Shown: positions 1-64,000, counted from the first letter of the stretch. The stretch is DNA of 64,000 bases from Planctomycetota bacterium (GCA_044222185.1 JBGANV010000002.1:868711-932710); one strand, 5' to 3'. Notes: a model not told the origin generated them from the sequence alone. Numbers and translations: made by a program.

Positions 1-2
1 AG

Positions 3-725
3 GTGTTCAGCGACCTGAAGCAATGCCGAGCGCTCGTCATCGGAGCCGGGGAGACCGGGCTCCTCGTAGCGACGCACCTGCGAGAGCGAGGCATCAAGGA
101 CCTCACCTTCACGAACCGGACGCTCGAGCGCGCGCAGCTCGCGGCGGAACAGTTCTCCGCATCCGTGATCCCGTTCGACCAGATGATCGCCGCGGTGGCC
201 GATCACGACGTCGTGGTCGCCTGCGTGGAGGCGCCCATGGTTCTGTTCGGCGCGAAGGAGCTGGAGTCGCAGAAGTGGCCGTCGCGTGACGTGCCCAAGG
301 TGTTCGTCGACCTGTCGATCCCGCGCGCGCTCGACAAGAACGTGAACGGTTTCCGGGACGCATTCCTCTTCGATCTGGACGCGTTGCAGGCGATCGTCGA
401 CAAGCACCTCGAAGCGCGTCGCGCCGAAGTGGAACAGGCCGACCGGATCATCCTGGAAGAGGTCCACAAGTTCCTCGCCCTGCGCATCTACGCCGCGCTG
501 TCGCCCGCCGTCGCCGGCCTCGCCGAGCAGTTCGAGGCCATGCGCCAGAAGTGGCTGGAATCCCACAAGGGCGTCGACCCGGCGGTTCTCGACGCGTTGT
601 CGAAGGATCTCTCCAAGCATCTCCTCGCGGTCGCGCAGTCGCAGATCAAGGCGGGGACCAAACTCACTCAATCCGAGCTGGCGATCGAGAGGTCGTACCG
701 GCGGTACCGGGAGCAGCACACATGA
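3..725 (+). CDS. hemA: Glutamyl-tRNA reductase, 5'-truncated by window edge
   Basis: Rossmann motif VIGAGETG, NRT, DLSIPR..D, DLDAL and C-terminal dimerisation helix; TGA overlaps hemC ATG (ATGA). Confidence 0.93.
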   Translation: MFSDLKQCRALVIGAGETGLLVATHLRERGIKDLTFTNRTLERAQLAAEQFSASVIPFDQMIAAVADHDVVVACVEAPMVLFGAKELESQKWPSRDVPKVFVDLSIPRALDKNVNGFRDAFLFDLDALQAIVDKHLEARRAEVEQADRIILEEVHKFLALRIYAALSPAVAGLAEQFEAMRQKWLESHKGVDPAVLDALSKDLSKHLLAVAQSQIKAGTKLTQSELAIERSYRRYREQHT

Positions 726-1627
726 TCGGCCTCGCGACCCGCGGCAGTCCGTTGGCACTCTGGCAGGCCGAGCACGCCCGAGCGGCCCTGGCGTCGGCGA
801 TGCCGGGTGAGCGGATCGAGTTCGTGACGGTGTCGACCTCGGGCGACGACGTGCAGGACCGACCGGTGGTGCTCATGGGAGCGACCGGCGTGTTCACGGT
901 CGAGGTGGATCGGGCGGTCGTCGACGGCCGCGCTCGGTGCGGAGTGCACAGCTTGAAGGACCTCGCCACCCAGCTCGAAGGCGGAATGGTCCTCGCGGCC
1001 GTGCTTCCGCGTGGGCCCGTGGAGGACGTCATCGTCTCTCCGAGGTTCGGGACGCTGTCGGCGCTGCCTGAGGGCGCCAGGGTCGCGACCGGCAGTCTCC
1101 GGCGTCGCGCCATGCTCCTGCGCAAGCGGCCGGACCTCGTCTGCGTGGACATCCGTGGCTTCGTCGGGACGCGGCTGAAGAAGCTCGAGCGCGGAGACGC
1201 GGACGCTCTTCTCATGGCTCGCGCGGGCCTCGAGCGTCTCGGCATGAAGGACCGGATCACGGAGGTGCTTCCCATCGACGCGTTCCTGCCGGCCGTTGGG
1301 CAGGGCCTCGTGGGGATCACGTGCCGCGCCGACGATCGCGAGATGGTCGAAGCCTGGCGCCGCGCAGGTGATGCCGACGGGTTCGCCGCGGGAACCGCCG
1401 AGCGTGCGTTCCTCGCGACGCTTCGCGCCGGGTGTCATGCGCCCGTCGGTGGGCACGCCGTCATGCGAGCCGGTCGACTGCACCTCGAGGGCCGCGTCCT
1501 TTCGAAGGACGGCGTGCGCGAGGTCGCGGGCAGCGCGTCATCGTCTTCCGCGGATGCTGCAACGCTCGGCGCGGACCTCGCGCGCCGGTTGATGGCCGAT
1601 GGCGCGTCCGAACTGCTCGAGGGGTGA
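722..1627 (+). CDS. hemC: Hydroxymethylbilane synthase (porphobilinogen deaminase)
   Basis: ATRGSPLALWQA, VHSLKD, TGSLRRRA, LPAVGQG, AERAFL..L.AGC motifs; start ATG 722 coupled to hemA stop. Confidence 0.95.
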   Translation: MIGLATRGSPLALWQAEHARAALASAMPGERIEFVTVSTSGDDVQDRPVVLMGATGVFTVEVDRAVVDGRARCGVHSLKDLATQLEGGMVLAAVLPRGPVEDVIVSPRFGTLSALPEGARVATGSLRRRAMLLRKRPDLVCVDIRGFVGTRLKKLERGDADALLMARAGLERLGMKDRITEVLPIDAFLPAVGQGLVGITCRADDREMVEAWRRAGDADGFAAGTAERAFLATLRAGCHAPVGGHAVMRAGRLHLEGRVLSKDGVREVAGSASSSSADAATLGADLARRLMADGASELLEG

Positions 1628-1703
1628 CGCGGCCGATCGACGGTCCGTGACGTGATCGCCGGCAGCGCGCGGTGGCGGAACAGCCTGCGGGAGCACTCGT
1701 CCC

Positions 1704-2327
1704 ATGCCAACCATCGACTCGTGGAATGACGCCTGGTCGCACGTCGGCGCGGTGCCTCCTGAAGGGCTCTACGGGCGCATCGTCTCGGCCTACAGCGAGC
1801 CGCATCGCGCCTACCACACGCTGCAACACCTGGACGAATGTCTCGCACGGCTCGCGCCCGTCGCGCACCTTGCACGAGGTCTGGGCACGGTCGAACTCGC
1901 CGTGTGGTTTCACGATGCGATCTACGACACCAAAGCGACGGACAACGAAGCGAAGAGTGCCCGCTGGGCGCGCGCCGCGCTGCAGGCGACCGACGCCGAC
2001 CGGGAGATCGCCGACCATGTCGAACGGCTGATCCTCGCGACGCGCCACGACGCCATTCCTGACGATGCCGACGCGCGCCTCCTCGTCGACGTGGACCTGT
2101 CGATCCTCGGGGCGGAGGACGGCCGCTTCGCCGAATACGAAGCCCAGGTGCGCGCCGAATATCGCTGGGTGCCGGAGGCGGCCTACTGCGAGGGACGGTC
2201 GCGCGTGCTGCGTTCGTTCCTCGATCGCCCCGCCATCTATTTCACGCCATGGTTCTCGGACGCGCTCGAGGCGCGTGCGCGCCGGAATCTGACTCGCTCG
2301 CTGGCCGTTCTGGCCTCATCGGGCTGA
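1704..2327 (+). CDS. HD-superfamily metal-dependent phosphohydrolase (COG4339-like)
   Basis: YSEPHRAYHTLQHL, WFHDAIY, NEAKSA, LILATRH, DVDLSILG, VRAEY motifs. Confidence 0.85.
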   Translation: MPTIDSWNDAWSHVGAVPPEGLYGRIVSAYSEPHRAYHTLQHLDECLARLAPVAHLARGLGTVELAVWFHDAIYDTKATDNEAKSARWARAALQATDADREIADHVERLILATRHDAIPDDADARLLVDVDLSILGAEDGRFAEYEAQVRAEYRWVPEAAYCEGRSRVLRSFLDRPAIYFTPWFSDALEARARRNLTRSLAVLASSG

Positions 2328-2397
2328 CGCGATCCGATGGCTCGGTGGCGCCGCCCTCGCCGCGGGGCAAGCAGATTCGGGCGAGTGGCCGTATTGT

Positions 2398-4563
2398 GTG
2401 CCCATCGGGCGACAGGCGCCCGCAGGGAGCACTTCCACGGTTCGATATCCACGACACCTTTGGAATGACGGCCATGACCCGCTCGCAGACGATGCAGAGG
2501 GGTGGTTCCGGCGATTCTGGGCACGCAGCCACCGCTCCAAGCCGTCGAGCCTGTACGTCGACTACGCGGTCGCCCAGAGGATCCGCACCTTCGAGGGGAT
2601 CGAGGCACGCCGCGCGACGGACCGCAAGACTGGTGAAGAGGTCTTCCTCGAACTGATCGACAGATCGCCCGCATCGCAGGTGCGACAGGAAGAGTACGCG
2701 CGGTTCCGGCGCGACTTCGAGGCGATCGCTGCGCTGAAGCACGAGAACATCCTCGCTCCGATTTGCGAGCGCGCGATCGACGGTCAGCGCTACATCGTTC
2801 GCAAGTGCGTGGACGCGGCGTCCGCGGGAGAGGTCTTCACCGTGAGCGGGGCAACGACCGACCAGGTCGTGAACATCGTCCGCCAGGCTGCAGCCGCGAT
2901 CGCGTTCGCCCATTCGCAGGGCATTCACCATCTGAACGTCACACCGCAGAGCGTGCTCGTGGAGCCGAACGGTCACGTCTGGGTCGCGGATTTCGGACTC
3001 GTTCGCGATCACGTGGCGTTCTCGGGACCGCGCGCGACGTCCGCGAACCTGACCGCCTTCGGTTGCCTGCCGCCCGAGCGCCTCCTGTTCGACATGCGGA
3101 GGATGGGGCCACAGACCGACGTCTACGGGCTCGGTGCGCTCCTGTATCTGGGCCTCACGCGGAAGGCTCCGCACGCGGGCAGGCGCGCCGCGGACGTGGC
3201 CGCCTCCATCCTCGGCGGCGCTCCGAAGCTGGCGATCCCGGGCGATGCCCCCGGAGTGCGCGGACTCGAGGCGGTTTGTGCCCGGGCGTTGCGGTGCCGC
3301 ATGCCCAGGTTCCCGGACGCGGCCGCGTTCCTGCAGGACCTCGATCGTGCGAGCCGAAGCGCTCTCATGACGAATGACGAACCGGACCCGTCGGCGCGAC
3401 GCGCGCGGCCGACGAGATTCGCGTGGATCCTCGGAGTCGTCGTCGCGCTCGCGTGCGGCGTCGCATGGCACGTTCCTGACGCGAACGACCTGCACACGAC
3501 CCGCGCCATGGAGGTGATCGCCAAGGCGCAACGCGACGGACATCCCGACGACGCGGCGTGGATGGCAGATCAGTGGCTGCAGGTCGTCACGGGAGAGTTG
3601 CGCAGCGATCTCGCCGAGGCCTGGATCGGAGCCGAGATCGAACGGGCCGTCGTCCAGGCGAGTGCGCGCCGGCCAGATCGGGCCGATGCGATCCTGGAGA
3701 TGGCCACGACGCGCTGGAAGGAGGAGTGGAAGGGACAGCCCGCGCGGGCCGAGAAGCTGCTGTCGACCGGCCGGGCACGAATCGACGAAGTACGCGGAGG
3801 GACGGTCGATCCGGCCAAGGGCAGCGTCGCCAGCGTGCTCCAACCTGCCGACAGGCGGGCGAGACTGCGGGACGTGAACGCAAAACGCCTGACCTACGCG
3901 TTCTGCGCCATCGCCCTTCTGGCGGCGCTCGTGACGTCCGTGAGTCGGCGTGCATCGGAACAGATCGGCCTCGGCGCCGCGCTGACGATCCTGGGAATCG
4001 CCGGGCAGTTCGTCCGCGCGGATGTCCCGCTCGCGTGGTTGCTAGACGGCGTCTACGCGGCGGTGGCGGCGGCCGGGACGTACCTGGTGGCGCGCGCGCT
4101 GCCGTCGGGCGGCACCCGCATTCCGGCGTTTCTCTTCGCGGCCGCGGCGGCCGTGCGCTTTGCGACCGAGTTGATCGGGCGGCCGTTCGAGACTTCGCTC
4201 GCCTTCGACCTGCTCATGATCGCCGGCTCGGCCATGGCCGCGGTTCTGGTCGTGGCGGGCGCCCGCGTCGTTCCGGCGCGGCGGCTGCTTGGTTGGGTGG
4301 CCGGAGTCCTCGCCATGGCCCTGTGCGTCGTCGTCGTTCGTTACCGCGGCCTGATCCCCGTCGGGTCGCTGCTCGCGAGCGACGGAGGCGACTGGCCGGA
4401 AACGGCGCCTTACGTGTGGTGTGTCCGCATCGCGGCGCTTGCGATCCCGGCGCTCCTCGTCGGGTTCACCTTCCAGGCGCTGCCGTACGGCGGCCGATCG
4501 CCGGCTGCGCGTCCGGTAATCCGCAGCACGGCTCGATACGGTTCGGCGCTCTATCGCGAATGA
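2398..4563 (+). CDS. Ser/Thr kinase-like (probable pseudokinase) with multi-pass membrane C-terminus
   Basis: Kinase scaffold LKHENI, GIHHLNVTPQSVLV, ADFGL, PPE, TDVYGLGALLY; VAIK Lys and HRD Asp replaced; several hydrophobic helices in C-terminal half. Confidence 0.75.
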   Translation: MPIGRQAPAGSTSTVRYPRHLWNDGHDPLADDAEGWFRRFWARSHRSKPSSLYVDYAVAQRIRTFEGIEARRATDRKTGEEVFLELIDRSPASQVRQEEYARFRRDFEAIAALKHENILAPICERAIDGQRYIVRKCVDAASAGEVFTVSGATTDQVVNIVRQAAAAIAFAHSQGIHHLNVTPQSVLVEPNGHVWVADFGLVRDHVAFSGPRATSANLTAFGCLPPERLLFDMRRMGPQTDVYGLGALLYLGLTRKAPHAGRRAADVAASILGGAPKLAIPGDAPGVRGLEAVCARALRCRMPRFPDAAAFLQDLDRASRSALMTNDEPDPSARRARPTRFAWILGVVVALACGVAWHVPDANDLHTTRAMEVIAKAQRDGHPDDAAWMADQWLQVVTGELRSDLAEAWIGAEIERAVVQASARRPDRADAILEMATTRWKEEWKGQPARAEKLLSTGRARIDEVRGGTVDPAKGSVASVLQPADRRARLRDVNAKRLTYAFCAIALLAALVTSVSRRASEQIGLGAALTILGIAGQFVRADVPLAWLLDGVYAAVAAAGTYLVARALPSGGTRIPAFLFAAAAAVRFATELIGRPFETSLAFDLLMIAGSAMAAVLVVAGARVVPARRLLGWVAGVLAMALCVVVVRYRGLIPVGSLLASDGGDWPETAPYVWCVRIAALAIPALLVGFTFQALPYGGRSPAARPVIRSTARYGSALYRE

Positions 4564-4570
4564 CCGATCG

Positions 4571-5047
4571 GTGGATGAGCCGACACTTCGCTCGACCATC
4601 GCCTCGTTCACCACTCGTGGATTCGTCGTCCGGAGGGCAGGCGTCGCACCGATCGTCGGTCTGTCCGCGGTCACGTCCGCCGCAGCCGCGGGGAGTTCCC
4701 ATGGCAGGAGACTTCCCGAATTGCTCGCGCGCGTGCTCGTGCAGGCGGCAATCCTCTTGCTCCCGATCTCCGTGATCGTGCGACGGTGCGGAGAGGTCCG
4801 CTGGGCGCTCGTGATGTCGTCGGTGGGCCTCGTCGCACTCGATCAGATCGCGACGGGACACACGTCGGTGTACGACCTCATCCCAGGCACGGCATGGAAC
4901 TGGCAGGGCAAGCTTGCCGCCACAGCGATCGCACTCGCGGTGCTCACCGCCATGCCGGCGCGAGGGCGGACCGGATCGCTGTCGATGCCGATGGCGCTCC
5001 ATGCACTCGTCAACACTGCACCGTCGGTCGCGCGCACGCTCAGGTGA
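4571..5047 (+). pseudogene. Membrane protein fragment with CPBP/Abi (CAAX protease)-like C-terminal motif
   Basis: Ends RTGSLSMPMALHALVN resembling CPBP motif 4, but the EExxxR motif is absent. Confidence 0.35.
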
Positions 5048-5415
5048 TGTCGAGGCCGAGCCCGCGGCCCGGGACGTATCGGCGTCGTCTGAGCGCCACC
5101 ATCGTCTGAGAACACCTGCGACGACCGCGTCCCCCTCGCTGAGTCGCGATGCCTGAGTTCCGCGACGCACGGTCGACGCGCAGCGCGCTCGACCTCCATG
5201 CGAGATCGGCCTTCCGAACGGCGCGTCGCCTGTCTGAGGAGGCACGCACGACCATCGTCCTCAGCTTCGACGGCGATCGCGACGCGGATGCGATTCGTTG
5301 CTCATGGAGACGACACAGAGGATCGCGCTCACCCGATCCCGGCCGAAGCCTGGCGCCAAACCAACGAGGTATACTCCGCCCCGACGTAGCGCCCCCGCAC
5401 CGGAGGAGTCTGATC

Positions 5416-7020
5416 ATGCACGATTCTTCGTCCGAACGATCTCGACCGCAGCCGAAGGGCGAACCGAGATGGGACGACAATCGGTTCCGCCTCATCGTCG
5501 AGGCCACGCCCAATGCGATGGTGATGGTCGACGCGCGAGGACAGATCGTTCTGGTCAACTCCCAGGCCGAGCGACTGTTCGGTTACTCGCGGAAGGAGAT
5601 GATCGGCCAGGCCGTCGAGATGTTGCTCCCAGAAGAACGCCGCGGGCTCCACGAGGTGTTCCGGCGCGAGTTCGCTTCCGAGCCACAGGCTCGCCCCATG
5701 GGTACGGGACGCGACCTCTACGGCCGGCGCAAGGATGGCACCGACGTGCCCGTGGAAGTCGGCCTCAGACCCATCGTCCAGGACGAAGGCCTCCACGTGC
5801 TGAGCTCGATCATCGACATCACCGAGCGCAAGCGATCGGAGCAGGCATTGCGCGACGCCAATCATCGCCTGGAGGTTGCGCTCGCGGAGTTGGCTTCGGC
5901 CCAGGGAAAACTCGTCAAGCGCGAGCGCCTGAGCGCGCTCGGCCAGATGGCGAGTGGCATCGCCCACGATTTCAACAACGCCCTCGCACCCATCGTCGGA
6001 TTCACGGAACTGATTCTCGAGTCGCCGGACGCCGTTGCGCCGTCGCACCGCGCCGACCTCCGGGTCGTCCACACTGCGGCCTGCGACGCGGTGAACGTCG
6101 TTCGACGGCTTCGGGAGTTCTACCGACCGCGGGACCAGCAGGATGCATCGGTCCCGGTCGACCTCGTGGAAGTCGTCGAGCAGGCGATCGCCATGACGCA
6201 GCCCAAATGGAAAGACGAGGCTCTTGCGACCGGGGTTTCCATTCGGGTGATGACCGACCTCGTCGACGTCCCGGTCATCTCGGGTGATCCGCCCAGCCTG
6301 CGTGAGGTCCTCGTCAACCTGATCCTGAACGCCATCGACGCCATGCCGAGCGGAGGAACACTCTCGATCTCCACGCAGAGCGCGGGGGAAGTGGCGGAAT
6401 TGCGCATCCGCGACACTGGGACGGGGATGACTCCCGAGGTTCGCGATCGTTGCTTCGAACCGTTCTTCACGACGAAGGGCGAGCGCGGCAGCGGCCTCGG
6501 GCTGGCGTTGGTGCACGGAGTCGTCAGGCGGCACAGCGGTACGATCGATCTCGTCTCCGAGGTGGGGAAGGGAACCGAGTTCACCATTCGCATTCCCACG
6601 CCGACGCGGCGGGCGTCGCCCAGCAATCGTCCGAGCCGGAATCCCGCGCGGCCTCTACACGTTCTCGTCGTCGACGACGAATTCCTCCCGCGCGAGGTTC
6701 TCGTTCGCTTTCTGTCGTCCGACGGACACACGTGCGAAGTCGCGACGAACGGCCGCGAGGGTTTGGACAAGTTTCACGCGGGGAGCTTCGATCTCGTCGT
6801 CACCGACAGCGCGATGCCAGACATGAACGGCGAGCAGCTCGTTGCCGCCGTCCGTGCGGTGAACCCGGAAATCCCAATCGTCATGGTGAGCGGCTTCGGA
6901 GACCTCATTGCGGCGTCCGGGAAGGTTCCGCCGGGCGTGACGCAGTGTCTGGGAAAGCCCGTGACGCTTTCGGAATGGCGCAAGGCACTCGACCAGTTGA
7001 ATCAGGACAAGGGGAGCTGA
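5416..7020 (+). CDS. PAS-domain hybrid sensor histidine kinase/response regulator
   Basis: GGAGG RBS before ATG 5416; PAS/PAC (VNSQAERLFGY...DITERK), H-box IAHDFNN, N/G1/F/G2 boxes, REC domain VVDDE...VTD...K. Confidence 0.93.
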   Translation: MHDSSSERSRPQPKGEPRWDDNRFRLIVEATPNAMVMVDARGQIVLVNSQAERLFGYSRKEMIGQAVEMLLPEERRGLHEVFRREFASEPQARPMGTGRDLYGRRKDGTDVPVEVGLRPIVQDEGLHVLSSIIDITERKRSEQALRDANHRLEVALAELASAQGKLVKRERLSALGQMASGIAHDFNNALAPIVGFTELILESPDAVAPSHRADLRVVHTAACDAVNVVRRLREFYRPRDQQDASVPVDLVEVVEQAIAMTQPKWKDEALATGVSIRVMTDLVDVPVISGDPPSLREVLVNLILNAIDAMPSGGTLSISTQSAGEVAELRIRDTGTGMTPEVRDRCFEPFFTTKGERGSGLGLALVHGVVRRHSGTIDLVSEVGKGTEFTIRIPTPTRRASPSNRPSRNPARPLHVLVVDDEFLPREVLVRFLSSDGHTCEVATNGREGLDKFHAGSFDLVVTDSAMPDMNGEQLVAAVRAVNPEIPIVMVSGFGDLIAASGKVPPGVTQCLGKPVTLSEWRKALDQLNQDKGS

Positions 7021-7109
7021 GGCGACCACGCACCCACCGGGAGGTGCGTTTCGGGTTGGCCGTCGACCTTTTGTGACGTCCGCAGGACGCCGATACTGGA
7101 CGACGAGCC

Positions 7110-7847
7110 ATGCCGCACGTTCTCCATACCGGTCCTGCCGCTGATGCATCGGCCACGCTCGCGGCGATCCGCGAGGTCGGGTTCGACGTCGTCAGCCTGC
7201 CGTCGATCGTCATCGAAGCCGTCCCCGTGGACGAACCGCTGCGGCAGGTCGTCGCGGCGCATGCGCCCATCGCCGCGGTGATCGTCACGAGCCGCAACGC
7301 CCTTGCTTCGCTCGCCGAGCTTCGACCCTGGATCGATGGCGTCGATCTTTTCGTGGTCGGCGCGGAGACGGCGCGGCGTGCGGAGGCCCTGGGCTGGCGG
7401 CCCGCCGCCGTGGGGCGTGACGGCGCCGACCACCTGGCCGATCTCGTTCTCGCACGGGGCGATCTGCGAGGCCGGACGGTTCTCTTCCCGTGCGGCGATC
7501 GCGCGCGCCCCACGATCGTCGAGCGTCTGACCTCCGCCGGGGTGGCCGTGATCGCGCTTGGCGTCTATCGAACGCGTGGCGAGGTCATCGCGCCGGGTCG
7601 GCTGCGGGACGCCGTGCCCGGAGCCCAGGCAGTGATCTTCACGAGCCCCTCGGGAGTGGAGTCGTTCCTGGCGTCCGCGACGGCGGCAGGGCTCGCTCAC
7701 GAGGTGAGGACTCTCCTCGCGTTGAGTTTGGGGCGCACGACGGATGAGGCGGCGGCCCGGGCTGGCTTCGGGCGACGGGCCGTGTCAGAACGTCCCTCGC
7801 CGCGAGCCCTGGCCGATGCGCTCGCGGCCCGATTGAAACAACCATGA
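7110..7847 (+). CDS. hemD: Uroporphyrinogen-III synthase
   Basis: VTSRNA, VGAETA, VYRT, FTSPSGV, LGRTT..AA motifs; coupled to hemB (ATGA). Confidence 0.88.
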
Positions 7848-8851
7848 CTGCTGCATCCGACGACCGGTCCCTTCGCGAGCATCTCGTCAAACGCCCGCGG
7901 CGGCTCCGCGGACACCCGGCGCTGCGTCGCATGGTGAGCGAGACGACGCTCACTCGTGATGACCTGGTGCTCCCGCTGTTTTGTGTCCCGGGGAAGGGCG
8001 TCCGGACGGAAGTCAGCTCCATGCCGGGCGTCTTCCGCGAATCGGTCGACTCGATCGCCGAGACATGCCGCGCCGCGCAAGACCTGGGAATCCCTGCAGT
8101 GATCCTCTTTGGGATCCCCGAGACGAAGGATGCGGCAGGCACGGCGTCCTGGGATCCGAATGGAATCGTGCAGCGCGCGCTCGACGCCGTGGAGAAGGCC
8201 GCGCCGAACGTCCTGCGGATCGTCGACCTCTGCTTCTGTGAATACACGGACCACGGCCACTGCGGCGTCCTTCGAGCGGATGGGTCGCTCGACAACGACA
8301 TGACGTTGCCGAACCTGGCGCGGCAGGCGACGTCGCTGGCGGGAGCGGGCGCGCAAGTGATTGCACCCAGCGGCATGCTCGATGGCATGATCGCTGCGAT
8401 TCGATCCGCGCTGGACGCCTCGAAGTTCTCGGACACTCCCATCCTCTCCTACGCCGCGAAGTATGCCTCCGGGTTCTACGGGCCGTTCCGCGATGCGGCG
8501 GACTCCGCGCCCGCGTTCGGCGACCGCCGGGGCTATCAACAGGACCCCGCCAACTCGGATGAATCGCTCCGCGAGGTGGCCCTCGACCTCGAGCAGGGCG
8601 CGGACATGGTGATGGTCAAGCCCGCGCTGCCCTACCTGGACATCATCCGGCGCGTGAAGGACACGTTCGGTGCGCCGACGGCGGCGTACCAGGTGTCCGG
8701 CGAGTACGCGATGATCAAGGCGGCCGCGCGCAACGGCTGGATCGACCACGACCGCGTCGTGGACGAGTCACTGCTGTCGATCAAGCGGGCCGGCGCCGAC
8801 TTCATCCTCACGTACTTCGCCCGCGAGGTCGCCAAGCGGCTGCCCCACTGA
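7844..8851 (+). CDS. hemB: Porphobilinogen synthase (Zn-binding type)
   Basis: [54 protein letters not shown]. Confidence 0.97.
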
Positions 8852-8877
8852 TTCCCTCCGCGAGAACGAGCTTCCGC

Positions 8878-10173
8878 ATGAATTTCACCCGAAGTGAAGA
8901 GCTGATGGCGCGGGCGTCCACCGTGATTCCCGGGGGCGTGAACAGCCCGGTGCGCGCCTACAAATCCGTGGGCGGCACGCCGCCGTTCATGGTTCGCGGC
9001 GAAGGCCCCTACATCTTCGACGAGGACGGCAACCGGTACGTGGATCTCGTGCTCTCGTATGGGCCGCTGATCCTCGGGCACTGCCATCCGAAGATCCGCG
9101 AGGCGCTGCATCGCTGCGTCGATCTGGGGACGACCTTCGGCGCGCCGTCGCGGGGCGAGGTCGAGATCGCCGAGCTCATCACGCGGTGGATGCCGTCGAT
9201 CGAGCAGGTGCGCCTCGTCAATTCGGGCACCGAGGCCACCATGGCGGCGATCCGCCTCGCGCGCGCCGCGACGGGCCGCCCGTGCATCCTGAAGTTCGAC
9301 GGGAACTACCACGGCCACGGCGACTCGTTCCTCGTGAAGGCGGGCTCCGGTGCGTTGACGCAAGGTGCGCCGGATTCGCCCGGGGTCCCGAAGTCGTTGG
9401 CCGAGCTGACGCTCGTCGCCCAATACAACGATCTGCCGAGCGTCGAGGCGATCCTGAAGCAGCGCGGCGCGGAAGTCGCGGCGATCATCGTCGAGCCCGT
9501 CGCGGGGAACGTCGGATGCATGCTGCCCGACCCGGGCTTCCTCGCGGGATTGCGTGCGCTCTGCGACCGCCATGGCGCGCTCCTCATCTTCGACGAGGTG
9601 ATGACCGGGTTCCGCGTCGCAAAGGGCTGCTACCAGTCGATCTGCAAGGTCAAGCCCGATCTCACGACGCTCGGGAAGGTGATCGGCGGGGGGCTGCCGG
9701 TCGGCGCCTATGGCGGTCGCCGCGATCTGATGCAGCGCATCGCACCGGCGGGTGACGTCTATCAGGCCGGCACGCTGTCCGGCAATCCGCTGGCGGTGGC
9801 GGCGGGACTCGCCCAGCTGCGCGAGATGGAGGCGAAGAACTCCTGGGTGGCGTTGGAGGATGCGGGCGCGCACCTCGAAGCCGGACTCACGCACATCTTC
9901 GAGACGACGAAGACGCCGGCCGTCGTTCAGCGGCAGGGTTCCATGCTCTGCGTGTACTTCGCGAAGAAGACCTGTCGGACGCTGAACGAGGTCATGGCGT
10001 CCGATCGCGAGGCGTTCAAGCGGTTCTTCCATGGCATGCTTCGCCACGGAGTGCTCCTGCCGCCCTCGCCGTTCGAGTGCTGGTTCCTCTCGACGGCGCA
10101 TGACGCCGAGGCGCTCGACCTCGTCCTCGACGCGGCGCGCATGACGCTTCGCGAGAACTCCTCGTCCGTCTGA
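8878..10173 (+). CDS. hemL: Glutamate-1-semialdehyde 2,1-aminomutase
   Basis: PGGVNSPVRA, VNSGTEA, YHGHGD, FDEVMTGFR, TLGKVIGGGLPVGAYGG, YQAGTLSGNP. Confidence 0.97.
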   Translation: MNFTRSEELMARASTVIPGGVNSPVRAYKSVGGTPPFMVRGEGPYIFDEDGNRYVDLVLSYGPLILGHCHPKIREALHRCVDLGTTFGAPSRGEVEIAELITRWMPSIEQVRLVNSGTEATMAAIRLARAATGRPCILKFDGNYHGHGDSFLVKAGSGALTQGAPDSPGVPKSLAELTLVAQYNDLPSVEAILKQRGAEVAAIIVEPVAGNVGCMLPDPGFLAGLRALCDRHGALLIFDEVMTGFRVAKGCYQSICKVKPDLTTLGKVIGGGLPVGAYGGRRDLMQRIAPAGDVYQAGTLSGNPLAVAAGLAQLREMEAKNSWVALEDAGAHLEAGLTHIFETTKTPAVVQRQGSMLCVYFAKKTCRTLNEVMASDREAFKRFFHGMLRHGVLLPPSPFECWFLSTAHDAEALDLVLDAARMTLRENSSSV

Positions 10174-11135
10174 TGTTCCGATTCGGCATCACCGACCTCA
10201 CCGGATTGGCGTCCGCCGAATCGACGCCGGGGCGCGAGGTCTCGGCGCCGCTGTTGTGGTCCGCGCTCCACGCGGATCCGGAGCGGTGGGGTGGCCCGTG
10301 CCGCGCCGCGTTCAATCGCATGCGGATGGGGAACGGGGTCTACAAGTACACGGCGCCTCATCGGTTCGACGACATCATGCCCGCGCTCATGGACGTCCTG
10401 CGGCGGGAACTCGGCGCGCAGGATCCGCTTCACGTTCATGACCTCGGCGTGAGCGACGGCACGACGTCCTTCGAACTGCACGCCGAGCTCGCGCGGCATT
10501 GGAAGCGGATCCGATTCGTCATGTCGGATTTCTTCGACTCGCTCTACGTCGTTCGATTCGAAGACTCGCCGTGGACGTGCATCCTCGACGCGACGCTGGC
10601 ACCCATCCAATACGTCAGTCGCCGATTCGTGCTCACGCCGCAGCGGCGACCCGGCTGGCGGCTGCCCTTCAATCGACTCCTGCTGCGATCGGTGGAGCGC
10701 GCGCTCGGGCCGCGGGCGACGGATGCCGCGAAGCGTAGCGATCTCGCCGTGGAGCCTCCGAAGTCGCCGCCTGGCGTGCGGATCGAGCGCGTTCGCATGG
10801 TCACGAAGGCCTGTGCCGACCTGCTCGCCCGGGATTCCAACGTGACGTTCATCCGTCACGACGTGCTCACGCCGATCGCGGGCAAGTTCCACCTCGTCCG
10901 CGCCATGAACGTCCTCAACCGGTCGTACTTCGATGCGGCCCAGCTCGCGCTCGCGATCTCCCACGCCCGCGAGGCCCTCCACGACGGCGGCGTCCTCGTC
11001 GTCGGCCGGTGCATCGACGAGCAGGATGGACGCAGCGCCACGACCGTCTATCGCAAGTCCGGCGGCAAGCTCGAGTTCATCACTCGTTTCCACGAGGGCT
11101 CGGAGCTGGAATCGCTGATTGGCGCGATGCGCTGA
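10173..11135 (+). CDS. Hypothetical protein, SAM-methyltransferase-like (CheR-like C-terminus)
   Basis: VHDLGVSDG motif-I-like; HDVLTP..GKFHLVRAMNVL resembles CheR C-terminus; TGATG overlap with hemL. Confidence 0.55.
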   Translation: MFRFGITDLTGLASAESTPGREVSAPLLWSALHADPERWGGPCRAAFNRMRMGNGVYKYTAPHRFDDIMPALMDVLRRELGAQDPLHVHDLGVSDGTTSFELHAELARHWKRIRFVMSDFFDSLYVVRFEDSPWTCILDATLAPIQYVSRRFVLTPQRRPGWRLPFNRLLLRSVERALGPRATDAAKRSDLAVEPPKSPPGVRIERVRMVTKACADLLARDSNVTFIRHDVLTPIAGKFHLVRAMNVLNRSYFDAAQLALAISHAREALHDGGVLVVGRCIDEQDGRSATTVYRKSGGKLEFITRFHEGSELESLIGAMR

Positions 11136-11156
11136 CGGTCCGCGGTCGCTCCGGGT

Positions 11157-12644
11157 TCACACGTTCCACGGGGGCGCCAGCAACCTTCGCTTGCCGTCGG
11201 CGGAGAGCGGCGGCGGATTGGCTCGATCGAACTCCCGATCCCAGAGCTTGCACGTGACTTCCACGTGGCGCTGATCGAGGGCCTCGCAGTAGTTGGTGAA
11301 CGTGCAGCGGCGGACCTCGCTGCCACGACCAAGCTCGATCTTGCGGAACCAGTCCGGGTCGGCGAGTGACTGACGCGCGGCCGCGACGACGTCGGCTTCC
11401 TGCCGCAGGAGAATGCCCTCGGCCTGGTCGAACGTCGTCACGCCGCCGGCGGTGACGATCGGGACCTGGAACCCGGCCTTGCGGACGGCATGGCGGATTT
11501 CGGCGGAGAGGTGCACGTTGCGACCGAAGGGCCCGCGCGCATCCGACTTCACCGTCGGCATGCATTCGTGACCGCTCGGCCCCGTGTAGGGATAGACGGC
11601 CTCACCCACCTTCGGCTGCCTCGCATCGTCGAACTTCCCGCCCTTCGAGATCGAGAGGAAGTCGGCACCGGCGCGGGCGAAGCTCACGCCGAACGACACG
11701 GCATCTTCGATGCGGCTTCCGCCGTCGATGGCCTCGTCCCCGAGATAGCGAAGACCGACGCACCAATCGTCGCCCACGCGCTTGCGCACGGCGGAGAGGA
11801 CCTCGATCGGGAGCCGCGCGCGGCCATCCAGCGTCGTTCCGTAGCCGTCCGTGCGCGTGTTCGTCCGTGAGAGGAACGAAGCCATCGTGTAGGCGTGGGC
11901 GTAATGAAGCTCGACGCCGTCGAAGCCGGCGCGCCGCGCCCGGTCGGCGGCATCGGCGAAGAGCGGGGGAAGCGTCCGCGGCAGGTCGTTCACGTGCGGG
12001 AGATGGACGTCCGTGACCCGCTCGCGGTATCCGAAGTCCAGATCGTCGCGCTCGCGCGGCGAGAGGATCGAACGAGCCTGCTCGATCGGCAGGCGGCAGA
12101 GCGCTGCCCGAACGACGGCGTCATCGGCCTCGAGCAGCGTGACGTCGCCGAGGACGCGGGCCAGACCCTCGCGATGCGTCTGGACGATCCGGAGGAACTG
12201 GCCGAAGAACCGGGCGGGCTCAGGACGGCGCCTGACGGCGAGGAAGTCGATGCACTGGATGAGGAGTCGAGTCTGACCGCCACTCGCGGCGCGCACGGTG
12301 CGCACCAGTTCGGCCAGCCCCGGGAGGTAGCGGTCGTGCCCGATGCGAAGCAGTGGCCCGCTCGGGATGTCGCGGATGCCGGTCGCTTCGACGACGATCA
12401 CTCCGGGCCGCCCTTCGGCGAAGCGCCGATACCAATCCAGCACCGCAGGAGTCACCAGGCCGTCGGCGGTGGCGCGCCACGGAACCATGGCCGGGACCCA
12501 CGTCCGCGTGCGGGCCACGAGTGAGCGGCCGAGGCGGACCGGAGAGAACCACCGCGCGCGTCGCGCCTCCTCCGCCGACGGCCATCGGGCGGGCGGCAGC
12601 GAATGGAAGACGGGGGCGAAGCCTTTGCTGCGGGAGTCGTTCAA
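11157..12644 (-). CDS. NADH:flavin oxidoreductase (Old Yellow Enzyme family)
   Basis: VEATG, AGFDGVELHYAHAY, FLS..N.RTDGYG, TAGG, ARQSLADPDW, C-terminal Cys cluster; start uncertain (TTG 12644, 7 nt after TAGAAT; alternative 12710). Confidence 0.88.
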   Translation of the reverse strand: MNDSRSKGFAPVFHSLPPARWPSAEEARRARWFSPVRLGRSLVARTRTWVPAMVPWRATADGLVTPAVLDWYRRFAEGRPGVIVVEATGIRDIPSGPLLRIGHDRYLPGLAELVRTVRAASGGQTRLLIQCIDFLAVRRRPEPARFFGQFLRIVQTHREGLARVLGDVTLLEADDAVVRAALCRLPIEQARSILSPRERDDLDFGYRERVTDVHLPHVNDLPRTLPPLFADAADRARRAGFDGVELHYAHAYTMASFLSRTNTRTDGYGTTLDGRARLPIEVLSAVRKRVGDDWCVGLRYLGDEAIDGGSRIEDAVSFGVSFARAGADFLSISKGGKFDDARQPKVGEAVYPYTGPSGHECMPTVKSDARGPFGRNVHLSAEIRHAVRKAGFQVPIVTAGGVTTFDQAEGILLRQEADVVAAARQSLADPDWFRKIELGRGSEVRRCTFTNYCEALDQRHVEVTCKLWDREFDRANPPPLSADGKRRLLAPPWNV

Positions 12645-12730
12645 GCGGCCGATTCTATCGTCGACGCGTGACCCGGCGCACGGACGCGAATAGACTGCGC
12701 GCCGCATCACCCGCCAATGGAAGGTCCACC

Positions 12731-14584
12731 ATGACTGCTCTTGGGCGCTTTCTCGTCACCGTTCTCGTGGCCGTCGCCTCCAGCGCTTTCGTCCCGGCGC
12801 AGGGGGGAGACGTGCTCCTGCTCGTCGCCGACAACACGCCACCGACGGTCAAGGCCTCGATCGAGCGCGGGCTGAAGGCGGGAGTGACTCCTTCGACGGT
12901 CCGCACGGCGTCGCCGAAGGCACTCGCTGCTGCCCTGAAGGACAAGACACCGCTCGCGATCGTCATCTACTCGGAGCCGAACGACGTCCAGTCCGTCACC
13001 CGCGAGGGCGAGAAGCTGAAGGTCCCGGTGATCGACCTCGGTCATACGGTCGTGCGCTCCAAGCCCGTGCCCTTCTCCCAGTACGCCGATCCGGCCGAGG
13101 AGGCCAACTGCGCCGCGTACTGGCTGATGCTGCCGTTCGCGCATTACGACGTCGCCGTGTTCGCTCCGACGTCAGGTCCGCTGCAAGCGAGCGCGAAGGC
13201 GTTCGAGGCGGCCATGAAGAGCCTGCTGGACAAGCGGATCCTCTCCACGGGTTCACCGCCGACCGATGCCAAGTCGGCGGCCGCAGCGTTGGAGAAGGCA
13301 CGAGCTGCGGGCGCGACGGCGGCGTACGTCTGTGCCGAACCCGGAGACGTCATGCTTCTCGCGAAGGCGGCAAAGGCCATGAGCCCGCCCATGGTCGTGA
13401 TGGCGTCATCCGCAGCGCTCGGGTTCAGTGGAACTCGACGGGACGACCCGACGGCGCCGCAACCGTACCCCGACGGGACGGTCATCATCGGGCGCGATCT
13501 CCCCGAGATTCCGACGTGGAAGGATTTCCCCGAGCAGAAGCCGCTCTTCTCGCAGACGGGCGACTCGACGTTCCACGAGATCGAGGCGTTCGACGCGGGT
13601 CTCGCCGTCGCGCGCGCGCAGAAGGCCGGCGCAGAGTCCGGGGCGGACGTCGCGGCGAAGCTCGCCGACGGTACGGCGGCCGGGCTGCGCGGTACGTTGG
13701 CGGACGCGGGTAAGGGCGAGAGCTTCGGGAGCAGCCGACTGCGCTACGTGCCGTGGTTCATGGACGGCGGGAAGCTGAAGCCATTCCCAGCCGTCGGCGA
13801 TCCCGAGAAGCCGCGGCCGAGGCCAACACGCTCGGCCTATCCCACGACGGGTTGGAACTCATTCACGCAATGGAACACCGGCGTGTTCCGCGCCGACCCG
13901 GGCTCGACGATCGTGGAGTTCGCCTGGACGGATGGCAAGCTCCGCACGATCGAGCAGGAACTCGGGACGATGAAGTGCTCGACCGGTGGCGCGCAGCCGG
14001 TGATCGATCACATCATCCGCGAGAAGCTGATGGCGCAGGTGCTCGGGGTCGCCTCGGAGAAATTCAAACGCAATCGGGACGGCACGGCGAAGTCCGGCGA
14101 GTCGTTCAACATCTCGTTGGTTCACCGCGCACCGGGGAAGATCAAGCACAAGCAGATCTGGAAGGCGTACGTCGCGGGCGATGATCCGGAGGCCGGCGGC
14201 CGCGCATTCGGCACCTACTGCTTCATCTACAGCACGTTCATCTATCGGACCATCTTCAAAGGGCACGAGCTTGACGAGCCGCTCGCCCTGGCCGATCTGG
14301 ATGACCTGTGCCTCCCCATGGCCGAGGGCGATCTCTACGTCGCCGGGACACGGCGCAACGTGATCTACCAGATCATCGTGATGTTCGGCGGGTCGATGGC
14401 TCTGACCGCGGCGCACGAGATCGGGCACCTCGCCAGCCTCGGTCACGACGAGAAAGATCCGCACAGCCTGATGAACGTGAAGGAAGGTGCAGGTATCCAC
14501 CACGACGCCGGGTTCTTCATCCCCGAGCACTGCGCGATCATGGAGAAGACGCTGGGCATCGTCCCGAAGGCGACCAAACCGTAG
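12731..14584 (+). CDS. Secreted protein: periplasmic-binding-protein-like N-terminus plus C-terminal metzincin-like zinc site
   Basis: Signal peptide MTALGRFLVTVLVAVASSA; alternating alpha/beta PBP-like region; AHEIGHLASLGH followed by SLMN Met-turn. Confidence 0.6.
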   Translation: MTALGRFLVTVLVAVASSAFVPAQGGDVLLLVADNTPPTVKASIERGLKAGVTPSTVRTASPKALAAALKDKTPLAIVIYSEPNDVQSVTREGEKLKVPVIDLGHTVVRSKPVPFSQYADPAEEANCAAYWLMLPFAHYDVAVFAPTSGPLQASAKAFEAAMKSLLDKRILSTGSPPTDAKSAAAALEKARAAGATAAYVCAEPGDVMLLAKAAKAMSPPMVVMASSAALGFSGTRRDDPTAPQPYPDGTVIIGRDLPEIPTWKDFPEQKPLFSQTGDSTFHEIEAFDAGLAVARAQKAGAESGADVAAKLADGTAAGLRGTLADAGKGESFGSSRLRYVPWFMDGGKLKPFPAVGDPEKPRPRPTRSAYPTTGWNSFTQWNTGVFRADPGSTIVEFAWTDGKLRTIEQELGTMKCSTGGAQPVIDHIIREKLMAQVLGVASEKFKRNRDGTAKSGESFNISLVHRAPGKIKHKQIWKAYVAGDDPEAGGRAFGTYCFIYSTFIYRTIFKGHELDEPLALADLDDLCLPMAEGDLYVAGTRRNVIYQIIVMFGGSMALTAAHEIGHLASLGHDEKDPHSLMNVKEGAGIHHDAGFFIPEHCAIMEKTLGIVPKATKP

Positions 14585-14739
14585 TGCGGCCTGCGGAAGT
14601 CGGGCTCGGCGGGCCCGGGTCCGATGCGGTCAACTTCCCTTGAAGATCCCGGGGTCGTCTGCCAGAGTACGCGCCGTTCTTGCATCGGCAGGAACGAAGC
14701 AGCCCTGAGTCCTCAGCACGATACTAGCTGGAACCAACC

Positions 14740-14829
14740 ATGGCAACGAACAGCCGACGAGTGAAGAGAGCCAACCACGGGAAGCGCCCGCGCAATCGTC
14801 TGAAGCGCCGGAAGCACCGTCGCCTCTGA
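14740..14829 (+). CDS. 29-aa basic protein, ribosomal protein bL37-like
   Basis: MATNSRRVKRANHGKRPRNRLKRRKHRRL; contains the ANHGKRP motif of bL37; followed by a terminator; below ORF-track cutoff. Confidence 0.75.
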   Translation: MATNSRRVKRANHGKRPRNRLKRRKHRRL

Positions 14830-14880
14830 TTCACCGCTGACTCGCGACTTCATCAGGCCAGTCGCGCAGGAAACTTGCCG

Positions 14881-14920
14881 GGGGCTCGCCACTTGCTCGT
14901 GGCGGGTCCCTTTCTTTTTC
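14881..14920 (+). terminator. Rho-independent terminator
   Basis: GGGGCTCGCCAC-ttgctc-GTGGCGGGTCCC hairpin followed by TTTCTTTTT. Confidence 0.8.
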
Positions 14921-15077
14921 CGGAGCGCCAGGCTCCGTCTGGCTCGGCGGGGGAGGCTCCGCCTGTACCGGAACGTCGATGGGCTTCTCGTTCGCAACGC
15001 ACAGGAGCCCGATCGATCACCGCACCGCCCAGGCAGGGCGGAAGCCCTGCCACCCACCCGCGCGGAGCGCTGCGCTC

Positions 15078-18000
15078 CTACGGGTACTGCACGAATCCCA
15101 GCGGCAGCGAGGTGATCGCCGGCACGAACGGCACGCACTGCGCTGGCGCGGGCGTCGTGAGGCCGCAGAACGACGGGACGACGTTTCCAGACACCATCAG
15201 GCTTTGCAGCGTCGTGCGCAGCGCATTCGCGGCGGTCAGACCGTGTGCGTTCACGGCGACGCGTACGCGGCCGACGCCGGCTGATCCGCCGTTCGCCGTG
15301 ATCGTGGTGGGAGTCGTACCCTGCGGGGGCCGCCCGCCGATGCCGCCCATGGCGCTGAGTACCTTCACGTTGGACGGCAGCGCAGCCGGAAATTGGGCGT
15401 CGGCGACCGCCCCGATGAAGATCGATCCGCCGGAGCCGGCTCCGCCGCTTCCAGGCGCGCAGAGAACGAGCAGCGGGTCCTGGTTCGGGATCGGGAATGC
15501 GTCGATGCCTCGCTGACCGTCCTCGCCGTTGGCGAAGATGCGGCCGTGGGACCCCAGGGCGAAGATCCGATCCGACAGGAGGACGACGGAGCCTCCGCCG
15601 TTGCCTCCGCGACCACCGATCGAGAGACACGGCACGATGATCGCGAGTGAGCCGCCACCGCCGCCACCACCCGATCCGCCGGCGAAGAACCCGCTGGGGA
15701 ACGCGCTCCCGGACGATGGGAGAAGCGTCGCGAAGTCGCTCGCAGTGGCTCCGAAGATGTCCACGTCGGCAGCCGGTCGACCGGGCGTCGCCGCGGGAAC
15801 GTTGGCGTTGCTTCCGTAGGTGACGCCGGCAGTCGCGGCGAGCGTGGCGCCTGCCTGCCCGGGGAATCCCGGCGTTGCGAACCCGGCACCGGCACCGGCG
15901 CCCGCTTGTCCACCGGTGGGCGATACGCCGAGTCCCCCGCGCCCGCCGGACGGCACGTACGTCGCCGCGCCGGTCGCTCCGCACGGCGTCGTCGTTCCGT
16001 TGGCGAGCAGCTTCTCGCGCTCGCGGTCCATCGGGAAGTACCCACACGATGCCGCCAACTGCGCAGCCGACGCGCCCAGGTTCGGAGACGGGATCACGAG
16101 AGGCAGCGTGGGAAGCACGCGCACGCTGCTCGGTGTCCCGATCACCGGAAGCGTCGCCAATCCCCACGGGTAATAGGCTCCGCCGTGCCCTCCGAGGCCG
16201 CCGCCGGCCGGCGGTCGTTGGAACTCCGTGCGGAAGTAGAAGAGGTGGGGCGACCCGAGGACGTTCGTGCTCGCGTCCGCGAGTGACCCGCCTCCGACGT
16301 TCAGGAGGCCGTCGAAACGAAGATCTCCATGCGACCTGAGAACGAACGGGTAGTTCTGGTCCACCAGGTTGTGGACGTTGAATCCGGCCGTCGAACCGCT
16401 CGCCGTGAATTCCGTCGCCGTGGCTTTGAAGATCACGCGCTTTGGTCCCGCGCTGATCGTTCCGAACGGCGTGTTGACGGAGGTCGCGAGCTGGATGGTC
16501 GCCGGAACGTCGATGGCGTCGAAGTCGAAGATGCGCGGCGACCCGTCATGGCGTCGCGTGTTGAACAAGAAGATGCCGTCGTACATGTTCGACGTGAAGC
16601 AGGGGTTCCCGTTCGCGTTGTCGAGGGCGAAATCCTCGGCCGGGTTCGGGTTCGGGAGGAATGCGAGGCCCTGTCCGACCAGGACGTTCGTCACCGAGGG
16701 ATTCCATTCAGCCAACGCCTGAAGCGCGCAGCGGTCGAGGCGGTGGAAGCGATCCGCCGGGAGCAGCGGAGGAACGGCGTCGAGGCTGTTCGCGGGGTCC
16801 GTGAGTCGCGGGACGACGTCGATCGTGATCGGATTCGAGATGCGGCCGTCCGGGTTGATCACCGTCACGCTGATGGTCGCTGGCGCGGCCAGAGGGAGCG
16901 GAAGATCCGCGATCAGCGTGTTGCCGTCGAGCAGCACGACGCGTGGCGCTACGACCCCGCCGAACATGACGACGGGGACGTTGACCGCTGCCAGTTGCGG
17001 CACGACGCCGAACCCCTGGGAAACGCCGTCAGCGCACGGGGTGGATTCGAGCGAGCACGGAGCCGGGCTGCCGCCCGTTGGCGCTGGGCAGGCCGGCGTC
17101 GTCGGCGACGTCAGGTTGCAGTCGCAGCCGAAGGTATTGGTCGGCGCCGGCAGCGTTCGCGCGAAGAAGTTCGACCCGCAGATCGTGACGGGCGTCGAGA
17201 CGAGCTGCGCGAGAGTCCCTGCGGAGGTCGTGAGAGTGCGCAGCCCGCCGGGTGTGATCACGTTTGGGACCACCGATGCGAGGCTCGGTGGGTTCGCGTC
17301 CTGCACGAGCACGTCCATCTCGTTGCTGGGGAGCTCCGTTTGGTTTCCCGTTCGAACGCAGCGCGGGTTGACAACTCGCAGTCGCTTCACGCCGAGGTAG
17401 GGCCTCCACGCACCCGTCTGGTCGCCGACCGAGGCGGTGACGCTGATCGAGGACGACGACGTGACGCCCGCCGCAGCACCCACCGCGGCGAACAGGGGTT
17501 GCTGCGGGTTTGCCGCGTCGAAGATCTCGGTTCGCGTCTGTGCGAGCACCGACGACTGCTGCGGCACGGTCGGGGCGCCGAACAGCGGGCTGAACCCGGA
17601 GATGAAGTTCGTTCCCGTCAGCGACAACGTCGAGCCCGTGTCGAGGATGACGGGGTAGGACGATGGCCCGCCGAGGACGTTCACGGCAGTGGTCGGCTGC
17701 GCGTTGGTGATGGTCGGCGCCAGCTCGACGTACGTGAGCGTGAACGGAGCCGTCACCTGCTGATCGGGGTTGATGATCTCGAGGGTCACCGGGCCCGTGC
17801 AGTAGGGTGGCGCCTGGATCGTGAGCGTCGTGGGCGTCGGGGTGCCCAAAATGCACGAACCCGCATTCGCGAATGCGCCCGCGGCAGGTGCGAACGTCGT
17901 CGAGGTCCCCGCGCCAACGGGCGTGAACCGGACGCTCGCACCCACGAGGAAGTCCGTCCCCGAGATCGTGATCTGCCCACCCTCGGGTGAGATCGACGCG

Positions 18001-20243
18001 GAGGGAGTGACGGCGCTGATCACAGGCCCGCGTCCCAGGCAGTAAGTGAAATTCACGGGCGCGAAGATCGGCGCGACGGACGGTGGGTTCGTGATGAGCT
18101 GGATCGGGAACGAGCCCACGGTGGATGCCGGCGGGCACGACGGCATGGCCGCGGGCGGGACGACCGCGGTGATCGTCGTGCTGTCGACGACCACGACGTT
18201 CGAACAGGCCACTCCCGCGATCGTGAGCGCGGGGAGGTTGCAGTTCGCCTGCGCCGGGAAGTTGACTCCCGTGAGCGTGAGGAGCGTTCCGCCGGTCTCG
18301 ATGCCGGAGGGGGCTGGCGTTCCGGCGGGGCAGGTGTTGCCGGATGCGACGACGCTCGTGATGACCGGGTCGTCGTACACGAGCGTGGCCTGCGCCGTGC
18401 GCTGCCCGTCGAGGTTGATCACTTCGACGAGAACGTTCCCCGAGCAGAAAGGCGGGGCCGTGACCGTCACCGTCGTCGCCGAGGGGCCCGTGGTGCTACA
18501 TGCGCCGATTGCTGCGAAGGCGGACGGAGGCGGGGAGATGTCGAATACCCCGGTGGGCGGCGGCGGTGTGAATCGCACGATGGCGCCGTTGAGGAAATCC
18601 ACGCCGGAGATCGTAACTGTGGCGCCGTCCGCCGGGACGTGCGACGGCGTGATCGACGTGATCGTCGGCGTGCGGCCCAGGCAGTAGAGGAAGTTCTGCG
18701 GAGCGAGGATCGGCACGGTCGCTGGCGGATTCGTCACGAGCTCGACTGGGAACGATCCGATGGACGTCGACGGTGGACACGAGGGCGTCGGGATCGGCGG
18801 CACCTGGGCGACGATCGCGTTGCTGTTGAGCACGACGACGTTCGTGCAGGCGACGCCGCCGACCGTGATCGACGGCGCGCCGCAATTGGGCTGGGCTGGA
18901 AAGTTGATCCCGGTGATGGTGATGAACGTACCGCCCGTTTCGGCGCCGCTCGGAGTCGGGGATCCGCTCGCGCAATCGTTCCCGGAGGACGTCAGCCCGA
19001 GGATCACGGGTGCGTCGTACTGGAGTGACGTCGAAGCGGAGGCCTGCCCGTCGGGGTTGATCACCTGGACGGCCACGACGCCGGAGCACAGCGGCGGCGC
19101 TTGCAGCGAGACGATCGTCGCCGTCGTCGCCGACGTGGAGCACGCACCGAGGCTCGCGAAGGAGCCGGGCGGAGGCGTCACGTCGACGGGCGCGCCGGGC
19201 GGATTCGTCGGAGTGAACCGCACGATCGCCCCCACGAGGAAGTCGGAGCCGATCAACGTGATCGGTGCTCCGTCCGCGGGGATCGTCGGCGGGAGGATCG
19301 ACCCGATCGCGGGAGTCCGCCCCGAGCAGTACGTGAAGTTGACGGGGGCCGACGCGAACGTCGAGGACGGCGAGAGCGTGGTGTTGTTGCGCACGGCGAC
19401 GGTTGCGGCGCCGGCAGACGTGGCCGGAGGGCAGGTGGCGAACGGCGTCGCGGGAACGATCGCCGTGATCGTGGTCGAGTTCACGACCGTGACGGAGGTG
19501 GCCGGAACGCCTCCGACGAGCACGTCGGGGGGGAACGTGACGGCGTTCGATTGGGCGAGGAAGTTCGTGCCCGTGATCGTGAGCAGAGAGCCGCCCGTCT
19601 CGGGTCCGGACGGAGATGGCGTACCGACCGGGCAGGATCCACTCGATGTGACGCCCGTCACCGCTGGTGGAAAGTTCACCGCCGGATCGACCAACTGGAA
19701 CTCCACGGCGTTGGAGAGGAGGAACGGCGTGGCGCCGCCGGAGCCGTCGTCGCAGATGGCTTGCAACGTCAGCGGGGGGAGGCCCGGCAATGCGAATTGG
19801 GGGTCGAATAGATCGGCGCCGACCGTGATCGCGAACGAGCTTGGACCGGCGATGCCGGGCGCGAAGACCGGGTCGAATGGACGGGAGTACGAATCGATGA
19901 CGAAGAGCGGCGCGGGAGCCGCGTTCGGGTCGATGAAAGCGATGCCCGGGAGCGGCGTGGCGGGAACGAGAACGCCGTTGCAGCTCGCCACGCCGAGCAC
20001 CAGGAGGATCCTCCGCGGAGTGACCCCAGAGAATGGCGAACTGGGTGTCGACGCGAAGGTGAGCGTCAGTGCCTCGGTGCGGACGACGTCGAGGATCAGC
20101 GGGATCGTCGTCGTCGAACACGTCACCGTCGTCGCCGGTGTGAGGTGAGACGGCGACGGAGTCGTCAGGGTCAACGTGAAGGACTGGGCGCACAGGCTCG
20201 CGGAACACAGGGCCGCGAACGCAACGGTCAAGACTCTTCGCAT
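15078..20243 (-). CDS. Giant secreted/surface protein with tandem Cys-containing IPT/TIG domains and Gly-rich C-terminus
   Basis: Signal peptide; repeated GGT..TITG.NF / V.GGV..T.V.V..S..ITA.VP / VINPDGQ units; GGSGGGGGG..GGSI C-terminal block. Confidence 0.85.
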   Translation of the reverse strand: MRRVLTVAFAALCSASLCAQSFTLTLTTPSPSHLTPATTVTCSTTTIPLILDVVRTEALTLTFASTPSSPFSGVTPRRILLVLGVASCNGVLVPATPLPGIAFIDPNAAPAPLFVIDSYSRPFDPVFAPGIAGPSSFAITVGADLFDPQFALPGLPPLTLQAICDDGSGGATPFLLSNAVEFQLVDPAVNFPPAVTGVTSSGSCPVGTPSPSGPETGGSLLTITGTNFLAQSNAVTFPPDVLVGGVPATSVTVVNSTTITAIVPATPFATCPPATSAGAATVAVRNNTTLSPSSTFASAPVNFTYCSGRTPAIGSILPPTIPADGAPITLIGSDFLVGAIVRFTPTNPPGAPVDVTPPPGSFASLGACSTSATTATIVSLQAPPLCSGVVAVQVINPDGQASASTSLQYDAPVILGLTSSGNDCASGSPTPSGAETGGTFITITGINFPAQPNCGAPSITVGGVACTNVVVLNSNAIVAQVPPIPTPSCPPSTSIGSFPVELVTNPPATVPILAPQNFLYCLGRTPTITSITPSHVPADGATVTISGVDFLNGAIVRFTPPPPTGVFDISPPPSAFAAIGACSTTGPSATTVTVTAPPFCSGNVLVEVINLDGQRTAQATLVYDDPVITSVVASGNTCPAGTPAPSGIETGGTLLTLTGVNFPAQANCNLPALTIAGVACSNVVVVDSTTITAVVPPAAMPSCPPASTVGSFPIQLITNPPSVAPIFAPVNFTYCLGRGPVISAVTPSASISPEGGQITISGTDFLVGASVRFTPVGAGTSTTFAPAAGAFANAGSCILGTPTPTTLTIQAPPYCTGPVTLEIINPDQQVTAPFTLTYVELAPTITNAQPTTAVNVLGGPSSYPVILDTGSTLSLTGTNFISGFSPLFGAPTVPQQSSVLAQTRTEIFDAANPQQPLFAAVGAAAGVTSSSSISVTASVGDQTGAWRPYLGVKRLRVVNPRCVRTGNQTELPSNEMDVLVQDANPPSLASVVPNVITPGGLRTLTTSAGTLAQLVSTPVTICGSNFFARTLPAPTNTFGCDCNLTSPTTPACPAPTGGSPAPCSLESTPCADGVSQGFGVVPQLAAVNVPVVMFGGVVAPRVVLLDGNTLIADLPLPLAAPATISVTVINPDGRISNPITIDVVPRLTDPANSLDAVPPLLPADRFHRLDRCALQALAEWNPSVTNVLVGQGLAFLPNPNPAEDFALDNANGNPCFTSNMYDGIFLFNTRRHDGSPRIFDFDAIDVPATIQLATSVNTPFGTISAGPKRVIFKATATEFTASGSTAGFNVHNLVDQNYPFVLRSHGDLRFDGLLNVGGGSLADASTNVLGSPHLFYFRTEFQRPPAGGGLGGHGGAYYPWGLATLPVIGTPSSVRVLPTLPLVIPSPNLGASAAQLAASCGYFPMDREREKLLANGTTTPCGATGAATYVPSGGRGGLGVSPTGGQAGAGAGAGFATPGFPGQAGATLAATAGVTYGSNANVPAATPGRPAADVDIFGATASDFATLLPSSGSAFPSGFFAGGSGGGGGGGSLAIIVPCLSIGGRGGNGGGSVVLLSDRIFALGSHGRIFANGEDGQRGIDAFPIPNQDPLLVLCAPGSGGAGSGGSIFIGAVADAQFPAALPSNVKVLSAMGGIGGRPPQGTTPTTITANGGSAGVGRVRVAVNAHGLTAANALRTTLQSLMVSGNVVPSFCGLTTPAPAQCVPFVPAITSLPLGFVQYP

Positions 20244-20256
20244 GCTCGCCTCGCGA

Positions 20257-23200
20257 TCAGAAATCGGTCGTGTCCGCAGGTGGATCGATCATCGCACTCA
20301 GCGAGATCTGGCGTGCAAAGGCCGGTGTCGCCGATTGGGTTGGAATTGCGATGCGGATGATGGCCTTGGCGCCACCGCCTCCGTTGTTCGAGCCGACCGT
20401 CCCGCCCACGCCGCCCGTCCCGCCGATGCCAGTGATCACTGCTGTATCCCCGATGCGGATACCCTGCAGCGCCGCCAGGCCGATGCCACCTCCGCCGCCG
20501 CCACCACCACCGCCGCCGGAGTAGGTCGTGATGACGTTCACACCACCGGACCCGCCGTCGCCACCGTTGGTGTTGATCGTTCCGTTGATCGTCAGGATCC
20601 CGTCGCAGGCGAGGAACAACCCGCCGCCTCCGTGTCCGCCGCGCCCGTTCTGACCGAGATCGGCGAAGACGGACGATGCGGTGACGGGCGTCGTGCTGCC
20701 GATGCCGCCGGCCCCGCCGCCCGCGCCGCCGGGCGGCAGGCCGAATTGAAGTCCCGTCGATCCCGTCAATTGCGGGAACGGCAGGTAGAGGGTCGGGAAG
20801 GAGTAGGCGTTCCCACCCAATCCGCCGGCAGCCACGTACGGCGATGGCGCGTCCTGTCCGGCCACGCCTGCGGTGCTCATGGCTCCGCCACCGCCGCCGG
20901 CCGCGATCCACGCGTGACCGCCGCCGCCGCCGAAGGCCTGAGCGAAGGGGACTCCCAGGAACGGGTTGTTCGGCGCCGTTCCGCTCGCACCCGCGCTCGA
21001 GGATTGGAGCGAGAGATTCGCGAGACTCACCGCGTCGCCGCCGATGCCAGCTCCCGCTGGGACCTGGTCGGTCGCGATCAGGGATTCACCGCTGAGGTCG
21101 ATGGTGCCATCGAGCGTCAGGTTGCCGCGGCAGCGGATGATCAACGGGGCGGCGCCGTGTGCGTTCACGAGGAAGCCGGCCGGGATCGTCGTGTCGAGGT
21201 CGAACGTGAAGATGACGGGCCCCGATCCGCTGACGACCGTGTCGAGCGAAATGCTGCTGCCGGTGAGCGCGAACGGATGGGGCGCCTGTCCCGCAAGTCC
21301 GGGGACGAGTGTGAAATCGTTGCCCGTGACGTTGTCGCGCAGCTCACCTCCCGGTTGGATCACCGGCGTCGAGCTTGGTTGTCCGTCGACGTTCGCGGCG
21401 ATGACGTCCAGACCGAACGGCAGGAGCAGCCCTGAGTTGGTGACGTCCGGCGTCGTGAAGCGCAACGTGTGCTCGTCGATCATCGCGCTGAACGTGAGCG
21501 CCGCGGCGAGGTTCAGTGCGCTGTACGCAGCGATCGTCGTCGTGGTCGGGGTCGCCGTTCCGAAGGAGGTTGCCTGCGTGAAGAAGTTGTTGCCCTTCAC
21601 GTCGATCGTCTGACCGCCGGCGACTCGTCCGACGTTGTTGGGCTCGATGGAGAGAACCGTTGGAGCCGGGCCGCGGTACACGACGTGATTGCTAGGCTCA
21701 TTCGCCGGAATGGAGGCGTAGTCCCGGTGGACGGTGGAAAACTGAGACGGCAGCGTGATCCGGACGAATTTCGTGCCCGTGTTCGTCAGGCCGGGCCCGC
21801 TGGATCCGCTGGCCCCCGTCGGATTCAGCCCCGGTGGATACCCGGGGAAGGTCACGGCAATGCTGAACTGACCAGGAGCCGTGATCGATACCGGCTGCGC
21901 GACCAGCGCCGCATCCGCGTCCGTCCCGAGGATGTTGGAGCCGACGCGCACCTGCGCTGCGCCGATGGCGGGATCGAGAAGTGAGTAGCCACCGATCACC
22001 GGGCACGTGCCGACGATCGTACCGGCGGAGCCCGCAGCCCCCTCGTCGATCGAGCCCGGCGTGACGGACGTCACGGTCACCCCGCCAGCGACGAAGTTGT
22101 AGTAGACGTAGTCCGTCGTCGGCGCGGAGAGTGCCGACTGGCGTGGGGACGAGGAAACGTGATCGCGATTCCGCACGGTCACGGCCGCAACTCCCTCCGC
22201 CCCGGCGGGGACGACGGCGTCGATCTGCGTTCCCGAGATGACCGTGACGGAGGGCGACAAGGCATCACTTCCGCCGAACGAGGTGAAGATCACCGTCGCA
22301 CAGTCCAGGAAGTTGGTGCCCGCGATGTGCACGGTGTTCCCGCCGGTGACGGGCCCGCCCTTGGGCGAGATCGCCGTGATCGTGGGAAGCACCGCGGACT
22401 GGAACGCGAGGAACGTGGAGGAGCTCTCGGGCGAACTGATCGTCGATGAGGTGGCGTTCGCAGGGTGGTTGGGGAAGAGCCCGGAGGACGTGTAGTCGAC
22501 GGTGACCAGGATCTCGCCCGTCGGCGAGTTGATACCGCTCGTTCCCCCCCCGATGGTCGACGGTGCGGTGCAGCGAAGCACCGCGCCGCTCGCGGCCGTG
22601 ACGACGGTGACGTTGGTTGCGAACGACGAGAGTGCGCCCCCGCACGCTCCCGTCGTCGAGAATCGGATCGAGGGGAGGAACGGGGCGCGTGCGAGCACGG
22701 GCCCGCGGATCTCGATCGTCGGCGTCGTTCCTTCGGTGAAGGTGTGTGGCGTCACGAGGGTCACGGGTCCCAGGGCCGCCGGTTCGTCGAATCGCAGGTC
22801 GACGTGGGGCGACGCGAGAAAGGTGGCGCCGCTCGTCGGATTTTGGAGACCGATGGCCTGGAGCTGGAAGATTGCCGGCAGACCAGCGAGGGCTCCGACG
22901 GGGACGCTCACGAAGAGGCGGACGTTCCCCGTGAGGTCGGTGCGCAGTCCCGGAGCCGCGGGGTTGCCGCCGTTGAGTCCGAGTCCGTCCCAACCCGGAA
23001 CGGGAATCCAGTGAGCCGGATCGATCTCGAGAGCGCCCGAAAGCAACGGGTGCGTGAACGAGTAGGTCGTGCATGGCACCGCCCCGCAGCCGCCGATCAG
23101 GATCGTGATCGGCAGAAGCGGCGCGAACCCGGCGACGTCGATCTGGAGAACCTCACCCGGTATGAATGACGCGCTCGGGGCGACCGCACTGGGATCGACG

Positions 23201-23283
23201 ACCGAGCGCACGGTGAGGGTCTGGCCGTCGGCGACCACGACGAGGGCAGCGACGAACACGGCGATCCGGGCGTGACTGATCAA
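20257..23283 (-). CDS. Secreted IPT/TIG domain protein with Gly-rich C-terminus
   Basis: TTG start after GGAGAGG, signal peptide; ISPKGGPVTGGNTVHIAGTNF IPT motif; architecture similar to the downstream gene. Confidence 0.8.
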   Translation of the reverse strand: MISHARIAVFVAALVVVADGQTLTVRSVVDPSAVAPSASFIPGEVLQIDVAGFAPLLPITILIGGCGAVPCTTYSFTHPLLSGALEIDPAHWIPVPGWDGLGLNGGNPAAPGLRTDLTGNVRLFVSVPVGALAGLPAIFQLQAIGLQNPTSGATFLASPHVDLRFDEPAALGPVTLVTPHTFTEGTTPTIEIRGPVLARAPFLPSIRFSTTGACGGALSSFATNVTVVTAASGAVLRCTAPSTIGGGTSGINSPTGEILVTVDYTSSGLFPNHPANATSSTISSPESSSTFLAFQSAVLPTITAISPKGGPVTGGNTVHIAGTNFLDCATVIFTSFGGSDALSPSVTVISGTQIDAVVPAGAEGVAAVTVRNRDHVSSSPRQSALSAPTTDYVYYNFVAGGVTVTSVTPGSIDEGAAGSAGTIVGTCPVIGGYSLLDPAIGAAQVRVGSNILGTDADAALVAQPVSITAPGQFSIAVTFPGYPPGLNPTGASGSSGPGLTNTGTKFVRITLPSQFSTVHRDYASIPANEPSNHVVYRGPAPTVLSIEPNNVGRVAGGQTIDVKGNNFFTQATSFGTATPTTTTIAAYSALNLAAALTFSAMIDEHTLRFTTPDVTNSGLLLPFGLDVIAANVDGQPSSTPVIQPGGELRDNVTGNDFTLVPGLAGQAPHPFALTGSSISLDTVVSGSGPVIFTFDLDTTIPAGFLVNAHGAAPLIIRCRGNLTLDGTIDLSGESLIATDQVPAGAGIGGDAVSLANLSLQSSSAGASGTAPNNPFLGVPFAQAFGGGGGHAWIAAGGGGGAMSTAGVAGQDAPSPYVAAGGLGGNAYSFPTLYLPFPQLTGSTGLQFGLPPGGAGGGAGGIGSTTPVTASSVFADLGQNGRGGHGGGGLFLACDGILTINGTINTNGGDGGSGGVNVITTYSGGGGGGGGGGGIGLAALQGIRIGDTAVITGIGGTGGVGGTVGSNNGGGGAKAIIRIAIPTQSATPAFARQISLSAMIDPPADTTDF

Positions 23284-23614
23284 GCGCCTCTCCCAAGCAA
23301 TCCCGAACGTGGCTTCGGCACGACACCCCCGCCATTGGACGACCGACTCGACCAGCCTTCCCTCGCGGTCGGACGGACCCGACGAGGTCGTCGTGCGGCG
23401 CGCGGGGACGCGACGAGGACTCCAAGCGTTTGCGGCGTCGTATACTATGGCCCTCCTGCGAGCACGGTCAATCGCACAGTGACTGGGTTTGGAGCGTGGG
23501 TGACAGCCCGCGCCCCGGCCGCTTTTGGTGAGATCGTTCCGTGTTATCCAGGGCGCCGCACGCGTGCGTCGACCGGTTCGCTCGGATCTCACACCCGGAA
23601 AACTGGCCCACCGT

Positions 23615-25354
23615 ATGCCCGAGCTCCAAGTCCTGACTGGACCGCTCCAGTGGAAAACCGTCCGATTGGAGGGGTCGCGATTCCTCATCGGGCGGAAGGA
23701 CGGTTGCCATCTCGTGCTCAAGGATGGGTGGGTGTCCCGTGAGCACACGGTCATCATCGAGCCGCAGCCGGGCGAATTCCACGTCCAGGACCTGGACAGC
23801 GAGAACGGCACCTACCTGAATGCGGAGCGGATCCGCGAGCGGGTGATGAAACACGGGGACATTCTCCGCGTCGGCCGTACGGAGATGCGATTCGTTCTGC
23901 GGGCGACTGCAGGCGATCCGGCGTTTCCGCCCCAGGCGAACGTACCGCCACCGCCACCCGCCGCGTCGCCTGCGCCAGGACCGGCGGACGCTCCCAAGCC
24001 TGCACGCGTGTTCGACATGACGCAGACCGTCATCGACAGTCGCATCACCAACGGCCCGCCATCCGACACGCCGCGGATCGATCTTCGCGAGCGCGTTCGG
24101 CGCCTGGAGAGCCGGCTCCATCAGCTGGAGGAGGACAACGCCGCGTTCGCGGCCGAGAACGCCGTGCTCAAGCGCAACTTCGCCCGGATGGGGTTGCTCG
24201 ATCGCACGACCGGTCAGGTGGACGTGTCCCGTTTGACTCCTCAGAGCCGGCCGGTCGTTCCGGAATCGCTCGTGCCGTTCATCTCGAATCCGTCGGCGCA
24301 CATCGCGTTTCCCACGCCTGACGGCGGCGCGGTCGAGCCTGAGACCGTGCGACCCTCGGGGTGCCCGCCGGGGGTCTTGAAGGTGGGCATTTTGGGGATC
24401 GACGGCGCCGGGCAACGTCTGGCCGAGGCTTTTGCACGTCTGGGCTACCTCCGCAACGTCGTTGTGGTTTGCGAACGCGACTCCATGCGCGGCGGCATGA
24501 TCGAGCCTGAGTGGAGGTTGTTCGTCGACGTGCCGGAGCGGGCGCGTGGACCGGCCGATCACCCGCTGAACGCAGTTCTTCCGCGGATCGAGGAAGTCTG
24601 TGCTTCGGCGTTTGCTGGCGCTTGTGACCTCGTGTTCATTTGTTGCGATCTGGCCAGCCCGCTTGCCGCGGACGCCGTATCCATGCTCGCGGGTGTGATC
24701 CGCGGCCACGGGGTCAGGGTTGGCGCGCTGGTCCTGATCGATGACACGGAAGCGGGGCGTGAGCCGCAGAAGGCGGGGCGCGCCGCGGCGACGTGGTCGG
24801 CGCTTCGGGCGGCGAGCGATGCGGGGACGGTTGGCCCGGTAATTGCCGCGGAACGGAGTCGGTTTGGAGCTTCGGCTTCGGGGCCGGGCCGGTCGATGGA
24901 TGATTCGGTGGCGGGCGTCTGCGACGCACTTCTGCGACTACCGGCGATGCCGGGACTGGTGGCGGACTGGGAGCCCTCGCACGCCCGTGAGTGTCTTCTC
25001 GAGCAAGGGTTTGCGACCATGGGACGCGCGGCGTCAAAAGACGCGGGTGAGGATGCGCTCGAGCGTTGCGCTCGGCACGCGATCACCAAGGGTGCCATGT
25101 GCGGGCTGATGCCAGCCTCGCGCGCCCGGTCGGCCTTCGTTTTCGGGATGGTCGGAAGCGAGATCCTGGCCAAGGAGCCTGCTGCGGCAGGCCGGCTGGA
25201 ATCTGCCTTGGAGCGAGTGTCCGGGGATTTGCCCCAGGCGCGACGCCTCCGCGGCGTTTATCAGGACGCAGGACGATGGGTTCGCACGGTGGCGTTTCTG
25301 GGCGGGCAGCCCTTCCCCGAAACGCCTTGGCTCGAGCGTGAGAAGAGGCGCTGA
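23615..25354 (+). CDS. FHA domain + coiled coil + degenerate FtsZ/tubulin-like domain
   Basis: FHA: IGR...VSREH...DLDSENGTYLN...LRVG; C-terminal KVGILGIDGAGQRLAEAF, DLVFICC, GFATMG, RGVYQD...RTVAFLGG follows FtsZ/CetZ secondary-structure order. Confidence 0.7.
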   Translation: MPELQVLTGPLQWKTVRLEGSRFLIGRKDGCHLVLKDGWVSREHTVIIEPQPGEFHVQDLDSENGTYLNAERIRERVMKHGDILRVGRTEMRFVLRATAGDPAFPPQANVPPPPPAASPAPGPADAPKPARVFDMTQTVIDSRITNGPPSDTPRIDLRERVRRLESRLHQLEEDNAAFAAENAVLKRNFARMGLLDRTTGQVDVSRLTPQSRPVVPESLVPFISNPSAHIAFPTPDGGAVEPETVRPSGCPPGVLKVGILGIDGAGQRLAEAFARLGYLRNVVVVCERDSMRGGMIEPEWRLFVDVPERARGPADHPLNAVLPRIEEVCASAFAGACDLVFICCDLASPLAADAVSMLAGVIRGHGVRVGALVLIDDTEAGREPQKAGRAAATWSALRAASDAGTVGPVIAAERSRFGASASGPGRSMDDSVAGVCDALLRLPAMPGLVADWEPSHARECLLEQGFATMGRAASKDAGEDALERCARHAITKGAMCGLMPASRARSAFVFGMVGSEILAKEPAAAGRLESALERVSGDLPQARRLRGVYQDAGRWVRTVAFLGGQPFPETPWLEREKRR

Positions 25355-25414
25355 CGGGGCGCCGCGTGCGAACGCCGAACATGAGGGGCCACATGGGACT
25401 CGCTGGATCACGAC

Positions 25415-26950
25415 ATGGACATCTTGGATCGCGCGGGGGGAGCCCTCCTCGGGATGGCAATCGGCGAGGCGCTCGGCGCACCGCTCGAGGGCCTGACGCA
25501 TGAGCAGGTGCTGAAACGACTGGGGCGGCTGGAGGGATTCGTCGATCCGCGGCGGACGCAGCCTCCTTATCGTTCGGGGTATTTCCAACTCGGCGTGTAC
25601 GAGGACGAGACGCAGATCGCGCTCGCCGCGGCGGAAGTCGCCATCAAGAACAACGGGTTCTCACCGGACCTGTTTCGCGACCGCCTGGATGAGCTCGGAC
25701 AGCCCGTCGACGGCAACGCGTTCGGTTGTTTCCGGCGCGCACGGCGGAACTTCCGCGTTGCCGTCAGGCGCATGCAGAAGGGCGCGACCTGGCAGACCTC
25801 GGGCGTGAACACAGCGGGCAGCGGGGCCGCGAGCCGAGGAATCCCCATCGGGGTCTACTACCACTCCGATCGCGTCCAGCGGACACGCAAGGCGATCGAG
25901 GCGGGCCTCGTCACGCACAAGGACCCGCGAGGAATCGCTGCATCGGTGGCCATGGCGCACGGTACGGCGGTCGCGATGGCTGCCGCGCCGCAGGGCTTCG
26001 ACATCGAGGGGTTCATCAGGACCCTCGTTGCAGAGTGCCGCGAGGCCGAAGACGTGATGGCGGCGGAGTACGGGCAGTATCTGCAGGTGGGTTTCGAGCC
26101 GTTCCTGCACCAGATCTCCGACGGTCTGAAGATGCTGACCGAGCTCGTGACCCTGGACCTCGAGCCCGCGTTCGCGAAGATCGTCGGGTTCGCTCACGGC
26201 AAGGGATCCCGACCGATCACGCAGGCGACGCGTGGCTTCTCTCTGACGGAGCTGCTCACGACGTTCTACTTCTTCCTCACGGGCCTCGATTCGTACGAGG
26301 AAACCGTGCTCGACGTCGTTGCGGAGGGTGGAAGCAGCGATTCGCTCGGTTGCCTCGTGGGCGGACTCCTCGGCGCCTTGCACGGTGCCCGGGGGATCCC
26401 CGATACGTGGCGCGCTCAGCTGAAGAACTCGGACCAGGTCGAGCTGCGCGGGCGAATCCTGGGGGGTGCGCCGCGCGAAGGGTTGAAGTCCCTCCTTCTC
26501 CTCGAGGCAGCACTCACGCAGCCGATTCCGAAGGTCCGGCCCAAGCAGAAGGGGGACGCACAACGCGGTGGTCCGCGTCGCGGCCCTCAACGCGGCGGTG
26601 GCCGAGGCGGGCCGCGAGGGCGGCCGATGCGCGGAGGCCCGCGCGGAGCCGGGGGAGGCCGCGGGGCCCCGAGGGGCGGACCGGGCGGAAGGCGTCCCAT
26701 GGGCGGCCGCGGCGGCGGTCCGGGCCGGGGGCCCGGGGGAGGCGGCATGCGCGGCGGCCCGGGCGGCAGGCCTGGCGGTCGGCCCGGGTATGGTGGCGGA
26801 CCTCGTCCGCCCGGGCGTTCCGGTTACGGTGGCGGCCCCGGGCCGACCCGTCCGCCGTCGGGGGACTGGCCGCCGGCACCCGGGGGCGGTCCCGGCGCGT
26901 CGCCGGATCGGCCCCGGCCGCGTCGGAGTTCCCCTGAGGCACCGGAATGA
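25415..26950 (+). CDS. ADP-ribosylglycohydrolase (DraG/ARH) family protein with long RGG/Gly-Arg-Pro tail
   Basis: GALLGMAIGEALGAP, VTH.DPR, GGSSDS.G..VGGLLGA.HG..GIP..W; tail of RGG/GGPR repeats from ~26560. Confidence 0.82.
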   Translation: MDILDRAGGALLGMAIGEALGAPLEGLTHEQVLKRLGRLEGFVDPRRTQPPYRSGYFQLGVYEDETQIALAAAEVAIKNNGFSPDLFRDRLDELGQPVDGNAFGCFRRARRNFRVAVRRMQKGATWQTSGVNTAGSGAASRGIPIGVYYHSDRVQRTRKAIEAGLVTHKDPRGIAASVAMAHGTAVAMAAAPQGFDIEGFIRTLVAECREAEDVMAAEYGQYLQVGFEPFLHQISDGLKMLTELVTLDLEPAFAKIVGFAHGKGSRPITQATRGFSLTELLTTFYFFLTGLDSYEETVLDVVAEGGSSDSLGCLVGGLLGALHGARGIPDTWRAQLKNSDQVELRGRILGGAPREGLKSLLLLEAALTQPIPKVRPKQKGDAQRGGPRRGPQRGGGRGGPRGRPMRGGPRGAGGGRGAPRGGPGGRRPMGGRGGGPGRGPGGGGMRGGPGGRPGGRPGYGGGPRPPGRSGYGGGPGPTRPPSGDWPPAPGGGPGASPDRPRPRRSSPEAPE

Positions 26951-27960
26951 ACGAGTTCCTGGAGTTCGACCACCAGAGCGACAAGGGCATGGTCCGGTCA
27001 GAGAACCAGGACCGTGCCGGCGTCTGGGTGCCGCCCGCGTTGGACGAGGCGCGAAGGAAGGGCACGCTCTTCGTCGTCTGCGACGGCATGGGTGGTCATA
27101 ACGGCGGAAGCGTCGCGAGCGCGACGACCGTCGACGCATTGCTCGCGAGCTATCGCGAGGGGGACCAGCCAGGTGTGCGCAGCCGCCTCGCGGCTTCGAT
27201 CGACCGTGCGAACGCGGCCGTGCGCGTGAAGGCCGGCGCCGACATCACGCTGCGGAACATGGGAACGACCTGCGTTGCGGTCGCCATCCGAGGGCGTCGC
27301 GCCCAGATCGCACACATCGGGGACAGTCGCGCGTACCTGATACGCGATGGCCGTGCGGAGCAGCTGACGCGCGACCATACCTATCTCAATGATCTCATCG
27401 AGATCGGGTTGCTCACGCCCGAGAAGGCGCGCAATCACCCCGAACGCAACATCATCACGCGGTGCATCGGCATGAGCGATGCGCTGCAGGTCGACTTCTT
27501 GACGCGCGAGATCAAGGTCGGGGACGTCTTCCTGCTCTGCACGGACGGGCTCTACAACTACGTGGAGCCCGAGGAACTGGTGCAGGCGGTGTCGACGGCG
27601 AACGCCAAGGACGCCTGCACGGCGTTGGTGCGCTTTGCGAATCTCCGCGGCGGCGAGGACAACATCACCTGCTTGATCGTGAAGGTGACGAAGGTCGACG
27701 TGGACGCACCGCCCGAGGCGAACGAGGAGACGACGCCGATCTCGGCGCATCCAGTAGTCGCCGCGCCGACACCCGGTGCAGGCACGACGAGTCAGCGAGC
27801 CTCATTCACCCCCGGCACGGATCTCACGCTGATGCGTGAGGTAACTCCGGTGCAGGCGACGCCGCTCCGCAAGCGTTGGTTCCCGCGGGGATGGCTGCTC
27901 CTGATCGTTCTCGAGTCCGTGATTTTGCTCATTTTGGTCGTGGTCAAGTTCTTGTTGTAG
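26947..27960 (+). CDS. PP2C-type Ser/Thr phosphatase (Stp1/PrpC-like) with C-terminal membrane anchor
   Basis: G.VR.ENQD, VCDGMGG, MGTT, HIGDSRAY, LTRDH, LCTDGL, GGEDNIT all intact; hydrophobic C-terminal helix. Confidence 0.92.
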   Translation: MNEFLEFDHQSDKGMVRSENQDRAGVWVPPALDEARRKGTLFVVCDGMGGHNGGSVASATTVDALLASYREGDQPGVRSRLAASIDRANAAVRVKAGADITLRNMGTTCVAVAIRGRRAQIAHIGDSRAYLIRDGRAEQLTRDHTYLNDLIEIGLLTPEKARNHPERNIITRCIGMSDALQVDFLTREIKVGDVFLLCTDGLYNYVEPEELVQAVSTANAKDACTALVRFANLRGGEDNITCLIVKVTKVDVDAPPEANEETTPISAHPVVAAPTPGAGTTSQRASFTPGTDLTLMREVTPVQATPLRKRWFPRGWLLLIVLESVILLILVVVKFLL

Positions 27961-27973
27961 GACCCGTCGACGA

Positions 27974-29548
27974 ATGATCGGCAAGCGAGTTGGACCTTAC
28001 TTGATCGTCGAGGAGATCGGCGACGGCGGCCATGCGTTCGTCTTCAAGGGAATGAAGGACGAAGAGGCCGTTGCCGTCAAGATGCTCAAGCCCTCGGCCG
28101 CAACCGAAGACAACATCGAGAAGCGGTTCATGAACGAGGTGGAGGCGCTTAAGACGCTCGCGCATCCCAATATCGTCGGATTCAAGGACTACATCTATCA
28201 GCCGCCCTATCATTACCTGATTCTCGAGTACATGGACGCTGGCGCGGCCGATCACTTGCTGCGGACGATGGGGCCGCTGGATTCGCGCTATGCGGTCCCG
28301 ATCTTCCACCAGGTCCTGCAGGGGATCATTCACGCACACAGCTTCGGTTATCTGCACCGTGACGTGAAGCCGAACAACATCCTCCTGAACAAGAAGGGGC
28401 AGGCGAAGGTCTCGGATTTCGGCATCGCCAAGGTGTTGGGCGGGGGCGAGCAGCTCACGCGCAAGGGCTTCGTACTCGGCACGACGGCTTACATGGCGCC
28501 CGAGTATCTGACGATGGGGCGCGATACCGAGCAGTTGGACGTGTATGCGCTCGGCATCACGTTCTACGAGCTCGTGACGGCAAGGAAACCGTTTGAATTC
28601 GAACGCGAGGACGAGCCCGTCGCGTCGTTCGTGGCGCGCGTCGCCAAGGGCTCTCCCACGCCGCCCAGTTCCTTCCGTCCGATCCCCGCGGAGCTCGAAC
28701 GGATCATCCTGCGGGCGATCGAGGCCGACCCGAAGAAGCGATACAAGACTGCCGAGAAGCTCCGCGAGGATCTGGACGCGGCGTTCCCCGATCTCGTCGA
28801 GCGTCCGATCCTGATCCAGGCGGGACGCGCGCAAACCAATCTGCTGGCCATACCAGCGACGCCGTCGCAGGACCGCGCGAAGGCCGCGGCCGGGACTGGC
28901 GGACAGCGGAGCGCGTTCTCTGGTCGCGATGTGCCCTTGTTGCTCGCGGCGATCGGCGCAGGTCTGATCGCGTTCCTGTCCTTGCTCATGGCGGCGAAAC
29001 TCGACATGCCCGTATCGGCGGTGGCCGGCCTCGTGGTCATCATCGGCGGGTTCTTTGGGCTTCGTGCCGCGACGCGCGGATCGGGTGCGCGCGAACGTCG
29101 TCCCGCATCGACTGTGGCCCCACCGCCTCGTCCCGCGGTGGCTCAGCCGGAGCCGACGGCGATCTCCGATGTCGAATCGAGCGATCGTGTGCCGTTCGCG
29201 TCGGAATACCACCGCAACACGCCGGCAAAGATGACGGACATCTCCGAGTTGTCCGCGTTCCTTGTGGTGACCGTCGGCTCGGAGAAGGGCAAGCGATTCG
29301 GGCTGCGGCCTGTTTCCCGAATTGGACGTGATCTCCGCTTCGACATCCGGCCACACGACGCCGAGATCTCGCGGCAGCACGCCTGCATCACGTTCGACGG
29401 GGCGCAGTTCACCGTGAAGGATGTCGGTTCTGCGAACGGGACCTTCCTCAACGAGAAGCGGATCACGGGCGAAACGGTGATCAACGACGGCGACATCGTG
29501 CGGGTCGGCCGCACGAGCATGGTCTTCGAACACAAGACAGCGACGTGA
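27974..29548 (+). CDS. Ser/Thr protein kinase with two TM helices and C-terminal FHA domain
   Basis: IGDGG..VFK, VAVK, HRDVKPNN, DFGIAK, GT..YMAPE; FHA IGR...ISRQH...DVGSANGTFLN. Confidence 0.93.
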   Translation: MIGKRVGPYLIVEEIGDGGHAFVFKGMKDEEAVAVKMLKPSAATEDNIEKRFMNEVEALKTLAHPNIVGFKDYIYQPPYHYLILEYMDAGAADHLLRTMGPLDSRYAVPIFHQVLQGIIHAHSFGYLHRDVKPNNILLNKKGQAKVSDFGIAKVLGGGEQLTRKGFVLGTTAYMAPEYLTMGRDTEQLDVYALGITFYELVTARKPFEFEREDEPVASFVARVAKGSPTPPSSFRPIPAELERIILRAIEADPKKRYKTAEKLREDLDAAFPDLVERPILIQAGRAQTNLLAIPATPSQDRAKAAAGTGGQRSAFSGRDVPLLLAAIGAGLIAFLSLLMAAKLDMPVSAVAGLVVIIGGFFGLRAATRGSGARERRPASTVAPPPRPAVAQPEPTAISDVESSDRVPFASEYHRNTPAKMTDISELSAFLVVTVGSEKGKRFGLRPVSRIGRDLRFDIRPHDAEISRQHACITFDGAQFTVKDVGSANGTFLNEKRITGETVINDGDIVRVGRTSMVFEHKTAT

Positions 29549-29604
29549 CGTCGGGCCGGCCCCGGGTACAATCCCCGGCTGATGGAGCCATCCGGACGAT
29601 CGTC

Positions 29605-30183
29605 ATGAAGTGCAGTCTTGCGCTCAGTCTCCTGGCTGTGGTGGTGTCGTTCTGCGGTTGCGCATCCGAGGGCGTCAGGCTCTCGGCCGTTGGCCCCGAC
29701 AATCAACTCTGGCCGCAGGCGCGGTATGCGCTCAACGCGGAAGGTGTGAAGGAGGCCTCCGTGATCGTGGAGGGTTGGGGGCGGTTCGACGATCGCGTGG
29801 ACGGTCGGTCGACCGACACCGTCCGTTTTCGACTGACGGTGGAGAACTCGTCAGAAGATGCAGTGGCGATTCCGCTCGATCGCCTGTCAGCCCAGGATGA
29901 TCTGGGGCACCGGTACATTCACGTGTCGGACTTCCTGCCCGGAGATCAGCATGCTCCCACGTTTCTCGTCCAGCCCGGGCAGCGGACGTCGTTCGAAAGC
30001 ACATTCGATACCGGCGCGCCGGGCAACCTGGACGTGACGGGTGCCATATCCCTCGCGTGGGGTTACAGCTACCGGGGGGCCGCCATCGATCACACCACGC
30101 GCTTCATACCGGTAAGGTATGTGTATCGCCCAGAGCCTGTCTATTTCGGCGTCGGGTTTGGCTATTGGCACCGCTGGCACTGA
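29605..30183 (+). CDS. Putative lipoprotein
   Basis: MKCSLALSLLAVVVSFCGC lipobox-like signal; TACAAT -10-like element upstream. Confidence 0.65.
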   Translation: MKCSLALSLLAVVVSFCGCASEGVRLSAVGPDNQLWPQARYALNAEGVKEASVIVEGWGRFDDRVDGRSTDTVRFRLTVENSSEDAVAIPLDRLSAQDDLGHRYIHVSDFLPGDQHAPTFLVQPGQRTSFESTFDTGAPGNLDVTGAISLAWGYSYRGAAIDHTTRFIPVRYVYRPEPVYFGVGFGYWHRWH

Positions 30184-30199
30184 GTTCCACTGATTCCCG

Positions 30200-30691
30200 A
30201 TGAAGCGCTGCAAGATCTGTCGTGCGAATGAGGCCGTAGTCCCCGAGGGCGAGCAATCGCGCTATTGCCAGCTGTGCTGGGAGTCGCGCCTCAAACAGCT
30301 CTATCAGGCCGAGGATCGTTTCCGCGCCCAGCGCAACATTCGCACCTCGGAGGCCGAGAAGTACTTCGTATTCCATGACACGATCAAGGAAGAAGACGGT
30401 CTCTGCGCCACGGTCTTTTGTCTCCACGACAGTCTCGCCGACCACCTCGACGTGTCGGCCTTTCTCCTTCCCGTGCTTCCATGGGACGAGCCCCTTCCCA
30501 TCATCTACCAGGATGGCGTCGAGACCGAGATCGACCAGCTCGACGTCTTCCTCGGCTTCCTCGAGGGCGACATCATTCGTTCCTGGCGAACCCGTTCCTG
30601 GACGGCCGAGATCACCCGCTGTACCGGCCAGCCCTTCTGGATCGATTCCCGCGAGCCTGATGCGGATCCCGAGGCCTCAGGATCCGACTGA
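30200..30691 (+). CDS. Hypothetical protein with N-terminal CxxC...CxxC zinc-binding motif
   Basis: CKIC...CQLC; codon usage like neighbouring genes. Confidence 0.65.
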   Translation: MKRCKICRANEAVVPEGEQSRYCQLCWESRLKQLYQAEDRFRAQRNIRTSEAEKYFVFHDTIKEEDGLCATVFCLHDSLADHLDVSAFLLPVLPWDEPLPIIYQDGVETEIDQLDVFLGFLEGDIIRSWRTRSWTAEITRCTGQPFWIDSREPDADPEASGSD

Positions 30692-30781
30692 TCCCCACCT
30701 TCGCCCCTCTGCGCCGGCCCGCAGACCCTTCGACCAGTCCCGTGCCCTCCGCGGACCCCGCGGGCCGCTCGCGTTCCTGGC

Positions 30782-30810
30782 TTGATCCAACCGCACTGCC
30801 CCCCTAAACT
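30782..30810 (+). promoter_or_regulatory. sigma70-like promoter of tRNA-Trp
   Basis: TTGATC-17 nt-TAAACT just upstream of the tRNA. Confidence 0.6.
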
Positions 30811-30838
30811 CGCCCACCCGCGAGTTCACCTCGCGTCT

Positions 30839-30911
30839 ACGCCAGTAGCTCAATTGGCAGAGCAGCTGATTCCAAATCAGCAGGTTGTGGGTTCGATTCC
30901 TACCTGGCGTG
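30839..30911 (+). tRNA. tRNA-Trp (CCA), 3' CCA not encoded
   Basis: Acceptor ACGCCAG/CTGGCGT, D arm GCTC/GAGC, anticodon arm GCTGA-TTCCAAA-TCAGC, T arm GTGGG-TTCGATT-CCTAC. Confidence 0.96.
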
Positions 30912-31096
30912 CTCTAATCTCTTGTGTACGTTAAGGGTTGCGGACGCCTCAGGTTCGGCTCACACTTCGCGCGGGAGATACTGGCGAGATGCTCGCTCGA
31001 TCGCGCGAAGAATCGCCGTCGATCAACGCACCTGGGGTAAGGCCAACCGCACCAAGGCCCTCGACAGGTTCCGACGCGGGATGCGTAGAGAACGGA

Positions 31097-31690
31097 ATGA
31101 AGTGTCACAACTGCGACAAGCTGGCGATGTGGCTCGTCGGGAAGCCGGCGAAGATTCCCCTCTGTCTCGATTGCTATGGCAAACTCGTGGCAATCCAGGA
31201 CCAAGAGCGCGCCGGGCTTGAGCGTCATCTCAATTACATTGCAGGAGAGATTGAGGCAAGCGTCGGTATGCCCGGTTTCATTCCAAGAATCCCTCCGCGA
31301 CCACCACGCACGCTCGTCCAAGGCACAACAGTGCTGAACCACATCAATGTCTCGAACAGCAACGTTGGAGTGCTCAATACCGGATCAATTGGTTCGATTG
31401 ACAGCGCCATTGGGATCATGATCGCAGAGGGCTCTGATGCGGCCGCCGGCGCATTTAAGGATCTAACCGAAGCGATTACGCAATGCGATGATATTCCCAT
31501 GTCGGACAAGAAGCGCGCGGTGGAGCTCATTAGCCTAATCGCAGCCGAAGGCGCGCTTCCAAAAGAGAAACGTCGATCGTTCGCGATCAAACCGCTGTTG
31601 CTGGATCTTTCTTCGCTCTTGAGCGGCGCTGTGAGCATGTGTGAGCTGTGGAGCCGAGTGGGTCCATCCATCACCGGGCTTTTTACTTAA
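31097..31690 (+). CDS. Hypothetical protein with N-terminal CxxC/CxxC motif
   Basis: MKCHNC...LCLDC; helical C-terminus; lower-GC cargo. Confidence 0.65.
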   Translation: MKCHNCDKLAMWLVGKPAKIPLCLDCYGKLVAIQDQERAGLERHLNYIAGEIEASVGMPGFIPRIPPRPPRTLVQGTTVLNHINVSNSNVGVLNTGSIGSIDSAIGIMIAEGSDAAAGAFKDLTEAITQCDDIPMSDKKRAVELISLIAAEGALPKEKRRSFAIKPLLLDLSSLLSGAVSMCELWSRVGPSITGLFT

Positions 31691-31938
31691 GTCGGGTGAT
31701 GTGGTTGCCGGCGGCGCGGGCGGAGGCACTCAGCGGCGTAATTGGCAGTAATGAATGCCGATTGCGTTCAGCGTGAAATGTTGACTCGTCGGCCTGCGCG
31801 AGAAGTGGGCGGGCGCGGCGAGATCTGACGGTCACCGGCCCCAATGCAATAGTCGTCCTCGGCGTTCACGGCACAAGACTCTGCCGCCTACCACTGGCTT
31901 GAAAGTAGCTCGGGCCGGTCGGAGAGTCGAAGAGCGCG

Positions 31939-32619
31939 TCAAGCAAGAAAATGCTGACGTCTGTCAATTGCGGTTAGGAATTTCGGCGGTACCGGGTCCG
32001 CACGATCACGAATGCACTCGCATATGGTGTGCGAGTCAGTGCGTAGAACGAGCGACCGCCATTTGTTGGGATAGGCCTGTCGGACAACAAGAAGTCCGAA
32101 CGACAGCGGCGTCATTAGACGCTCGGTTGCCACACGGATCTCGCTATTATGCCCAAAGTGGATATGTGCAGCAGGATGGACGCCAGCCTCGTAAGCGTTT
32201 GGACTGTGATCGTACCGAATTGGAGTAATCGACTCCTTCTGAGGGCACTGAGAAACATGTTCCTGGTACTCGTTCCAATATGCGTCGCGGACGGCATCAA
32301 ATGTCGTGTCGAGAGTCTCGGCCAGGAAGCGCTCATAAGTAGGCGCGTCGATGGGGGACTCGTAATAGCAGTATGTGGCCCCGTCCGATGCGCTTGAACT
32401 CGGTCTAAATAAGAGGAGGGACAAGTCGACGAGGCAGAAGTGAAATAGACGGTTATCTAAGTAATACTTCCACTCCTCGCGATAGCTCTTGCCACGAACC
32501 GTCCGAGGAAGATCACTCGGGTAAGCCACGCGCTCGGTTGCATCAAGTATTAGGTCAAGCGGTTTCAGTACGGCGTCCCGCAGCGTGGCGAGCTGTGTAG
32601 CAAACCGCCCAGGTTTCAT
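31939..32619 (-). CDS. DUF2290 family protein (Helicase-DUF2290 anti-phage system)
   Basis: IRYD...HPAAHIHFG...R signature; ATGA-coupled downstream of an SF1 helicase. Confidence 0.78.
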   Translation of the reverse strand: MKPGRFATQLATLRDAVLKPLDLILDATERVAYPSDLPRTVRGKSYREEWKYYLDNRLFHFCLVDLSLLLFRPSSSASDGATYCYYESPIDAPTYERFLAETLDTTFDAVRDAYWNEYQEHVSQCPQKESITPIRYDHSPNAYEAGVHPAAHIHFGHNSEIRVATERLMTPLSFGLLVVRQAYPNKWRSLVLRTDSHTICECIRDRADPVPPKFLTAIDRRQHFLA

Positions 32620-34733
32620 CGACGCTTCCTCCGGCTTCCGCTACCAGTTGAGCGCTTCACACGAGTGAGACGCGCCTCAATCTCTTCAGGCGTAAGTTCG
32701 GCCATGACCTCGTCAAGCATATGCTCGGCCCGCATTCGACGGCTCTGGCTGTCCACGAGTTCGCGCTGCATGATCTTGAGGTGTTCTTCGCTTGGATAAA
32801 TGAATGAAAGGCGAGGTAAGTGCGACTTGGCTTGTTCGATTTCTGTGCGACACTCTGCCGCCTGTGCCCCCGAGCCGACTACGCGCAGCCACCCCTTTGC
32901 GCGAGTCATCGCCGTAAAGAGCATGTTTCGCTCGCGAACCGTGGGGCGCGGATAAAGGGCCTGCACACTCATCACGTATGCCGCAAAAGCTTCATTGCCC
33001 TTCGCTTTGTGTACCGTAGTGAGTGTTACGTGCTCGTCTTGGCTGAACTCATATTCTCCGAATCCAGCCATGTGAATATTATTGAAGCGAATTCCATGCT
33101 TGCAGAGCATGCTTCCGACGACGGTGAGGTCCGTCTTCGCGTTGCGATCATCCACCGTTATGATCATGATGTCGTCGGCGCGGAGTCCGTCGGATAGATC
33201 GGATCGAATGGACTCGATAATCCACCGCACCTCCTCATTGAAATCGGACGCGACATGAACCTTAACGATGTCATCGACAGGGCTGGCGTTTGATATTGAG
33301 GTAAGCGAATTCTCGCGGGGCCGCTCGACGACAGTCGCAGATCCGGTCACGAAATCGCCCTCTACGACATGATAACCGATGTCTTCCCAATGCTCTCTGT
33401 TCTCCAGCATCTGAACAATCCTGTGTCCGTAAATGCCGAACCCGATGGCGTGCGCGCATACAAGCGCCTCGAGTGGATTACGGTAGCACTTTCGTAGGAC
33501 CGTGTCCCGTTCGAATTCGAGAAGTGCGGTGCCGTCGGCATTTACGCCGAATATTTCAGCTGCAGTCGGGACGCGTGATTGCCAGATGGTCTGCAGTTCA
33601 TCGTAGGCGAGGACGAACTTGTCTTCGCGGCACAGCTGCCGACACAATTGGATAAATGGCGCAGTGAAGTCCTGGCCTTCGTCAATAAGGACATAATCAT
33701 AAATGGGCGTGAGCGTGCCTCTGCCCATAAGGTCGAGGCAGGCCGCCTCGAATGGCTTATCTCGGCTGCGGCGCGAAGCGTCAGCATACGTGAGGGGCGG
33801 AACGTCGAGCGATTTGCACGCGACGTAATACACTCCTGGCCAATTCGCCCCTCCCCACGAGTGCATAACGTGAAGTCGATCCCAGTCCGGATCATGATCG
33901 TCATACTGTCGGTAAAACCGCGTAATTAGTCGGCGGACGTGCTGATATAAGCTCTTGGTGTGAAACGTGTAGAGTATCTTGGCATCGGGATAGCGAAGGT
34001 GCGTGAGCGCGGCCTTCATGGCGAGGACGATGGTCTTTCCGGAACCAGCCAGACCCCTGATGCGCTGAGGACCATCAAACGACGTTAGGTACCCTTCCTT
34101 CTGCTGACGGTCGAAGTTGCATATCTCGGATTCGAGGGCCTGTGCTTGGCTTCCGCGCGAAGCCGGGTTGAGTCCGGGAATGTTGCGCGGTTTTGGTTTC
34201 ATCAACCCTTTCGCGCCTTCGAGAGTCGATTGTATTTCCGCAAGGGCTTCATCGGAAAGCGGTGGACCGGCCAGCTCGGACAGAAACGAGTCCAAGTCGC
34301 TATCCGTTGCGAGAAGTTTGGTCTCAGATGGCCAAGTGAGCGCGGTCATGCGGAGTGCTGGCGCAAAGATCGCGGCATTAAGAGCGAATATGAGGTCCTG
34401 CTTCCCACGCCTAAGGCGGCGATTCTTCAGCATTCGAGCAAAGACGTGGCTGTAGACCTGCTCTAAGGAGGCATCCTCTGATAACAACTGATTGACGTCT
34501 GTCGGTCGCGTCGCTGCGCTTGTCCCGAAAATAAGTAATCCGTGCGTTCGCGTGAGCAGTAACACCTTGGATCGTATCACCCCATTCCCGTCGTCGTCTC
34601 GATATAGCGGGTAATCGAAGTATACGGAGCCGTCAAGGGCAGTCCGATCAGCAACGTCGCGGATGGAATCCAACAACGCTTGCGAGCTCGGGTCCAACGT
34701 CGGGCTGGTTGCGATGTTCTGCTCAAGGGGCAT
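32616..34733 (-). CDS. SF1 (UvrD-like) helicase, partner of DUF2290
   Basis: GLAGSGKT, LIDEGQDF, YDELQ, CYRN, TVHKAKGNE, LFTAMTRAK; ATG 34733 with GGAG RBS. Confidence 0.88.
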   Translation of the reverse strand: MPLEQNIATSPTLDPSSQALLDSIRDVADRTALDGSVYFDYPLYRDDDGNGVIRSKVLLLTRTHGLLIFGTSAATRPTDVNQLLSEDASLEQVYSHVFARMLKNRRLRRGKQDLIFALNAAIFAPALRMTALTWPSETKLLATDSDLDSFLSELAGPPLSDEALAEIQSTLEGAKGLMKPKPRNIPGLNPASRGSQAQALESEICNFDRQQKEGYLTSFDGPQRIRGLAGSGKTIVLAMKAALTHLRYPDAKILYTFHTKSLYQHVRRLITRFYRQYDDHDPDWDRLHVMHSWGGANWPGVYYVACKSLDVPPLTYADASRRSRDKPFEAACLDLMGRGTLTPIYDYVLIDEGQDFTAPFIQLCRQLCREDKFVLAYDELQTIWQSRVPTAAEIFGVNADGTALLEFERDTVLRKCYRNPLEALVCAHAIGFGIYGHRIVQMLENREHWEDIGYHVVEGDFVTGSATVVERPRENSLTSISNASPVDDIVKVHVASDFNEEVRWIIESIRSDLSDGLRADDIMIITVDDRNAKTDLTVVGSMLCKHGIRFNNIHMAGFGEYEFSQDEHVTLTTVHKAKGNEAFAAYVMSVQALYPRPTVRERNMLFTAMTRAKGWLRVVGSGAQAAECRTEIEQAKSHLPRLSFIYPSEEHLKIMQRELVDSQSRRMRAEHMLDEVMAELTPEEIEARLTRVKRSTGSGSRRKRR

Positions 34734-34872
34734 CGAAGCTCCGTTCGGTGGCTCCCATGATAGCGCGCTTCCAAGCGAGGCGGTCGCCCAGAGTCTGCAT
34801 GACTCGACCTCAAGAGCGGACGGGGATGAGGACACGCGCGTCAGCGAGAGCGTTTCTTGTCACAAATCAGAC

Positions 34873-36090
34873 TTAACCGAGTCGGGGCATCCTCGCGACC
34901 GCGGCCTTCGCATCCGCGATCTGGGCGTCGGCGTAGTGCTTCATGGTCAGCCTCGGGTCCCGGTGCCCGAGGATCTGCGCGACCGTCGCCAGGTTGACGT
35001 TGTGCCGAAGCATCCGGGTCGCCGCGGTCCCGCGGAGCGCGTGGATGTCGAGCGAGCGGCCCTGGGCGTCCTCCCGCGCGATGCAGGTGCGGGCGAGAAC
35101 CTCGTCGAACAGGAACAGCGCCGTCTTGTTCGAAAGCTCGCATCCCTTCGGCGACAGGAAGACGCGGTCGTCGGCCGACGGGACGCGCCCGAGGATCACG
35201 GCGTGCTCCTCGCGTAGCCGCCGCAGGTCGGTGACGACCTCCTCGGGGACGGGGATGTACCGCGACCGCTTCCCCTTCGCGACGTCGGCGCGAACCGTGG
35301 CGACGCCCGCCTTCTCGTCGAAGTCGGCCCAGCGGAGCGTCGCGGCCTCCGAGAACCTGCAGCCGGTCGAGATCACGAACCGCCAGAACGCGAACATCGG
35401 GATCGGCCGCCGCCGCTCGCGGTCCGCGTATGGCCGGCCCTTCGTGCCGCCCTGGATCGTCTTCTCCGCCGCGTAGAACCGCGCGCGTTCCTCGTCGGCG
35501 GCCGTCGCGGCGGTCAGGAACATCACGATCTCGTCCTCCGTGAGCGCGCGGCGCTTCTTCCTCAGGTCGCGCTCCGTCGCCCGGACGGGGACGACGTTGG
35601 CGATCGGGTTCACGGCGATCATGCCGCTCCGCGCCGCCCACGTGAGCGCCGTCTTCATCGCGGCGACCTCGGCGTTCGCGGTGCGGAGGCTGGAACCGGA
35701 GGAGATGCGCCGCCGTCGCCGGTCCTGGACCATCTGCGGCGTGATGTCGCGGACCGCGCGGTCGCCGAAATCCTCCATCAGCATCGAGAGCTGGCCCTCG
35801 ACAGCCGTCGTGTACTTCGCCGAGCGGAACGTCCGCAACTCGTCGAGGTAGGCCGGGATGATCTTCGAGAGCGGCGTACCTTGGCCTTCCTCGTGAGCCA
35901 GGCCGGCCACGATCAGGTCCCTCTTCTTCACGATGTCGGCCAGGATTCGCTCCGCCGATCGCTGGTCGAGCGCCAGGATCTTCCGGTGTCGACGGCTTGC
36001 GGCGTCGGTCCAGATGCCCTGCCACGCCGTCTTGCCGCCCCCGATGACGATGCGCTCGAGTCGGCCACATCCGTAGGTGCGTTGTGTCAT
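34873..36090 (-). CDS. Tyrosine integrase
   Basis: TGCRFSE (R), AKGK (K), HALR, LGH, HY catalytic residues; GGAGG RBS before ATG 36090. Confidence 0.92.
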   Translation of the reverse strand: MTQRTYGCGRLERIVIGGGKTAWQGIWTDAASRRHRKILALDQRSAERILADIVKKRDLIVAGLAHEEGQGTPLSKIIPAYLDELRTFRSAKYTTAVEGQLSMLMEDFGDRAVRDITPQMVQDRRRRRISSGSSLRTANAEVAAMKTALTWAARSGMIAVNPIANVVPVRATERDLRKKRRALTEDEIVMFLTAATAADEERARFYAAEKTIQGGTKGRPYADRERRRPIPMFAFWRFVISTGCRFSEAATLRWADFDEKAGVATVRADVAKGKRSRYIPVPEEVVTDLRRLREEHAVILGRVPSADDRVFLSPKGCELSNKTALFLFDEVLARTCIAREDAQGRSLDIHALRGTAATRMLRHNVNLATVAQILGHRDPRLTMKHYADAQIADAKAAVARMPRLG

Positions 36091-36151
36091 GGTGTCGTGC
36101 CTCCGTTCGCCACACAGGAGCCAGCAACTGACGATCGATCCAAGGTCTTTC

Positions 36152-36589
36152 TCAAGGGCACGGAGGAGCGGCGATCGCGGGCGCGGGTTGGTCCCACAGA
36201 ATCGGGAGGACGCGGATCGGGTCGCAGCCTGACCACGCGGAGCGAAGCGCGGCGCCGGTGGCCGCTTCGTCGGCGGCGTGATCCACGCAACGACCGAACG
36301 CGGTGAATCCACCACGCGAGGGCGGCGGTGGAAGGCGATGGTCGGCGAAGTCGTGGTGACGGTAGATGCTCACCATCGCGATGGGCTTTCCGCAGACCAC
36401 GCAGCCCGGCGACCTGATGCTCGCCGTCGCGGCGTCGCGAAGTGTCTGGCAGAACTCGTCACGCTCGGCGATCAACGCATCCTCAGTTCCGTCGGGCACG
36501 CCTTCCCAAGAACACCGCGTGCATCGGTAGCCTCCACGATGGGTCGGGCGGCAGTGAGAGAAACACGCGGGACAAGTCACGTCGTTCAT
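36152..36589 (-). CDS. Hypothetical Cys-rich (zinc-finger-like) protein
   Basis: CPAC, CTRC, CVVC motifs; ATGA overlap with upstream gene. Confidence 0.55.
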   Translation of the reverse strand: MNDVTCPACFSHCRPTHRGGYRCTRCSWEGVPDGTEDALIAERDEFCQTLRDAATASIRSPGCVVCGKPIAMVSIYRHHDFADHRLPPPPSRGGFTAFGRCVDHAADEAATGAALRSAWSGCDPIRVLPILWDQPAPAIAAPPCP

Positions 36590-36963
36590 GGCATAGCCTC
36601 CGAATCAAGAATCACAGGGGTAGAAACTGGTCTCTTTCGCTGGCCCGCGCCCCAACGCCGATCCCGCTGTGCCACGGCCGGCCCGCCCGACGCGAGCCAC
36701 TTCTCGATCGTCTCCCGTGGCCAGAACATCACGCGCTCCGAGAGCTTCATCGGGGCGGGGATGAGTCCCGCGTTCACGAACCGCCGCACCGATCTCTCGT
36801 CGATGTCAAGCATGGCGGCGAGCTGTGCGAGCGTGACGGTGGGGGCGGCCCGCGGCGCACGGAGTTCGCGACGGAGTTCGGCGATCTCTGCGACGAGCGG
36901 CGCAACCGCGGCGGACACGATCCTGGCGAGCGACTCCTCGTCGAGAACGGCGACGGGGGTCAC
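36586..36963 (-). CDS. AlpA/excisionase-like HTH protein
   Basis: TLAQLAAMLDIDERSVRRFVNAGLIPAPMKLSERVMFWPRETIEKWL; GTGA overlap. Confidence 0.8.
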   Translation of the reverse strand: MTPVAVLDEESLARIVSAAVAPLVAEIAELRRELRAPRAAPTVTLAQLAAMLDIDERSVRRFVNAGLIPAPMKLSERVMFWPRETIEKWLASGGPAVAQRDRRWGAGQRKRPVSTPVILDSEAMP

Positions 36964-37265
36964 TTGCACGCCTCCCGGTACGCCCGGTCCACCCGCGCCT
37001 CGATTGCGAGCTTCATCTGGGGGTCGATCGGCAGGGCGAAGGGGTAGTACCCGCCGTTCCGGCTCCTGCGGCGCGGCCATGCCAGGTAGAGCTGACCACC
37101 CTCGTCGCGACGGACGCTGAGGCCGTCGAGCAGGAAGCCTCCCACGAGCACGCGGACATGGGCGAGGAGACCGGCGGCGCGGTCCGCATCCGACGCGATC
37201 GTGACGGCGACGTCGTCGACGGTGACCGAGACCGGGACGGCGCACCTGGGGCAGCGGGTGGTCAT
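36960..37265 (-). CDS. SpoVG-like nucleic-acid-binding protein
   Basis: GLLAHVRVLV..FLLDGLSVRR...LYLAWPRR...YYPFALPI...IE..V..AY pattern. Confidence 0.7.
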   Translation of the reverse strand: MTTRCPRCAVPVSVTVDDVAVTIASDADRAAGLLAHVRVLVGGFLLDGLSVRRDEGGQLYLAWPRRRSRNGGYYPFALPIDPQMKLAIEARVDRAYREACK

Positions 37266-37384
37266 GGAGGACCCTCCGCCTCCGCCGGGAACGTGGCGCC
37301 ACACCACCGGCAGACCCAGCAGTCGCCGAGGCGGACGAGCCTTCCGTCGCAACCGTCCGTCGGGCAGATGACGAAGATGCTCAT
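37262..37384 (-). CDS. 40-aa zinc-ribbon microprotein
   Basis: MSIFVICPTDGCDGRLVRLGDCWVCRWCGATFPAEAEGPP; ATGA overlaps at both ends. Confidence 0.65.
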   Translation of the reverse strand: MSIFVICPTDGCDGRLVRLGDCWVCRWCGATFPAEAEGPP

Positions 37385-37719
37385 CGTCCCTCCCGCTTGA
37401 GCCACGCGTCGAAGACGAAGAGCTGCTCCCAGCTCGGCAGGTCGGTCGGGAAGTCGCAGCCCGTGACGGCGCGGAACGTCTCGAGGTACCCGGCGAGGCC
37501 GTGGCGGCGGCCGAGGTCGATGAAGTTCGGGCGCTTCTGGCCGTCGGGCAGCCAGGCGGTCTCGACGAGCGGGATGATTGCCGCCTTGTGGCGCACGAGT
37601 TCGGCTCGGATGTCGGCCGAGACGACCCCCTCGGGCGCCCAGAACTCGAGCGACACTCCCGAGACTGACAGCACGACGCCGCGGTGTCGGAGCTGCTTGA
37701 GAAGCGTGGGAGGCGTCAT
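37381..37719 (-). CDS. Hypothetical protein with TubC N-terminal docking-domain-like fold
   Basis: LLKQLRHRGVVLSV.G..LEFWAPEGVV...IRAEL.RHK..II pattern. Confidence 0.6.
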   Translation of the reverse strand: MTPPTLLKQLRHRGVVLSVSGVSLEFWAPEGVVSADIRAELVRHKAAIIPLVETAWLPDGQKRPNFIDLGRRHGLAGYLETFRAVTGCDFPTDLPSWEQLFVFDAWLKREGR

Positions 37720-40190
37720 GGGATCACCCCCCGTTCGATCCCCGCCCCGGCTACCGATGCGCCCCCATCGGTGAAGGGTGAAGGGTCGTGAACCACTTCT
37801 CCGGGTTCTCTCCCTACGCGCGTGCGCGTGAAGAGAGATTCCCGGTCTGGTCCTTCACCACCCTTCACCCCTTCACTTTCCGGTGGGGACGGCGGTCGCC
37901 AGACGTTCCCGGCGTTCGTGTGCTGGTTCGTCCACCCCCGCGCGCGAAGCTCCTTGCCGAACGTGGAGTTGCTGCACGTGCGCTCGCCGTTCTCGTCGGT
38001 CCACTTCTTGTAGGTGGCATAGAGCGATGCGCCTCGGAACGCATCGGTGGTCGGGAGTTGCTCTGCAAGAAACCTCGCGATCAGGTCTTCGCCGCTGCGG
38101 TACTTCCGCGTGGCTTCGACGACGACTGCGGGCTCGCCGAGACCGTCGCGGAGCCACATGACGCAGCCACGAACGGCCCACGCGAGAATGCCCATCGCCT
38201 CCGCTCGCAGCGTCTCGGTAAGTGTCTTGTCCTCACGGCCTTTGAAGCTGACGTCGAAGGGTACGATCTTGAGGCGGCGCCAGAAGCCGTCGGAGGAGTC
38301 GGGGACGCGCGGCATGTGGTTGGCCAGCACGGTCAACTTGTGCGTCGGCGGGAACGTCACGAAGTCCTTGTGCATCCCGCGACCCTTGAGGAGGTCCCCG
38401 CCGGTGAGCCACTTCAACCTCTCCTCGCTGAACGTCCCGTTCTTCGGGACCTCGCTCGCGACGACGAATCGGCGGCCGCGCATGTCGAGAATCTCGGTTG
38501 GGTGCCGTTCCCCCTTCTGAACGAGGAGGAGGCCGGGCGGGGCGGGCGTCGCGAACTCACCGCCGAACACGTGCATCAGCGCCTCCACGAACACCGACTT
38601 GCCGTTGCAACCGACGCCCGTCGCGATGACGAGAGCGTGCTCGCGGATCGACCCGGTGAGGCAATAGCCCGCCCACCTCTGGAGGAACTGGATCAGCTCC
38701 TCACGATTCGCCATCACCTCGCGGAGGAAGGCGTCCCAGCGCGGACAGAGCGCGTTTGGGTCGAAGTCGTGGAGCACTGATTTCGTGATCAGGTCCCCAC
38801 GAGCGTGCCGACGGAGAAGTCCCGTCCGAAGGTCCAGCGTGCCGTTCTTGCACGTGAGCAGCCACGGATCCGAGTCCAGCCTCTCCACGCGCAACGCGAC
38901 GGTGGGACTCACGCCGGCAAGATCCAGTGCGCCGGCAATCCGGGACTTCTGCTCCTGCTGCCGCGCAGCCCGGTGGACTTTCTCGTCCGCATCGACGGTC
39001 GAAAGGGTCACGCTTCTCGCGACTTCCGCGCAGAGGTGAAGTGTCTTTCCCGTCACGTCCTCCACCCAGCGAACGCCATCCCAGATGAACCAGGATCTCA
39101 GCGCGCGCACGTAGCGGACGTTTTCGCCGTGGCGCTTGACGAAGCGATTCGCAATCCCGAGGTCGGTGATGAACTCGCTGGCGACCTGGTCGGACGGGCA
39201 GTCCGCGGGTTGCAGCAGCCCCGCAGCGATGAGGAGCTCGGCGCGCGTGCGGCCTGCCGCATGAGCGTCAAGATCGAGCGCGTCACCGTGGAAGCAGCCG
39301 TCCCCCCGGAGGCCTGGTTCAGCATGGCTCGCACTGAAGCAGCACCAGCGGTTCGGATCGTCCGCGAGCGTCCCGAAACACCCGTCGTGACCGCAGCCTG
39401 GGCAAGTGCCTCCCGACTTGGGCCAGTCTCCGGAGTGCACGCGGTTGTACTCGGCGACGGCGGCGTCGAACTTCGCAGCGGACGCACTGTTCGACTTCGT
39501 CCTTCGTTCGGCGTTGCCGTGCGATGCTCGTGGTCTGCGTGGCGCCTTTCCCGTAGTCCACTTCTTCACCGTGTCCGCGAGCGGATGATCAACGAGTCCC
39601 TCGCCGTTCGCATTCGCGTAGTCGATGGCCGCGTCGGCGTCCATTCCGCCGCGCGCCAGAAGAACGGCCGCTCCGAGACACGCCACGCGCTGGTAGAGAT
39701 CGGCGGCGTCGAGTTCCGCAATCGGAGTCGCGGAGTCGGTCCAGTCGATCGACTCGCCGCTCGGATGGACGCTCCCAGGGAACACCGTCGCCCGATCGGC
39801 CCCCCGAAGCTCCACGAGCATCTGCGACTTCACGCCGCGCGGGGCCGGCTCCGCGTACTGCGCGCTCACGACGTTTGCCGAGTGGAAGATCCAGTGCGAA
39901 GCAGGCTTGGAGGTTCGTCCGAAGGTCCGGGTCGCGGGCAGGAACTTCGGCGCGAGTTCGATCGCCTCCTGGCAGTCCAAGTCGACGTCGACGATGCCGT
40001 CCGAGGCTTCGCCGAGCAGCACGGCGACGTTCATCGGCTTACCGTTGGGGAAGTCCTTCTCGAGCGACTCCCGGGCGGCGTCGAGCGTCCGCTTGTTCCA
40101 GCCCTTGCCTGCCGCCTTCGAGCGGAATGGCACGGGGATCGGGACCATGCCCAGGTCCAAGTAGCTGGCCGCTACCTCCCGCGGTGTCAT
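37716..40190 (-). CDS. Prim-Pol + D5/P4-family primase-helicase
   Basis: N-terminal NVAVLLG...DVDLD, H, ELR; D5_N (TDLGIANRF, W.GVRW, KNGTLDL); GVGCNGKS Walker A, ASE, LTGGD, WRRL..VPF. Confidence 0.92.
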   Translation of the reverse strand: MTPREVAASYLDLGMVPIPVPFRSKAAGKGWNKRTLDAARESLEKDFPNGKPMNVAVLLGEASDGIVDVDLDCQEAIELAPKFLPATRTFGRTSKPASHWIFHSANVVSAQYAEPAPRGVKSQMLVELRGADRATVFPGSVHPSGESIDWTDSATPIAELDAADLYQRVACLGAAVLLARGGMDADAAIDYANANGEGLVDHPLADTVKKWTTGKAPRRPRASHGNAERRTKSNSASAAKFDAAVAEYNRVHSGDWPKSGGTCPGCGHDGCFGTLADDPNRWCCFSASHAEPGLRGDGCFHGDALDLDAHAAGRTRAELLIAAGLLQPADCPSDQVASEFITDLGIANRFVKRHGENVRYVRALRSWFIWDGVRWVEDVTGKTLHLCAEVARSVTLSTVDADEKVHRAARQQEQKSRIAGALDLAGVSPTVALRVERLDSDPWLLTCKNGTLDLRTGLLRRHARGDLITKSVLHDFDPNALCPRWDAFLREVMANREELIQFLQRWAGYCLTGSIREHALVIATGVGCNGKSVFVEALMHVFGGEFATPAPPGLLLVQKGERHPTEILDMRGRRFVVASEVPKNGTFSEERLKWLTGGDLLKGRGMHKDFVTFPPTHKLTVLANHMPRVPDSSDGFWRRLKIVPFDVSFKGREDKTLTETLRAEAMGILAWAVRGCVMWLRDGLGEPAVVVEATRKYRSGEDLIARFLAEQLPTTDAFRGASLYATYKKWTDENGERTCSNSTFGKELRARGWTNQHTNAGNVWRPPSPPESEGVKGGEGPDRESLFTRTRVGREPGEVVHDPSPFTDGGASVAGAGIERGVIP
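37770..37877. repeat. Iteron-like inverted repeat cluster (candidate replication origin)
   Basis: GTGAAGG x2 (+GTGAA) at 37771-37792, CCTTCAC x3 at 37852-37876, around a CCGGG..ACGCGCGTGCGCGT..CCCGG imperfect palindrome. Confidence 0.55.
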
Positions 40191-40288
40191 GCGGCGGATC
40201 CGTTGACCGGGAGCTTGCGGCCGACTGGAAGTTGCAAGGTGCGAAGCCGGGGGCGAGAGGCTGAGGGCTGCTTCGCCGTGCGGGTCAT
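40187..40288 (-). CDS. 33-aa microprotein linking HTH and primase genes
   Basis: MTRTAKQPSASRPRLRTLQLPVGRKLPVNGSAA; ATGA overlaps with both neighbours. Confidence 0.45.
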   Translation of the reverse strand: MTRTAKQPSASRPRLRTLQLPVGRKLPVNGSAA

Positions 40289-40497
40289 CGCGGCATCGCC
40301 TCGAGGGGGATGTCGTGTGAGGCTTCGGGCGCACCGGCTTCAAACTGAGCGACCGCCTCCCTCCAGGGGATCCGAATCAGTCTGTCGCCGCACCGAAGGA
40401 ATGGGATCCTGTGCTCCATCACCCAACGGCGAATCGTCCGGATGCTGACGGCGAGTCGGGCGGCCGCCTCCCGGACAGTTACGAGTTCTTCTGACAT
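40285..40497 (-). CDS. Excisionase-family HTH_17 DNA-binding protein
   Basis: LVTVREAAARLAVSIRTIRRWV...IP..R.G..IRI; GGAGGT RBS. Confidence 0.85.
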   Translation of the reverse strand: MSEELVTVREAAARLAVSIRTIRRWVMEHRIPFLRCGDRLIRIPWREAVAQFEAGAPEASHDIPLEAMPR

Positions 40498-40676
40498 CCA
40501 CTTACCTCCGGAGCGGCGCTTTGGCGCTCCGTGGCACGCTATGGATGGTGAAGTTCTCGGCCGAATGGAATTGCGGCACCCGGCGGGGCAACCCGGGGGC
40601 AACTCGAAGGGCAAATCCGCCGGCGACGACCGTCAAGCGCTCGATTCGTGGGGAAAACCCGACGAAGAGCGCGCGA

Positions 40677-41558
40677 CTACTTTTTCTTCGGCTGCGGACG
40701 GTCTTTTCGGTCGGTCACCTCGACGAGCTTGCTCTCGAGCCGCTCCAGGAGGGTGGAAGCGAGGATCTGGTCCACCGTTCCGCGGGCGTCGATCACCCCG
40801 ATCTTCGCTTCCTGCTTCCACGCCGTGAGTCGGGGCTGCGGAATCCCGAAGACGCGCTCGACCGTAGCGCGGTCAAACAGAGTTGCGGGCGAGATCTGCT
40901 TGAGAAGTGTGATCGACTGGCTCAAGCGGAGCACCGAATCCCAACGTTCCGGACGCTGACTTTGGTCGGCATGGAGAAGGTCGCTGATGCGGCGGAAACG
41001 GCCATCGAATTCAATGATGTCGGCCGGCTGTGCGAGATCCTTCCAGAGGGTTGGCTGCTCAGGTCCGTGGCCCGTTCGGAAGTAGCGGACGTGATCTTCG
41101 GGAACGAGATGGTCAAAGTTCCTCGGACTCTCCGAGTGCATGAACTCCTCGATCGGGATCGACTGGTCATCGATCAGGGCCGAAAGGAGGTCTGCGATTC
41201 GATTGTCGTACCCCTCCCTGCGCTCCTCCAGCCAGGACAGCATCTGACGTGCGGCGTCACGCATTGTGCCGGGACCATTGATTTGCGGCACGACTCCCTC
41301 AGCCTTTAGGAGCGCAACCACTCGATCCAGGCAGCGGACAAAATGCAGCGTCTCGGTTCCTGGTGGCTCACCACCTCCCCAGTGGACGGCGTTGTCCAAC
41401 TCGGTCGGTAACGCTAACAGCTTTTGCTGGGCCTCGATTCGTTGCTGTTGCTCTCTCACGGACTGTGCCGCAGCTTCTTGCGCCTTCTTGCGGGCGCGAC
41501 CAATGATGTCCTCCGCGTCGTTCGACGGATCACCAGGCTCAGGCATGACTGTGCTCAT
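40677..41558 (-). CDS. Hypothetical protein (possible C-terminal HTH)
   Basis: Long ORF upstream of the replication operon; no recognisable catalytic motif. Confidence 0.55.
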   Translation of the reverse strand: MSTVMPEPGDPSNDAEDIIGRARKKAQEAAAQSVREQQQRIEAQQKLLALPTELDNAVHWGGGEPPGTETLHFVRCLDRVVALLKAEGVVPQINGPGTMRDAARQMLSWLEERREGYDNRIADLLSALIDDQSIPIEEFMHSESPRNFDHLVPEDHVRYFRTGHGPEQPTLWKDLAQPADIIEFDGRFRRISDLLHADQSQRPERWDSVLRLSQSITLLKQISPATLFDRATVERVFGIPQPRLTAWKQEAKIGVIDARGTVDQILASTLLERLESKLVEVTDRKDRPQPKKK

Positions 41559-42125
41559 ATCGATAACCGCCGGCTGTGTGATCGCCCCTAACAATCGCGG
41601 GGCACGTGCTGCTCACCGATCTTGCACCGCACTGCACCTAACGCATTAGCCGTAATCAGCGTCCCATTTCCTACAGTCTCGGACCCTCACCCGATGCGAA
41701 CTTGCACTTCTTGCACCGAACTTCACCGGGTTTCGGATCGTTCGAGGGCCAATTGTATCGCCACTTCGTTCGCATCTCTTGCCCTGGTCAAGGGCAACGA
41801 ACCAGCGGGGACTCGCGAGGGTGGCGTCGGCCCGATCGGACGGTGCAAGTCGCGCACGACATCGGGGGGAGGCGCGTCCCCCGGAAACCCCCCGGTTTCG
41901 CGAGGAACTGCGCGGGAGATGGGGTGGCTCGGGTCACCAGACTGCCGTGCATTCCACCTGCACCGTCGCGCCCGGACCGGGGCGTCCTGGTGCACGAAGA
42001 CGCAGAAGACCTTCACCAGGTCGGGCCGGCGACGTAGAATCTCGGCCGTCGGGCTTCATCTCTAAGGCGGCGCGTCGCCGCACCCTCCAAGTCCCGCCCG
42101 GCACGGCTTTCGGCTTGGAGACTCC

Positions 42126-43478
42126 ATGCCCGCGAACTCGCTCACGATCCGGCGCCGGCCGATCGCATCCCTCGTCCCTGATCCCGCGAACGCGCGTCGG
42201 CACCCCGACGAAAACCTCGAGGTGATCACCGCGTCCCTCCGCCGCTTCGGCCAAGCGGAGCCACTTGTCGTGCAGGCGAAGACGGGGCGCATCATCGCCG
42301 GGCACGGTCGCCTCACGGCCATGAAAGCGTTGGGATGGAGCGAGGCGGACGTTGTCGAGCTGGACGTCGATGACATGACGGCGACCGCGCTGGGAATCGC
42401 ACTCAACAAGAGTGCACTTTCCGCGGAGTGGGACGACGAGGTCCTCGCGAAGATCCTCTCCGAGCTGCGTGACGCCGGCGCCATGGATGGTGTCGGATTC
42501 AGCGACGCGGACGTGGACGAGTTGCTCTCGGACGTCGGCGATGTTGCGGAAGACGATCCGCCGCTGCCGCCCGACAGCCCCGTCACCAAGCGCGGCGATC
42601 TGTGGATTCTCGGGCGACACCGGCTCCTGTGCGGCGACTCCGGCAGCGTGGAGGACCTCGATCGCCTGCTGGCGGGCGCCCCCATCCACCTCGTCAACAC
42701 GGACCCGCCGTACAACGTGAAGGTCGAGCCCCGCTCGAACAACGCGATCGCGGCCGGCTTGTCTTCGTTCCAGGGCACGACGCACCACCAGTCCCTCGAC
42801 GTAGCGCGGGACCCCGGCAAGGCGAAAGGGACGACGCGGAAGCTGCGCGCGAAGGACCGCCCGCTGGCGAACGACTTCGTTTCCGACGAAGCGTTCGACG
42901 CGCTCCTCGACGCGTGGTTCGGGAACATCGCGCGCGTGCTCGTGCCGGGCGGCGGGTTCTATATCTGGGGCGGCTACGCGAACCTCGGCAACTACCCGGC
43001 GCCGCTCCGGAGGAACGGCCTCTATTTCAGCCAGGCGATCGTGTGGAACAAGCTCCATCCCGTCCTTACGAGGAAGGACTACATGGGGTCGTTCGAGCTG
43101 GCATTCTATGGATGGAGGGAAGGCGCCGGGCATGTCTTCTACGGGCCGAACAACGCCACGGACATTTGGGAGATTCAGAAGGTCGCACCCGTGAAGATGG
43201 TCCACCTGACCGAGAAGTGCGTCGAACTCGCTGCCCGCGCCATCGGCTACTCGTCCCTCATCAATCAGAACGTACTCGACCTCTTCGGCGGGTCGGGCTC
43301 GACGCTGATGGCGGCGGAGCAGACGAACCGTCGCGCGTTCCTCATGGAACTCGACGAGGCGTACTGCGATGTGATCGTCACGCGCTGGCAGAACGCGACG
43401 GGCCAGGCCGCGACGCTGGAATCCGGCCAGTCGTTCAATGCCGTCGCCGCTGAACGAGGAGTCGAACTGACGCCATGA
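42126..43478 (+). CDS. ParB-like N-domain fused to phage-type N6A/N4C DNA methyltransferase
   Basis: NARRH...FG..EPL...IIAGHGR; HRLLCGDS, TDPPYNV, VLDLFGGSGST, MELD..YCDVI..RW. Confidence 0.9.
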   Translation: MPANSLTIRRRPIASLVPDPANARRHPDENLEVITASLRRFGQAEPLVVQAKTGRIIAGHGRLTAMKALGWSEADVVELDVDDMTATALGIALNKSALSAEWDDEVLAKILSELRDAGAMDGVGFSDADVDELLSDVGDVAEDDPPLPPDSPVTKRGDLWILGRHRLLCGDSGSVEDLDRLLAGAPIHLVNTDPPYNVKVEPRSNNAIAAGLSSFQGTTHHQSLDVARDPGKAKGTTRKLRAKDRPLANDFVSDEAFDALLDAWFGNIARVLVPGGGFYIWGGYANLGNYPAPLRRNGLYFSQAIVWNKLHPVLTRKDYMGSFELAFYGWREGAGHVFYGPNNATDIWEIQKVAPVKMVHLTEKCVELAARAIGYSSLINQNVLDLFGGSGSTLMAAEQTNRRAFLMELDEAYCDVIVTRWQNATGQAATLESGQSFNAVAAERGVELTP

Positions 43479-43936
43479 CCCGCAGGCTCCCGCCAGACGC
43501 ATTCGAGAGCTACCTCTCGCTCGGCCCGTCCAGGACCTACGGCGCCATCGCGGAGATGTTCGGCGTCTGCAAGCGGTCGGTGTGCACGCGCGCGAAGAAG
43601 GAGAACTGGCAGGAGCGCGTCGTACAGCAGGAACGCGCGGCCCGGGAGCAGGCCCAGAAGAAGGCCGTCGAGTCGCTCGAGGAGATGAACGAGCGCCACC
43701 TCCGGCTCGTGCGCCTGATCCAAAATCGTGCCATCGAGGCGTTGAAGAACATGCCGCTCGACAACGCGAACGCCGCCGCGAAGGCGCTCGCCGCCGCCGT
43801 CGACCAGGAGCGGGTGATCCGCGGCGAGCCCTCCGACCGCTCCGCGATCGACATCGCCACGATCATCAAGAAGGAGTACGAGACGTTGATGCTCAAGCCG
43901 GGAGAGAAGGATGACTGGGGCGCAACCGGCAGTTGA
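43475..43936 (+). CDS. Putative terminase small subunit (HTH + coiled coil)
   Basis: N-terminal HTH (RTYGAIAEMFGV...RAKKENW); position between MTase and TerL. Confidence 0.65.
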   Translation: MTRRLPPDAFESYLSLGPSRTYGAIAEMFGVCKRSVCTRAKKENWQERVVQQERAAREQAQKKAVESLEEMNERHLRLVRLIQNRAIEALKNMPLDNANAAAKALAAAVDQERVIRGEPSDRSAIDIATIIKKEYETLMLKPGEKDDWGATGS

Positions 43937-45188
43937 CCTCCGCGTCTCGAAGCGCGCGCTGTTCGAGTCGCTCGGGTATCGCCCGCATGCGGGGCAGATC
44001 CAGATCCACCGCTCCACCGCGAGCCGACGCGTGGTTGCGTGCGGCGTTCGCTGGGGCAAGACCCTCGCCGCCGCGGCCGAGGGCGTGGCGGCTGCGATGA
44101 TGCCGTCGAAGCGGTCGGTCGGCTGGGTGGTCGGGCCGACGTATGACCTATGCGATCGCGTCTTCCGCGAGATCGTCGTGCTGGTCGCCGAGCATCTGCG
44201 GCACCGGATCGTGAGCCTGAAAGAGCACGACCGGCGCCTCGTGCTTCGGAACCTGGGCGGCGGTCTGTCCGAGATCCGTGGGAAGTCGGCCGACAACCCG
44301 GTCTCGCTCCTCGGGGAGGGACTGGACTGGCTCGTGATCGATGAAGCCGCCCGGCTCCGCCCGCACATCTGGGAATCGCACCTGACACAGCGCCTCATCG
44401 ACCGGAAGGGATGGGCGCTGATGATCTCGACGCCCCGGGGGAAGGGCTGGTTCTACGAAGCATGGAAGCGCGGGCAGGGCGCTGATCCTGAGTACCAGAG
44501 CTGGAACTTGCCAAGCTGGACGAACCCCATGCTCGACGCATCGGTGATCGAGCAGGAACGAGAGCGGCTGCCGGAACGCGTCTTTTGCCAGGAGTTCGGC
44601 GGCGAGTTCCTCGAGGGGTCGGGATCCGTGTTCCGCTACGTCCGGGACGTCGCGACGGGAACGTTCTCGGCTCCGGACCCCGGCGAGGTCTACTACGCTG
44701 GACTCGACCTCGCGCGCGTCCACGACTTCACGGTGCTCGTCGTCATGGATTCCCAGCGCCGTGTCGTGTTCGTCGACCGCTACACGCGCCTCGACTGGTC
44801 GCTGCAGGTCCAGCGGATCAAGGCGGTCGCCGATCGCTACGGCGCGACGGTGCTCTGCGACTCGACCGGAAGTGGCGAGCCCGTCTACGAGTCCCTGCTT
44901 GCGGCCGATGTGTCCGTCGAGCCGTATCCGTTCACGATGAAGTCGAAGTCCGCGCTCATCGACAACCTCGCGCTGCGGCTCGAGCAGCGGCAGATCACGC
45001 TCCCGCGCGTGGATGTCTGCCCCGAGCTCATCGATGAGTTGGAGGCGTTCGAGTACTCGATCACTGAGCAGGGCAACGTGAAGACCGGTGCGCCTGGCGG
45101 CTGCCACGACGATTGCGTCATCGCTCTCGCGCTCGCCACGTGGCAGGTCGGCGACGCGTGGATGCCCACGATCATGTGGGTCGATTGA
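43911..45188 (+). CDS. Terminase large subunit, copy 1
   Basis: H.GQ, CGVRWGKT, VIDEAA, ISTPRG; nuclease GLDLA...DFT, DSTG, HDDCVIA. Confidence 0.88.
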   Translation: MTGAQPAVDLRVSKRALFESLGYRPHAGQIQIHRSTASRRVVACGVRWGKTLAAAAEGVAAAMMPSKRSVGWVVGPTYDLCDRVFREIVVLVAEHLRHRIVSLKEHDRRLVLRNLGGGLSEIRGKSADNPVSLLGEGLDWLVIDEAARLRPHIWESHLTQRLIDRKGWALMISTPRGKGWFYEAWKRGQGADPEYQSWNLPSWTNPMLDASVIEQERERLPERVFCQEFGGEFLEGSGSVFRYVRDVATGTFSAPDPGEVYYAGLDLARVHDFTVLVVMDSQRRVVFVDRYTRLDWSLQVQRIKAVADRYGATVLCDSTGSGEPVYESLLAADVSVEPYPFTMKSKSALIDNLALRLEQRQITLPRVDVCPELIDELEAFEYSITEQGNVKTGAPGGCHDDCVIALALATWQVGDAWMPTIMWVD

Positions 45189-46459
45189 TGGGCCAGACCA
45201 CGAACGCCACGTTCAGCAAGCGCGCATTGTTCCAGATGCTCGGCTACGGGCCGCATTCGGGGCAGGTCGAGGTCCATCGATCCTTGGCGCCTCGTCGCGT
45301 CGTCGCGTGTGGAGTGCGATGGGGCAAGACGCTGGCTGCCGCTGCCGAGGGGATCGCCGCTGCGATGGCCCCGGCGGATCGCTCCGTCGGCTGGGTCGTG
45401 GCGCCGACCTACGACCTCGCCGACCGCGTGTTCCGCGAGATCGTGCTGCTCGCGGCGTCCCACCTCCGCCATCGAATCGTCGCCTTGAAGGAGCACGAGC
45501 GCCGACTGGTCCTCCGGAACCTCGGTGGCGGGCTGTCGGAGATCCGGGGCAAGAGCGCCGACAATCCGGTGTCCCTTCTCGGCGAAGGCCTCGACTGGTT
45601 GATCGTAGACGAGGCGGCGCGCCTCAAGCCCATGATCTGGGAGTCGCACCTCTCGCAGCGGCTGATCGACAAGCGGGGGTGGGCGCTGCTCATCTCGACA
45701 CCGCGAGGAAAGGGGTGGCTCTTCGACGCGTGGCGCCGCGGGCAGCCCGGCGGCGATCCTGACTTCCAGTCGTGGAACCTGCCGTCCTGGACGAATCCAC
45801 TCCTCGACGCCGCGCTCATCGAACAGGAGCGCGAGCGCCTCCCCGAGCGGGTGTTCCGCCAGGAGTACGGTGGCGAGTTCCTCGAAGGCGCGGGGCAGGT
45901 CTTCCGCGGCGTGCGAGACTGCGCGACGGGCGCGTTTGAAGAACCGAAGCCCGGCGTTCGCTACGTCGGCGGTCTCGACCTCGCGAAAGTCGAGGACTTC
46001 ACCGTGCTCGTGATCATTGATCCCGAGCACCGCGTCGTCCACGCAGAACGGTTCCATCGAGAGGACTGGTCGACGCAGGTTGCGCGCATCAAGGGAGTCG
46101 CGGGCCGCTACAACGACGCTCGTCTCACGGTGGACACGACGGGTGCGGGCGAGCCGGTTTTCGAGACGTTGCGGGCCGCGGGCGTGCGCGTGGACGCATA
46201 CCCATTCACGTCGCGCTCGAAGTCGGCCTTGATCGACAACCTCGTCCTCCTAATCGAGCGGCGGGAGATCGTGCTGCCGAGTCCTCTCGTCTGGCCCGTG
46301 GGCATCGACGAGCTCGAGGCATTCGAGTTCACAGTCGGCGAAACCGGGAACATCAAGACCGGCGCGCCGTCGGGAATGCACGACGACTGCGTGATCGGCG
46401 TGGCGCTTGCCGCATGGCAATTTCGACCTCGCCAGAAGGCGGGGGTCTACGTTCTCTGA
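45188..46459 (+). CDS. Terminase large subunit, copy 2 (tandem paralog)
   Basis: Same intact motifs (CGVRWGKT, IVDEAA, ISTPRG, GLDLA, DTTG, HDDCVIG); TGATG coupling to copy 1. Confidence 0.88.
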   Translation: MGQTTNATFSKRALFQMLGYGPHSGQVEVHRSLAPRRVVACGVRWGKTLAAAAEGIAAAMAPADRSVGWVVAPTYDLADRVFREIVLLAASHLRHRIVALKEHERRLVLRNLGGGLSEIRGKSADNPVSLLGEGLDWLIVDEAARLKPMIWESHLSQRLIDKRGWALLISTPRGKGWLFDAWRRGQPGGDPDFQSWNLPSWTNPLLDAALIEQERERLPERVFRQEYGGEFLEGAGQVFRGVRDCATGAFEEPKPGVRYVGGLDLAKVEDFTVLVIIDPEHRVVHAERFHREDWSTQVARIKGVAGRYNDARLTVDTTGAGEPVFETLRAAGVRVDAYPFTSRSKSALIDNLVLLIERREIVLPSPLVWPVGIDELEAFEFTVGETGNIKTGAPSGMHDDCVIGVALAAWQFRPRQKAGVYVL

Positions 46460-46571
46460 AGCGAGTTTCCCACGCTCGAAAGGGGTCCAGAATCCACTGG
46501 ATCTGTGCCGCGAGACGAGGCTCCATGTGTCGCACGCGCAGGCGATGGTGCCGGCGCGAATGGAGCTCGCG

Positions 46572-46787
46572 ATGACGCTCAGGCTGATCCCGGTCCCAGA
46601 GACATTCGCGCCGGATCCCACACTATGGGACGCGGTCGTCGACGCATGGGATGTGGACGAGTTCGAGGCGATCACGGCGGGGCTGAACGGGATCCCGGTC
46701 CCAGGACGCCTTCCGGATGGATCGCTCGTGCTCGTGATCCCGGGCAAGGCCGCGGTCATCGACGCGCCGAAGGAGACGATGCGATGA
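46572..46787 (+). CDS. Small hypothetical protein
   Basis: GGAG RBS; ATGA overlap with next gene. Confidence 0.5.
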   Translation: MTLRLIPVPETFAPDPTLWDAVVDAWDVDEFEAITAGLNGIPVPGRLPDGSLVLVIPGKAAVIDAPKETMR

Positions 46788-47296
46788 CCAAGAAGACGAC
46801 GAAGAAGCCGACCGCGGAACCCGAGGCGAACTGGATGAAGAACCGCGTCGCGACGGCGCGGAAAAAGACGAACGGGACGGAGCCGCCTGCGGAGGTGAAC
46901 GGTACGCCGCCGTCGGAGAACCATGCGCCGGAAGCCGCGTTCGGGACGGTGCCCGAGCTGCCCACTCCGAATGATGGCCCCGCCACGCTGAAGACGATCG
47001 CCGACCGTTGGCTGAACGACATGCGCGCGCGCGGGAAGACACCGTCGACCGTCGCGAGCTACCTGGGCGACCTCGGCCTCGCGATGAAGTTCTTCGAGGC
47101 ATCGAGAGTCGCGCGTTCGATCACCGCTGACGACATCGCCGCATTCGAAGCGAGCGACCTCGTCACGAAGACGAAGAAGGGGAAGTCCAAGGCACAGCCG
47201 ACGATCCTCAAATCGCGCCGCGCGTTTCGACTCGCCATGACCTGGGCGAGGGAGACCGGCGTGATCACGACGACGCCCTACGCGACCGCGAGCTGA
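46784..47296 (+). CDS. Stand-alone integrase core-binding (SAM-like) domain protein
   Basis: WLNDM.ARGK.PSTVASY..DL...ITADDIAAF...RAFRLAM.WA..G.I; no catalytic domain. Confidence 0.65.
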   Translation: MTKKTTKKPTAEPEANWMKNRVATARKKTNGTEPPAEVNGTPPSENHAPEAAFGTVPELPTPNDGPATLKTIADRWLNDMRARGKTPSTVASYLGDLGLAMKFFEASRVARSITADDIAAFEASDLVTKTKKGKSKAQPTILKSRRAFRLAMTWARETGVITTTPYATAS

Positions 47297-47352
47297 TCTC
47301 TTCCCCGGGCGGGCCGACAGGGCCCGCTCGTTCTCATTCAGGGCATCTCCAA

Positions 47353-48186
47353 GTGAATCTCCAAGCCGCCCTCGATCAGTTCTTGATTCAGCTCCAAGCC
47401 GATGGCCGTTCCACGCACACGGTGGCGCAGTACCGGCGCTACGTCCGCGAATTCCAGGACTGGTGGGCGGGCGACGACGTCGGCGCGATCGGCCATCGCG
47501 ACATCGCGGCGTTCCTCGCCGCCCCGGAGACACGCGCAAGCCGGCGGGCCGTGACGATGAACGCGCTCCGCACATCGCTGCGCATGTTCTTCCGGTACCT
47601 GCACGAGGCGGGCGTCGTGGCGCAGAACCCGGCAAGGCTCGTTCGCCGCGCGTTGACCGGAGTGCCCATGCCCCGCACGCTCACGGACGACGAGCGGGAC
47701 CGATTCCTCGCGGCCGTCACCGTGCATCCGAGGGACCACCTCTTATTCAACCTGATGCTCTCGACGGGGATCCGGGTCGGATCTGCCGTGGCGCTGGACG
47801 TGGAGGACGTCGACATGGATCGCCGAGAGCTTCGGATCCGCACGGCGAAGGGCGATCGGCCCGAGGCGGTCTACCTCGGGTCCGCGATCGTGGATCACCT
47901 TCGCGGCTACCTCGGAGAACGCCGGAGCGGCCCGCTGTTCCCAGGTCGCGGATCTGATCGGCTCACGACGCGGCACGTTCGCCGACGGTTCGCAGCGTGG
48001 GGTCGGACGGCCGGGATCGCCCGTCGCGCCAGCCCCCACACGCTGCGGCACACGTTCGCGACGACGCTGCTCCGACGATGCGGGGATGTCACGGTCGTGC
48101 AGGCCGCGCTCCGGCATCGGAGCATCACGAGCACGTTGGTCTACGCCCGCGCGAGAGAGGATCAGGTGAAATCGGCGATGGCGTGA
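47353..48186 (+). CDS. XerC/XerD-like tyrosine recombinase
   Basis: S.HTV.QY, SLRMFFRYL, TGIRVG, AKG, SPHTLRHTFAT, LRH.SI.ST.VY. Confidence 0.9.
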   Translation: MNLQAALDQFLIQLQADGRSTHTVAQYRRYVREFQDWWAGDDVGAIGHRDIAAFLAAPETRASRRAVTMNALRTSLRMFFRYLHEAGVVAQNPARLVRRALTGVPMPRTLTDDERDRFLAAVTVHPRDHLLFNLMLSTGIRVGSAVALDVEDVDMDRRELRIRTAKGDRPEAVYLGSAIVDHLRGYLGERRSGPLFPGRGSDRLTTRHVRRRFAAWGRTAGIARRASPHTLRHTFATTLLRRCGDVTVVQAALRHRSITSTLVYARAREDQVKSAMA

Positions 48187-48244
48187 GGTCCAGGACGCTG
48201 AGCCGAAGATGAGCCAATACCGCTATTTGTTGTGTAGATTGCCG

Positions 48245-48272
48245 TATTTCCATACCTCAGGTTGTGTGCATC
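48245..48272. other. dif-like recombination site
   Basis: TATTTCCATAC-CTCAGG-TTGTGTGCATC, 11-6-11 layout resembling reverse-complement E. coli dif (ATTTAACATAA-TATACA-TTATGCGCACC), about 60 bp after the recombinase. Confidence 0.5.
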
Positions 48273-48368
48273 GGTCACCTGTGCTCAGATTTGAGCGGCT
48301 GGACGGGGATGGTCCCGAGACTCTCTCGGGAGGGCCCCGACGGTCAAATCACAGCCCGGAGACGTTAC

Positions 48369-48575
48369 GTGGCCAAGAAGCCCGAAAACCACAACAAGTC
48401 CTGGTCCGGTTCGGATGAGAAGCAGCTCCGACAGTTGGCCCGCGAGAATACACCTACGCGGGTGATGGGGCTCAAACTCGGACGGACACCGGCCGCGGTC
48501 TCCAACCACGCGAGCCAGATCGGAGTGTCGTTGAAGCCCACCAATCAATCGCCATATGGCCGCGCGAAGAGGTGA
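48369..48575 (+). CDS. Small Myb/GcrA-like HTH protein (KPTNQSPY C-terminus)
   Basis: W...DEKQLRQLA.ENTPTRVMGLKLGRT..AV...AS..G.SLKPTNQSPY; GGAG RBS. Confidence 0.7.
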   Translation: MAKKPENHNKSWSGSDEKQLRQLARENTPTRVMGLKLGRTPAAVSNHASQIGVSLKPTNQSPYGRAKR

Positions 48576-48635
48576 ACGACCCCGCACGATGCACGATCGC
48601 GTGTCGGCGCGCCGCGTGCCCGACGCGGCCGCAAG

Positions 48636-49727
48636 CTACGCGCGGGCCGAATCCTGCTTGTGTGACAATCGCGCGAACTCGTCCAGCGTGACGTCTTCAG
48701 GCGCGTCGCCGTTGCGGATCCACCAGAAGGTCCATCCGTTCGTCGCGGGACCACCCTCAGGGCTTCGCTCGCCCTCGAAGAACGGCTTCCGCGCCGCCGC
48801 GCCCGCCGCTGAAAGCGAGGGGTACACCTTTCCCTCGAAGCGAATGCGGGCGTCGTGAAGGATTGTCGCGACCAGCCGTCGACCGCGGTAATTCGCGACG
48901 ATCTCTGCTGGCGGTTGAATCCTGCCTGCGCGAATGAGGTCTTCCAGCGTCGCGCGCGGAGCATCGGCAGGCTTCGAGTCGATTAGCTTGACGATCTTCA
49001 ACTTTGGGGCCCGTTCGGATGCGGGTGCGCGGTCAACCGGCACCGGTGGGAACTCGATCGACACGCGCGCACGGCGCAACGCGGCTGCCACGTCCCTCGC
49101 GTCCAGTGTGTCCTTCGAGGACTCGACGATCAGATCGACGAGCCGTTTGCCGGGGCGGTCAGCGGCCAGCTCCCGCTCGAGGATCCGCTTCACCTGGGTC
49201 TCGACCGTGGTCGACTCCCACACACGATCGATGCGCTTGCCGGTCAATTCCGACTTCGAGAGGAGAGCGATCCAGTTGACGAAGTCATCGACGGGGCCGT
49301 CTGCGATCGACAGCTTGCGCAGGATTTTCTCCTCGAGCGGTACGGCCGCGTGCGCGTTGTAGACGTGGTACTCGATGCCGTTGGTGAGGACGGCCCAGGA
49401 GACACCGGACTGCGTGGCGTAGCTGACGAGCTGATTCGTCGCCTTGCCTGTCGTGAGATCCGATGCGAGGGCCTTCGCCTCGACGAAGAGGACGGGCTCG
49501 TTGCGGATCATGAGCGCGAAGTCGACCGGGTTCTCGGATCCGCGGCGGCGGTACTCATACTGGACTTCGTCCGTGTTCGACGTGTCCCACCCGAGCGCGT
49601 CGAGTAGCGGCACGATCAATGCGGCCTTCGTGGCCTCCTCGTTGACGGCGCGCGCGGCTCGAAGCTTTGCGGCCTTGGCGCGGAGTGCTTCTACGCGTGA
49701 TCTGAGCAGTATGCGCGACGATGCCAT
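48636..49727 (-). CDS. HsdR_N-type PD-(D/E)xK nuclease fused to RAMA domain
   Basis: NEEATK..LI.PLL.ALGW, VDFAL, VEAK, Q..SYA, LTNG; C-terminal TLEDLIRAG...Y.SLSAAG...NGWTFW. Confidence 0.78.
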   Translation of the reverse strand: MASSRILLRSRVEALRAKAAKLRAARAVNEEATKAALIVPLLDALGWDTSNTDEVQYEYRRRGSENPVDFALMIRNEPVLFVEAKALASDLTTGKATNQLVSYATQSGVSWAVLTNGIEYHVYNAHAAVPLEEKILRKLSIADGPVDDFVNWIALLSKSELTGKRIDRVWESTTVETQVKRILERELAADRPGKRLVDLIVESSKDTLDARDVAAALRRARVSIEFPPVPVDRAPASERAPKLKIVKLIDSKPADAPRATLEDLIRAGRIQPPAEIVANYRGRRLVATILHDARIRFEGKVYPSLSAAGAAARKPFFEGERSPEGGPATNGWTFWWIRNGDAPEDVTLDEFARLSHKQDSARA

Positions 49728-50255
49728 CGAGGTTCCTTTCGCATCGGGGCCGCCCGTGCGCGGGGATCCTACACGATGGAATCCGTTTGGCCCGCGGCGC
49801 GTCGATCGGGATCCTGGACGGATTCAGGTGCGGTCATCGCGCGCGAAATCGAACGCTGCCGGGGATAGATTTCAGGCGTAGAGAGGAAGGAGGGAGTTTT
49901 ACGTGTAGAGACACACAACCCGGCTGCGTTCGTTGAGTTCGGTCTGGCCCGCTCGGCCCACGCGACATTCTCTTGCGAAGTTCGCTCGCCGTCAACCGAG
50001 GTGGCTTGGAGGCGCCGCAAACGTCGTAGGCTCGAGATGCTCCAGGGCGATGTGTCCGGTGAGCTTGCACATGCGCTTGTTTCGCCCCCGCCGCAACAGG
50101 AACGACCGAGGCCGTTCCAGTCTCCCGCGGGCGTTGCGAAACAGGGGTGGCGACGAAGTTGACAACTCGGCGGTCGTTGGTCCAAAATCGGTCGCTCAGA
50201 ATGATCCTCCGGCGGAAGTGATGGGAGCGATGTCCCGAAGAATCTCGAATCCGGC

Positions 50256-53200
50256 TTGGCGCGAAAGCGTTCGACTTCCCGTCCACTCGACGACGCCAAC
50301 GCGGAATCAGAGAGCTCGATGACCGCCGAGGACCCAGGCGTCATCTCGCTGGCCGACGCGCGAGAACGGATGGTGCGTGCGTTCCGCTTCCTCGCGGAGG
50401 CTGCGCGCCGCCGGGAACCGCAGCGGCTCACGTGGCGCGATTACGAATGGAGCCTGCCGTTGTGGGAACTGCCGGACCATCCGGTGATTGAGAGACTGTT
50501 CTTGGACCCGGAGTCGGCGGTCTTCCTCCGTGTCGGACGCGCGGACGAGATTCCTTGCCCACCGCCTCCCCCGGAACTCCGCGATTGGCTTCGCGGCGGG
50601 TGGGAGAGTCCGAGCACTCGCGACCCGTCAGTGCTTCCGATTCGCGTTGAGCGTCTTCGGGTCGGAGAGGGTGAGGCGAACAACGGGGCGCCGCCATCCG
50701 GCTGGCCTGCTGCCTCCGCGGACGGATGGCACGAGAAGTTCGGCGAGGTGAGATTCGATACCGACCCTGCTCGGATCGCGGCCCTCGCCGAGTGGTCGAC
50801 TGTTCGATCAACCTGGCGTGAGACCGCGCATCCGGCATGGGCGGCCCGCCAGCTCTTCGAGCGACTGTTCGCGCTGAAAGGGCGCTTCGACCGCGAGTCC
50901 GAACGAACGACACTATTCTTGGGATTCGGCCTGCTGCGAGTGTCCGCTCCCGCCGGAAAGGTCGACCATCCGTTGCTCGTCCAACGCTGCGAACTGCGCT
51001 TCGACCCTCGCGTCCCGCACTTCGAGATAGTGTCGTCCGACGAACCAGTTGCGTTGGCGACGGCGCAGCTCCGCGATCTCGGAGTGGACGGTCGTGCGCT
51101 GGCGAACCTTCGGTCAGCCGTCAGCTCGAAACTGATGAAGGTCGGCGATTCCGAGTCACGAGCTTTTCTCTTGGACGCTGCGCACACCCTGTTCGCCGAC
51201 GCCCGAGTGCTCTCGCGTGACGAGGTGAAGGCGGCGCAGCCGGATTCCACTCCGATCGTCGTCGAGCAACTCGTCGCATTCGCTTCGAGCCGGAGTGGCC
51301 GCGTTCGGGACGCCATGGACGAAATGGCTGAACGCCTCTCCATCGCCGCGTCGCTGCCAGGACCGCTGCAGGCGCTGCTCCTCGCCGCCACCGTCGAGGA
51401 CGATCCATCGAGAATCACCCCGACCGACGACCATCCATCCGGTGGTCCAGCCGGCCAGTCACTGGCGAGCGGCGTGCCGCAGGCGCAATCGACTTCGTGG
51501 TTCGGTAACCCGCTCTTCACGAAGCCCGCGAATAACGAGCAGGCTGAGATCGTCGCGGCGATGGTCGAGCATGGCGCGGTGGCGGTTCAGGGGCCTCCCG
51601 GTACCGGCAAGACGCACACGATTGCGAACCTCATCGGGCACTTGTTGGCAATCGGGAAGTCGGTGCTCGTCACGAGTCACTCAACGAAGGCGCTTCGAGT
51701 ACTTCGAACGCAGGTTGTGCCGGAACTCCGACCCCTGTGCGTCAGCGTGCTCGATCGAGACGCCGAAAACACAGCGCAACTCGAGGAGTCGGTGAAGGGG
51801 ATCGTCTCGTACCTGTCGATCCCCGCGTCGACGTACAGCCGCGACGCGGAAGCCCTCACACAGCGGCGTGCGAGTCTGCTCGGCAAGATCGACGAAGTCG
51901 ATCGAAAACTGCTCACCGCCGTCCGAGCGCAGTACGACCCCCTCGTTCTCGATGGACGATCGTGGACTCCATCCGAGGCGGCGCGCATCGTCTCCGCAGA
52001 GCGTCGTCACGCGGCGTGGATTCCCGGGCCGTTGGAGCCTGGCGCCGGCCTCCCGCTTGCCGAAGCGGAGGTGATGCGTCTCTACCGATCGAACGCGGAG
52101 CTTCCCACCGCGGTTGAGGCCCTTCTCCGGTCCCGCCTCCCCGACATCAAAGCGCTCCCGAGTGTCGACGAGTTCAACGCAGCCGTCGAACGGCTTCGGC
52201 GCTGCCGCGAGGCTGTGTCGGTGCACGATTCGGGGGTCTGGACCAAGGTCACCTGTGAACGCGCGGCTGCGACACGCGCTCTCGAAGTCGTGGAGGCGGC
52301 GTTCGCGCTGATCGACGATGACGCAGGCTACGTCGCGCTTGTCGATGAGTCCTGGCGGGACGGGCCGCGGGCACAGGTGTGGCGTGAGTTCGCCGCGTAC
52401 CTCGAGAACACAGCAGCGGAGATCGAGGAACTTGAGGCTGCGATCGCCATTCAGGCGCCAACCTATGAAGGCCCCTGGCCCGTGAATCGCAGGCGCGACG
52501 TCGTCGCGGAGATCATCGTTCACCTCTCCGCAGGAAAGAGCCTTGGTCGGCTCGCATTGGCCCTCCATCGGGATTGGAAGGAGCTCATTTCTTCGTCCAT
52601 CGTCGCGGACCAGCCCCCGTCCACTCTCGAGGACTTCCAGGCCCTCGACGTGGCGTTTGACATCGAGGCGCGGCGCTCAGAACTCCTCCGCAGATGGCGC
52701 GTTCAGGCCGACGTCCTCGGATGGGCCACAGCGGAGGAACTGGGCGCACGCCCGGAGCAGAGTGCCGAGCAGTGGGCACAACGCATCGCCGCAGCAATCC
52801 AGTGGCGTGAACAAGCCTGGAATCCTGTTGCCGAGGCATTCGCTGAACTCGGATTTGATTGGAAGAAGTCACTCCTGACGGTGGCGCCCCGTCCGGGCCC
52901 GGAGGTCCTGCGACTCAGGGATGCCGCGATCGAACGCTGGCCGGTCCTGATCGAAGCGAAGCTGTCCACGAATGAGCTGGCGGCGACGCAGGATCGAGTC
53001 CGACGCTGGCAGTCGGCTCTCCTTGCCGCGGACCAGACGGACGCCGTCCAACGCGTTGCAGATGCCGTGCGCCGAGAGGACCTCGACAATTACGCGGTCT
53101 CGTACGCGATCTTGGTCGACGTCATCGGCCGTCAAGCTCTCAAACAGGATCGAGAGGTCCTCCTCACTCGTCTCGAATGCGCCGCACCGGCGTGGGCTGG

Positions 53201-55235
53201 AGCCGTTCGATCACGACTCTCTCCGCACGATCGATCCGAGCCGCCTGAGAGAGACGTTGCCGCGTGCTGGAGAGTGCGGCAACTCGAGGAAGAGCTCCGG
53301 CGCCGCGAAGACTTGGATCCCGCGCAGCTTCAGTCCGACCTCACCGGCCTCCGGGAGGACTTGCTCGAAACAACGCGGCGTCTCGCCAAGGCGCTCGCGT
53401 GGGGGCACCAGCACAAGCGAGTGAGCCCGCAGATGCAGGCTGCGCTCACAGGCTGGTACAAGACGGTCACGACGCGCGGGTTCAACACCGGCAAGAGAGC
53501 GGTGGAACTGCAGTCGAACGCCCGACGGCTGCTCGCGGACGCGCGGCCGGCGGTTCCGGTGTGGATCATGCCGCTCTCGCGAGTCTATGAATCCTACAGC
53601 TTCCGCGACGCAAGTTTCGACGTCGTTATCGTCGACGAGTCCAGCCAGTGCGACTTCTTTGGCCTCGCCGCAGTGGGCCTCGCGAAACAGGTGATCATCG
53701 TCGGCGATGACAAGCAGGTGAGCCCGGCGGCCGTCGGTGAAGGTCTCGACTGGGTCGCAACTCTCATCGGCGAGTACCTCCACGGGATCGCGAATAGCCA
53801 CCTCTACACTGGTCGGATCTCGTTGTATGACATCGCGATGTTCGGTCTGCGGCGGACGATCCGATTGACAGAGCACTTCCGCTCCGTGGCCGAGATCATC
53901 CAATTCAGCAATCGGCTGAGCTACGCGGGCGAGATCAAGCCGTTGCGCGAATCGAACGCTGTCGCGACGCGACCGTTCACGGTCGCCCAGCAAGTTCGGG
54001 ACGGGCGCCGGGTAGACGGCGCGAAGGTGAACCATCGCGAGGCCGACGAGATCGCATCATTGATTTCGGCGGTGTGTGAGCAGCCCGAGTACTCCGGTCG
54101 GTCGATCGGCGTCATAAGCATGGTGGGCGACGAGCAAGCCATGCTCGTGGAGGAGAAGTTGCGAAAGCGCCTGAGCCCGACCGACTATGAGACGCGCCGA
54201 GTCCTGTGCGGCGCCGCGGCTCACTTCCAGGGCGACGAACGCGACATCGTGTTCCTGTCGCTCGTCGACGACGGTTTGGACGGCCCGCTCCGCAACAACG
54301 CAACGAACGAGGATTTGCAGAAGCGGTACAACGTTGCCGCGAGCCGCGCGCGAGACCAACTGTGGGTCGTTCACTCAATGGACCCGGACGTCGACTTGAA
54401 GGGGGACGACCTGCGGCGCCGGCTGATCCTGCACGCTCGCGACCCCCACGCCGCCTCCGCCGAGGCCGCGGACGCGAAGGCCAGAGCAGAATCTGAATTC
54501 GAGCGGATGGTCATCGGCCGGCTCGTCGAGAATGGGTACCGCGTGCGGCCGCAGTGGCAGGTCGGAGCGTTTCGGATCGACATCGTCGTCGTCGGCGCAG
54601 AGGAGCAGAAGATCGCGATCGAATGCGATGGAGACCGGTTCCATCCGCCGGAAAACTTGCCCGCGGATCTCGCGCGACAACGCATCCTCGAGCGCCTTGG
54701 ATGGCGGTTCATCCGAGTCCGGGGGTCGGAGTTCTTTCGTGCGCCCGACGAAACGATGGCACGCCTGAGATCACGACTCGCGGGTCTGGGAATTCAGCCA
54801 ATCGGCCCAGCGGTGGTAGGGGCTGAGGAAGGTGATCCACTCCTTGACCGCGTCCGGCGGCGCGCCCAAGAGATCCTTCGACATTGGACCGAAATGGAGG
54901 CCGCGGCGGCTATCTCGGTCGAGGACTCTACCGGAGACGGCGAGAGGAGTCCGGTCGAAGCGGAAGATCTCGACTCGTTCGCGCCACCCGAGGGGAACGG
55001 ATCGCAGCTCGCCAATCGACCCCCTGTGATCGACGACGTGAACGACGCGGTGGCGGTGATCCAGCGTTGCCTCGGGGCGGCGTCATTCCCGCTCGGCCGG
55101 GCTCAGATTCTTCGCATCACGGGTGTGACCGAAGCAACCTGGACCGTCGCGATCAAGAAGCTCGTCGAGTCCGGCGACGTCCTGAAGGAGGGTGAAAGGC
55201 GGGGAACGCTTTACCGCGCTGCCCGCTCACGATGA
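50256..55235 (+). CDS. Large DNA2/NAM7-type SF1 helicase with Vsr/MTES_1575-like endonuclease and C-terminal wHTH (Hhe-like defence protein)
   Basis: QGPPGTGKT, VDESSQ, VGDDKQ, LTEHFRS, FQGDERD, NVAASRAR; SEFE..PQW..G.FRID..AIECDG..H..RQ..LERLGW; start may be ATG 50319. Confidence 0.85.
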   Translation: MARKRSTSRPLDDANAESESSMTAEDPGVISLADARERMVRAFRFLAEAARRREPQRLTWRDYEWSLPLWELPDHPVIERLFLDPESAVFLRVGRADEIPCPPPPPELRDWLRGGWESPSTRDPSVLPIRVERLRVGEGEANNGAPPSGWPAASADGWHEKFGEVRFDTDPARIAALAEWSTVRSTWRETAHPAWAARQLFERLFALKGRFDRESERTTLFLGFGLLRVSAPAGKVDHPLLVQRCELRFDPRVPHFEIVSSDEPVALATAQLRDLGVDGRALANLRSAVSSKLMKVGDSESRAFLLDAAHTLFADARVLSRDEVKAAQPDSTPIVVEQLVAFASSRSGRVRDAMDEMAERLSIAASLPGPLQALLLAATVEDDPSRITPTDDHPSGGPAGQSLASGVPQAQSTSWFGNPLFTKPANNEQAEIVAAMVEHGAVAVQGPPGTGKTHTIANLIGHLLAIGKSVLVTSHSTKALRVLRTQVVPELRPLCVSVLDRDAENTAQLEESVKGIVSYLSIPASTYSRDAEALTQRRASLLGKIDEVDRKLLTAVRAQYDPLVLDGRSWTPSEAARIVSAERRHAAWIPGPLEPGAGLPLAEAEVMRLYRSNAELPTAVEALLRSRLPDIKALPSVDEFNAAVERLRRCREAVSVHDSGVWTKVTCERAAATRALEVVEAAFALIDDDAGYVALVDESWRDGPRAQVWREFAAYLENTAAEIEELEAAIAIQAPTYEGPWPVNRRRDVVAEIIVHLSAGKSLGRLALALHRDWKELISSSIVADQPPSTLEDFQALDVAFDIEARRSELLRRWRVQADVLGWATAEELGARPEQSAEQWAQRIAAAIQWREQAWNPVAEAFAELGFDWKKSLLTVAPRPGPEVLRLRDAAIERWPVLIEAKLSTNELAATQDRVRRWQSALLAADQTDAVQRVADAVRREDLDNYAVSYAILVDVIGRQALKQDREVLLTRLECAAPAWAGAVRSRLSPHDRSEPPERDVAACWRVRQLEEELRRREDLDPAQLQSDLTGLREDLLETTRRLAKALAWGHQHKRVSPQMQAALTGWYKTVTTRGFNTGKRAVELQSNARRLLADARPAVPVWIMPLSRVYESYSFRDASFDVVIVDESSQCDFFGLAAVGLAKQVIIVGDDKQVSPAAVGEGLDWVATLIGEYLHGIANSHLYTGRISLYDIAMFGLRRTIRLTEHFRSVAEIIQFSNRLSYAGEIKPLRESNAVATRPFTVAQQVRDGRRVDGAKVNHREADEIASLISAVCEQPEYSGRSIGVISMVGDEQAMLVEEKLRKRLSPTDYETRRVLCGAAAHFQGDERDIVFLSLVDDGLDGPLRNNATNEDLQKRYNVAASRARDQLWVVHSMDPDVDLKGDDLRRRLILHARDPHAASAEAADAKARAESEFERMVIGRLVENGYRVRPQWQVGAFRIDIVVVGAEEQKIAIECDGDRFHPPENLPADLARQRILERLGWRFIRVRGSEFFRAPDETMARLRSRLAGLGIQPIGPAVVGAEEGDPLLDRVRRRAQEILRHWTEMEAAAAISVEDSTGDGERSPVEAEDLDSFAPPEGNGSQLANRPPVIDDVNDAVAVIQRCLGAASFPLGRAQILRITGVTEATWTVAIKKLVESGDVLKEGERRGTLYRAARSR

Positions 55236-55250
55236 ATTGAGGTCGGCATC

Positions 55251-55725
55251 CGCCGTCGACGCAGAGGTCGTCGATACAGCGCCCGTCGTGGACAGGCCGG
55301 ATACCGCCCACCCCCAACGCGCCGGCCATGCCCAGCCCTCCGATGCCTCCGTCGGTGCGCGGATGCAGTCTCGTGAGCGCTCCGGTGAGGGGGCAGTAGA
55401 AGCGGTCCTTGGCCCAGACCAAGTCGTGGGGGGAGAGGAGATCGGCCCTGTTGGATCGCGACGCCCTTCTCAGTGTAAACTCACGCGCACCACGGCCGAG
55501 CTGGATGAGTCGTGGGAAGCGGGAGACCATGTGGAGAACCGGGAACGAACTCAGCAGCGTGCCGTGGCGGACGCCGTGTACGAAGTCCAATGCGACGGTG
55601 CTCGGCGCATCGCCACCCGCAACGCCATCTTCACGACAATGGAGTCGTTCAAGCTCATCACCGTGACCCGAGGCGACGCCCGCCAGCAAGGCCCTCAGGG
55701 GTGACATCATTACGTGGAGACTACA
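55251..55725 (+). repeat. Repeat copy 1 (long form, ends in IS-end-like motif)
   Basis: Homologous to 59932-60350, 62741-62887 and 63953-64000; ends GGGGTGACATCATTACGTGGAGACTACA. Confidence 0.85.
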
Positions 55726-55761
55726 GTCGTGGACGACCGAGACTTTTCAGGAAGGTAGACC

Positions 55762-58239
55762 GTGGGCAGAATGTGTATGCGGCGCGTCGTAGCCTACACC
55801 ACCGTAGCCGTCATCGCAGTATTGGCAGCCTGGCAACTAATCGAGGCGCCGAGGCAGGTGCCCACCTCAGTCGTCATAGACGCGGCTGACGGGCTGTCAA
55901 CGCGGGAATACGGGCCGACGCACCAATACAGTGGGCGGCCGCTGACGCCGGTTCCATTCGCCCCCGACGAACCTGAGTGCTGGCAGTTCGTAGGCCGCGT
56001 CGTTGACGGAGTGAGCGGTCAGGCTATCGCGGGAGTGGAAATATGGCCTTGCAGGAGAGTCGCCCAGACGCTGACATCGGCTGACTGGAATAACACCGAC
56101 TTTGTCTTCCGCTTGCCCAGCGGTGCCACGGCTCACGCGGTTGGGTTATCGCTTATTGCATCCGATCCGACCGACATCGGCGCGGTTGGCGTGCCCACGA
56201 TATGCTCCATTCCGGACGCGGTGGTGGATGAGGCGCGGGCTGTTACCGATCGTGACGGACTATTCGCCGTGACTCTAATGAGAGGCACAACGCTACTCCG
56301 GCTAAGCCGAAAGGGTTACGTCACAGCAACCGTTACGGCTAACGCTGTCTGGCATGAGGGCAGTGAGCGCGTCACTGATTTCCCACTATTCGAGGGTGTG
56401 ACTCTCGAAGGCCAACTGCGCGACGAAGCCGGGGCGGCTATTCCTGACCGCACTATTGCGTTTTGCAGCACCGCTAACGGCCAAGTCTGGAGTGTAGTGA
56501 CGAATTCAGACGGGCGGTTTCAGGCGACCGTGGGTGCGCGAGAGACGGTGATCCCTCGGTTGCTCAGCACGGACATGCACTTGAAGTGGCCCGTGCTAGC
56601 CGTCAATTGTGCCACGGACGGCCCCCTCAACCTCACCGCAGTGAGTTCATGGGTGATGAAGGTGGTCGATAGTCGGACCGGCAAGCCCGTGAATCGGTTT
56701 GGGTATTCGTTGGTCAACTTGATATCGGGCGCGGTGTGGTGTGAACGTGATGTAGTGGATAATGATGGTCAAGTCGAACTACTCGGCGACGATAGCCGCG
56801 TGCACGCGAGTTTGCGTGAGCGATTTGAGTTGAGTGTAGTCGCAGATGGATATGAGTTGTTCAGTAGGACGCTCGAGCCATCCCCGGAACCGAGCCCGAT
56901 TATTGTCGGTCTCATCGCCGGCGATGTTCCGACGATATGCGGTTCGCTGCTCGACCATGGTCGACCGGTCGAGGGCCAGGTCGGGCTGGTGCGGGCTGGT
57001 GCGGGGCAGGTTGCGTCAGACCTTGTCGAGTGCAAGGGAAACTTCCGGACCCGCGTTGGGCCGTCCGGGGAATTCCGGTTGGTCGCTCCGCCGGGCGATT
57101 ACTTCGTTTGTGTGTCGGTGCGAGAGGCAAGCGTAATCGTGCCAGCCCATGTGCCGACAGCGGGACTCTCGATCGACCTATCGAAGTGGGGAGGGATAAA
57201 GCTGAATGTTAGCGGCTGGGACCCCTCAATGCGGGGACGGCTCGGGTGTCTCGTGGCAGACAGTCGGACCGGCAGGTCCCACGAACTGTGGGGCGAGACC
57301 ACAATGATATCAGGATTGGTGCCAGGACCTTATGAGTTGTCGATTCGCGAGCGGATTTCCCAGCGAAGCGTGACCAGTGACCCGATTCATGTGCAGGTCG
57401 TTGCCGGCGCGATTACAGAGGCGGTCGTGCACGTGACGAGGCCCGACCAGCCGTCAGGTAGTCGAGCCGTGCGCATCACCGTCGACGGCTCATCGCCGCG
57501 TGGTTTATGGCGGAGTCGCTGCGCATTCGGTGGTTCAAACTGGGTTGCAGTCAGTCATGATGGCGCCGTCATGCACCAAGTAGTGACGCCCACCACCATC
57601 GAGGTTATCGCACCTTCCGACGAAAAATGGCGCGTGAAGATTCCGCCGGGGAGCGGCGAGTATCTCGTGACGCTGACGGATAGTGACGGGCCGGTCATAG
57701 TATTGGTGACTTCAGATGGAGCGCCGTTAGGTGGTGTAGTAGTGAAAGCGATAGGAGCAGATGTAAGTGTCGAGACCACGACCGACGCCGCGGGGACGGC
57801 GTCAATCAAGGCCCTCGATGTCACTCGACTATCTGTCAGTGGCGGTTCGATGCACACGACAGTCACTGCTATCTGTACATTCAGTGAATCATTAGGGCCC
57901 GGACGGCACAAACTATACGTCCCAGATTGGACCAGAGCACCGAGATGGCCGGCCAGCGTGTTCGGGTCGGTGCTTGGAGCCGGCGGGCGACGGGTTCACG
58001 CGGCGGAAGTCAGCGCGCGGATCGTGTCAACCGGTCCTGGCGGCCACCGGTGGGAGGTTTGGTCCAGCGAGTGGCGGACGCAGGCCGACGATAGCGGAAG
58101 GTTCAACATACCGGTCCCGCCGTTTTCCGGCGAACTGGCAATAACGGTCAGATCAGGGGGAGTGGTCGCCGTCGAAAACCGCATGGTCGACGCGCACCAC
58201 GGTTTGAGCGAGAGCATCGATGTGGTCCTGGGGCAGTGA
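55762..58239 (+). CDS. Membrane-anchored protein with carboxypeptidase-regulatory-like beta-sandwich repeats
   Basis: N-terminal TM; GRVVD..SG..IAG, TD.DG.F, G.L.DE.G..I repeats; lower-GC codon usage. Confidence 0.7.
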   Translation: MGRMCMRRVVAYTTVAVIAVLAAWQLIEAPRQVPTSVVIDAADGLSTREYGPTHQYSGRPLTPVPFAPDEPECWQFVGRVVDGVSGQAIAGVEIWPCRRVAQTLTSADWNNTDFVFRLPSGATAHAVGLSLIASDPTDIGAVGVPTICSIPDAVVDEARAVTDRDGLFAVTLMRGTTLLRLSRKGYVTATVTANAVWHEGSERVTDFPLFEGVTLEGQLRDEAGAAIPDRTIAFCSTANGQVWSVVTNSDGRFQATVGARETVIPRLLSTDMHLKWPVLAVNCATDGPLNLTAVSSWVMKVVDSRTGKPVNRFGYSLVNLISGAVWCERDVVDNDGQVELLGDDSRVHASLRERFELSVVADGYELFSRTLEPSPEPSPIIVGLIAGDVPTICGSLLDHGRPVEGQVGLVRAGAGQVASDLVECKGNFRTRVGPSGEFRLVAPPGDYFVCVSVREASVIVPAHVPTAGLSIDLSKWGGIKLNVSGWDPSMRGRLGCLVADSRTGRSHELWGETTMISGLVPGPYELSIRERISQRSVTSDPIHVQVVAGAITEAVVHVTRPDQPSGSRAVRITVDGSSPRGLWRSRCAFGGSNWVAVSHDGAVMHQVVTPTTIEVIAPSDEKWRVKIPPGSGEYLVTLTDSDGPVIVLVTSDGAPLGGVVVKAIGADVSVETTTDAAGTASIKALDVTRLSVSGGSMHTTVTAICTFSESLGPGRHKLYVPDWTRAPRWPASVFGSVLGAGGRRVHAAEVSARIVSTGPGGHRWEVWSSEWRTQADDSGRFNIPVPPFSGELAITVRSGGVVAVENRMVDAHHGLSESIDVVLGQ

Positions 58240-58368
58240 CAGCAGCCTCGGTGAGCAGGAGGTCCATGAGGAGCCATGCAGTGGAGCTCGCGGTCTTGGG
58301 GGTGGGAGCGTGCGTCGTCGTTCGTTCGCGATAACCCAACTTATCGAGTGCACCGCGTGGAGCAGGCC

Positions 58369-58406
58369 GGGGTCCCAGCCGCAGACGTGCAGAAACCTAC
58401 GGTAAG
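58369..58406 (+). mobile_element. Tn3-family 38-bp terminal inverted repeat
   Basis: GGGGTCCCAGCCGCAGACGTGCAGAAACCTACGGTAAG (38 nt, GGGG...TAAG); inner part repeated inverted at 58437-58453. Confidence 0.75.
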
Positions 58407-58628
58407 GACCCCCCGAGAGGCCTCCGGAGGCGCCGCTACCGTAGGTTTCTGCAGAGATCCGGGTCGACCGGCACGGCGGGTGCTGCGGTACTCTGGCGGG
58501 CAGGCACCGGGAAACGGGTCAAAGTGGAGCGAGATCTCCGCGTTGTAGCCTGACCGTTTCGCCTTGAGGACCACACGTCCCGGTCCTTTATCGGGAAGGC
58601 GGCGGGGATGACGGATACCGACCCAAGG

Positions 58629-58918
58629 ATGCGGAGGTCCTTCACCATCCCGGTCGACCCGAGCGATGAAGAGCTCGCCCGCGACTGGACACTCACCCCG
58701 ACCGACCTTGCGGAGGTGCGCCGCTGTCGCGGGGTGGGAAACCGGCACAGCTTCGCGCTCCAACTCTGCACGGTGCGCAGATTCGGCCGCTTCCTCGGCG
58801 AGGACTTCTCGGCGGTGCCAGTTCGAATCATGAACCACATCGGCCTTCAACTCGGGCTCCAACCGGTGCTCTTTCTTGCGCCGCCCGCACGAGAGGCGAC
58901 CGACCTCGAGCACGAGGA
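58629..58918 (+). pseudogene. Tn3 transposase N-terminal (DUF4158) fragment, interrupted by IS21
   Basis: SDEELARDWTL...D...R..NR.SFALQLC.VR.FGRFL. Confidence 0.75.
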
Positions 58919-59375
58919 TGTGAACGCCGCCCCAAAAGTGCGGCACCCGGGCGCCCTCGCGGGCGCCGGTCGAAAAGTGAGACGCCGGTGGCAGTGTCCT
59001 GCCCCGGGGTCGTGGTGGATCTGAGGGAGTTCCTCGGTGTCCAACCCTCTCCTTGGGGCGGGAGGAAGGGTGTACACCGACATGGAGATGTGGGGAGATA
59101 TCCGCCGACGGGTCCTGGTCGAGGGGACGTCGAAGCGGTCGATCTTGCGGGAGTACGGGATCCACTGGAAGACGCTGAAGAAGATCCTCAGCGAGGCCGA
59201 CCCGTCGCGTTCGCGGCTCGGAGAAGACGAAGGGCGAGCGCCTCGCAGAGGAACAGAAGCTCTTCCTGCCGCTCCCCAAGCAGCGGTTCGAAGGCCGACG
59301 GATCGAGAGGACGACGGTCTCGTCGTTGTCGCTCGTCCGGTTCGACTGCAACGACTACTCGGCTCCGACGGAGTT
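58919..59375 (+). mobile_element. IS21-family relic (IRL plus internally deleted istA)
   Basis: TGTGAACGCC..AAAAGTG repeat end; MYTDME.W..IRRRVLVEG.SKRSI.REYGIHWKTLKKIL; LPLP..F...SLVRFD.NDYSAP. Confidence 0.78.
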
Positions 59376-59379
59376 GGAG

Positions 59380-59924
59380 CGTGCGCCGATCCTGCTCATG
59401 GGCGTCGAGCCCGCGAGACTTGTCGGGTCCACGCTCCACTGGGTCTACTCCCTCGTGAACAAGCGGTACTGCGACCGACGGTGCACCGTGGTGCTGTGCC
59501 CGCTCGATCCTGTCGCGGCGTACGAGAGCCGGTTCCCCGGGCAGGACGAGGGCACCATGCCCCGGCTCGTCGGACGGATTCTCGAACTCGGTGACGCCGT
59601 CGAGGTCGCGGAGGACGGGGCCTACTGCGTTGAGTTCGTCTTCAGCGAGAAGGCGGCGACGGACTACGTACTCCTTCGCAGCGCCGCACGCTGGTCCCGG
59701 CCCGGGTCGCGCGGGGCCCGTTGGGCGAGGCCTGGCTCGTCGGTGGCATCGCCAGTCTGGGCGGGCCGTACAGCTCCGGGACGCTGACGGACTTCCGGAT
59801 CAAGATCCTGAGGGACCGGGTCGGGACGGTGGCGGTCGTGAAGCCCCGGGATGATGGGCTCGACGAAGACTTCGGCGAGGACGACGAGGGCGAGGAATGG
59901 AAGAGCGGGGTCGACAGCTTCTGA
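59380..59924 (+). pseudogene. Truncated, frameshifted gene fragment with acidic C-terminus
   Basis: Coding-like sequence in two frames (59326-59787 and 59721-59924), 5' part lost at the IS junction. Confidence 0.35.
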
Positions 59925-59931
59925 GCACACG

Positions 59932-60350
59932 CGCCGTCGGCGGAGCGGCCGTCGAGGCGCCGCCCGTCGTGGATACGCCGGACGCGGCAGCTTCCTTCGT
60001 CCACGGCAGGTGCATCCGACCGACGGGGCTCCGTGCCTCCGGCGCAGCCTCCTGAGCGATCCGGCGAGGGGGCAAGTAGAAGCGGATCCTCCGTCCGAAG
60101 CGGCGTGGGGCAGGGGTGAACGGCGCAGTTGCATCGCGACTGCGCCCTTGGTGTAGACTCTGCCCCGCCCACGGCCGAGCTGGATGAGTCGTGGAGGAGA
60201 GGAGACTGCGTGGCGAATCGAGGACGAGCTCTTCGGCGTGACGTACTCGGCGTCCAACGCGACCGTGCTCCGAAAGGCTACCCGCGGCGCCATCCTCAGA
60301 ACCATGGACTCGTTCAAGCCGATCACCGTGACCCGAGGAGACGCGCGGCA
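59932..60350 (+). repeat. Repeat copy 2 (diverged, no IS-end motif)
   Basis: Shares GTAGAAGCGG, exact CCACGGCCGAGCTGGATGAGTCGTGG and ATGGA.TCGTTCAAG...ATCACCGTGACCCGAGG with copy 1. Confidence 0.8.
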
Positions 60351-60528
60351 CCCTGCCGTTCGGTCGGTGGTGATGAGGCCTCGGACAAGGAGTGCAGAAT
60401 GCTGTGGCTGGCAGCACGAATCCCACCGACATTGGTAGCCTACCGCAAAGGAAAGGCATAATGCTGCGGCACTCCATGATAGGGGGCCGCTCGGGGTTAA
60501 CCCAAATCAAGACTCCGAAATTGCCGAT

Positions 60529-62706
60529 ATGCAAGGAGGCGGTCTCATAATGCGCGACGACGTAACTGTGCGTGGACTATTTGAAGGACTGTTCGGACAT
60601 AGGGAGCTCTGCAATCTGCTGTGTTGGCCGCCTGACCTGTTCGCGCTGACATCCGCCGTGCTTTCGCAGAGTGGAGCCTACCACGCGGTCGTGTCTCCCC
60701 CGCGGCTACCGACGGCACCGACGTCGTTCTCGAGACGAATCGGAGTGCCACTTGTCGGTTTCAGCCAATGGCCTCCACGCTTAGCTCGCGCGGGAATGGT
60801 CGTCATCGACTGGAATAACGTTAGCGAAGCGCACACCGGTCTCGAGACCGCCCTTCATGGAAGGGTCATCAGGCGCTACCAAAATAAGGCGAGGCATTTC
60901 GCGAGAGCATTGAAGCAAGACGACGCGGCAGGGTCTTGTTCGCGAAAAGCTGCTAAGCGACACCATGGCCTCGCCGAGAACCCCTCAGTCCCGCTTGAAA
61001 GCGCACCGTCGGACTGGGAGCGACAGGTCGAGGAATCATCGGTGAACTGGTTACTGCTTCTCGCTGAAACCGCCAAGGAGATTGCTGGTCCGGTAGGCGC
61101 CGAGCCTTCGGCGGAGAGATTCATCGCTTCCGCGAGAGAACGACTTAGTACGATATTCACCGAATGTGAACTGCTGACTTGTGCCTGGTTATCACTTTGG
61201 CAGCTGGCAGATTCTGAAACCAAGTCCGCGCGTGGGATCTTAGAGTTCCAAGACCTCGACGAGAACCCTGCCGATAACTCGGAGGAATCACGGGAGAGGA
61301 AGCAAAGAGCGGCAATTGGCCTCTACTCAATTCTAACGTTGCATGCCATTGCGGACGAAGTCTGCGCGTGTTGGGGGATTCGAACGACGCTACCGGATGA
61401 GCGGTTCCTTCCCGACTGGAGCCATAAGGCGACCGACGGCAGGGCCCTATTGAAGATCGCCGCTGGCCTACTTGTAGAACGAGGATCGCTCTCGACGATA
61501 TCGGAAACGACCGGTCGCGTCTTACCTAAGCGTCACAATCCAAGCGTAGGTATTGCGCTCAGGTCGGTGTCAAACAGCATCGCATTTCATCGTTCATCGG
61601 TTCAAGTCATTTGGCAACAATCGCCTAGAAGCGATCTGTCGGAAAAAGTAGATGCCAAGCGCTCTCTCTCGGTTCTCATTCTTCCCTGGCCACTTGTCGT
61701 GCCCACTAACAGTTTCTCAGAAAAGCTGTGGGCTCGTGGCCACGAACCGGTGTCGACCTCCGCTGCATATGGTTACTTCTCATACTATCCATATGGGCGT
61801 CGCGAACCACAGCCGGACTGCGCCGGCTTCCTGTCGGAAGTAGGTACGATCATCGCTGAAGCAAAAAGGGACATAGGATCAGTGGACATGCTGATACTTC
61901 CCGAGTCGGCGATCCACAGGTCGTGGCAGGCGCAGCTTGAGGGCGTTCTGCAGGGGTATGGGGTGTCGGGGTACGTTGCCGGCTTTGTGGACCCCCCGCC
62001 GTTGGGTCCGTCAAATGCGAATAGGTTCGCTCGAAATGGGCTTCTGGTGCGGTTTGCGAGCCACGTGACAGGAACCAAGACCAGCCATTTCTCTCAGAAC
62101 GAAACGGAAGCATGTGTGCAGCATAAGCACCACAGGTGGAAACTCACACGATCGCAGATCGAGACGTACGGCCTCGGCGTGCCGCTCTCTCCGACGCGCG
62201 ACTGGTGGGAGGCGATGAAGATCGCGCGCAGAAGCGTCGCGTTCTTCAATATCGGAGAGTCAATTACGGCATGCGCTCTCATCTGTGAGGATCTGGCCCG
62301 GCAAGATCCAATAGCGGATCTGATCAGAAACGTCGGCCCGTCGATGGTCGTCGCGATACTCTTGGACGGTCCGCAGCTAATCAGCCGGTGGCCGGGTCGC
62401 TATGCTAGCGTCTTAGCCGAAGATCCAGGAAGTTCTGTGTTGACATTAACTAGCTATGGCATGGTGACGCGGTGGAACCCGACATACGGATGCGACGCTG
62501 ATCGGCAGATCGTTGCGCTGTGGCACGATTCCCAAGGAAGGCCGCGCGAGATCCCATTGAAGCACGGATCGGCTGGCATCCTGCTTAGCCTAAGTCCCGT
62601 CGACAGAAGGGAAGTGACCGCAGATGGAAGGAAAGAGAAGGTCCAGACCACGGCGCTTACCCTCAGTGGCATTTTACAAGTTGGGTTTCCCGGGAAAACA
62701 CGGTAA
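60529..62706 (+). CDS. Hypothetical protein with C-terminal carbon-nitrogen hydrolase (nitrilase)-like fold
   Basis: DMLILPES (E), QHKHHRW (K), LICEDL (C) in nitrilase triad order; lower GC. Confidence 0.65.
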   Translation: MQGGGLIMRDDVTVRGLFEGLFGHRELCNLLCWPPDLFALTSAVLSQSGAYHAVVSPPRLPTAPTSFSRRIGVPLVGFSQWPPRLARAGMVVIDWNNVSEAHTGLETALHGRVIRRYQNKARHFARALKQDDAAGSCSRKAAKRHHGLAENPSVPLESAPSDWERQVEESSVNWLLLLAETAKEIAGPVGAEPSAERFIASARERLSTIFTECELLTCAWLSLWQLADSETKSARGILEFQDLDENPADNSEESRERKQRAAIGLYSILTLHAIADEVCACWGIRTTLPDERFLPDWSHKATDGRALLKIAAGLLVERGSLSTISETTGRVLPKRHNPSVGIALRSVSNSIAFHRSSVQVIWQQSPRSDLSEKVDAKRSLSVLILPWPLVVPTNSFSEKLWARGHEPVSTSAAYGYFSYYPYGRREPQPDCAGFLSEVGTIIAEAKRDIGSVDMLILPESAIHRSWQAQLEGVLQGYGVSGYVAGFVDPPPLGPSNANRFARNGLLVRFASHVTGTKTSHFSQNETEACVQHKHHRWKLTRSQIETYGLGVPLSPTRDWWEAMKIARRSVAFFNIGESITACALICEDLARQDPIADLIRNVGPSMVVAILLDGPQLISRWPGRYASVLAEDPGSSVLTLTSYGMVTRWNPTYGCDADRQIVALWHDSQGRPREIPLKHGSAGILLSLSPVDRREVTADGRKEKVQTTALTLSGILQVGFPGKTR

Positions 62707-62740
62707 CAGTCGCGGAGCGCGTTATGAGCCTTGTGGTCTG

Positions 62741-62953
62741 CTCGGCGTCCAAGACGACGGTGCTCGGCGTAAGGCCACTCGCAACGCCATCCTCAAGACC
62801 ATGGAGTCGTTCAACCTCATCACCGTGACCCGAGGCGGCGGCCGCCAGCAAGGCCCTCAGGGGTGACATCATTACGTGGAGACTACAACTGTGTTCGGAG
62901 GCGACGCCCGCCGGCAATCCCCTCAGGAGTGACATCATTACGTGGAGACTACA
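62741..62953 (+). repeat. Repeat copy 3 with tandem duplicated end motif
   Basis: TGACATCATTACGTGGAGACTACA ends at 62887 and again at 62953. Confidence 0.85.
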
Positions 62954-62988
62954 GGGGTGAAAGAGCACGAGCCGAGAGAGGAATAACA

Positions 62989-63504
62989 TTGGTCCAGAAG
63001 GCGAAGGGACTATCGATCGTCCTATTGTGGTTCTTAATCGCGGTGTTTGTAAACAGTCGGCCAAGGATTGATGTTCTGTCAATTATCGCGACTTACGGTG
63101 GCGGGATCTGCGCTATTCTGATTGCGATGTCATTGATCGATCGAGATGGGCGGACCACTACTCTGATTGTGATTGCCGCTATCCTGTTGATCATTGGAAT
63201 GACTGACCCGATGCTTCGCTGGAGCATGCGATCTCGATTTGGCGCCAGCCGCAGGGCGCTCGAGCGGATCGCTGATCATGTCATGACTCGCGACGGCACA
63301 CATGGGTCCGGTGCGGATGCCGGGCTGTTTACTGTCAGACGTGCTGAGCGCGATGGCAATCTTGTCCTACTTACGACCAATGCATCACTTGTCGGTACCA
63401 TGGGATTTGCCCGTAAGATTGTGGGGGGCGGGGCGGAAGCGAAATGGGGTATCGACGCAACTCCAATCGATGACGAGTGGGCGGCATTCTACTATGACGA
63501 ATAG
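62989..63504 (+). CDS. Small membrane protein (3 TM + soluble domain), orphan immunity-like cargo
   Basis: TTG start after GAGAGG; three hydrophobic segments; lower GC. Confidence 0.55.
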   Translation: MVQKAKGLSIVLLWFLIAVFVNSRPRIDVLSIIATYGGGICAILIAMSLIDRDGRTTTLIVIAAILLIIGMTDPMLRWSMRSRFGASRRALERIADHVMTRDGTHGSGADAGLFTVRRAERDGNLVLLTTNASLVGTMGFARKIVGGGAEAKWGIDATPIDDEWAAFYYDE

Positions 63505-63952
63505 CGGTTTGATTGGGGTAAGCACTTTGATCAGCCGGTGTCCCCCGTGGTGCAAACGCCGATCGCGCCAAAAACGACGCCGAACTGGCCTATGAAAACC
63601 ACCGCCGTCGAGCGAGCGGGGGCCGCGACGGCATAGCTCCGCCCCAGCGATGACGACAGTCGATGGCCTGTCCTGCAGGAAGTTGCCGCTCATGCGGCGG
63701 GACGATGGTAGGAGCTCAGCAATCCGCCGAGCCTCTCGCGACGCCGAGCAACTCCGTCTCGGGATCCGACTGGCGCCTCTGGCTCGAACAGGCTGAGGCG
63801 GTCGTGCTGGCGCCGGGTCAGGAATCCTGCCGGGATCGCGACGGCCAGCGCGAACGGCGAGCGGCGGGGGAGGCTCATGGTGGCGTGCGTGGCCCCCCAG
63901 AACTGATGGCGCGAGCGGCGGCCTCGGTGTAGGCTGGCCGCCTGCGGCGATC

Positions 63953-64000
63953 GTGCTCGGCGCATCGCCACCCGCAACGCCATCTTCACGACAATGGAGT
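63953..64000 (+). repeat. Repeat copy 4 (cut by window end)
   Basis: 48 nt identical to 55598-55645. Confidence 0.85.

Follow-up and report, generated by a model that had tools for sequence, protein, structure and literature searches.

The window analysed is the whole 64,000-nt stretch of DNA from a Planctomycetota bacterium (GCA_044222185.1 JBGANV010000002.1:868711-932710). Between positions 23615 and 29548 it carries four plus-strand genes, g1–g2–g3–g4, preceded by two giant genes that are transcribed divergently from g1. The features of the region are as follows:

15078-20243, minus strand: giant secreted IPT/TIG-repeat protein (Pfam TIG, E 7.7e-32; signal-peptide-like N-terminus)
20257 to ~23320, minus strand: second giant secreted IPT/TIG-repeat protein (Pfam TIG, E 1.8e-12; signal-peptide-like N-terminus)
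23320-23614, no strand: intergenic region separating g1 from the divergent TIG gene upstream; a shared promoter region is presumed from the gene layout (left boundary approximate)
23615-25354, plus strand: g1, 579 aa, FHA domain, linker, conserved helix and predicted tubulin/FtsZ-fold domain lacking GTPase motifs (ORF and translation; AlphaFold2 full-length domain layout)
23615-23899, plus strand: g1 FHA domain, residues 1-95 (Pfam FHA, E 5e-16)
23900-24082, plus strand: g1 disordered linker rich in Pro and Ala (composition, P 0.27, A 0.17), carrying a [DE][ML]T motif that is semi-conserved
24083-24187, plus strand: g1 conserved long helix of 35 residues (157-191), followed by a DRxTGxVD motif (AlphaFold2 model)
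24383-25351, plus strand: g1 predicted tubulin/FtsZ/TubZ-fold domain, residues 257-579, GTPase-like and C-terminal halves, with T3, T4 and T7 lost (AlphaFold2, Foldseek, VIA-align, profile A3)
25415-26950, plus strand: g2, 511 aa, ADP-ribosylhydrolase with Arg/Gly/Pro tail (ORF)
25415-26509, plus strand: g2 DraG-like ADP-ribosylhydrolase domain, residues 1-365 (PF03747, ADP_ribosyl_GH, E 4.3e-47)
26522-26947, plus strand: g2 Arg/Gly/Pro-rich tail, residues 370-511 (composition, RGG count)
26947-27960, plus strand: g3, 337 aa, PP2C of the Stp1/IreP type with a C-terminal membrane anchor (ORF)
27877-27957, plus strand: g3 C-terminal anchor, residues 311-337 (hydrophobic segment)
27974-29548, plus strand: g4, 524 aa, Hanks Ser/Thr kinase with a membrane hairpin and C-terminal FHA domain (ORF)
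within 27974-29548, plus strand: g4 kinase domain, residues 11-263 (Pkinase, E 1.8e-54)
28922-29074, plus strand: g4 two-helix membrane hairpin, residues 317-367 (51-residue hydrophobic stretch)
29318-29509, plus strand: g4 C-terminal FHA domain, residues 449-512 (Pfam FHA, E 6.6e-18)

The genes are closely packed, with a gap of 60 bp between g1 and g2, an ATGA overlap of 4 bp between g2 and g3, and a gap of 13 bp between g3 and g4. This bears out the co-directional, tightly spaced operon described in an earlier note on this DNA, and the overlap and short gaps argue for co-translation. The ATG of g1 at 23615 agrees with the N-termini of its orthologues. The single promoter-like site in the g1/TIG intergenic region lies on the minus strand (23471-23442) and is weak evidence. 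The stretch is matched piecewise at 95-100% identity by contigs of an independent activated-sludge study (three runs) and of a third study (one run); the matches list no insertions or deletions, and the degenerate motifs described below are therefore not assembly errors. Homologues of the giant TIG proteins adjoin the cluster in six related loci; whether these proteins belong to the system is uncertain.

From its N-terminus, g1 begins with the FHA domain, in which the phosphothreonine-binding residues (G26 R27, S41 R42 E43 H44 and N64 G65, forming the GR, SxxH and NG motifs) are invariant in 11 of 11 orthologues. Such residues are kept in the FHA domain of g4 also. The chain then passes into the linker, where residues 98-154 have a pLDDT of ~30 in the full-length AlphaFold2 model. 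The [DE][ML]T motif of the linker is a candidate phospho-acceptor; threonine occupies the motif column or the adjacent one in nine of 11 orthologues. In the helix region that follows, D156, R158, R160, R162, E165, L168, E172, A179, E181, N182, V184, K186 and R187 are invariant in the orthologue alignment, and the TG motif after the helix is present in nine of 11 orthologues. As modelled, the helix is likely to be a coiled-coil or docking element.

The C-terminal part of g1 receives no tubulin support from a Pfam scan (no match to Tubulin, TubZ-like_C or Tubulin_2). Despite this silence the tubulin-like fold that had been claimed, fused to an FHA domain, is upheld by structure prediction and by profile comparison. 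The AlphaFold2 model of residues 240-579, built from only 24 sequences, has a pLDDT of 90.9 and a pTM of 0.90. Foldseek matches it to TubZ (2xkb, E 3.2e-16, TM 0.74-0.77) and to many FtsZ chains at ~1e-15, and VIA-align gives Z scores of 29.9 for CetZ2, 29.3 for TubZ and 26-28 for FtsZ over 280-320 aligned residues, with an rmsd of 3.6 over 321 residues for the superposition on TubZ. Profile A3, made from six stand-alone relatives bearing GGGTGSG, matches g1 at E 2.4e-20. The degeneracy of the active site is equally clear: T3 (GGAGK) is missing, T4 reads DLASPLAAD in place of GLGGGTGSG, and the DN motif and the T7 Asp residues are gone. T3 is missing from all FHA-fused rows of the motif table, with the Gly-rich T4 kept in five of 18. 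Judged from the model, g1 is a true tubulin/FtsZ fold with a dead nucleotide site.

The identity of the tubulin-like domain to that of the window is 24-42% across nine loci (28-42% in the seven that bear a hydrolase); in those seven the hydrolase is 44-60% identical, the kinase domain 59-65% and the g1 FHA domain 58-73%. By these identities the tubulin-like domain is the fastest-evolving part of the operon, which fits a relic under relaxed constraint as much as a scaffold. The reading frame of g1 is unbroken in every orthologue recovered whole. That so few sequences yield a fold of very high confidence, and that the frames are intact, indicates selection for a folded domain.

Among relatives of this domain with the GTPase motifs still in place, the nearest are stand-alone tubulins encoded on phage contigs. 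When g1 is searched against 1.84 billion sequences, P0029, P0033 and P0037, all of them stand-alone proteins, come up at E 1.3e-6 to 1e-4. Of six such proteins scanned with Pfam, three score above the Tubulin cut-off of 33 bits (P0033 at 37.8, P0037 at 42.0 and P0039 at 43.5 bits), TubZ-like_C matches are carried by stand-alone relatives, and P0037 matches FtsZ structures at E 1.6e-10. The stand-alone tubulins are represented by six IMG/VR loci, in two of which portal genes adjoin the tubulin gene. The top ESM Atlas clusters for the g1 domain are 77-95% viral, and its best match in BFVD is a phage ‘FtsZ’ (E 3.7e-20, TM 0.81). In the tree the unnamed stand-alone proteins cluster with viral-contig proteins with support of 100/100; because the tree is unrooted, it does not show a phage-to-host direction. 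Among 301 genomes sampled from the phylum, matches to the A3 profile are confined to this order and all are g1 orthologues. No genome among the 23 of the order has canonical tubulin/FtsZ (PF00091 above cut-off), vs 13 of 14 control genomes, so that on these profile matches the host lineage, one uncultured Planctomycetota order, appears to be without canonical FtsZ.

In g2 the hydrolase domain is followed by a tail of 142 aa (R 0.18, G 0.37, P 0.23) with seven RGG motifs and a net charge of +24, as expected from the ARH-like protein with an RGG tail that had been proposed. Its matches in the PDB are MJ1187 (6.4e-20), Tri1 (6dre, 2.2e-12) and DraG (2woc, 2.3e-12). The proposal of a degenerate active site holds in part. 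E25, D64 and D99 align with E28, D60 and D97 of DraG, given as its Glu-Asp-Asp triad in the part of the published account used here (PMC8120803), and the catalytic triad is thus kept. The secondary metal-ligand positions do differ: TDDT is changed to EDET and GGDxDT to GGSSDS, altering two metal-ligand positions, and the subfamily keeps the EDET and GGSxD[ST] variants. From its sequence g2 is probably still catalytic, and may act as an enzyme instead of simply binding ADP-ribose. The orthologous group is tight: its 28 proteins all lie at E <= 3.3e-101, and the match after them drops to 3.8e-39. The 28 are 301-558 aa long, all but the one of 301 aa having at least 416 aa, and the domain alone takes up ~365 aa. 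Of seven orthologues read from the loci, six have a tail; the tails are 51-166 aa in length and all rich in Arg, Gly or Pro (R 0.18-0.28, G 0.18-0.35, P 0.09-0.30). The sole PF03747 match of the genome is g2. A DRAT search is blank, and the control for that search is likewise blank everywhere.

The last two genes have the layouts that the earlier note assigned to them, a PP2C with a membrane anchor and a kinase with two membrane helices and an FHA domain, and their motifs are intact. In addition to Pfam PP2C, g3 matches the NF033484 Stp1/IreP equivalog (245.2 bits, cut-off 230) and retains DGMGGH, GDSR, TDG and GGEDN; the kinase retains VAVK, HRDVKPNN, DFG and APE. An extracytoplasmic sensor domain is absent from both. 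Both look membrane-anchored and are predicted to be active.

Homologues of g1 are present in 10 of 61 relatives, all inside the order (10 of its 23 genomes), and g1 has also diverged strongly in at least one further case: in family f2 a form far removed from the rest, its domain shortened, precedes the PP2C and kinase genes (hhalign probability 99.9%). The earlier note had named loss of synteny in relatives as grounds for giving up the association, and the comparison with relatives does not refute it. In nine related loci the full four-gene order is kept in five, two are cut by a contig end, and two have g1–PP2C–kinase with no hydrolase gene; g2 directly follows g1 in seven of these nine other g1 loci. 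Wherever g1 is present it lies immediately upstream of the PP2C–kinase pair or of the hydrolase gene. Since the genes form a conserved unit, a functional link among the four is likely. Kinase orthologues occur in 17 of the 23 genomes and the hydrolase in 12, with none in the nine genomes of one family. Two loci have the hydrolase gene without g1, and two genomes have the kinase gene without either, nothing being found upstream. From this distribution the four genes are not indivisible; the core is the kinase–phosphatase pair, with g1 and the hydrolase as separable add-ons, and because the components are separable g1 may be just one of several substrates.

The reading favoured, with middling confidence, is of a Ser/Thr phospho-switch that FHA domains read and that gates, at the membrane, a scaffold with a tubulin fold and no dependence on nucleotide. 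This reading starts from the computed gene order and its conservation, the domain identities, the fold, the loss and retention of motifs, and the membrane anchoring. The core would be the membrane-anchored Hanks kinase g4, with its own cytoplasmic FHA domain, and the tail-anchored PP2C g3. The main client would be g1, its fold descended from the same branch as the phage-borne tubulins, with the motifs for GTP binding and hydrolysis lost. In such a cycle g4 would autophosphorylate and phosphorylate threonine in the g1 linker, the candidates being [DE][ML]T before the helix and TGxV after it. The phosphothreonines would be read by the FHA domains of g1 and g4, recruiting g1 to the membrane kinase, joining it to other g1 molecules, or both, and PP2C would reset the system. 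Phosphorylation would thus stand in for the role of GTP in ordinary tubulins. A second client or effector would be g2, whose Arg/Gly/Pro tail could tether it to an acidic partner or nucleic acid. The kinase–substrate pairs, the FHA-mediated assembly and the polymer or scaffold behaviour of g1 are putative.

It is fairly unlikely that g3 and g4 are instead a generic housekeeping kinase–PP2C pair of the order, with neighbours that are unrelated or loosely related. Here g1 would be a decaying relic, its tubulin-like domain a mere protein-binding module or functionless, and the hydrolase would work on its own, on small ADP-ribose metabolites for instance; or else the neighbouring giant TIG proteins, whose genes are conserved and divergently transcribed, could be the true target, through their export or display. 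Kinase orthologues are indeed commoner than g1 or the hydrolase, loci exist that lack one or the other, and motif decay is progressive, with a shortened g1 domain in family f2. Against this stand the confident fold and intact frames of g1, the very strong conservation of its FHA domain and helix, the constant position of g1 directly upstream of the PP2C–kinase pair or hydrolase gene, and the overlap and short gaps of the operon.

A role in conflict is conceivable, given the phage genes that are nearest to the tubulin-like domain and an adjoining gene pair of defence type, a DUF2290 and helicase pair that matches PADLOC models 2.4 kb downstream. In its specific form, which we consider distinctly unlikely, g1 would be a domesticated, dead phage tubulin acting as an anti-phage decoy that enters the growing tubulin filaments of infecting large phages or caps them. 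A T7-less subunit would stop filament growth, sensing or signalling of the event would fall to the FHA, kinase and phosphatase components, and ADP-ribosylation by the phage would be countered or exploited by the hydrolase. The viral affinities given above, the lost T7 and nucleotide motifs, the fast evolution of the domain and its patchy distribution inside the order are all in keeping with this. However, PADLOC models match neither g1 nor g2, and the kinase matches only generic kinase-domain ones; the operon has a G+C content of 0.68, equal to that of the genome, vs 0.55-0.63 in the neighbouring island. The TIG neighbours are kept across three of the four families of the order, a pattern not usually seen in mobile defence islands and one that speaks for vertical descent. 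The confinement of A3 matches to g1 orthologues of this order and the unrooted tree also weigh against it.

It is very doubtful that the operon is an ADP-ribosylation circuit in which the arginine-ADP-ribose that g2 strips off is carried by g1 or by the Arg-rich tail of g2 itself, the modifier being an incoming toxin or phage enzyme or a host transferase and phosphorylation a second layer of control: the likeness of g2 to DraG and Tri1, its triad, its place after g1 and its uniqueness in the genome suit such a circuit, but no transferase is found in the operon, an ADPrib_exo_Tox search of the genome gives no match, hydrolase and g1 are each kept where the other is lost or absent, and the activity of g2, with its two altered metal ligands, is only predicted. 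The precedent is FtsZ, which is ADP-ribosylated on Arg174 by the transferase toxin Tre1; in the portions of PMC8120803 drawn on here, FtsZ is given as an ADP-ribosylation target and the DraG-like Tri1 as the eraser that acts on this tubulin-fold protein. Although g2 shares the PF03747 family and Glu-Asp-Asp triad with DraG and Tri1, it lies below the cut-offs of both equivalogs (DraG 83 vs 337 bits; Tri1 58 vs 490), and its motif variants, which are conserved in the subfamily, and its unique Arg/Gly/Pro tail set it apart.

Returning to the phospho-gated scaffold, its parts can be set beside known systems. The TubZ/PhuZ-type tubulins (2xka, 2xkb, 3m89, 4ei7, 3v3t) have the same full-length two-domain fold as g1, and sequence homology to stand-alone viral tubulins is detectable. 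Unlike them, g1 lacks T3, T4, DN and T7, so that it would not be expected to treadmill on GTP; it also bears an FHA domain and conserved helix by fusion, and is chromosomal within a kinase–phosphatase operon where no TubR/tubC-like partner is seen. FtsZ and CetZ share the fold at 13-19% identity, but g1 has no GTPase motifs and no evident C-terminal peptide for binding FtsA or ZipA, and nothing links it to division genes.

In type VI secretion (PpkA, PppA, Fha1/TagH) the scaffold that nucleates a large machine is an FHA protein, switched by a membrane kinase together with a PP2C. The logic of this threonine-phosphorylation pathway is that of our reading of the operon, but the TagH model gives 36 bits vs a cut-off of 120, g4 has no periplasmic domain, and there are no type VI secretion genes among the window ORFs examined. 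In the actinobacterial FhaA/FhaB(FipA)–PstP–PknA/PknB cluster, too, FHA proteins are encoded beside membrane Hanks kinases and a PP2C. Among NCBIfam models the g1 FHA domain scores best with FhaB/FipA (70.8 bits, below the cut-off of 125), and g3 is a Stp1-type PP2C; in contrast to that cluster, the operon has no RodA or PbpA, g4 has no PASTA sensor, and it is the tubulin-fold protein that itself carries the FHA domain. The paper linking FipA to FtsZ (PMC2797604) is marked as retracted and is excluded as support.

A precedent for the logic is found in the haloarchaeal ‘Halo_FHA’ ESCRT loci, where, in the sections of Makarova et al. 2024 (PMC10936438) relied on here, an FHA domain is fused to a CdvA-like scaffold with Ser/Thr kinases and phosphatases nearby and no hydrolase partner is described. 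Those loci are archaeal and of the ESCRT/CdvA superfamily; here the organism belongs to the Planctomycetota and the putative scaffold to the tubulin superfamily. Compared by published description, FtsZl1 and those tubulin-like domains that occur in fusion with cytoplasmic kinases resemble g1 as divergent, Ser/Thr kinase-linked members of the tubulin superfamily in Planctomycetota. The part of the account used (PMC2875224) gives FtsZl1 (Pfam Tubulin_2) as a planctomycete clade with kinases in some neighbourhoods and associated vWA proteins, its nucleotide-binding motifs kept and no recognisable T6-H7 or tubulin-type C-terminal domain. By contrast g1 has no Tubulin_2 match and a complete two-domain fold without the motifs, and it would be coupled to its kinase through FHA in trans and not by fusion.

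For the combination of a kinase and phosphatase with a motif-less, phage-related tubulin fold and an RG-tailed hydrolase our literature search found no description, in agreement with the earlier note, which did not recognise it as a described system. Jointly with the phospho-gated scaffold, and with the same middling confidence, the system would be a Ser/Thr phospho-signalling module specific to its lineage, a single uncultured Planctomycetota order without FtsZ. The process that it serves in the cell may be envelope or division-related morphogenesis, or the deployment of the neighbouring giant surface proteins.

The four genes of the operon lie within contig C6 of a source genome of 7.08 Mb (16 contigs, 93.8% complete). 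They are listed here with two giant neighbours encoding secreted proteins with TIG domains.

15078-20243, - strand: giant secreted TIG protein, 1721 aa, with repeated IPT/TIG domains
20257 to about 23320, - strand: giant secreted TIG protein, ~1000 aa, with repeated IPT/TIG domains
23615-25354, + strand: g1, ORF encoding an FHA protein with a predicted tubulin fold
25415-26950, + strand: g2, ORF encoding an ADP-ribosylhydrolase-family protein
26947-27960, + strand: g3, ORF encoding a PP2C phosphatase
27974-29548, + strand: g4, ORF encoding a kinase-FHA protein

A gap of 60 bp separates g1 from g2, g2 and g3 overlap by 4 bp (ATGA), and 13 bp lie between g3 and g4. The longest ORF of g1 opens at TTG 23525; the N-termini of its orthologues (MAELQVLNG...) agree with the ATG at 23615. 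The G+C content of the operon (0.68) equals that of the rest of the contig, and falls to 0.55-0.63 immediately past g4. Contigs from activated-sludge and bioreactor metagenomes of several studies are ~95-100% identical to window positions 23300-29700, with few substitutions and no indels listed. Both TIG proteins have Gly-rich C-terminal regions and are transcribed divergently from g1; the first ~160 residues of the second gene's longest ORF were rejected as an antisense artefact over g1.

FHA is the only domain found in g1 by Pfam and NCBIfam (E 5e-16). Both FHA domains score well above the PF00498 cut-off of 20.7 bits (g1 59.3 bits; g4 65.4 bits, E 6.6e-18), and both have the Arg, Ser, His and Asn that bind phosphothreonine (GR, SREH and NG in g1; GR, SRQH and NG in g4). 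Those of g1 are invariant in 11/11 orthologues. The g3 protein matches Pfam PP2C and exceeds the cut-off of the Stp1/IreP equivalog NF033484 (245.2 against 230 bits), with the metal-binding Asp motifs DGMGGH, GDSR, TDG and GGEDN all present; by hydrophobicity, residues 311-337 form a C-terminal membrane anchor. The kinase domain of g4 (PF00069, 185.3 bits, E 1.8e-54) contains the catalytic motifs VAVK, HRDVKPNN, DFG and APE, and scores below the PASTA-kinase equivalog (242.5 bits, cut-off 450). A hydrophobic stretch of 51 residues (317-367) in g4 is compatible with two helices joined by a very short loop; such a hairpin would place the kinase and FHA domains both in the cytoplasm, with no sensor domain outside.

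The full-length model of g1 (pLDDT 71) begins with the FHA domain (residues 1-95), followed by a disordered Pro/Ala-rich linker (98-154) and a long helix (157-191). After an ill-defined stretch the chain enters a tubulin fold (257-579). Modelled separately with AlphaFold2 from 24 aligned sequences, residues 240-579 give a pLDDT of 90.9 and a pTM of 0.90. The closest Foldseek match is TubZ (2xkb, E 3.2e-16, TM 0.74-0.77), with dozens of FtsZ chains at ~1e-15. VIA-align superpositions span residues 9-340 of the model, with Z = 29.9 for CetZ2 (rmsd 3.4, 297 aligned), 29.3 for TubZ (rmsd 3.6, 321 aligned) and 26-28 for FtsZ. The best structural match in BFVD is a phage protein named FtsZ (E 3.7e-20, TM 0.81). 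As modelled, the C-terminal domain is thus a two-domain tubulin/FtsZ fold, comprising a Rossmann-like GTPase domain, H7 and a C-terminal activation domain, with both halves covered. A hydrophobic stretch (328-358) that might have been taken as transmembrane forms the buried S4-H4 core of this fold in the model, and was rejected as a membrane segment.

The relationship is harder to see in the sequence. Neither the Pfam tubulin model PF00091 nor the FtsZl1 model (Tubulin_2, PF13809) matches g1 at E <= 0.1, and a word-indexed search with the C-terminal part returned nothing beyond the query itself. HMMER, run exhaustively over 1.84 billion representatives, found 36 proteins at E <= 1e-3 in two groups, FHA-fused proteins of 470-680 aa and stand-alone proteins of 353-414 aa. 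The stand-alone group comprises P0029, P0033, P0035, P0037, P0039 and P0040. Five of the six carry textbook tubulin motifs in the loops of the nucleotide site: GAGQ[AC]G (T1), GGAGK[DN] (T3), GLGGGTGSG (T4), VDN and TFDxxD (T7). P0040 is the exception, with degenerate T3 and T4. Three of the six pass the Pfam Tubulin cut-off, several match TubZ-like_C, and among solved structures P0037 matches FtsZ (E 1.6e-10) and RepX/TubZ (1.1e-9). A profile made from the six (A3) matches the window g1 with E 2.4e-20 over positions 36-365 of 376. The sequence homology of g1 to bona fide tubulin/FtsZ members is therefore transitive, running via the stand-alone relatives.

The motifs retained by those relatives have been lost from g1. 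In the same alignment T4 reads DLASPLAAD in place of GLGGGTGSG, T3 is absent where the stand-alone proteins have GGAGK[DN], and T1 reads GIDGAGQR against GAGQ[AC]G. In the T7 columns g1 has DWEPSH where the stand-alone proteins have TFDGxDF. The T7 Asp residues are substituted, and so is the DN motif; in tubulin/FtsZ GTPases the acidic T7 residues activate hydrolysis in the adjacent subunit. Judged from its sequence, g1 lacks the Gly-rich T4, the T3 and the T7 that mark a tubulin/FtsZ GTPase. Among 18 FHA-fused rows T3 is kept in none of those spanning its region, and a Gly-rich T4 in only five (P0010, which reads GLGGATGIG, P0012, P0013, P0014 and P0019). In an unrooted maximum-likelihood tree a single branch with 100/100 support splits the 18 fused rows from 12 stand-alone or viral rows. 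Within the fused set, those with a retained T4 are placed closest to the stand-alone group, while the window g1 belongs to a starred set of four rows with P0006, P0008 and P0009, in all of which T4 is degenerate. With the nucleotide site gone, any assembly of this tubulin fold would have to be nucleotide-independent. A tubulin-like domain with a degenerate nucleotide site had been proposed for g1 from the sequence alone. The AlphaFold2 model, Foldseek, VIA-align, BFVD and the A3 profile all bear out the first part, and the loss of T3, T4, the DN motif and T7 bears out the second.

The g2 protein matches the ADP-ribosylhydrolase family PF03747 (ADP_ribosyl_GH) at 161.6 bits, against a cut-off of 26.2 (E 4.3e-47, 286 of 287 model positions). 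Its closest solved structures are MJ1187 (6.4e-20), Tri1 (2.2e-12) and DraG (2.3e-12), and it falls below the equivalogs for DraG (TIGR02662, 83.1 vs 337 bits) and Tri1 (NF041672, 58.3 vs 490). Table 2 of PMC8120803 gives the catalytic residues of DraG as E28, D60 and D97. In the HMMER alignment, corrected for a 5-residue offset of the chain numbering, these correspond to E25, D64 and D99 of g2. The column of residue 99 varies among the seven orthologues read from the loci (two Asp, four Glu and one Val). Against what we take to be the canonical di-metal ligand set (TDDT, GGDxDT), g2 reads EDET at the first motif and, at the second, GGSSDS where GGD(T/A)D(S/T) is expected. Both substitutions are conserved across a close-knit set of 28 orthologues (E <= 3.3e-101, the next being at 3.8e-39), and of the orthologues read from the loci that of L013 alone still reads GGDADT. 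Invariant positions of the subfamily alignment are Y62, T66, Q67, G305, G306 and D309; E63 and D64 are almost invariant. The sequence pattern suggests a site that is probably specialised and still functional rather than dead. The C-terminal tail (370-511) has fractions of 0.18 Arg, 0.37 Gly and 0.23 Pro, with seven RGG motifs and a net charge of +24. Tails of 51-166 aa rich in Arg, Gly or Pro are found in six of the seven orthologues; the seventh (L015), located at a contig end, has a different tail. The four-part operon of the earlier note is borne out by the ORFs, the Pfam and NCBIfam matches and the fold model. The sole correction concerns the hydrolase site, which had been called degenerate: its ligand motifs are altered, but by alignment to DraG the catalytic Glu-Asp-Asp is kept.

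The linker region of g1 has two semi-conserved threonine motifs, [DE][ML]T directly before the helix and DRxTGx[VI]D directly after it. The latter has a hydrophobic residue at +3, the position that FHA domains usually read. As the most parsimonious model we infer a phospho-switch in which the membrane kinase g4 would phosphorylate itself and g1, and the phospho-marks would be read by the FHA domains. The g1 protein would then be gathered at the membrane and/or linked to other g1 molecules via FHA-phosphothreonine contacts and the helix, and the PP2C phosphatase g3 would reverse the process. The hydrolase might act as an ADP-ribose eraser on g1 or another client, for which Tre1/Tri1 acting on FtsZ Arg174 provides a precedent (PMC8120803). 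Alternatively it could be a second phospho-client, tethered through its basic tail. The earlier note had likewise interpreted the operon as a kinase/phosphatase switch controlling the assembly of a cytoskeleton-like scaffold and an ADP-ribose/RNA-binding partner. The linkage and the parts are supported, and the support extends that far; whatever goes past the anatomy and conservation of the operon we infer.

Homologues of the g1 domain occur in 10 of 61 relatives, all inside the uncultured order to which the source genome belongs; they represent 10 of its 23 genomes and all four families. Nine other loci (L009-L017) were compared for gene order, a check that had been suggested on the basis of the sequence. 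The complete order g1-g2-g3-g4 is whole in five (L009, L011, L012, L013 and L014). In L010 and L015 the contigs end after g2, and L016 and L017 (genus g11, family f2) have g1-PP2C-kinase with the hydrolase absent. A related-loci search with a closer g1 alignment (A2) returned known loci only, plus one FHA-only match in a Myxococcota MAG. Hydrolase orthologues are present in 12/23 genomes of the order and 0/9 in family f2. Full-length kinase-FHA orthologues (52-58% identity) are found in 17/23. Two further f2 genomes (G005 and G020) encode an FHA-helix protein with a shorter and more degenerate C-terminal part ahead of the PP2C and kinase genes. Both proteins were missed by the profile HMM of the g1 domain. 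That of G005 is linked to g1 by hhalign with 99.9% probability, in an alignment that takes in the FHA domain and the helix, while that of G020 is assigned from its FHA match and position only. Nothing similar was found upstream of the kinase in G010 and G012. In G017 (L039) g1 has been lost, and the hydrolase and PP2C genes come straight after a TIG gene. In G004, which has a small genome and belongs to the same family, the hydrolase gene lies in a stretch (L041, C385 256-7999) that also holds adjacent homologues of the window genes 12353-14584, 11157-12710, 8878-10173 and 7844-8851. Since the hydrolase gene adjoins the homologue of 12353-14584, g1 and both TIG genes are absent there as one block. 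The kinase-phosphatase pair is the conserved core; most lineages, though not all, add g1 and the hydrolase to it. On a looser reading the kinase pair would be a general signalling unit, with g1 a relic or one of many clients. The lineages without g1 or the hydrolase fit this, and the full four-gene order at five loci fits the phospho-switch; we regard the looser reading as rather unlikely.

The TIG neighbours are conserved: they also accompany the cluster in six related loci (L009, L010, L012, L013, L015 and L039). Downstream of g4 nothing is common to the window and the related loci, and the ORF at 29545-30183 (+ strand) is therefore not counted as an operon gene. It has a likely start at 29605, a lipoprotein-type signal (MKCSLALSLLAVVVSFCGC) and no Pfam match; as a fifth operon gene it was rejected, with no counterpart in related loci. 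In L009, L011, L012, L016 and L017 the kinase gene is closely followed by a further FHA ORF on the other strand, with no counterpart at that position in the window. The extra FHA ORFs in related loci, including one in L040, are:

L009, 14060-14347: extra FHA ORF
L011, 2705-2992: extra FHA ORF
L012, 3380-3664: extra FHA ORF
L016, 13507-13749: extra FHA ORF
L017, 3109-3285: extra FHA ORF
L040, 2931-3197: extra FHA ORF

Of the g1 relatives in which the GTPase motifs are retained, the nearest are phage genes. Stand-alone relatives are found at six IMG/VR loci, on viral contigs whose lengths run from ~5.7 to 208 kb (140-208 kb for three), and in the tree the unnamed stand-alone proteins cluster with the viral-contig proteins. 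On two unrelated viral contigs the tubulin gene (L028 5908-7080 and L031 5743-7059) has a portal gene only a few kb away. The G+C content of the viral contigs with this tubulin type ranges from 0.33 to 0.63, so their hosts are probably diverse. An ESM Atlas feature search ranks viral Tubulin/TubZ clusters at the top (score 0.94, 212 of 256 features in common). In PHROGs g1 has no match, and the stand-alone relatives have weak matches only, to phrog_17961 and 'tubulin PhuZ' (P0029, E 5e-4). A tblastn search of the GenBank phage collection with P0037 gave no match, and no named phage there has a close relative. As the tree has no outgroup, the direction of transfer between phage and host cannot be read from it. 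On the 140 kb contig of L028 there is also a 1332-aa ORF (450-4448) whose two ends match portal models and whose middle (residues ~770-920) matches HNH endonuclease models, possibly a portal gene into which an intein or homing endonuclease has been inserted.

PF00091 has no match in the source genome, and none over its cut-off in any of the 23 genomes of the order, against 13/14 control genomes. The sole sub-threshold match in the order is a g1 orthologue. Across 301 genomes sampled phylum-wide the A3 profile gave only five matches, all in this order and all g1 orthologues. Together these searches make g1 the only detectable tubulin-superfamily gene in an FtsZ-less lineage.

The viral kinship, and the loss of the T7 loop, might also be explained if g1 were a decoy or cap against phage tubulins. 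Its domain is fast-evolving: identity to the window protein is 24-42% across all nine loci, while in the seven that also carry the hydrolase the values are 44-60% for that enzyme and 59-65% for the kinase domain. A defence-type gene pair also lies close by. That pair (31939-34835, - strand) consists of genes for a 226-aa DUF2290 protein and a UvrD-like helicase of 739 aa, which overlap by 4 bp; their PADLOC matches are to 'DUF2290' (E 9.3e-13) and 'Helicase' (E 7.2e-146). It lies within a stretch of low G+C at ~29.6-35 kb (0.55-0.60 vs 0.68 around it) and is probably an inserted two-gene defence system. However, the composition of the operon is that of the host, and its flanking genes are the same across families. 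Moreover, g1 and g2 have no match to a defence model in PADLOC-DB 2.0, where g3 matches the candidate family PDC-M21C (1.4e-15) and g4 has kinase-domain matches only (PD-T4-6, mad6 and Stk2). We regard a decoy role as improbable, and an ADP-ribosylation circuit centred on g1 as very improbable. The sole PF03747 gene of the source genome is g2, and no match to the ADPrib_exo_Tox model was found there; a search for DRAT was blank, as was its control in every genome, so that it carries no information. A complex prediction for the tubulin-like domain of g1 with the hydrolase domain of g2 (score 0.00, mark 0.32) counts neither way.

Returning to the phospho-switch, we see only an outside chance for a version in which the ancestor of this FtsZ-less order captured a phage-type tubulin and fused it to FHA. 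Ser/Thr phosphorylation rather than GTP would then gate assembly, giving a nucleotide-free, kinase-controlled polymer or filament cap. This could serve as a novel host cytoskeletal element acting at the membrane or as a poison of the tubulin filaments of infecting phages, with the hydrolase as a dedicated partner.

The logic of the g1-g4 module resembles that of the threonine-phosphorylation pathway of type VI secretion and of the actinobacterial FhaA/FhaB-PstP-PknA/B cluster. A paper on a link between FipA and FtsZ (PMC2797604) carries a retraction mark and is given no weight here. It also resembles the haloarchaeal ESCRT loci described in PMC10936438, where an FHA-CdvA-like protein occurs with kinases and phosphatases. 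Within Planctomycetota, FtsZl1 is reported in PMC2875224 as a divergent tubulin-family protein linked to kinases, and tubulin-like domains on cytoplasmic kinases are reported in PMC11032199. Compared with FtsZl1, g1 presents the opposite pattern, in that its fold is complete and its motifs are dead; an FHA domain couples it to the kinase. The literature consulted holds no description of an FHA-tubulin fusion or of this operon, although the supplementary gene lists of PMC2875224 and PMC11032199 might name relatives. Annotation at present gives no hint of the tubulin fold: public records list the g1 orthologues as 'hypothetical protein' or as 'FHA domain-containing protein'. What appears to be new, going by sequence and models, is an FHA/kinase/PP2C module with a previously unannotated tubulin-superfamily pseudo-GTPase and a tailed DraG-like hydrolase.

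To our knowledge Planctomycetota divide without FtsZ, and the organisers of their envelope and division are largely unknown. In this order no gene passes the Pfam tubulin model, yet about half the genomes retain the full tubulin/FtsZ fold in a protein that lacks the GTPase motifs and is linked to a kinase, a phosphatase and FHA readers. What is surprising is to find a tubulin fold in a phylum that lacks FtsZ, with phage relatives and, as proposed, another form of control in place of the nucleotide; the clade is narrow and uncultured. The kinship with phage tubulins raises the question of exchange of cytoskeletal genes between host and phage, and the DraG-like hydrolase beside g1 echoes the known control of FtsZ by ADP-ribosylation. 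If the domain still assembles, a tubulin-fold scaffold gated by phosphorylation rather than nucleotide would be a new regulatory solution in one of the best-studied cytoskeletal superfamilies, and g1 would illustrate how selection can maintain a pseudo-GTPase.

Follow-up and report, generated by a model that had tools for sequence, protein, structure and literature searches.

Two intact terminase large subunit genes in tandem in a capsid-less integrative element of a Planctomycetota bacterium

Two intact, tandem terminase large subunit (TerL) genes, TerL1 and TerL2, follow a small terminase subunit gene (TerS) in a 64-kb stretch of a Planctomycetota genome (GCA_044222185.1); this whole analysed stretch is referred to here as the window. 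The genes belong to an integrative element of ~13 to 17 kb, which combines the packaging operon with an integrase, a PrimPol-D5 primase, a Xer-like recombinase, and defence-type cargo, and which has no virion genes. The duplication is an old one, with purifying selection acting on both copies. The element is probably a phage satellite, and the capsid-less island most likely travels inside capsids made by other phages. The reading that we prefer, and put forward tentatively, is that this satellite carries its own terminase with two alternative portal-proximal domains.

The features of the element are listed in Table 1; genes were called with a GC3 script made for this analysis in place of a standard gene finder. 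The open reading frames agree with the first-pass annotation, which had described a TerS gene followed by two intact TerL genes coupled by TGATG: the TGA stop codon of TerL1 (45186-45188) shares a base with the ATG of TerL2 (45188-45190). The methylase and TerS genes meet at an ATGA, and the last 26 nt of TerS lie within TerL1, so the coupling throughout is operon-like. The ParB-methylase gene at the head of the operon is also conserved upstream of TerS in relatives. Each TerL was identified by Pfam (Terminase_6C, 1.5e-10 for TerL1 and 4e-9 for TerL2; Terminase_6N, 6.9e-5 and 2.2e-4, the TerL2 score of 21.4 bits falling slightly short of the 22-bit cut-off) and by phrog_2, "terminase large subunit" (2.4e-39 and 1.5e-41), with profile matches covering both the ATPase and nuclease domains. 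TerS is 88% identical to the TerS of a sister element on contig C14 of the same genome, and its family, phrog_6299, also includes the TerS of a true phage, L026.

Table 1. Features of the element and its surroundings, with positions counted from the first letter of the window
Feature	Position	Strand	Evidence or remark
tRNA-Trp, likely integration target	30839..30912	+	ARAGORN
DUF2290 protein, cargo	31939-32619	-	Pfam DUF2290 1.7e-8; PADLOC DUF2290 model 9.3e-13
UvrD-like helicase, cargo	32616-34835	-	Pfam UvrD_C_2 8e-12; PADLOC Helicase model 7.2e-146
Int1, tyrosine integrase	34873..36315	-	Pfam Phage_integrase 4.7e-22; phrog_1 3.9e-53
SpoVG-like small protein beside integrase	36960..37352	-	Pfam SpoVG 5.7e-5, under curated cut-off
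Small protein, TubC_N-like docking domain	37381..37719	-	Pfam TubC_N 1.1e-11
PrimPol/D5_N/DUF5906 primase-helicase, replication module	37716..40343	-	D5_N 1.2e-30; Prim-Pol 2.1e-9; phrog_6088 6.9e-117
Divergent intergenic and small-ORF region between replication and packaging modules	40344..42125	.	ORFs without known family
ParB-N-domain/N6-N4 DNA methyltransferase fusion, first gene of operon	42126..43478	+	Pfam N6_N4_Mtase 9.3e-23, ParB_N 5.8e-5; phrog_498 1.9e-115
TerS, small terminase subunit	43475..43936	+	phrog_6299 1.7e-15
TerL1, upstream copy, 425 aa	43911..45188	+	Pfam, PHROGs, alignment, motifs
TerL2, downstream copy, 423 aa	45188..46459	+	Pfam, PHROGs, alignment, motifs
Protein with integrase SAM-like N-terminal (core-binding) domain only	46505..47296	+	phrog_1 8.3e-7
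XerC/D-like tyrosine recombinase, family core gene	47353..48186	+	Pfam Phage_integrase 6.6e-33, SAM_1 6.5e-11
Small regulator-like ORF	48264-48575	+	Probable cargo
RAMA/HSDR_N nuclease	48636-49727	-	Probable cargo
1659-aa SF1 helicase with MTES_1575/DUF559 endonuclease domain	50256..55235	+	Pfam; PADLOC PDC-S37 2.1e-47, MkoC/MkoA/Hhe-like matches

TerL1 and TerL2 are identical at 292 of 402 aligned residues (73%). The first-pass annotation had proposed an old duplication under purifying selection, pointing to identical peptide blocks with different codons and to the retention of Walker A/B, the coupling motif, and the nuclease aspartates in both copies; each of these points was borne out. The DNA alignment contains the identical block with AAG TCG in one copy and AAG AGC in the other, and codons differ at 144 of 295 identical residues. 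The Nei-Gojobori method gave a dN of 0.25, a dS of 1.21, and a dN/dS of 0.21 over 418 codons. Walker A, Walker B, and the coupling motif read GVRWGKT, DWL(V/I)(I/V)DEA, and ISTP in the two proteins, and the three acidic nuclease positions lie in GLDLA, D(S/T)TG, and HDD; the Lys, Asp, Ser, and Thr of the ATPase motifs are invariant in all 85 family members. Both TerLs are full-length with intact catalytic motifs and, as judged from these sequence features, both are very probably functional.

The closest solved relatives by sequence are the large terminases of Thermus phages P74-26 and G20c (PDB 4zni, 5tge, and 5m1f), with PDB profile matches of 1e-42 for the ATPase domain (4zni) and 2e-28 (~1e-28) for the nuclease domain (5tge). 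They share the Walker A, Walker B, coupling, and acidic nuclease motifs with the island TerLs but come from virion-encoding phages with one TerL each. A further difference is a Leu (SLLG) in both TerLs where the deposited P74-26-like ATPase-domain sequences have Arg or Ala. We take the Arg position (..NLRG..) to be the trans-acting arginine finger of the P74-26 terminase, and neither TerL has an arginine there. More distant phages have LRG; since the Leu is common to the whole island clade and phage L026, it is a trait of the clade and not a sign of decay.

An assembly or binning artefact that fused the TerL genes of two strains might be considered, given that the genome is a metagenome-type assembly in 16 contigs, but it is extremely improbable. 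The two genes are merely 73% identical, the tandem arrangement is also found in three other loci, and independent contigs from two studies (runs X1, X2, and X5) cross the TerL1/TerL2 junction without any difference. A 1,630-base contig of X1 covers 43810-45439 with 0 differences, as does a contig of X5, from another study, over 45102-45339. The earlier view that the pair is not an assembly artefact is thus upheld.

The span from Int1 to Xer is 13.3 kb. The tRNA-Trp is likely the integration target, although no att repeat was found and the 64-kb window contains no second copy of the tRNA 3' end. Between the tRNA and the integrase, the DUF2290 protein and the UvrD-like helicase form a candidate anti-phage pair, as predicted from their profile matches. 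Homologues of Int1 lie at the ends of the related elements L013 and L014, and the SpoVG-like protein is conserved in the family (tblastn matches in C14, L011, L013, L014, and L020). No AlpA match was obtained among the scanned island ORFs; the SpoVG-like protein and small ORFs without known family are there instead. The six candidate ORFs between the replication and packaging modules had no Pfam or PHROG match, and the one promoter-like site in this region (42012-42040) is not above chance. Downstream of TerL2, the conserved integrase-N-domain protein occupies the place of a phage's portal gene. Its best match in the ESM Atlas (0.95) is an unnamed cluster, and those listed matches that bear Pfam annotation (0.91-0.93) are integrase SAM-like families; homologues were found in C14, L010, and 12 of 79 metagenome loci. 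The Xer-like recombinase is present in 29 of the 79, although many of these loci do not extend far enough to reveal it. The same RAMA/HSDR_N nuclease also comes after Xer in L175, and the 1659-aa SF1 helicase is a candidate defence gene and putative member of the island.

According to PADLOC, defence-type cargo adjoins both elements of this genome. Defence cargo is a feature of known satellites. It also bears on the proposal that one TerL packages while the other sabotages a helper, by occupying procapsids or cutting DNA, and so defends the host. Known satellites disturb helper packaging, according to excerpts from 10.1101/2024.04.22.590561 and PMC5052747. However, TerL1, TerL2, and TerS matched no PADLOC model, and with full motor and nuclease motifs in both TerLs neither bears the mark of a decoy; we consider interference improbable.

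The element had been described as having no portal, capsid, or tail genes, and our searches agree. None was found among the island ORFs by Pfam or PHROGs or in the 17.5 kb from TerL2 to the contig end, which is also the right end of the window; the possibility raised in the first-pass annotation, that portal and capsid genes of the same element lie just beyond the window, was not borne out. In the element's own genome (93.8% complete), five queries, for PF04860, PF05133, PF05065, and the portal and capsid of L026, all came back empty. Portal, capsid, tail, and lysis families were absent from the 101 ORFs of nine related loci, and tblastn with the portal, protease, and capsid protein of L026 matched 0 of 79 metagenome loci. 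L026 has the closest TerL from a true phage (54% identical), and genes for a portal, a protease, a major head protein, a neck, and a tape measure come after its TerS and TerL. In the island, TerL2 is followed instead by the integrase-N-domain protein and the recombinase, with no prophage head, tail, or lysis modules, and a complete or defective tailed prophage was rejected. The TerL clade of the family adjoins the TerL of this siphovirus-like phage; the comparison suggests a phage origin for the island terminase, in support of our preferred reading.

The island is a member of a conserved family of ~9- to 12.5-kb integrative elements, which share the gene order ParB-methylase, TerS, TerL, integrase-N-domain protein, Xer-like recombinase, variable primase, SpoVG-like protein, and integrase, and which occur in records titled Planctomycetota and other environmental phyla. 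Alternatively, it might not be a satellite at all: it might be what is left of a domesticated prophage, or an integrative element whose terminase processes the element's own DNA without a capsid, for example by cutting replication concatemers. In keeping with this, the window and the contigs of public runs, whose joints are unreliable, yielded neither a helper phage nor an excision junction, att repeat, or packaged form, and the methylase and recombinases could have other roles. Against it, the related elements are syntenic, end in an integrase, and border on host genes, the genomes G000, G358, and G240 each contain several of them, and TerS and TerL retain a phage-like operon and motifs; a remnant would also leave purifying selection across phyla unexplained. 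We regard this alternative as unlikely.

Among known satellites, the island resembles classical PICIs and SaPIs (~10 to 15 kb) in having an integrase, a primase-replicase, its own TerS, which redirects packaging there, and accessory defence genes without virion genes. These rely on the TerL of the helper, whereas in the island family TerL is a core gene, sometimes doubled, and the island has two. In the available excerpts of PMC10085698 and PMC10690885, PICIs carry TerS, and terL with capsid genes marks capsid-forming PICIs (cf-PICIs), in agreement with the background given in the first-pass annotation; PMC10085698 lists terL among the genes that separate the two. The island is like a cf-PICI, as those excerpts describe it, in being an integrative satellite with phage-captured TerS and TerL, an integrase, and a primase. 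It differs in that cf-PICIs encode a major capsid protein, portal, protease, head-tail connectors, and HNH, none of which was found in the island or its relatives, and in its tandem TerL, which is not among the cf-PICI features described in these excerpts. Identity with a cf-PICI was ruled out by the absence of virion genes from the window, the nine related loci, the 79 metagenome loci, and, with the five queries, the genome. VEIMEs, PICMIs, and tycheposons are likewise small integrative elements, mostly without capsid genes, some having TerS and "motor-like ATPases" (10.1101/2022.07.26.501625, in excerpt); a figure legend in PMC12822802 gives terminases for 8% of VEIMEs. A TerS-TerL operon or tandem TerL is not among the features in these partial descriptions, on which the comparison is based and which leave room for overlap with the island family.

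Tandem TerL genes were found in four independent loci: the window, L006, L020 (identical to L164), and L163. The arrangement, for which a search of other genomes had been suggested, therefore recurs, and neither copy is decaying. A single TerL was found in 33 of 35 assessable related metagenome loci (tandem in 2) and in 12 of the 14 genomes that contain a close relative (tandem in 2), as well as in the sister element on C14. Because most family members have one TerL, the second copy is dispensable. This disfavours the heteromeric motor of the first-pass annotation as an obligate arrangement; in such a motor, TerL1 and TerL2 would form mixed pentamers on the portal. The TGATG coupling does suggest co-expression, and the ATPase halves of the window pair, the halves that form the ring in solved terminase motors, are 82% identical. 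Nevertheless, the L006 and L163 pairs are uncoupled, with gaps between the genes, and a literature text search found no precedent. We conclude that a mixed motor is quite unlikely.

Most of the difference between the two copies lies in the C-terminal nuclease half and tail; the ATPase half is conserved. Across the four tandem loci, the ATPase halves are 80-88% identical and the nuclease halves 62-74%. Among 84, tandem partners rank 2nd to 3rd for the N half, but for the C half the two copies of the window come only 40th and 13th. TerL2 corresponds to the single TerL of C14 (C-domain 91% identical), with a C-domain dN of 0.056 against 0.33 for TerL1-TerL2, and in all four loci it is the downstream copy whose C half matches the nearest single-copy relative. 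TerL1 has a family-typical ATPase domain and the more diverged nuclease domain. The C half, however, is the faster-evolving half throughout the family (identity of 61.8%, versus 72% for the N half), and this may be enough to account for faster divergence after duplication.

In our preferred reading, the satellite would bring its own terminase holoenzyme: TerS would recognise element DNA, and TerL would dock onto helper-encoded procapsids, pump the DNA in, and cut it. TerL1 and TerL2 would then be alternative motors that share one TerS and have almost the same ATPase ring, each presenting a different portal-proximal domain. If so, the element could use more than one type of helper portal or cope with a changing one. 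In the excerpted description of the HK97 motor, the portal sits immediately above the nuclease domains (PMC10359639). Since the copies differ mainly in the nuclease domain, the two helper specificities of the first-pass annotation are mildly favoured among its three mechanisms. A point against this is that the portal-binding TerL domain differs between published models; in T4, the ATPase domain has been placed at the portal. Different portal or helper specificities for the two TerLs are possible but doubtful.

The TerLs of single-copy relatives look like mosaics, their N half being of the upstream type and their C half of the downstream type. The TerL of L142, compared with the L163 pair, has an N-half dS of 0.50 to copy A and 0.71 to copy B and a C-half dS of 0.49 to copy B and 0.89 to copy A, with blockwise switching between the copies. 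For the C14 TerL compared with TerL1/TerL2, the count of A-like against B-like informative sites was 78 to 51 before codon 182 and 35 to 172 after it. Tandem pairs may be long-lived yet unstable, with recombination between copies yielding a single chimeric gene, of which the C14 TerL would be an example. In AU tests, the simple tree ((TerL2,C14),TerL1) was rejected by neither half: the C half gave p = 0.37 with a {TerL1,TerL2,C14} clade, and the N half p = 0.13 with a {TerL2,C14} clade. Because the simple tree is left standing, the chimera reading of the window pair rests on a bootstrap of 100 and on the site counts, which unequal rates could partly produce.

These results also bear on a rather unlikely alternative, in which the TerLs are redundant paralogues kept for dosage or by chance, without distinct roles, the upstream copy drifting under relaxed constraint and collapse to one gene being normal. 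Tandem pairs are rare, the single chimeric genes are intact, the AU tests are compatible with simple in-situ duplication, and the C-half dN/dS is higher in the upstream copy (0.33 versus 0.09). On the other hand, dS has reached ~1 to 1.4 between the copies without a stop or frameshift in 425 codons, every catalytic residue is kept, and the same asymmetry is found in four of four independent loci.

The first-pass annotation had described an intact tandem pair of large terminase genes behind a small terminase gene, TerS, with the pair coupled by TGATG, and every point of that description was borne out by the ORFs, the Pfam and PHROGs assignments, the motifs, and the junction. Genes in the window were called with a custom GC3-based script, without a gene finder. 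The four packaging-region genes form an operon-like array, joined by ATGA between the methylase and TerS, a 26-nt overlap between TerS and the upstream large subunit, TerL1, and TGATG between TerL1 and the downstream copy, TerL2. The TerL family profile matched the solved ATPase domain from Thermus phage P74-26 (4zni, 1e-42), as well as the nuclease domains 5tge and 5m1f (about 1e-28). Both TerLs retain intact Walker A and Walker B motifs, the ISTP coupling motif, and the GLD, D-x-TG, and HDD acidic positions.

Features of the element and its surroundings in the window
Feature	Position	Strand	Remark
tRNA-Trp	30839-30912
DUF2290/helicase pair	31939-34835		defense type; PADLOC model matches; between tRNA-Trp and integrase
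Tyrosine integrase	34873-36315	-	upstream of packaging operon
SpoVG-like protein		-	between integrase and primase-helicase
Small TubC_N-like protein	37381-37719	-	112 aa; between integrase and primase-helicase
PrimPol-D5 primase-helicase	37716-40343	-
ParB-N/DNA-methylase fusion	42126-43478	+	first of four operon-packed genes
TerS	43475-43936	+	small terminase by Pfam/PHROGs
TerL1	43911-45188	+	425 aa; large terminase by Pfam/PHROGs
TerL2	45188-46459	+	423 aa; large terminase by Pfam/PHROGs
Integrase SAM-like N-domain-only protein	46505-47296		downstream of TerL2
Xer-like recombinase	47353-48186		downstream of TerL2
Helicase-endonuclease	50256-55235		1659 aa; defense type; PDC-S37/Mokosh-like PADLOC matches
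RAMA nuclease	48636-49727		Pfam
Direct repeats, 75-140 nt	55490-55740, 60169-60350, 62728-62964, 63921-64000		74-91% identical; near contig end
Tn3-type DUF4158 transposase fragment	58608-59024

TerL1 and TerL2 are 73% identical, with a synonymous codon change at 144 of the 295 identical residues; dN is 0.25 and dS is 1.21, and the resulting dN/dS of 0.21 upholds the earlier reading of shared peptides in differing codons, kept under selection. The pair is not an assembly artifact, as had been argued from the codons: the TerL1/TerL2 junction is spanned without mismatch by independent contigs from three public sequencing runs, X1 and X2 belonging to one study and X5 to another. At TerL1 residue ∼134 and TerL2 residue ∼131 (..SLLGEG..), both copies have Leu where the P74-26 TerL has an Arg, its trans-acting arginine finger. 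The position is Leu throughout the island clade and in the nearest true phage locus, L026, Arg in remoter phage relatives, and Ala in the mutant 4znj; the Lys found ten residues upstream (..KSAD..) is conserved.

Divergence between the copies is concentrated in the nuclease half. Across the family (85 members), mean identity is 72% in the ATPase half (residues 12 to 175) and 61.8% in the nuclease half (residues 236 to 412), and the corresponding values within tandem pairs are 82% and 62% for the window, 80% and 66% for the related locus L006, and 88% and 74% for L163. Tandem partners rank second or third of 84 in the ATPase half, and the window partners only 40th and 13th in the nuclease half. 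For the nuclease half, dN is 0.33 between TerL1 and TerL2 versus 0.056 between TerL2 and the TerL on C14, a contig of the same genome that carries a sister element with a single TerL. The tails beyond the last conserved Trp are entirely different in TerL1 and TerL2. Among the window copies and C14, dN/dS is below 0.35 everywhere. One rival explanation is that the two genes are redundant paralogues with no special roles; against it stand the retained motifs and the recurrence of the same asymmetry between the copies in all four tandem loci.

Comparison with single-copy relatives points to exchange between the copies. In all four tandem loci, the nuclease half of the nearest single-copy relative is 75 to 96% identical to the downstream copy versus 60 to 75% to the upstream copy; in the ATPase half, the single relative is equally near or nearer to the upstream copy (90 versus 85, 79 versus 76, and 90 versus 90). 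Synonymous sites are not saturated in the comparison of L163 with the related locus L142, and the dS of L142 is 0.50 to the upstream and 0.71 to the downstream copy in the ATPase half, and 0.89 and 0.49, respectively, in the nuclease half; informative sites change allegiance in blocks. Such switching would be the expected trace of recombination between the copies of a pair, and the L142 TerL is likely a chimera of an upstream-type ATPase half and a downstream-type nuclease half, judging from these sequences.

The C14 TerL has a similar pattern. Before codon 182, 78 informative sites are upstream-like and 51 downstream-like, and after it the counts are 35 and 172 (maximal chi-squared, 67.6), figures that could be inflated by faster change in the TerL1 nuclease half. 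Domain trees place C14 with TerL1 in the ATPase half and with TerL2 in the nuclease half, with a bootstrap of 100 each. The AU test rejected a single tree, that with a {TerL1,C14} clade in the nuclease half (P = 0.0016). Since the alternative {TerL2,C14} clade in the ATPase half was not rejected (P = 0.13), we regard the C14 TerL as a probable but unproven chimera. A foreign origin of the TerL1 nuclease half was considered and dropped, as a {TerL1,TerL2,C14} clade in that half stands in the same test (P = 0.37).

A search for the arrangement in other genomes, suggested by the first-pass annotation, found tandem TerLs in three further independent loci, making four in all: the window, L006, L020, and L163. 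L020 and L164 are 100% identical over 6421 bases and were counted once, as were L006 and a pair in one sampled genome that has the same figures against the query. Of the 35 metagenome loci that extend 1300 bases or more beyond the first TerL, 2 have a tandem pair, one of them being the L020 duplicate; pairs also occur in 2 of 14 genomes and in 1 of 80 viral loci. They are rare but repeated, and motifs are kept in all complete TerL copies; within the family, the tandem pair is thus a recurrent and persistent arrangement confined to a minority of members. A further rival is a mixed pentamer of TerL1 and TerL2, which, if obligate, would be the least compatible with the many relatives that have a single TerL. 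Two other departures from the usual operon were seen. In L183 (1863 to 2707), a lone TerL is preceded by two tandem TerS-like genes, 33% and 52% identical to the window TerS, so duplication in the packaging operon is not confined to TerL. In L013 (241 to 1257) and L014 (441 to 1454), the TerL matches only the ATPase half (residues 10 to 234) and continues into, or precedes, sequence without a Pfam or PHROG family; these may be a further case of a nuclease half replaced or lost.

The island had been described as lacking structural genes, and none was found among the scanned window ORFs: portal, capsid, protease, tail, and lysis proteins were matched by 0 of 37 with Pfam and 0 of 25 with PHROGs. 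Among 15 ORFs of relatives and 6 of the window, all without a known family, no structural PHROG was detected, and two ORFs of the related locus L012 were identified as primase parts. The window ends with the contig, 17.5 kb past TerL2. Five queries against the assembly (Phage_portal, SPP1_portal, the HK97-type capsid family, and the L026 portal and head protein) gave no match, which at 93.8% completeness does not prove absence. The search for att sites yielded neither a direct repeat of the tRNA-Trp 3' end nor a match to a generic T-arm pattern. Joints in public-run contigs were set aside as evidence of excision, all sides being at most 35 letters at 90% likeness. A promoter and terminator scan was not above chance.

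The sister element on C14 (518506 to 530869) has the order tRNA-Pro, defense-type genes, integrase, DUF3854/DUF927 primase, Xer-like recombinase, SAM-like protein, TerL, TerS, and ParB-methylase. Its two modules are co-directional, as in L013, L020, and L182; in the window (34873 to 48186), the packaging-plus-Xer module diverges from the primase-integrase module, and L199 is arranged likewise. No flanking inverted repeats were found. Only short imperfect inverted repeats surround the packaging module of the window, so there is no case for an invertible segment despite the difference in orientation.

Relatives were found at 14 loci of the species-genome collection. Most of the close ones are in Planctomycetota-titled records; one Gemmatimonadota and one "Deltaproteobacteria" record also carry them. 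The recurring order is methylase, TerS, TerL, (SAM-like), Xer, unknown, variable primase, SpoVG-like, and a tyrosine or large serine recombinase, with host genes directly past the recombinase; in L154, the methylase sits between TerS and TerL. No virion family was found among 101 scanned ORFs of the 132 called by the custom script in these loci, the remainder being under about 90 aa, overlapping a larger ORF, or four of L021. A metagenome scan gave 79 loci with a TerL 58 to 77% identical. TerS lies immediately upstream of TerL in 71 of 72 assessable loci, an Xer gene is visible in 29, and the methylase-to-recombinase distance is about 8.7 to 12.6 kb where both ends share a contig; the L026 portal, protease, and head protein matched in none of the 79. 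Within the phylum, 14 of 401 sampled genomes, this one included, carry a close relative (E < 1e-170), three of them at two or three separate places. The only close loci in the viral collection (n = 80) are L020 and L021, both islands of this type. Next comes L026, a true phage with the same TerS family and a TerL 54% identical; portal, protease, head, neck, and tape-measure genes come after the two. The remaining viral loci are at most 44% identical, and the island TerLs thus group tightly, with a phage lineage as their neighbor.

The family consists of integrative, multi-copy, virion-less elements with a complete, conserved terminase operon of phage origin, and in some members there are two TerLs, both functional in appearance, whose nuclease halves differ. 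From this we infer that the elements are phage satellites, and we draw the role of the second TerL in the same way. Interference with helper phage, or a non-satellite use of the terminase, are rival explanations; TerS, TerL1, and TerL2 matched no PADLOC model. The tandem-TerL finding is real, extends beyond this one locus, and fits best among the phage satellites, as a variant of them. As satellites, the elements would use their own TerS and TerL to fill helper procapsids with their DNA, bringing the whole packaging enzyme and taking the shell alone from the helper. In the HK97 motor, the nuclease domains lie directly below the portal (PMC10359639); by analogy, it is the half in which TerL1 and TerL2 diverge that would contact the helper. 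The pair would then fit alternative helper or portal specificities, served by one TerS and near-identical ATPase rings. The portal-proximal nuclease half may be a swappable specificity module, and a cycle in which the gene is duplicated in tandem, the upstream copy diverges, and recombination collapses the pair into a chimera could retune which helper capsids an element can fill, with the window at the two-module stage. Taken jointly, an undescribed, widespread satellite class that steals only the shell, a swappable nuclease half, and a TerL cycle that retunes helper range make a tentative proposal that we consider rather unlikely to hold in every part.

PICIs bear TerS, and terL with head and connector genes marks cf-PICIs (PMC10085698); cf-PICIs and Streptomyces satellites encode portal and capsid beside both terminase subunits (PMC10690885). 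By those accounts the window island differs from PICIs in having its own TerL, in two copies, and shares TerS and TerL with cf-PICIs but has no portal or capsid found in the window. EPIPs have TerS, with no TerL listed, and VEIMEs are mostly without capsid genes, some having TerS and "motor-like ATPases" (10.1101/2022.07.26.501625). We found no description in the literature of a capsid-less satellite with TerS and TerL, or of tandem intact TerLs; supplements to the VEIME preprint and SatelliteFinder might list some. If correct, the proposal places a satellite strategy between PICIs (TerS only) and cf-PICIs (whole head), with its own motor and a stolen shell. It would operate in phyla from which we know of no studied satellite. 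Tandem pairs and chimeric relatives would be natural domain swaps, with near-identical ATPase and different nuclease halves, and so a direct handle on the old question of whether portal and DNA-end specificity resides in the ATPase or the nuclease half of TerL. The elements carry defense genes, and their route of transfer therefore matters for the spread of anti-phage systems in environmental bacteria.

Defense-type genes flank both elements of this genome; at C14, a PDC-M26A-like AAA protein is paired with a PD-(D/E)XK partner, and an Mrr type IV enzyme is also present (L004, 2668 to 6874; L005, 5337 to 6365). The TubC_N-like protein of the replication module matches the TubC N-terminal docking domain above the cutoff (1.1e-11), a feature of NRPS/PKS systems that is odd in a mobile element. 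Direct repeats at four places near the contig end surround the transposase fragment and two large CarboxypepD_reg/unknown proteins; they may represent the ends of a transposon or copies of the 3' region of a gene, and could account for the contig break. Adjoining a related island, L008 (15977 to 18515) encodes a 5-hmdU DNA kinase (HMUDK_hel, 2e-111) and a MazG_C protein, genes of the thymidine-hypermodification pathway that suggest DNA modification in that element or its neighbor.
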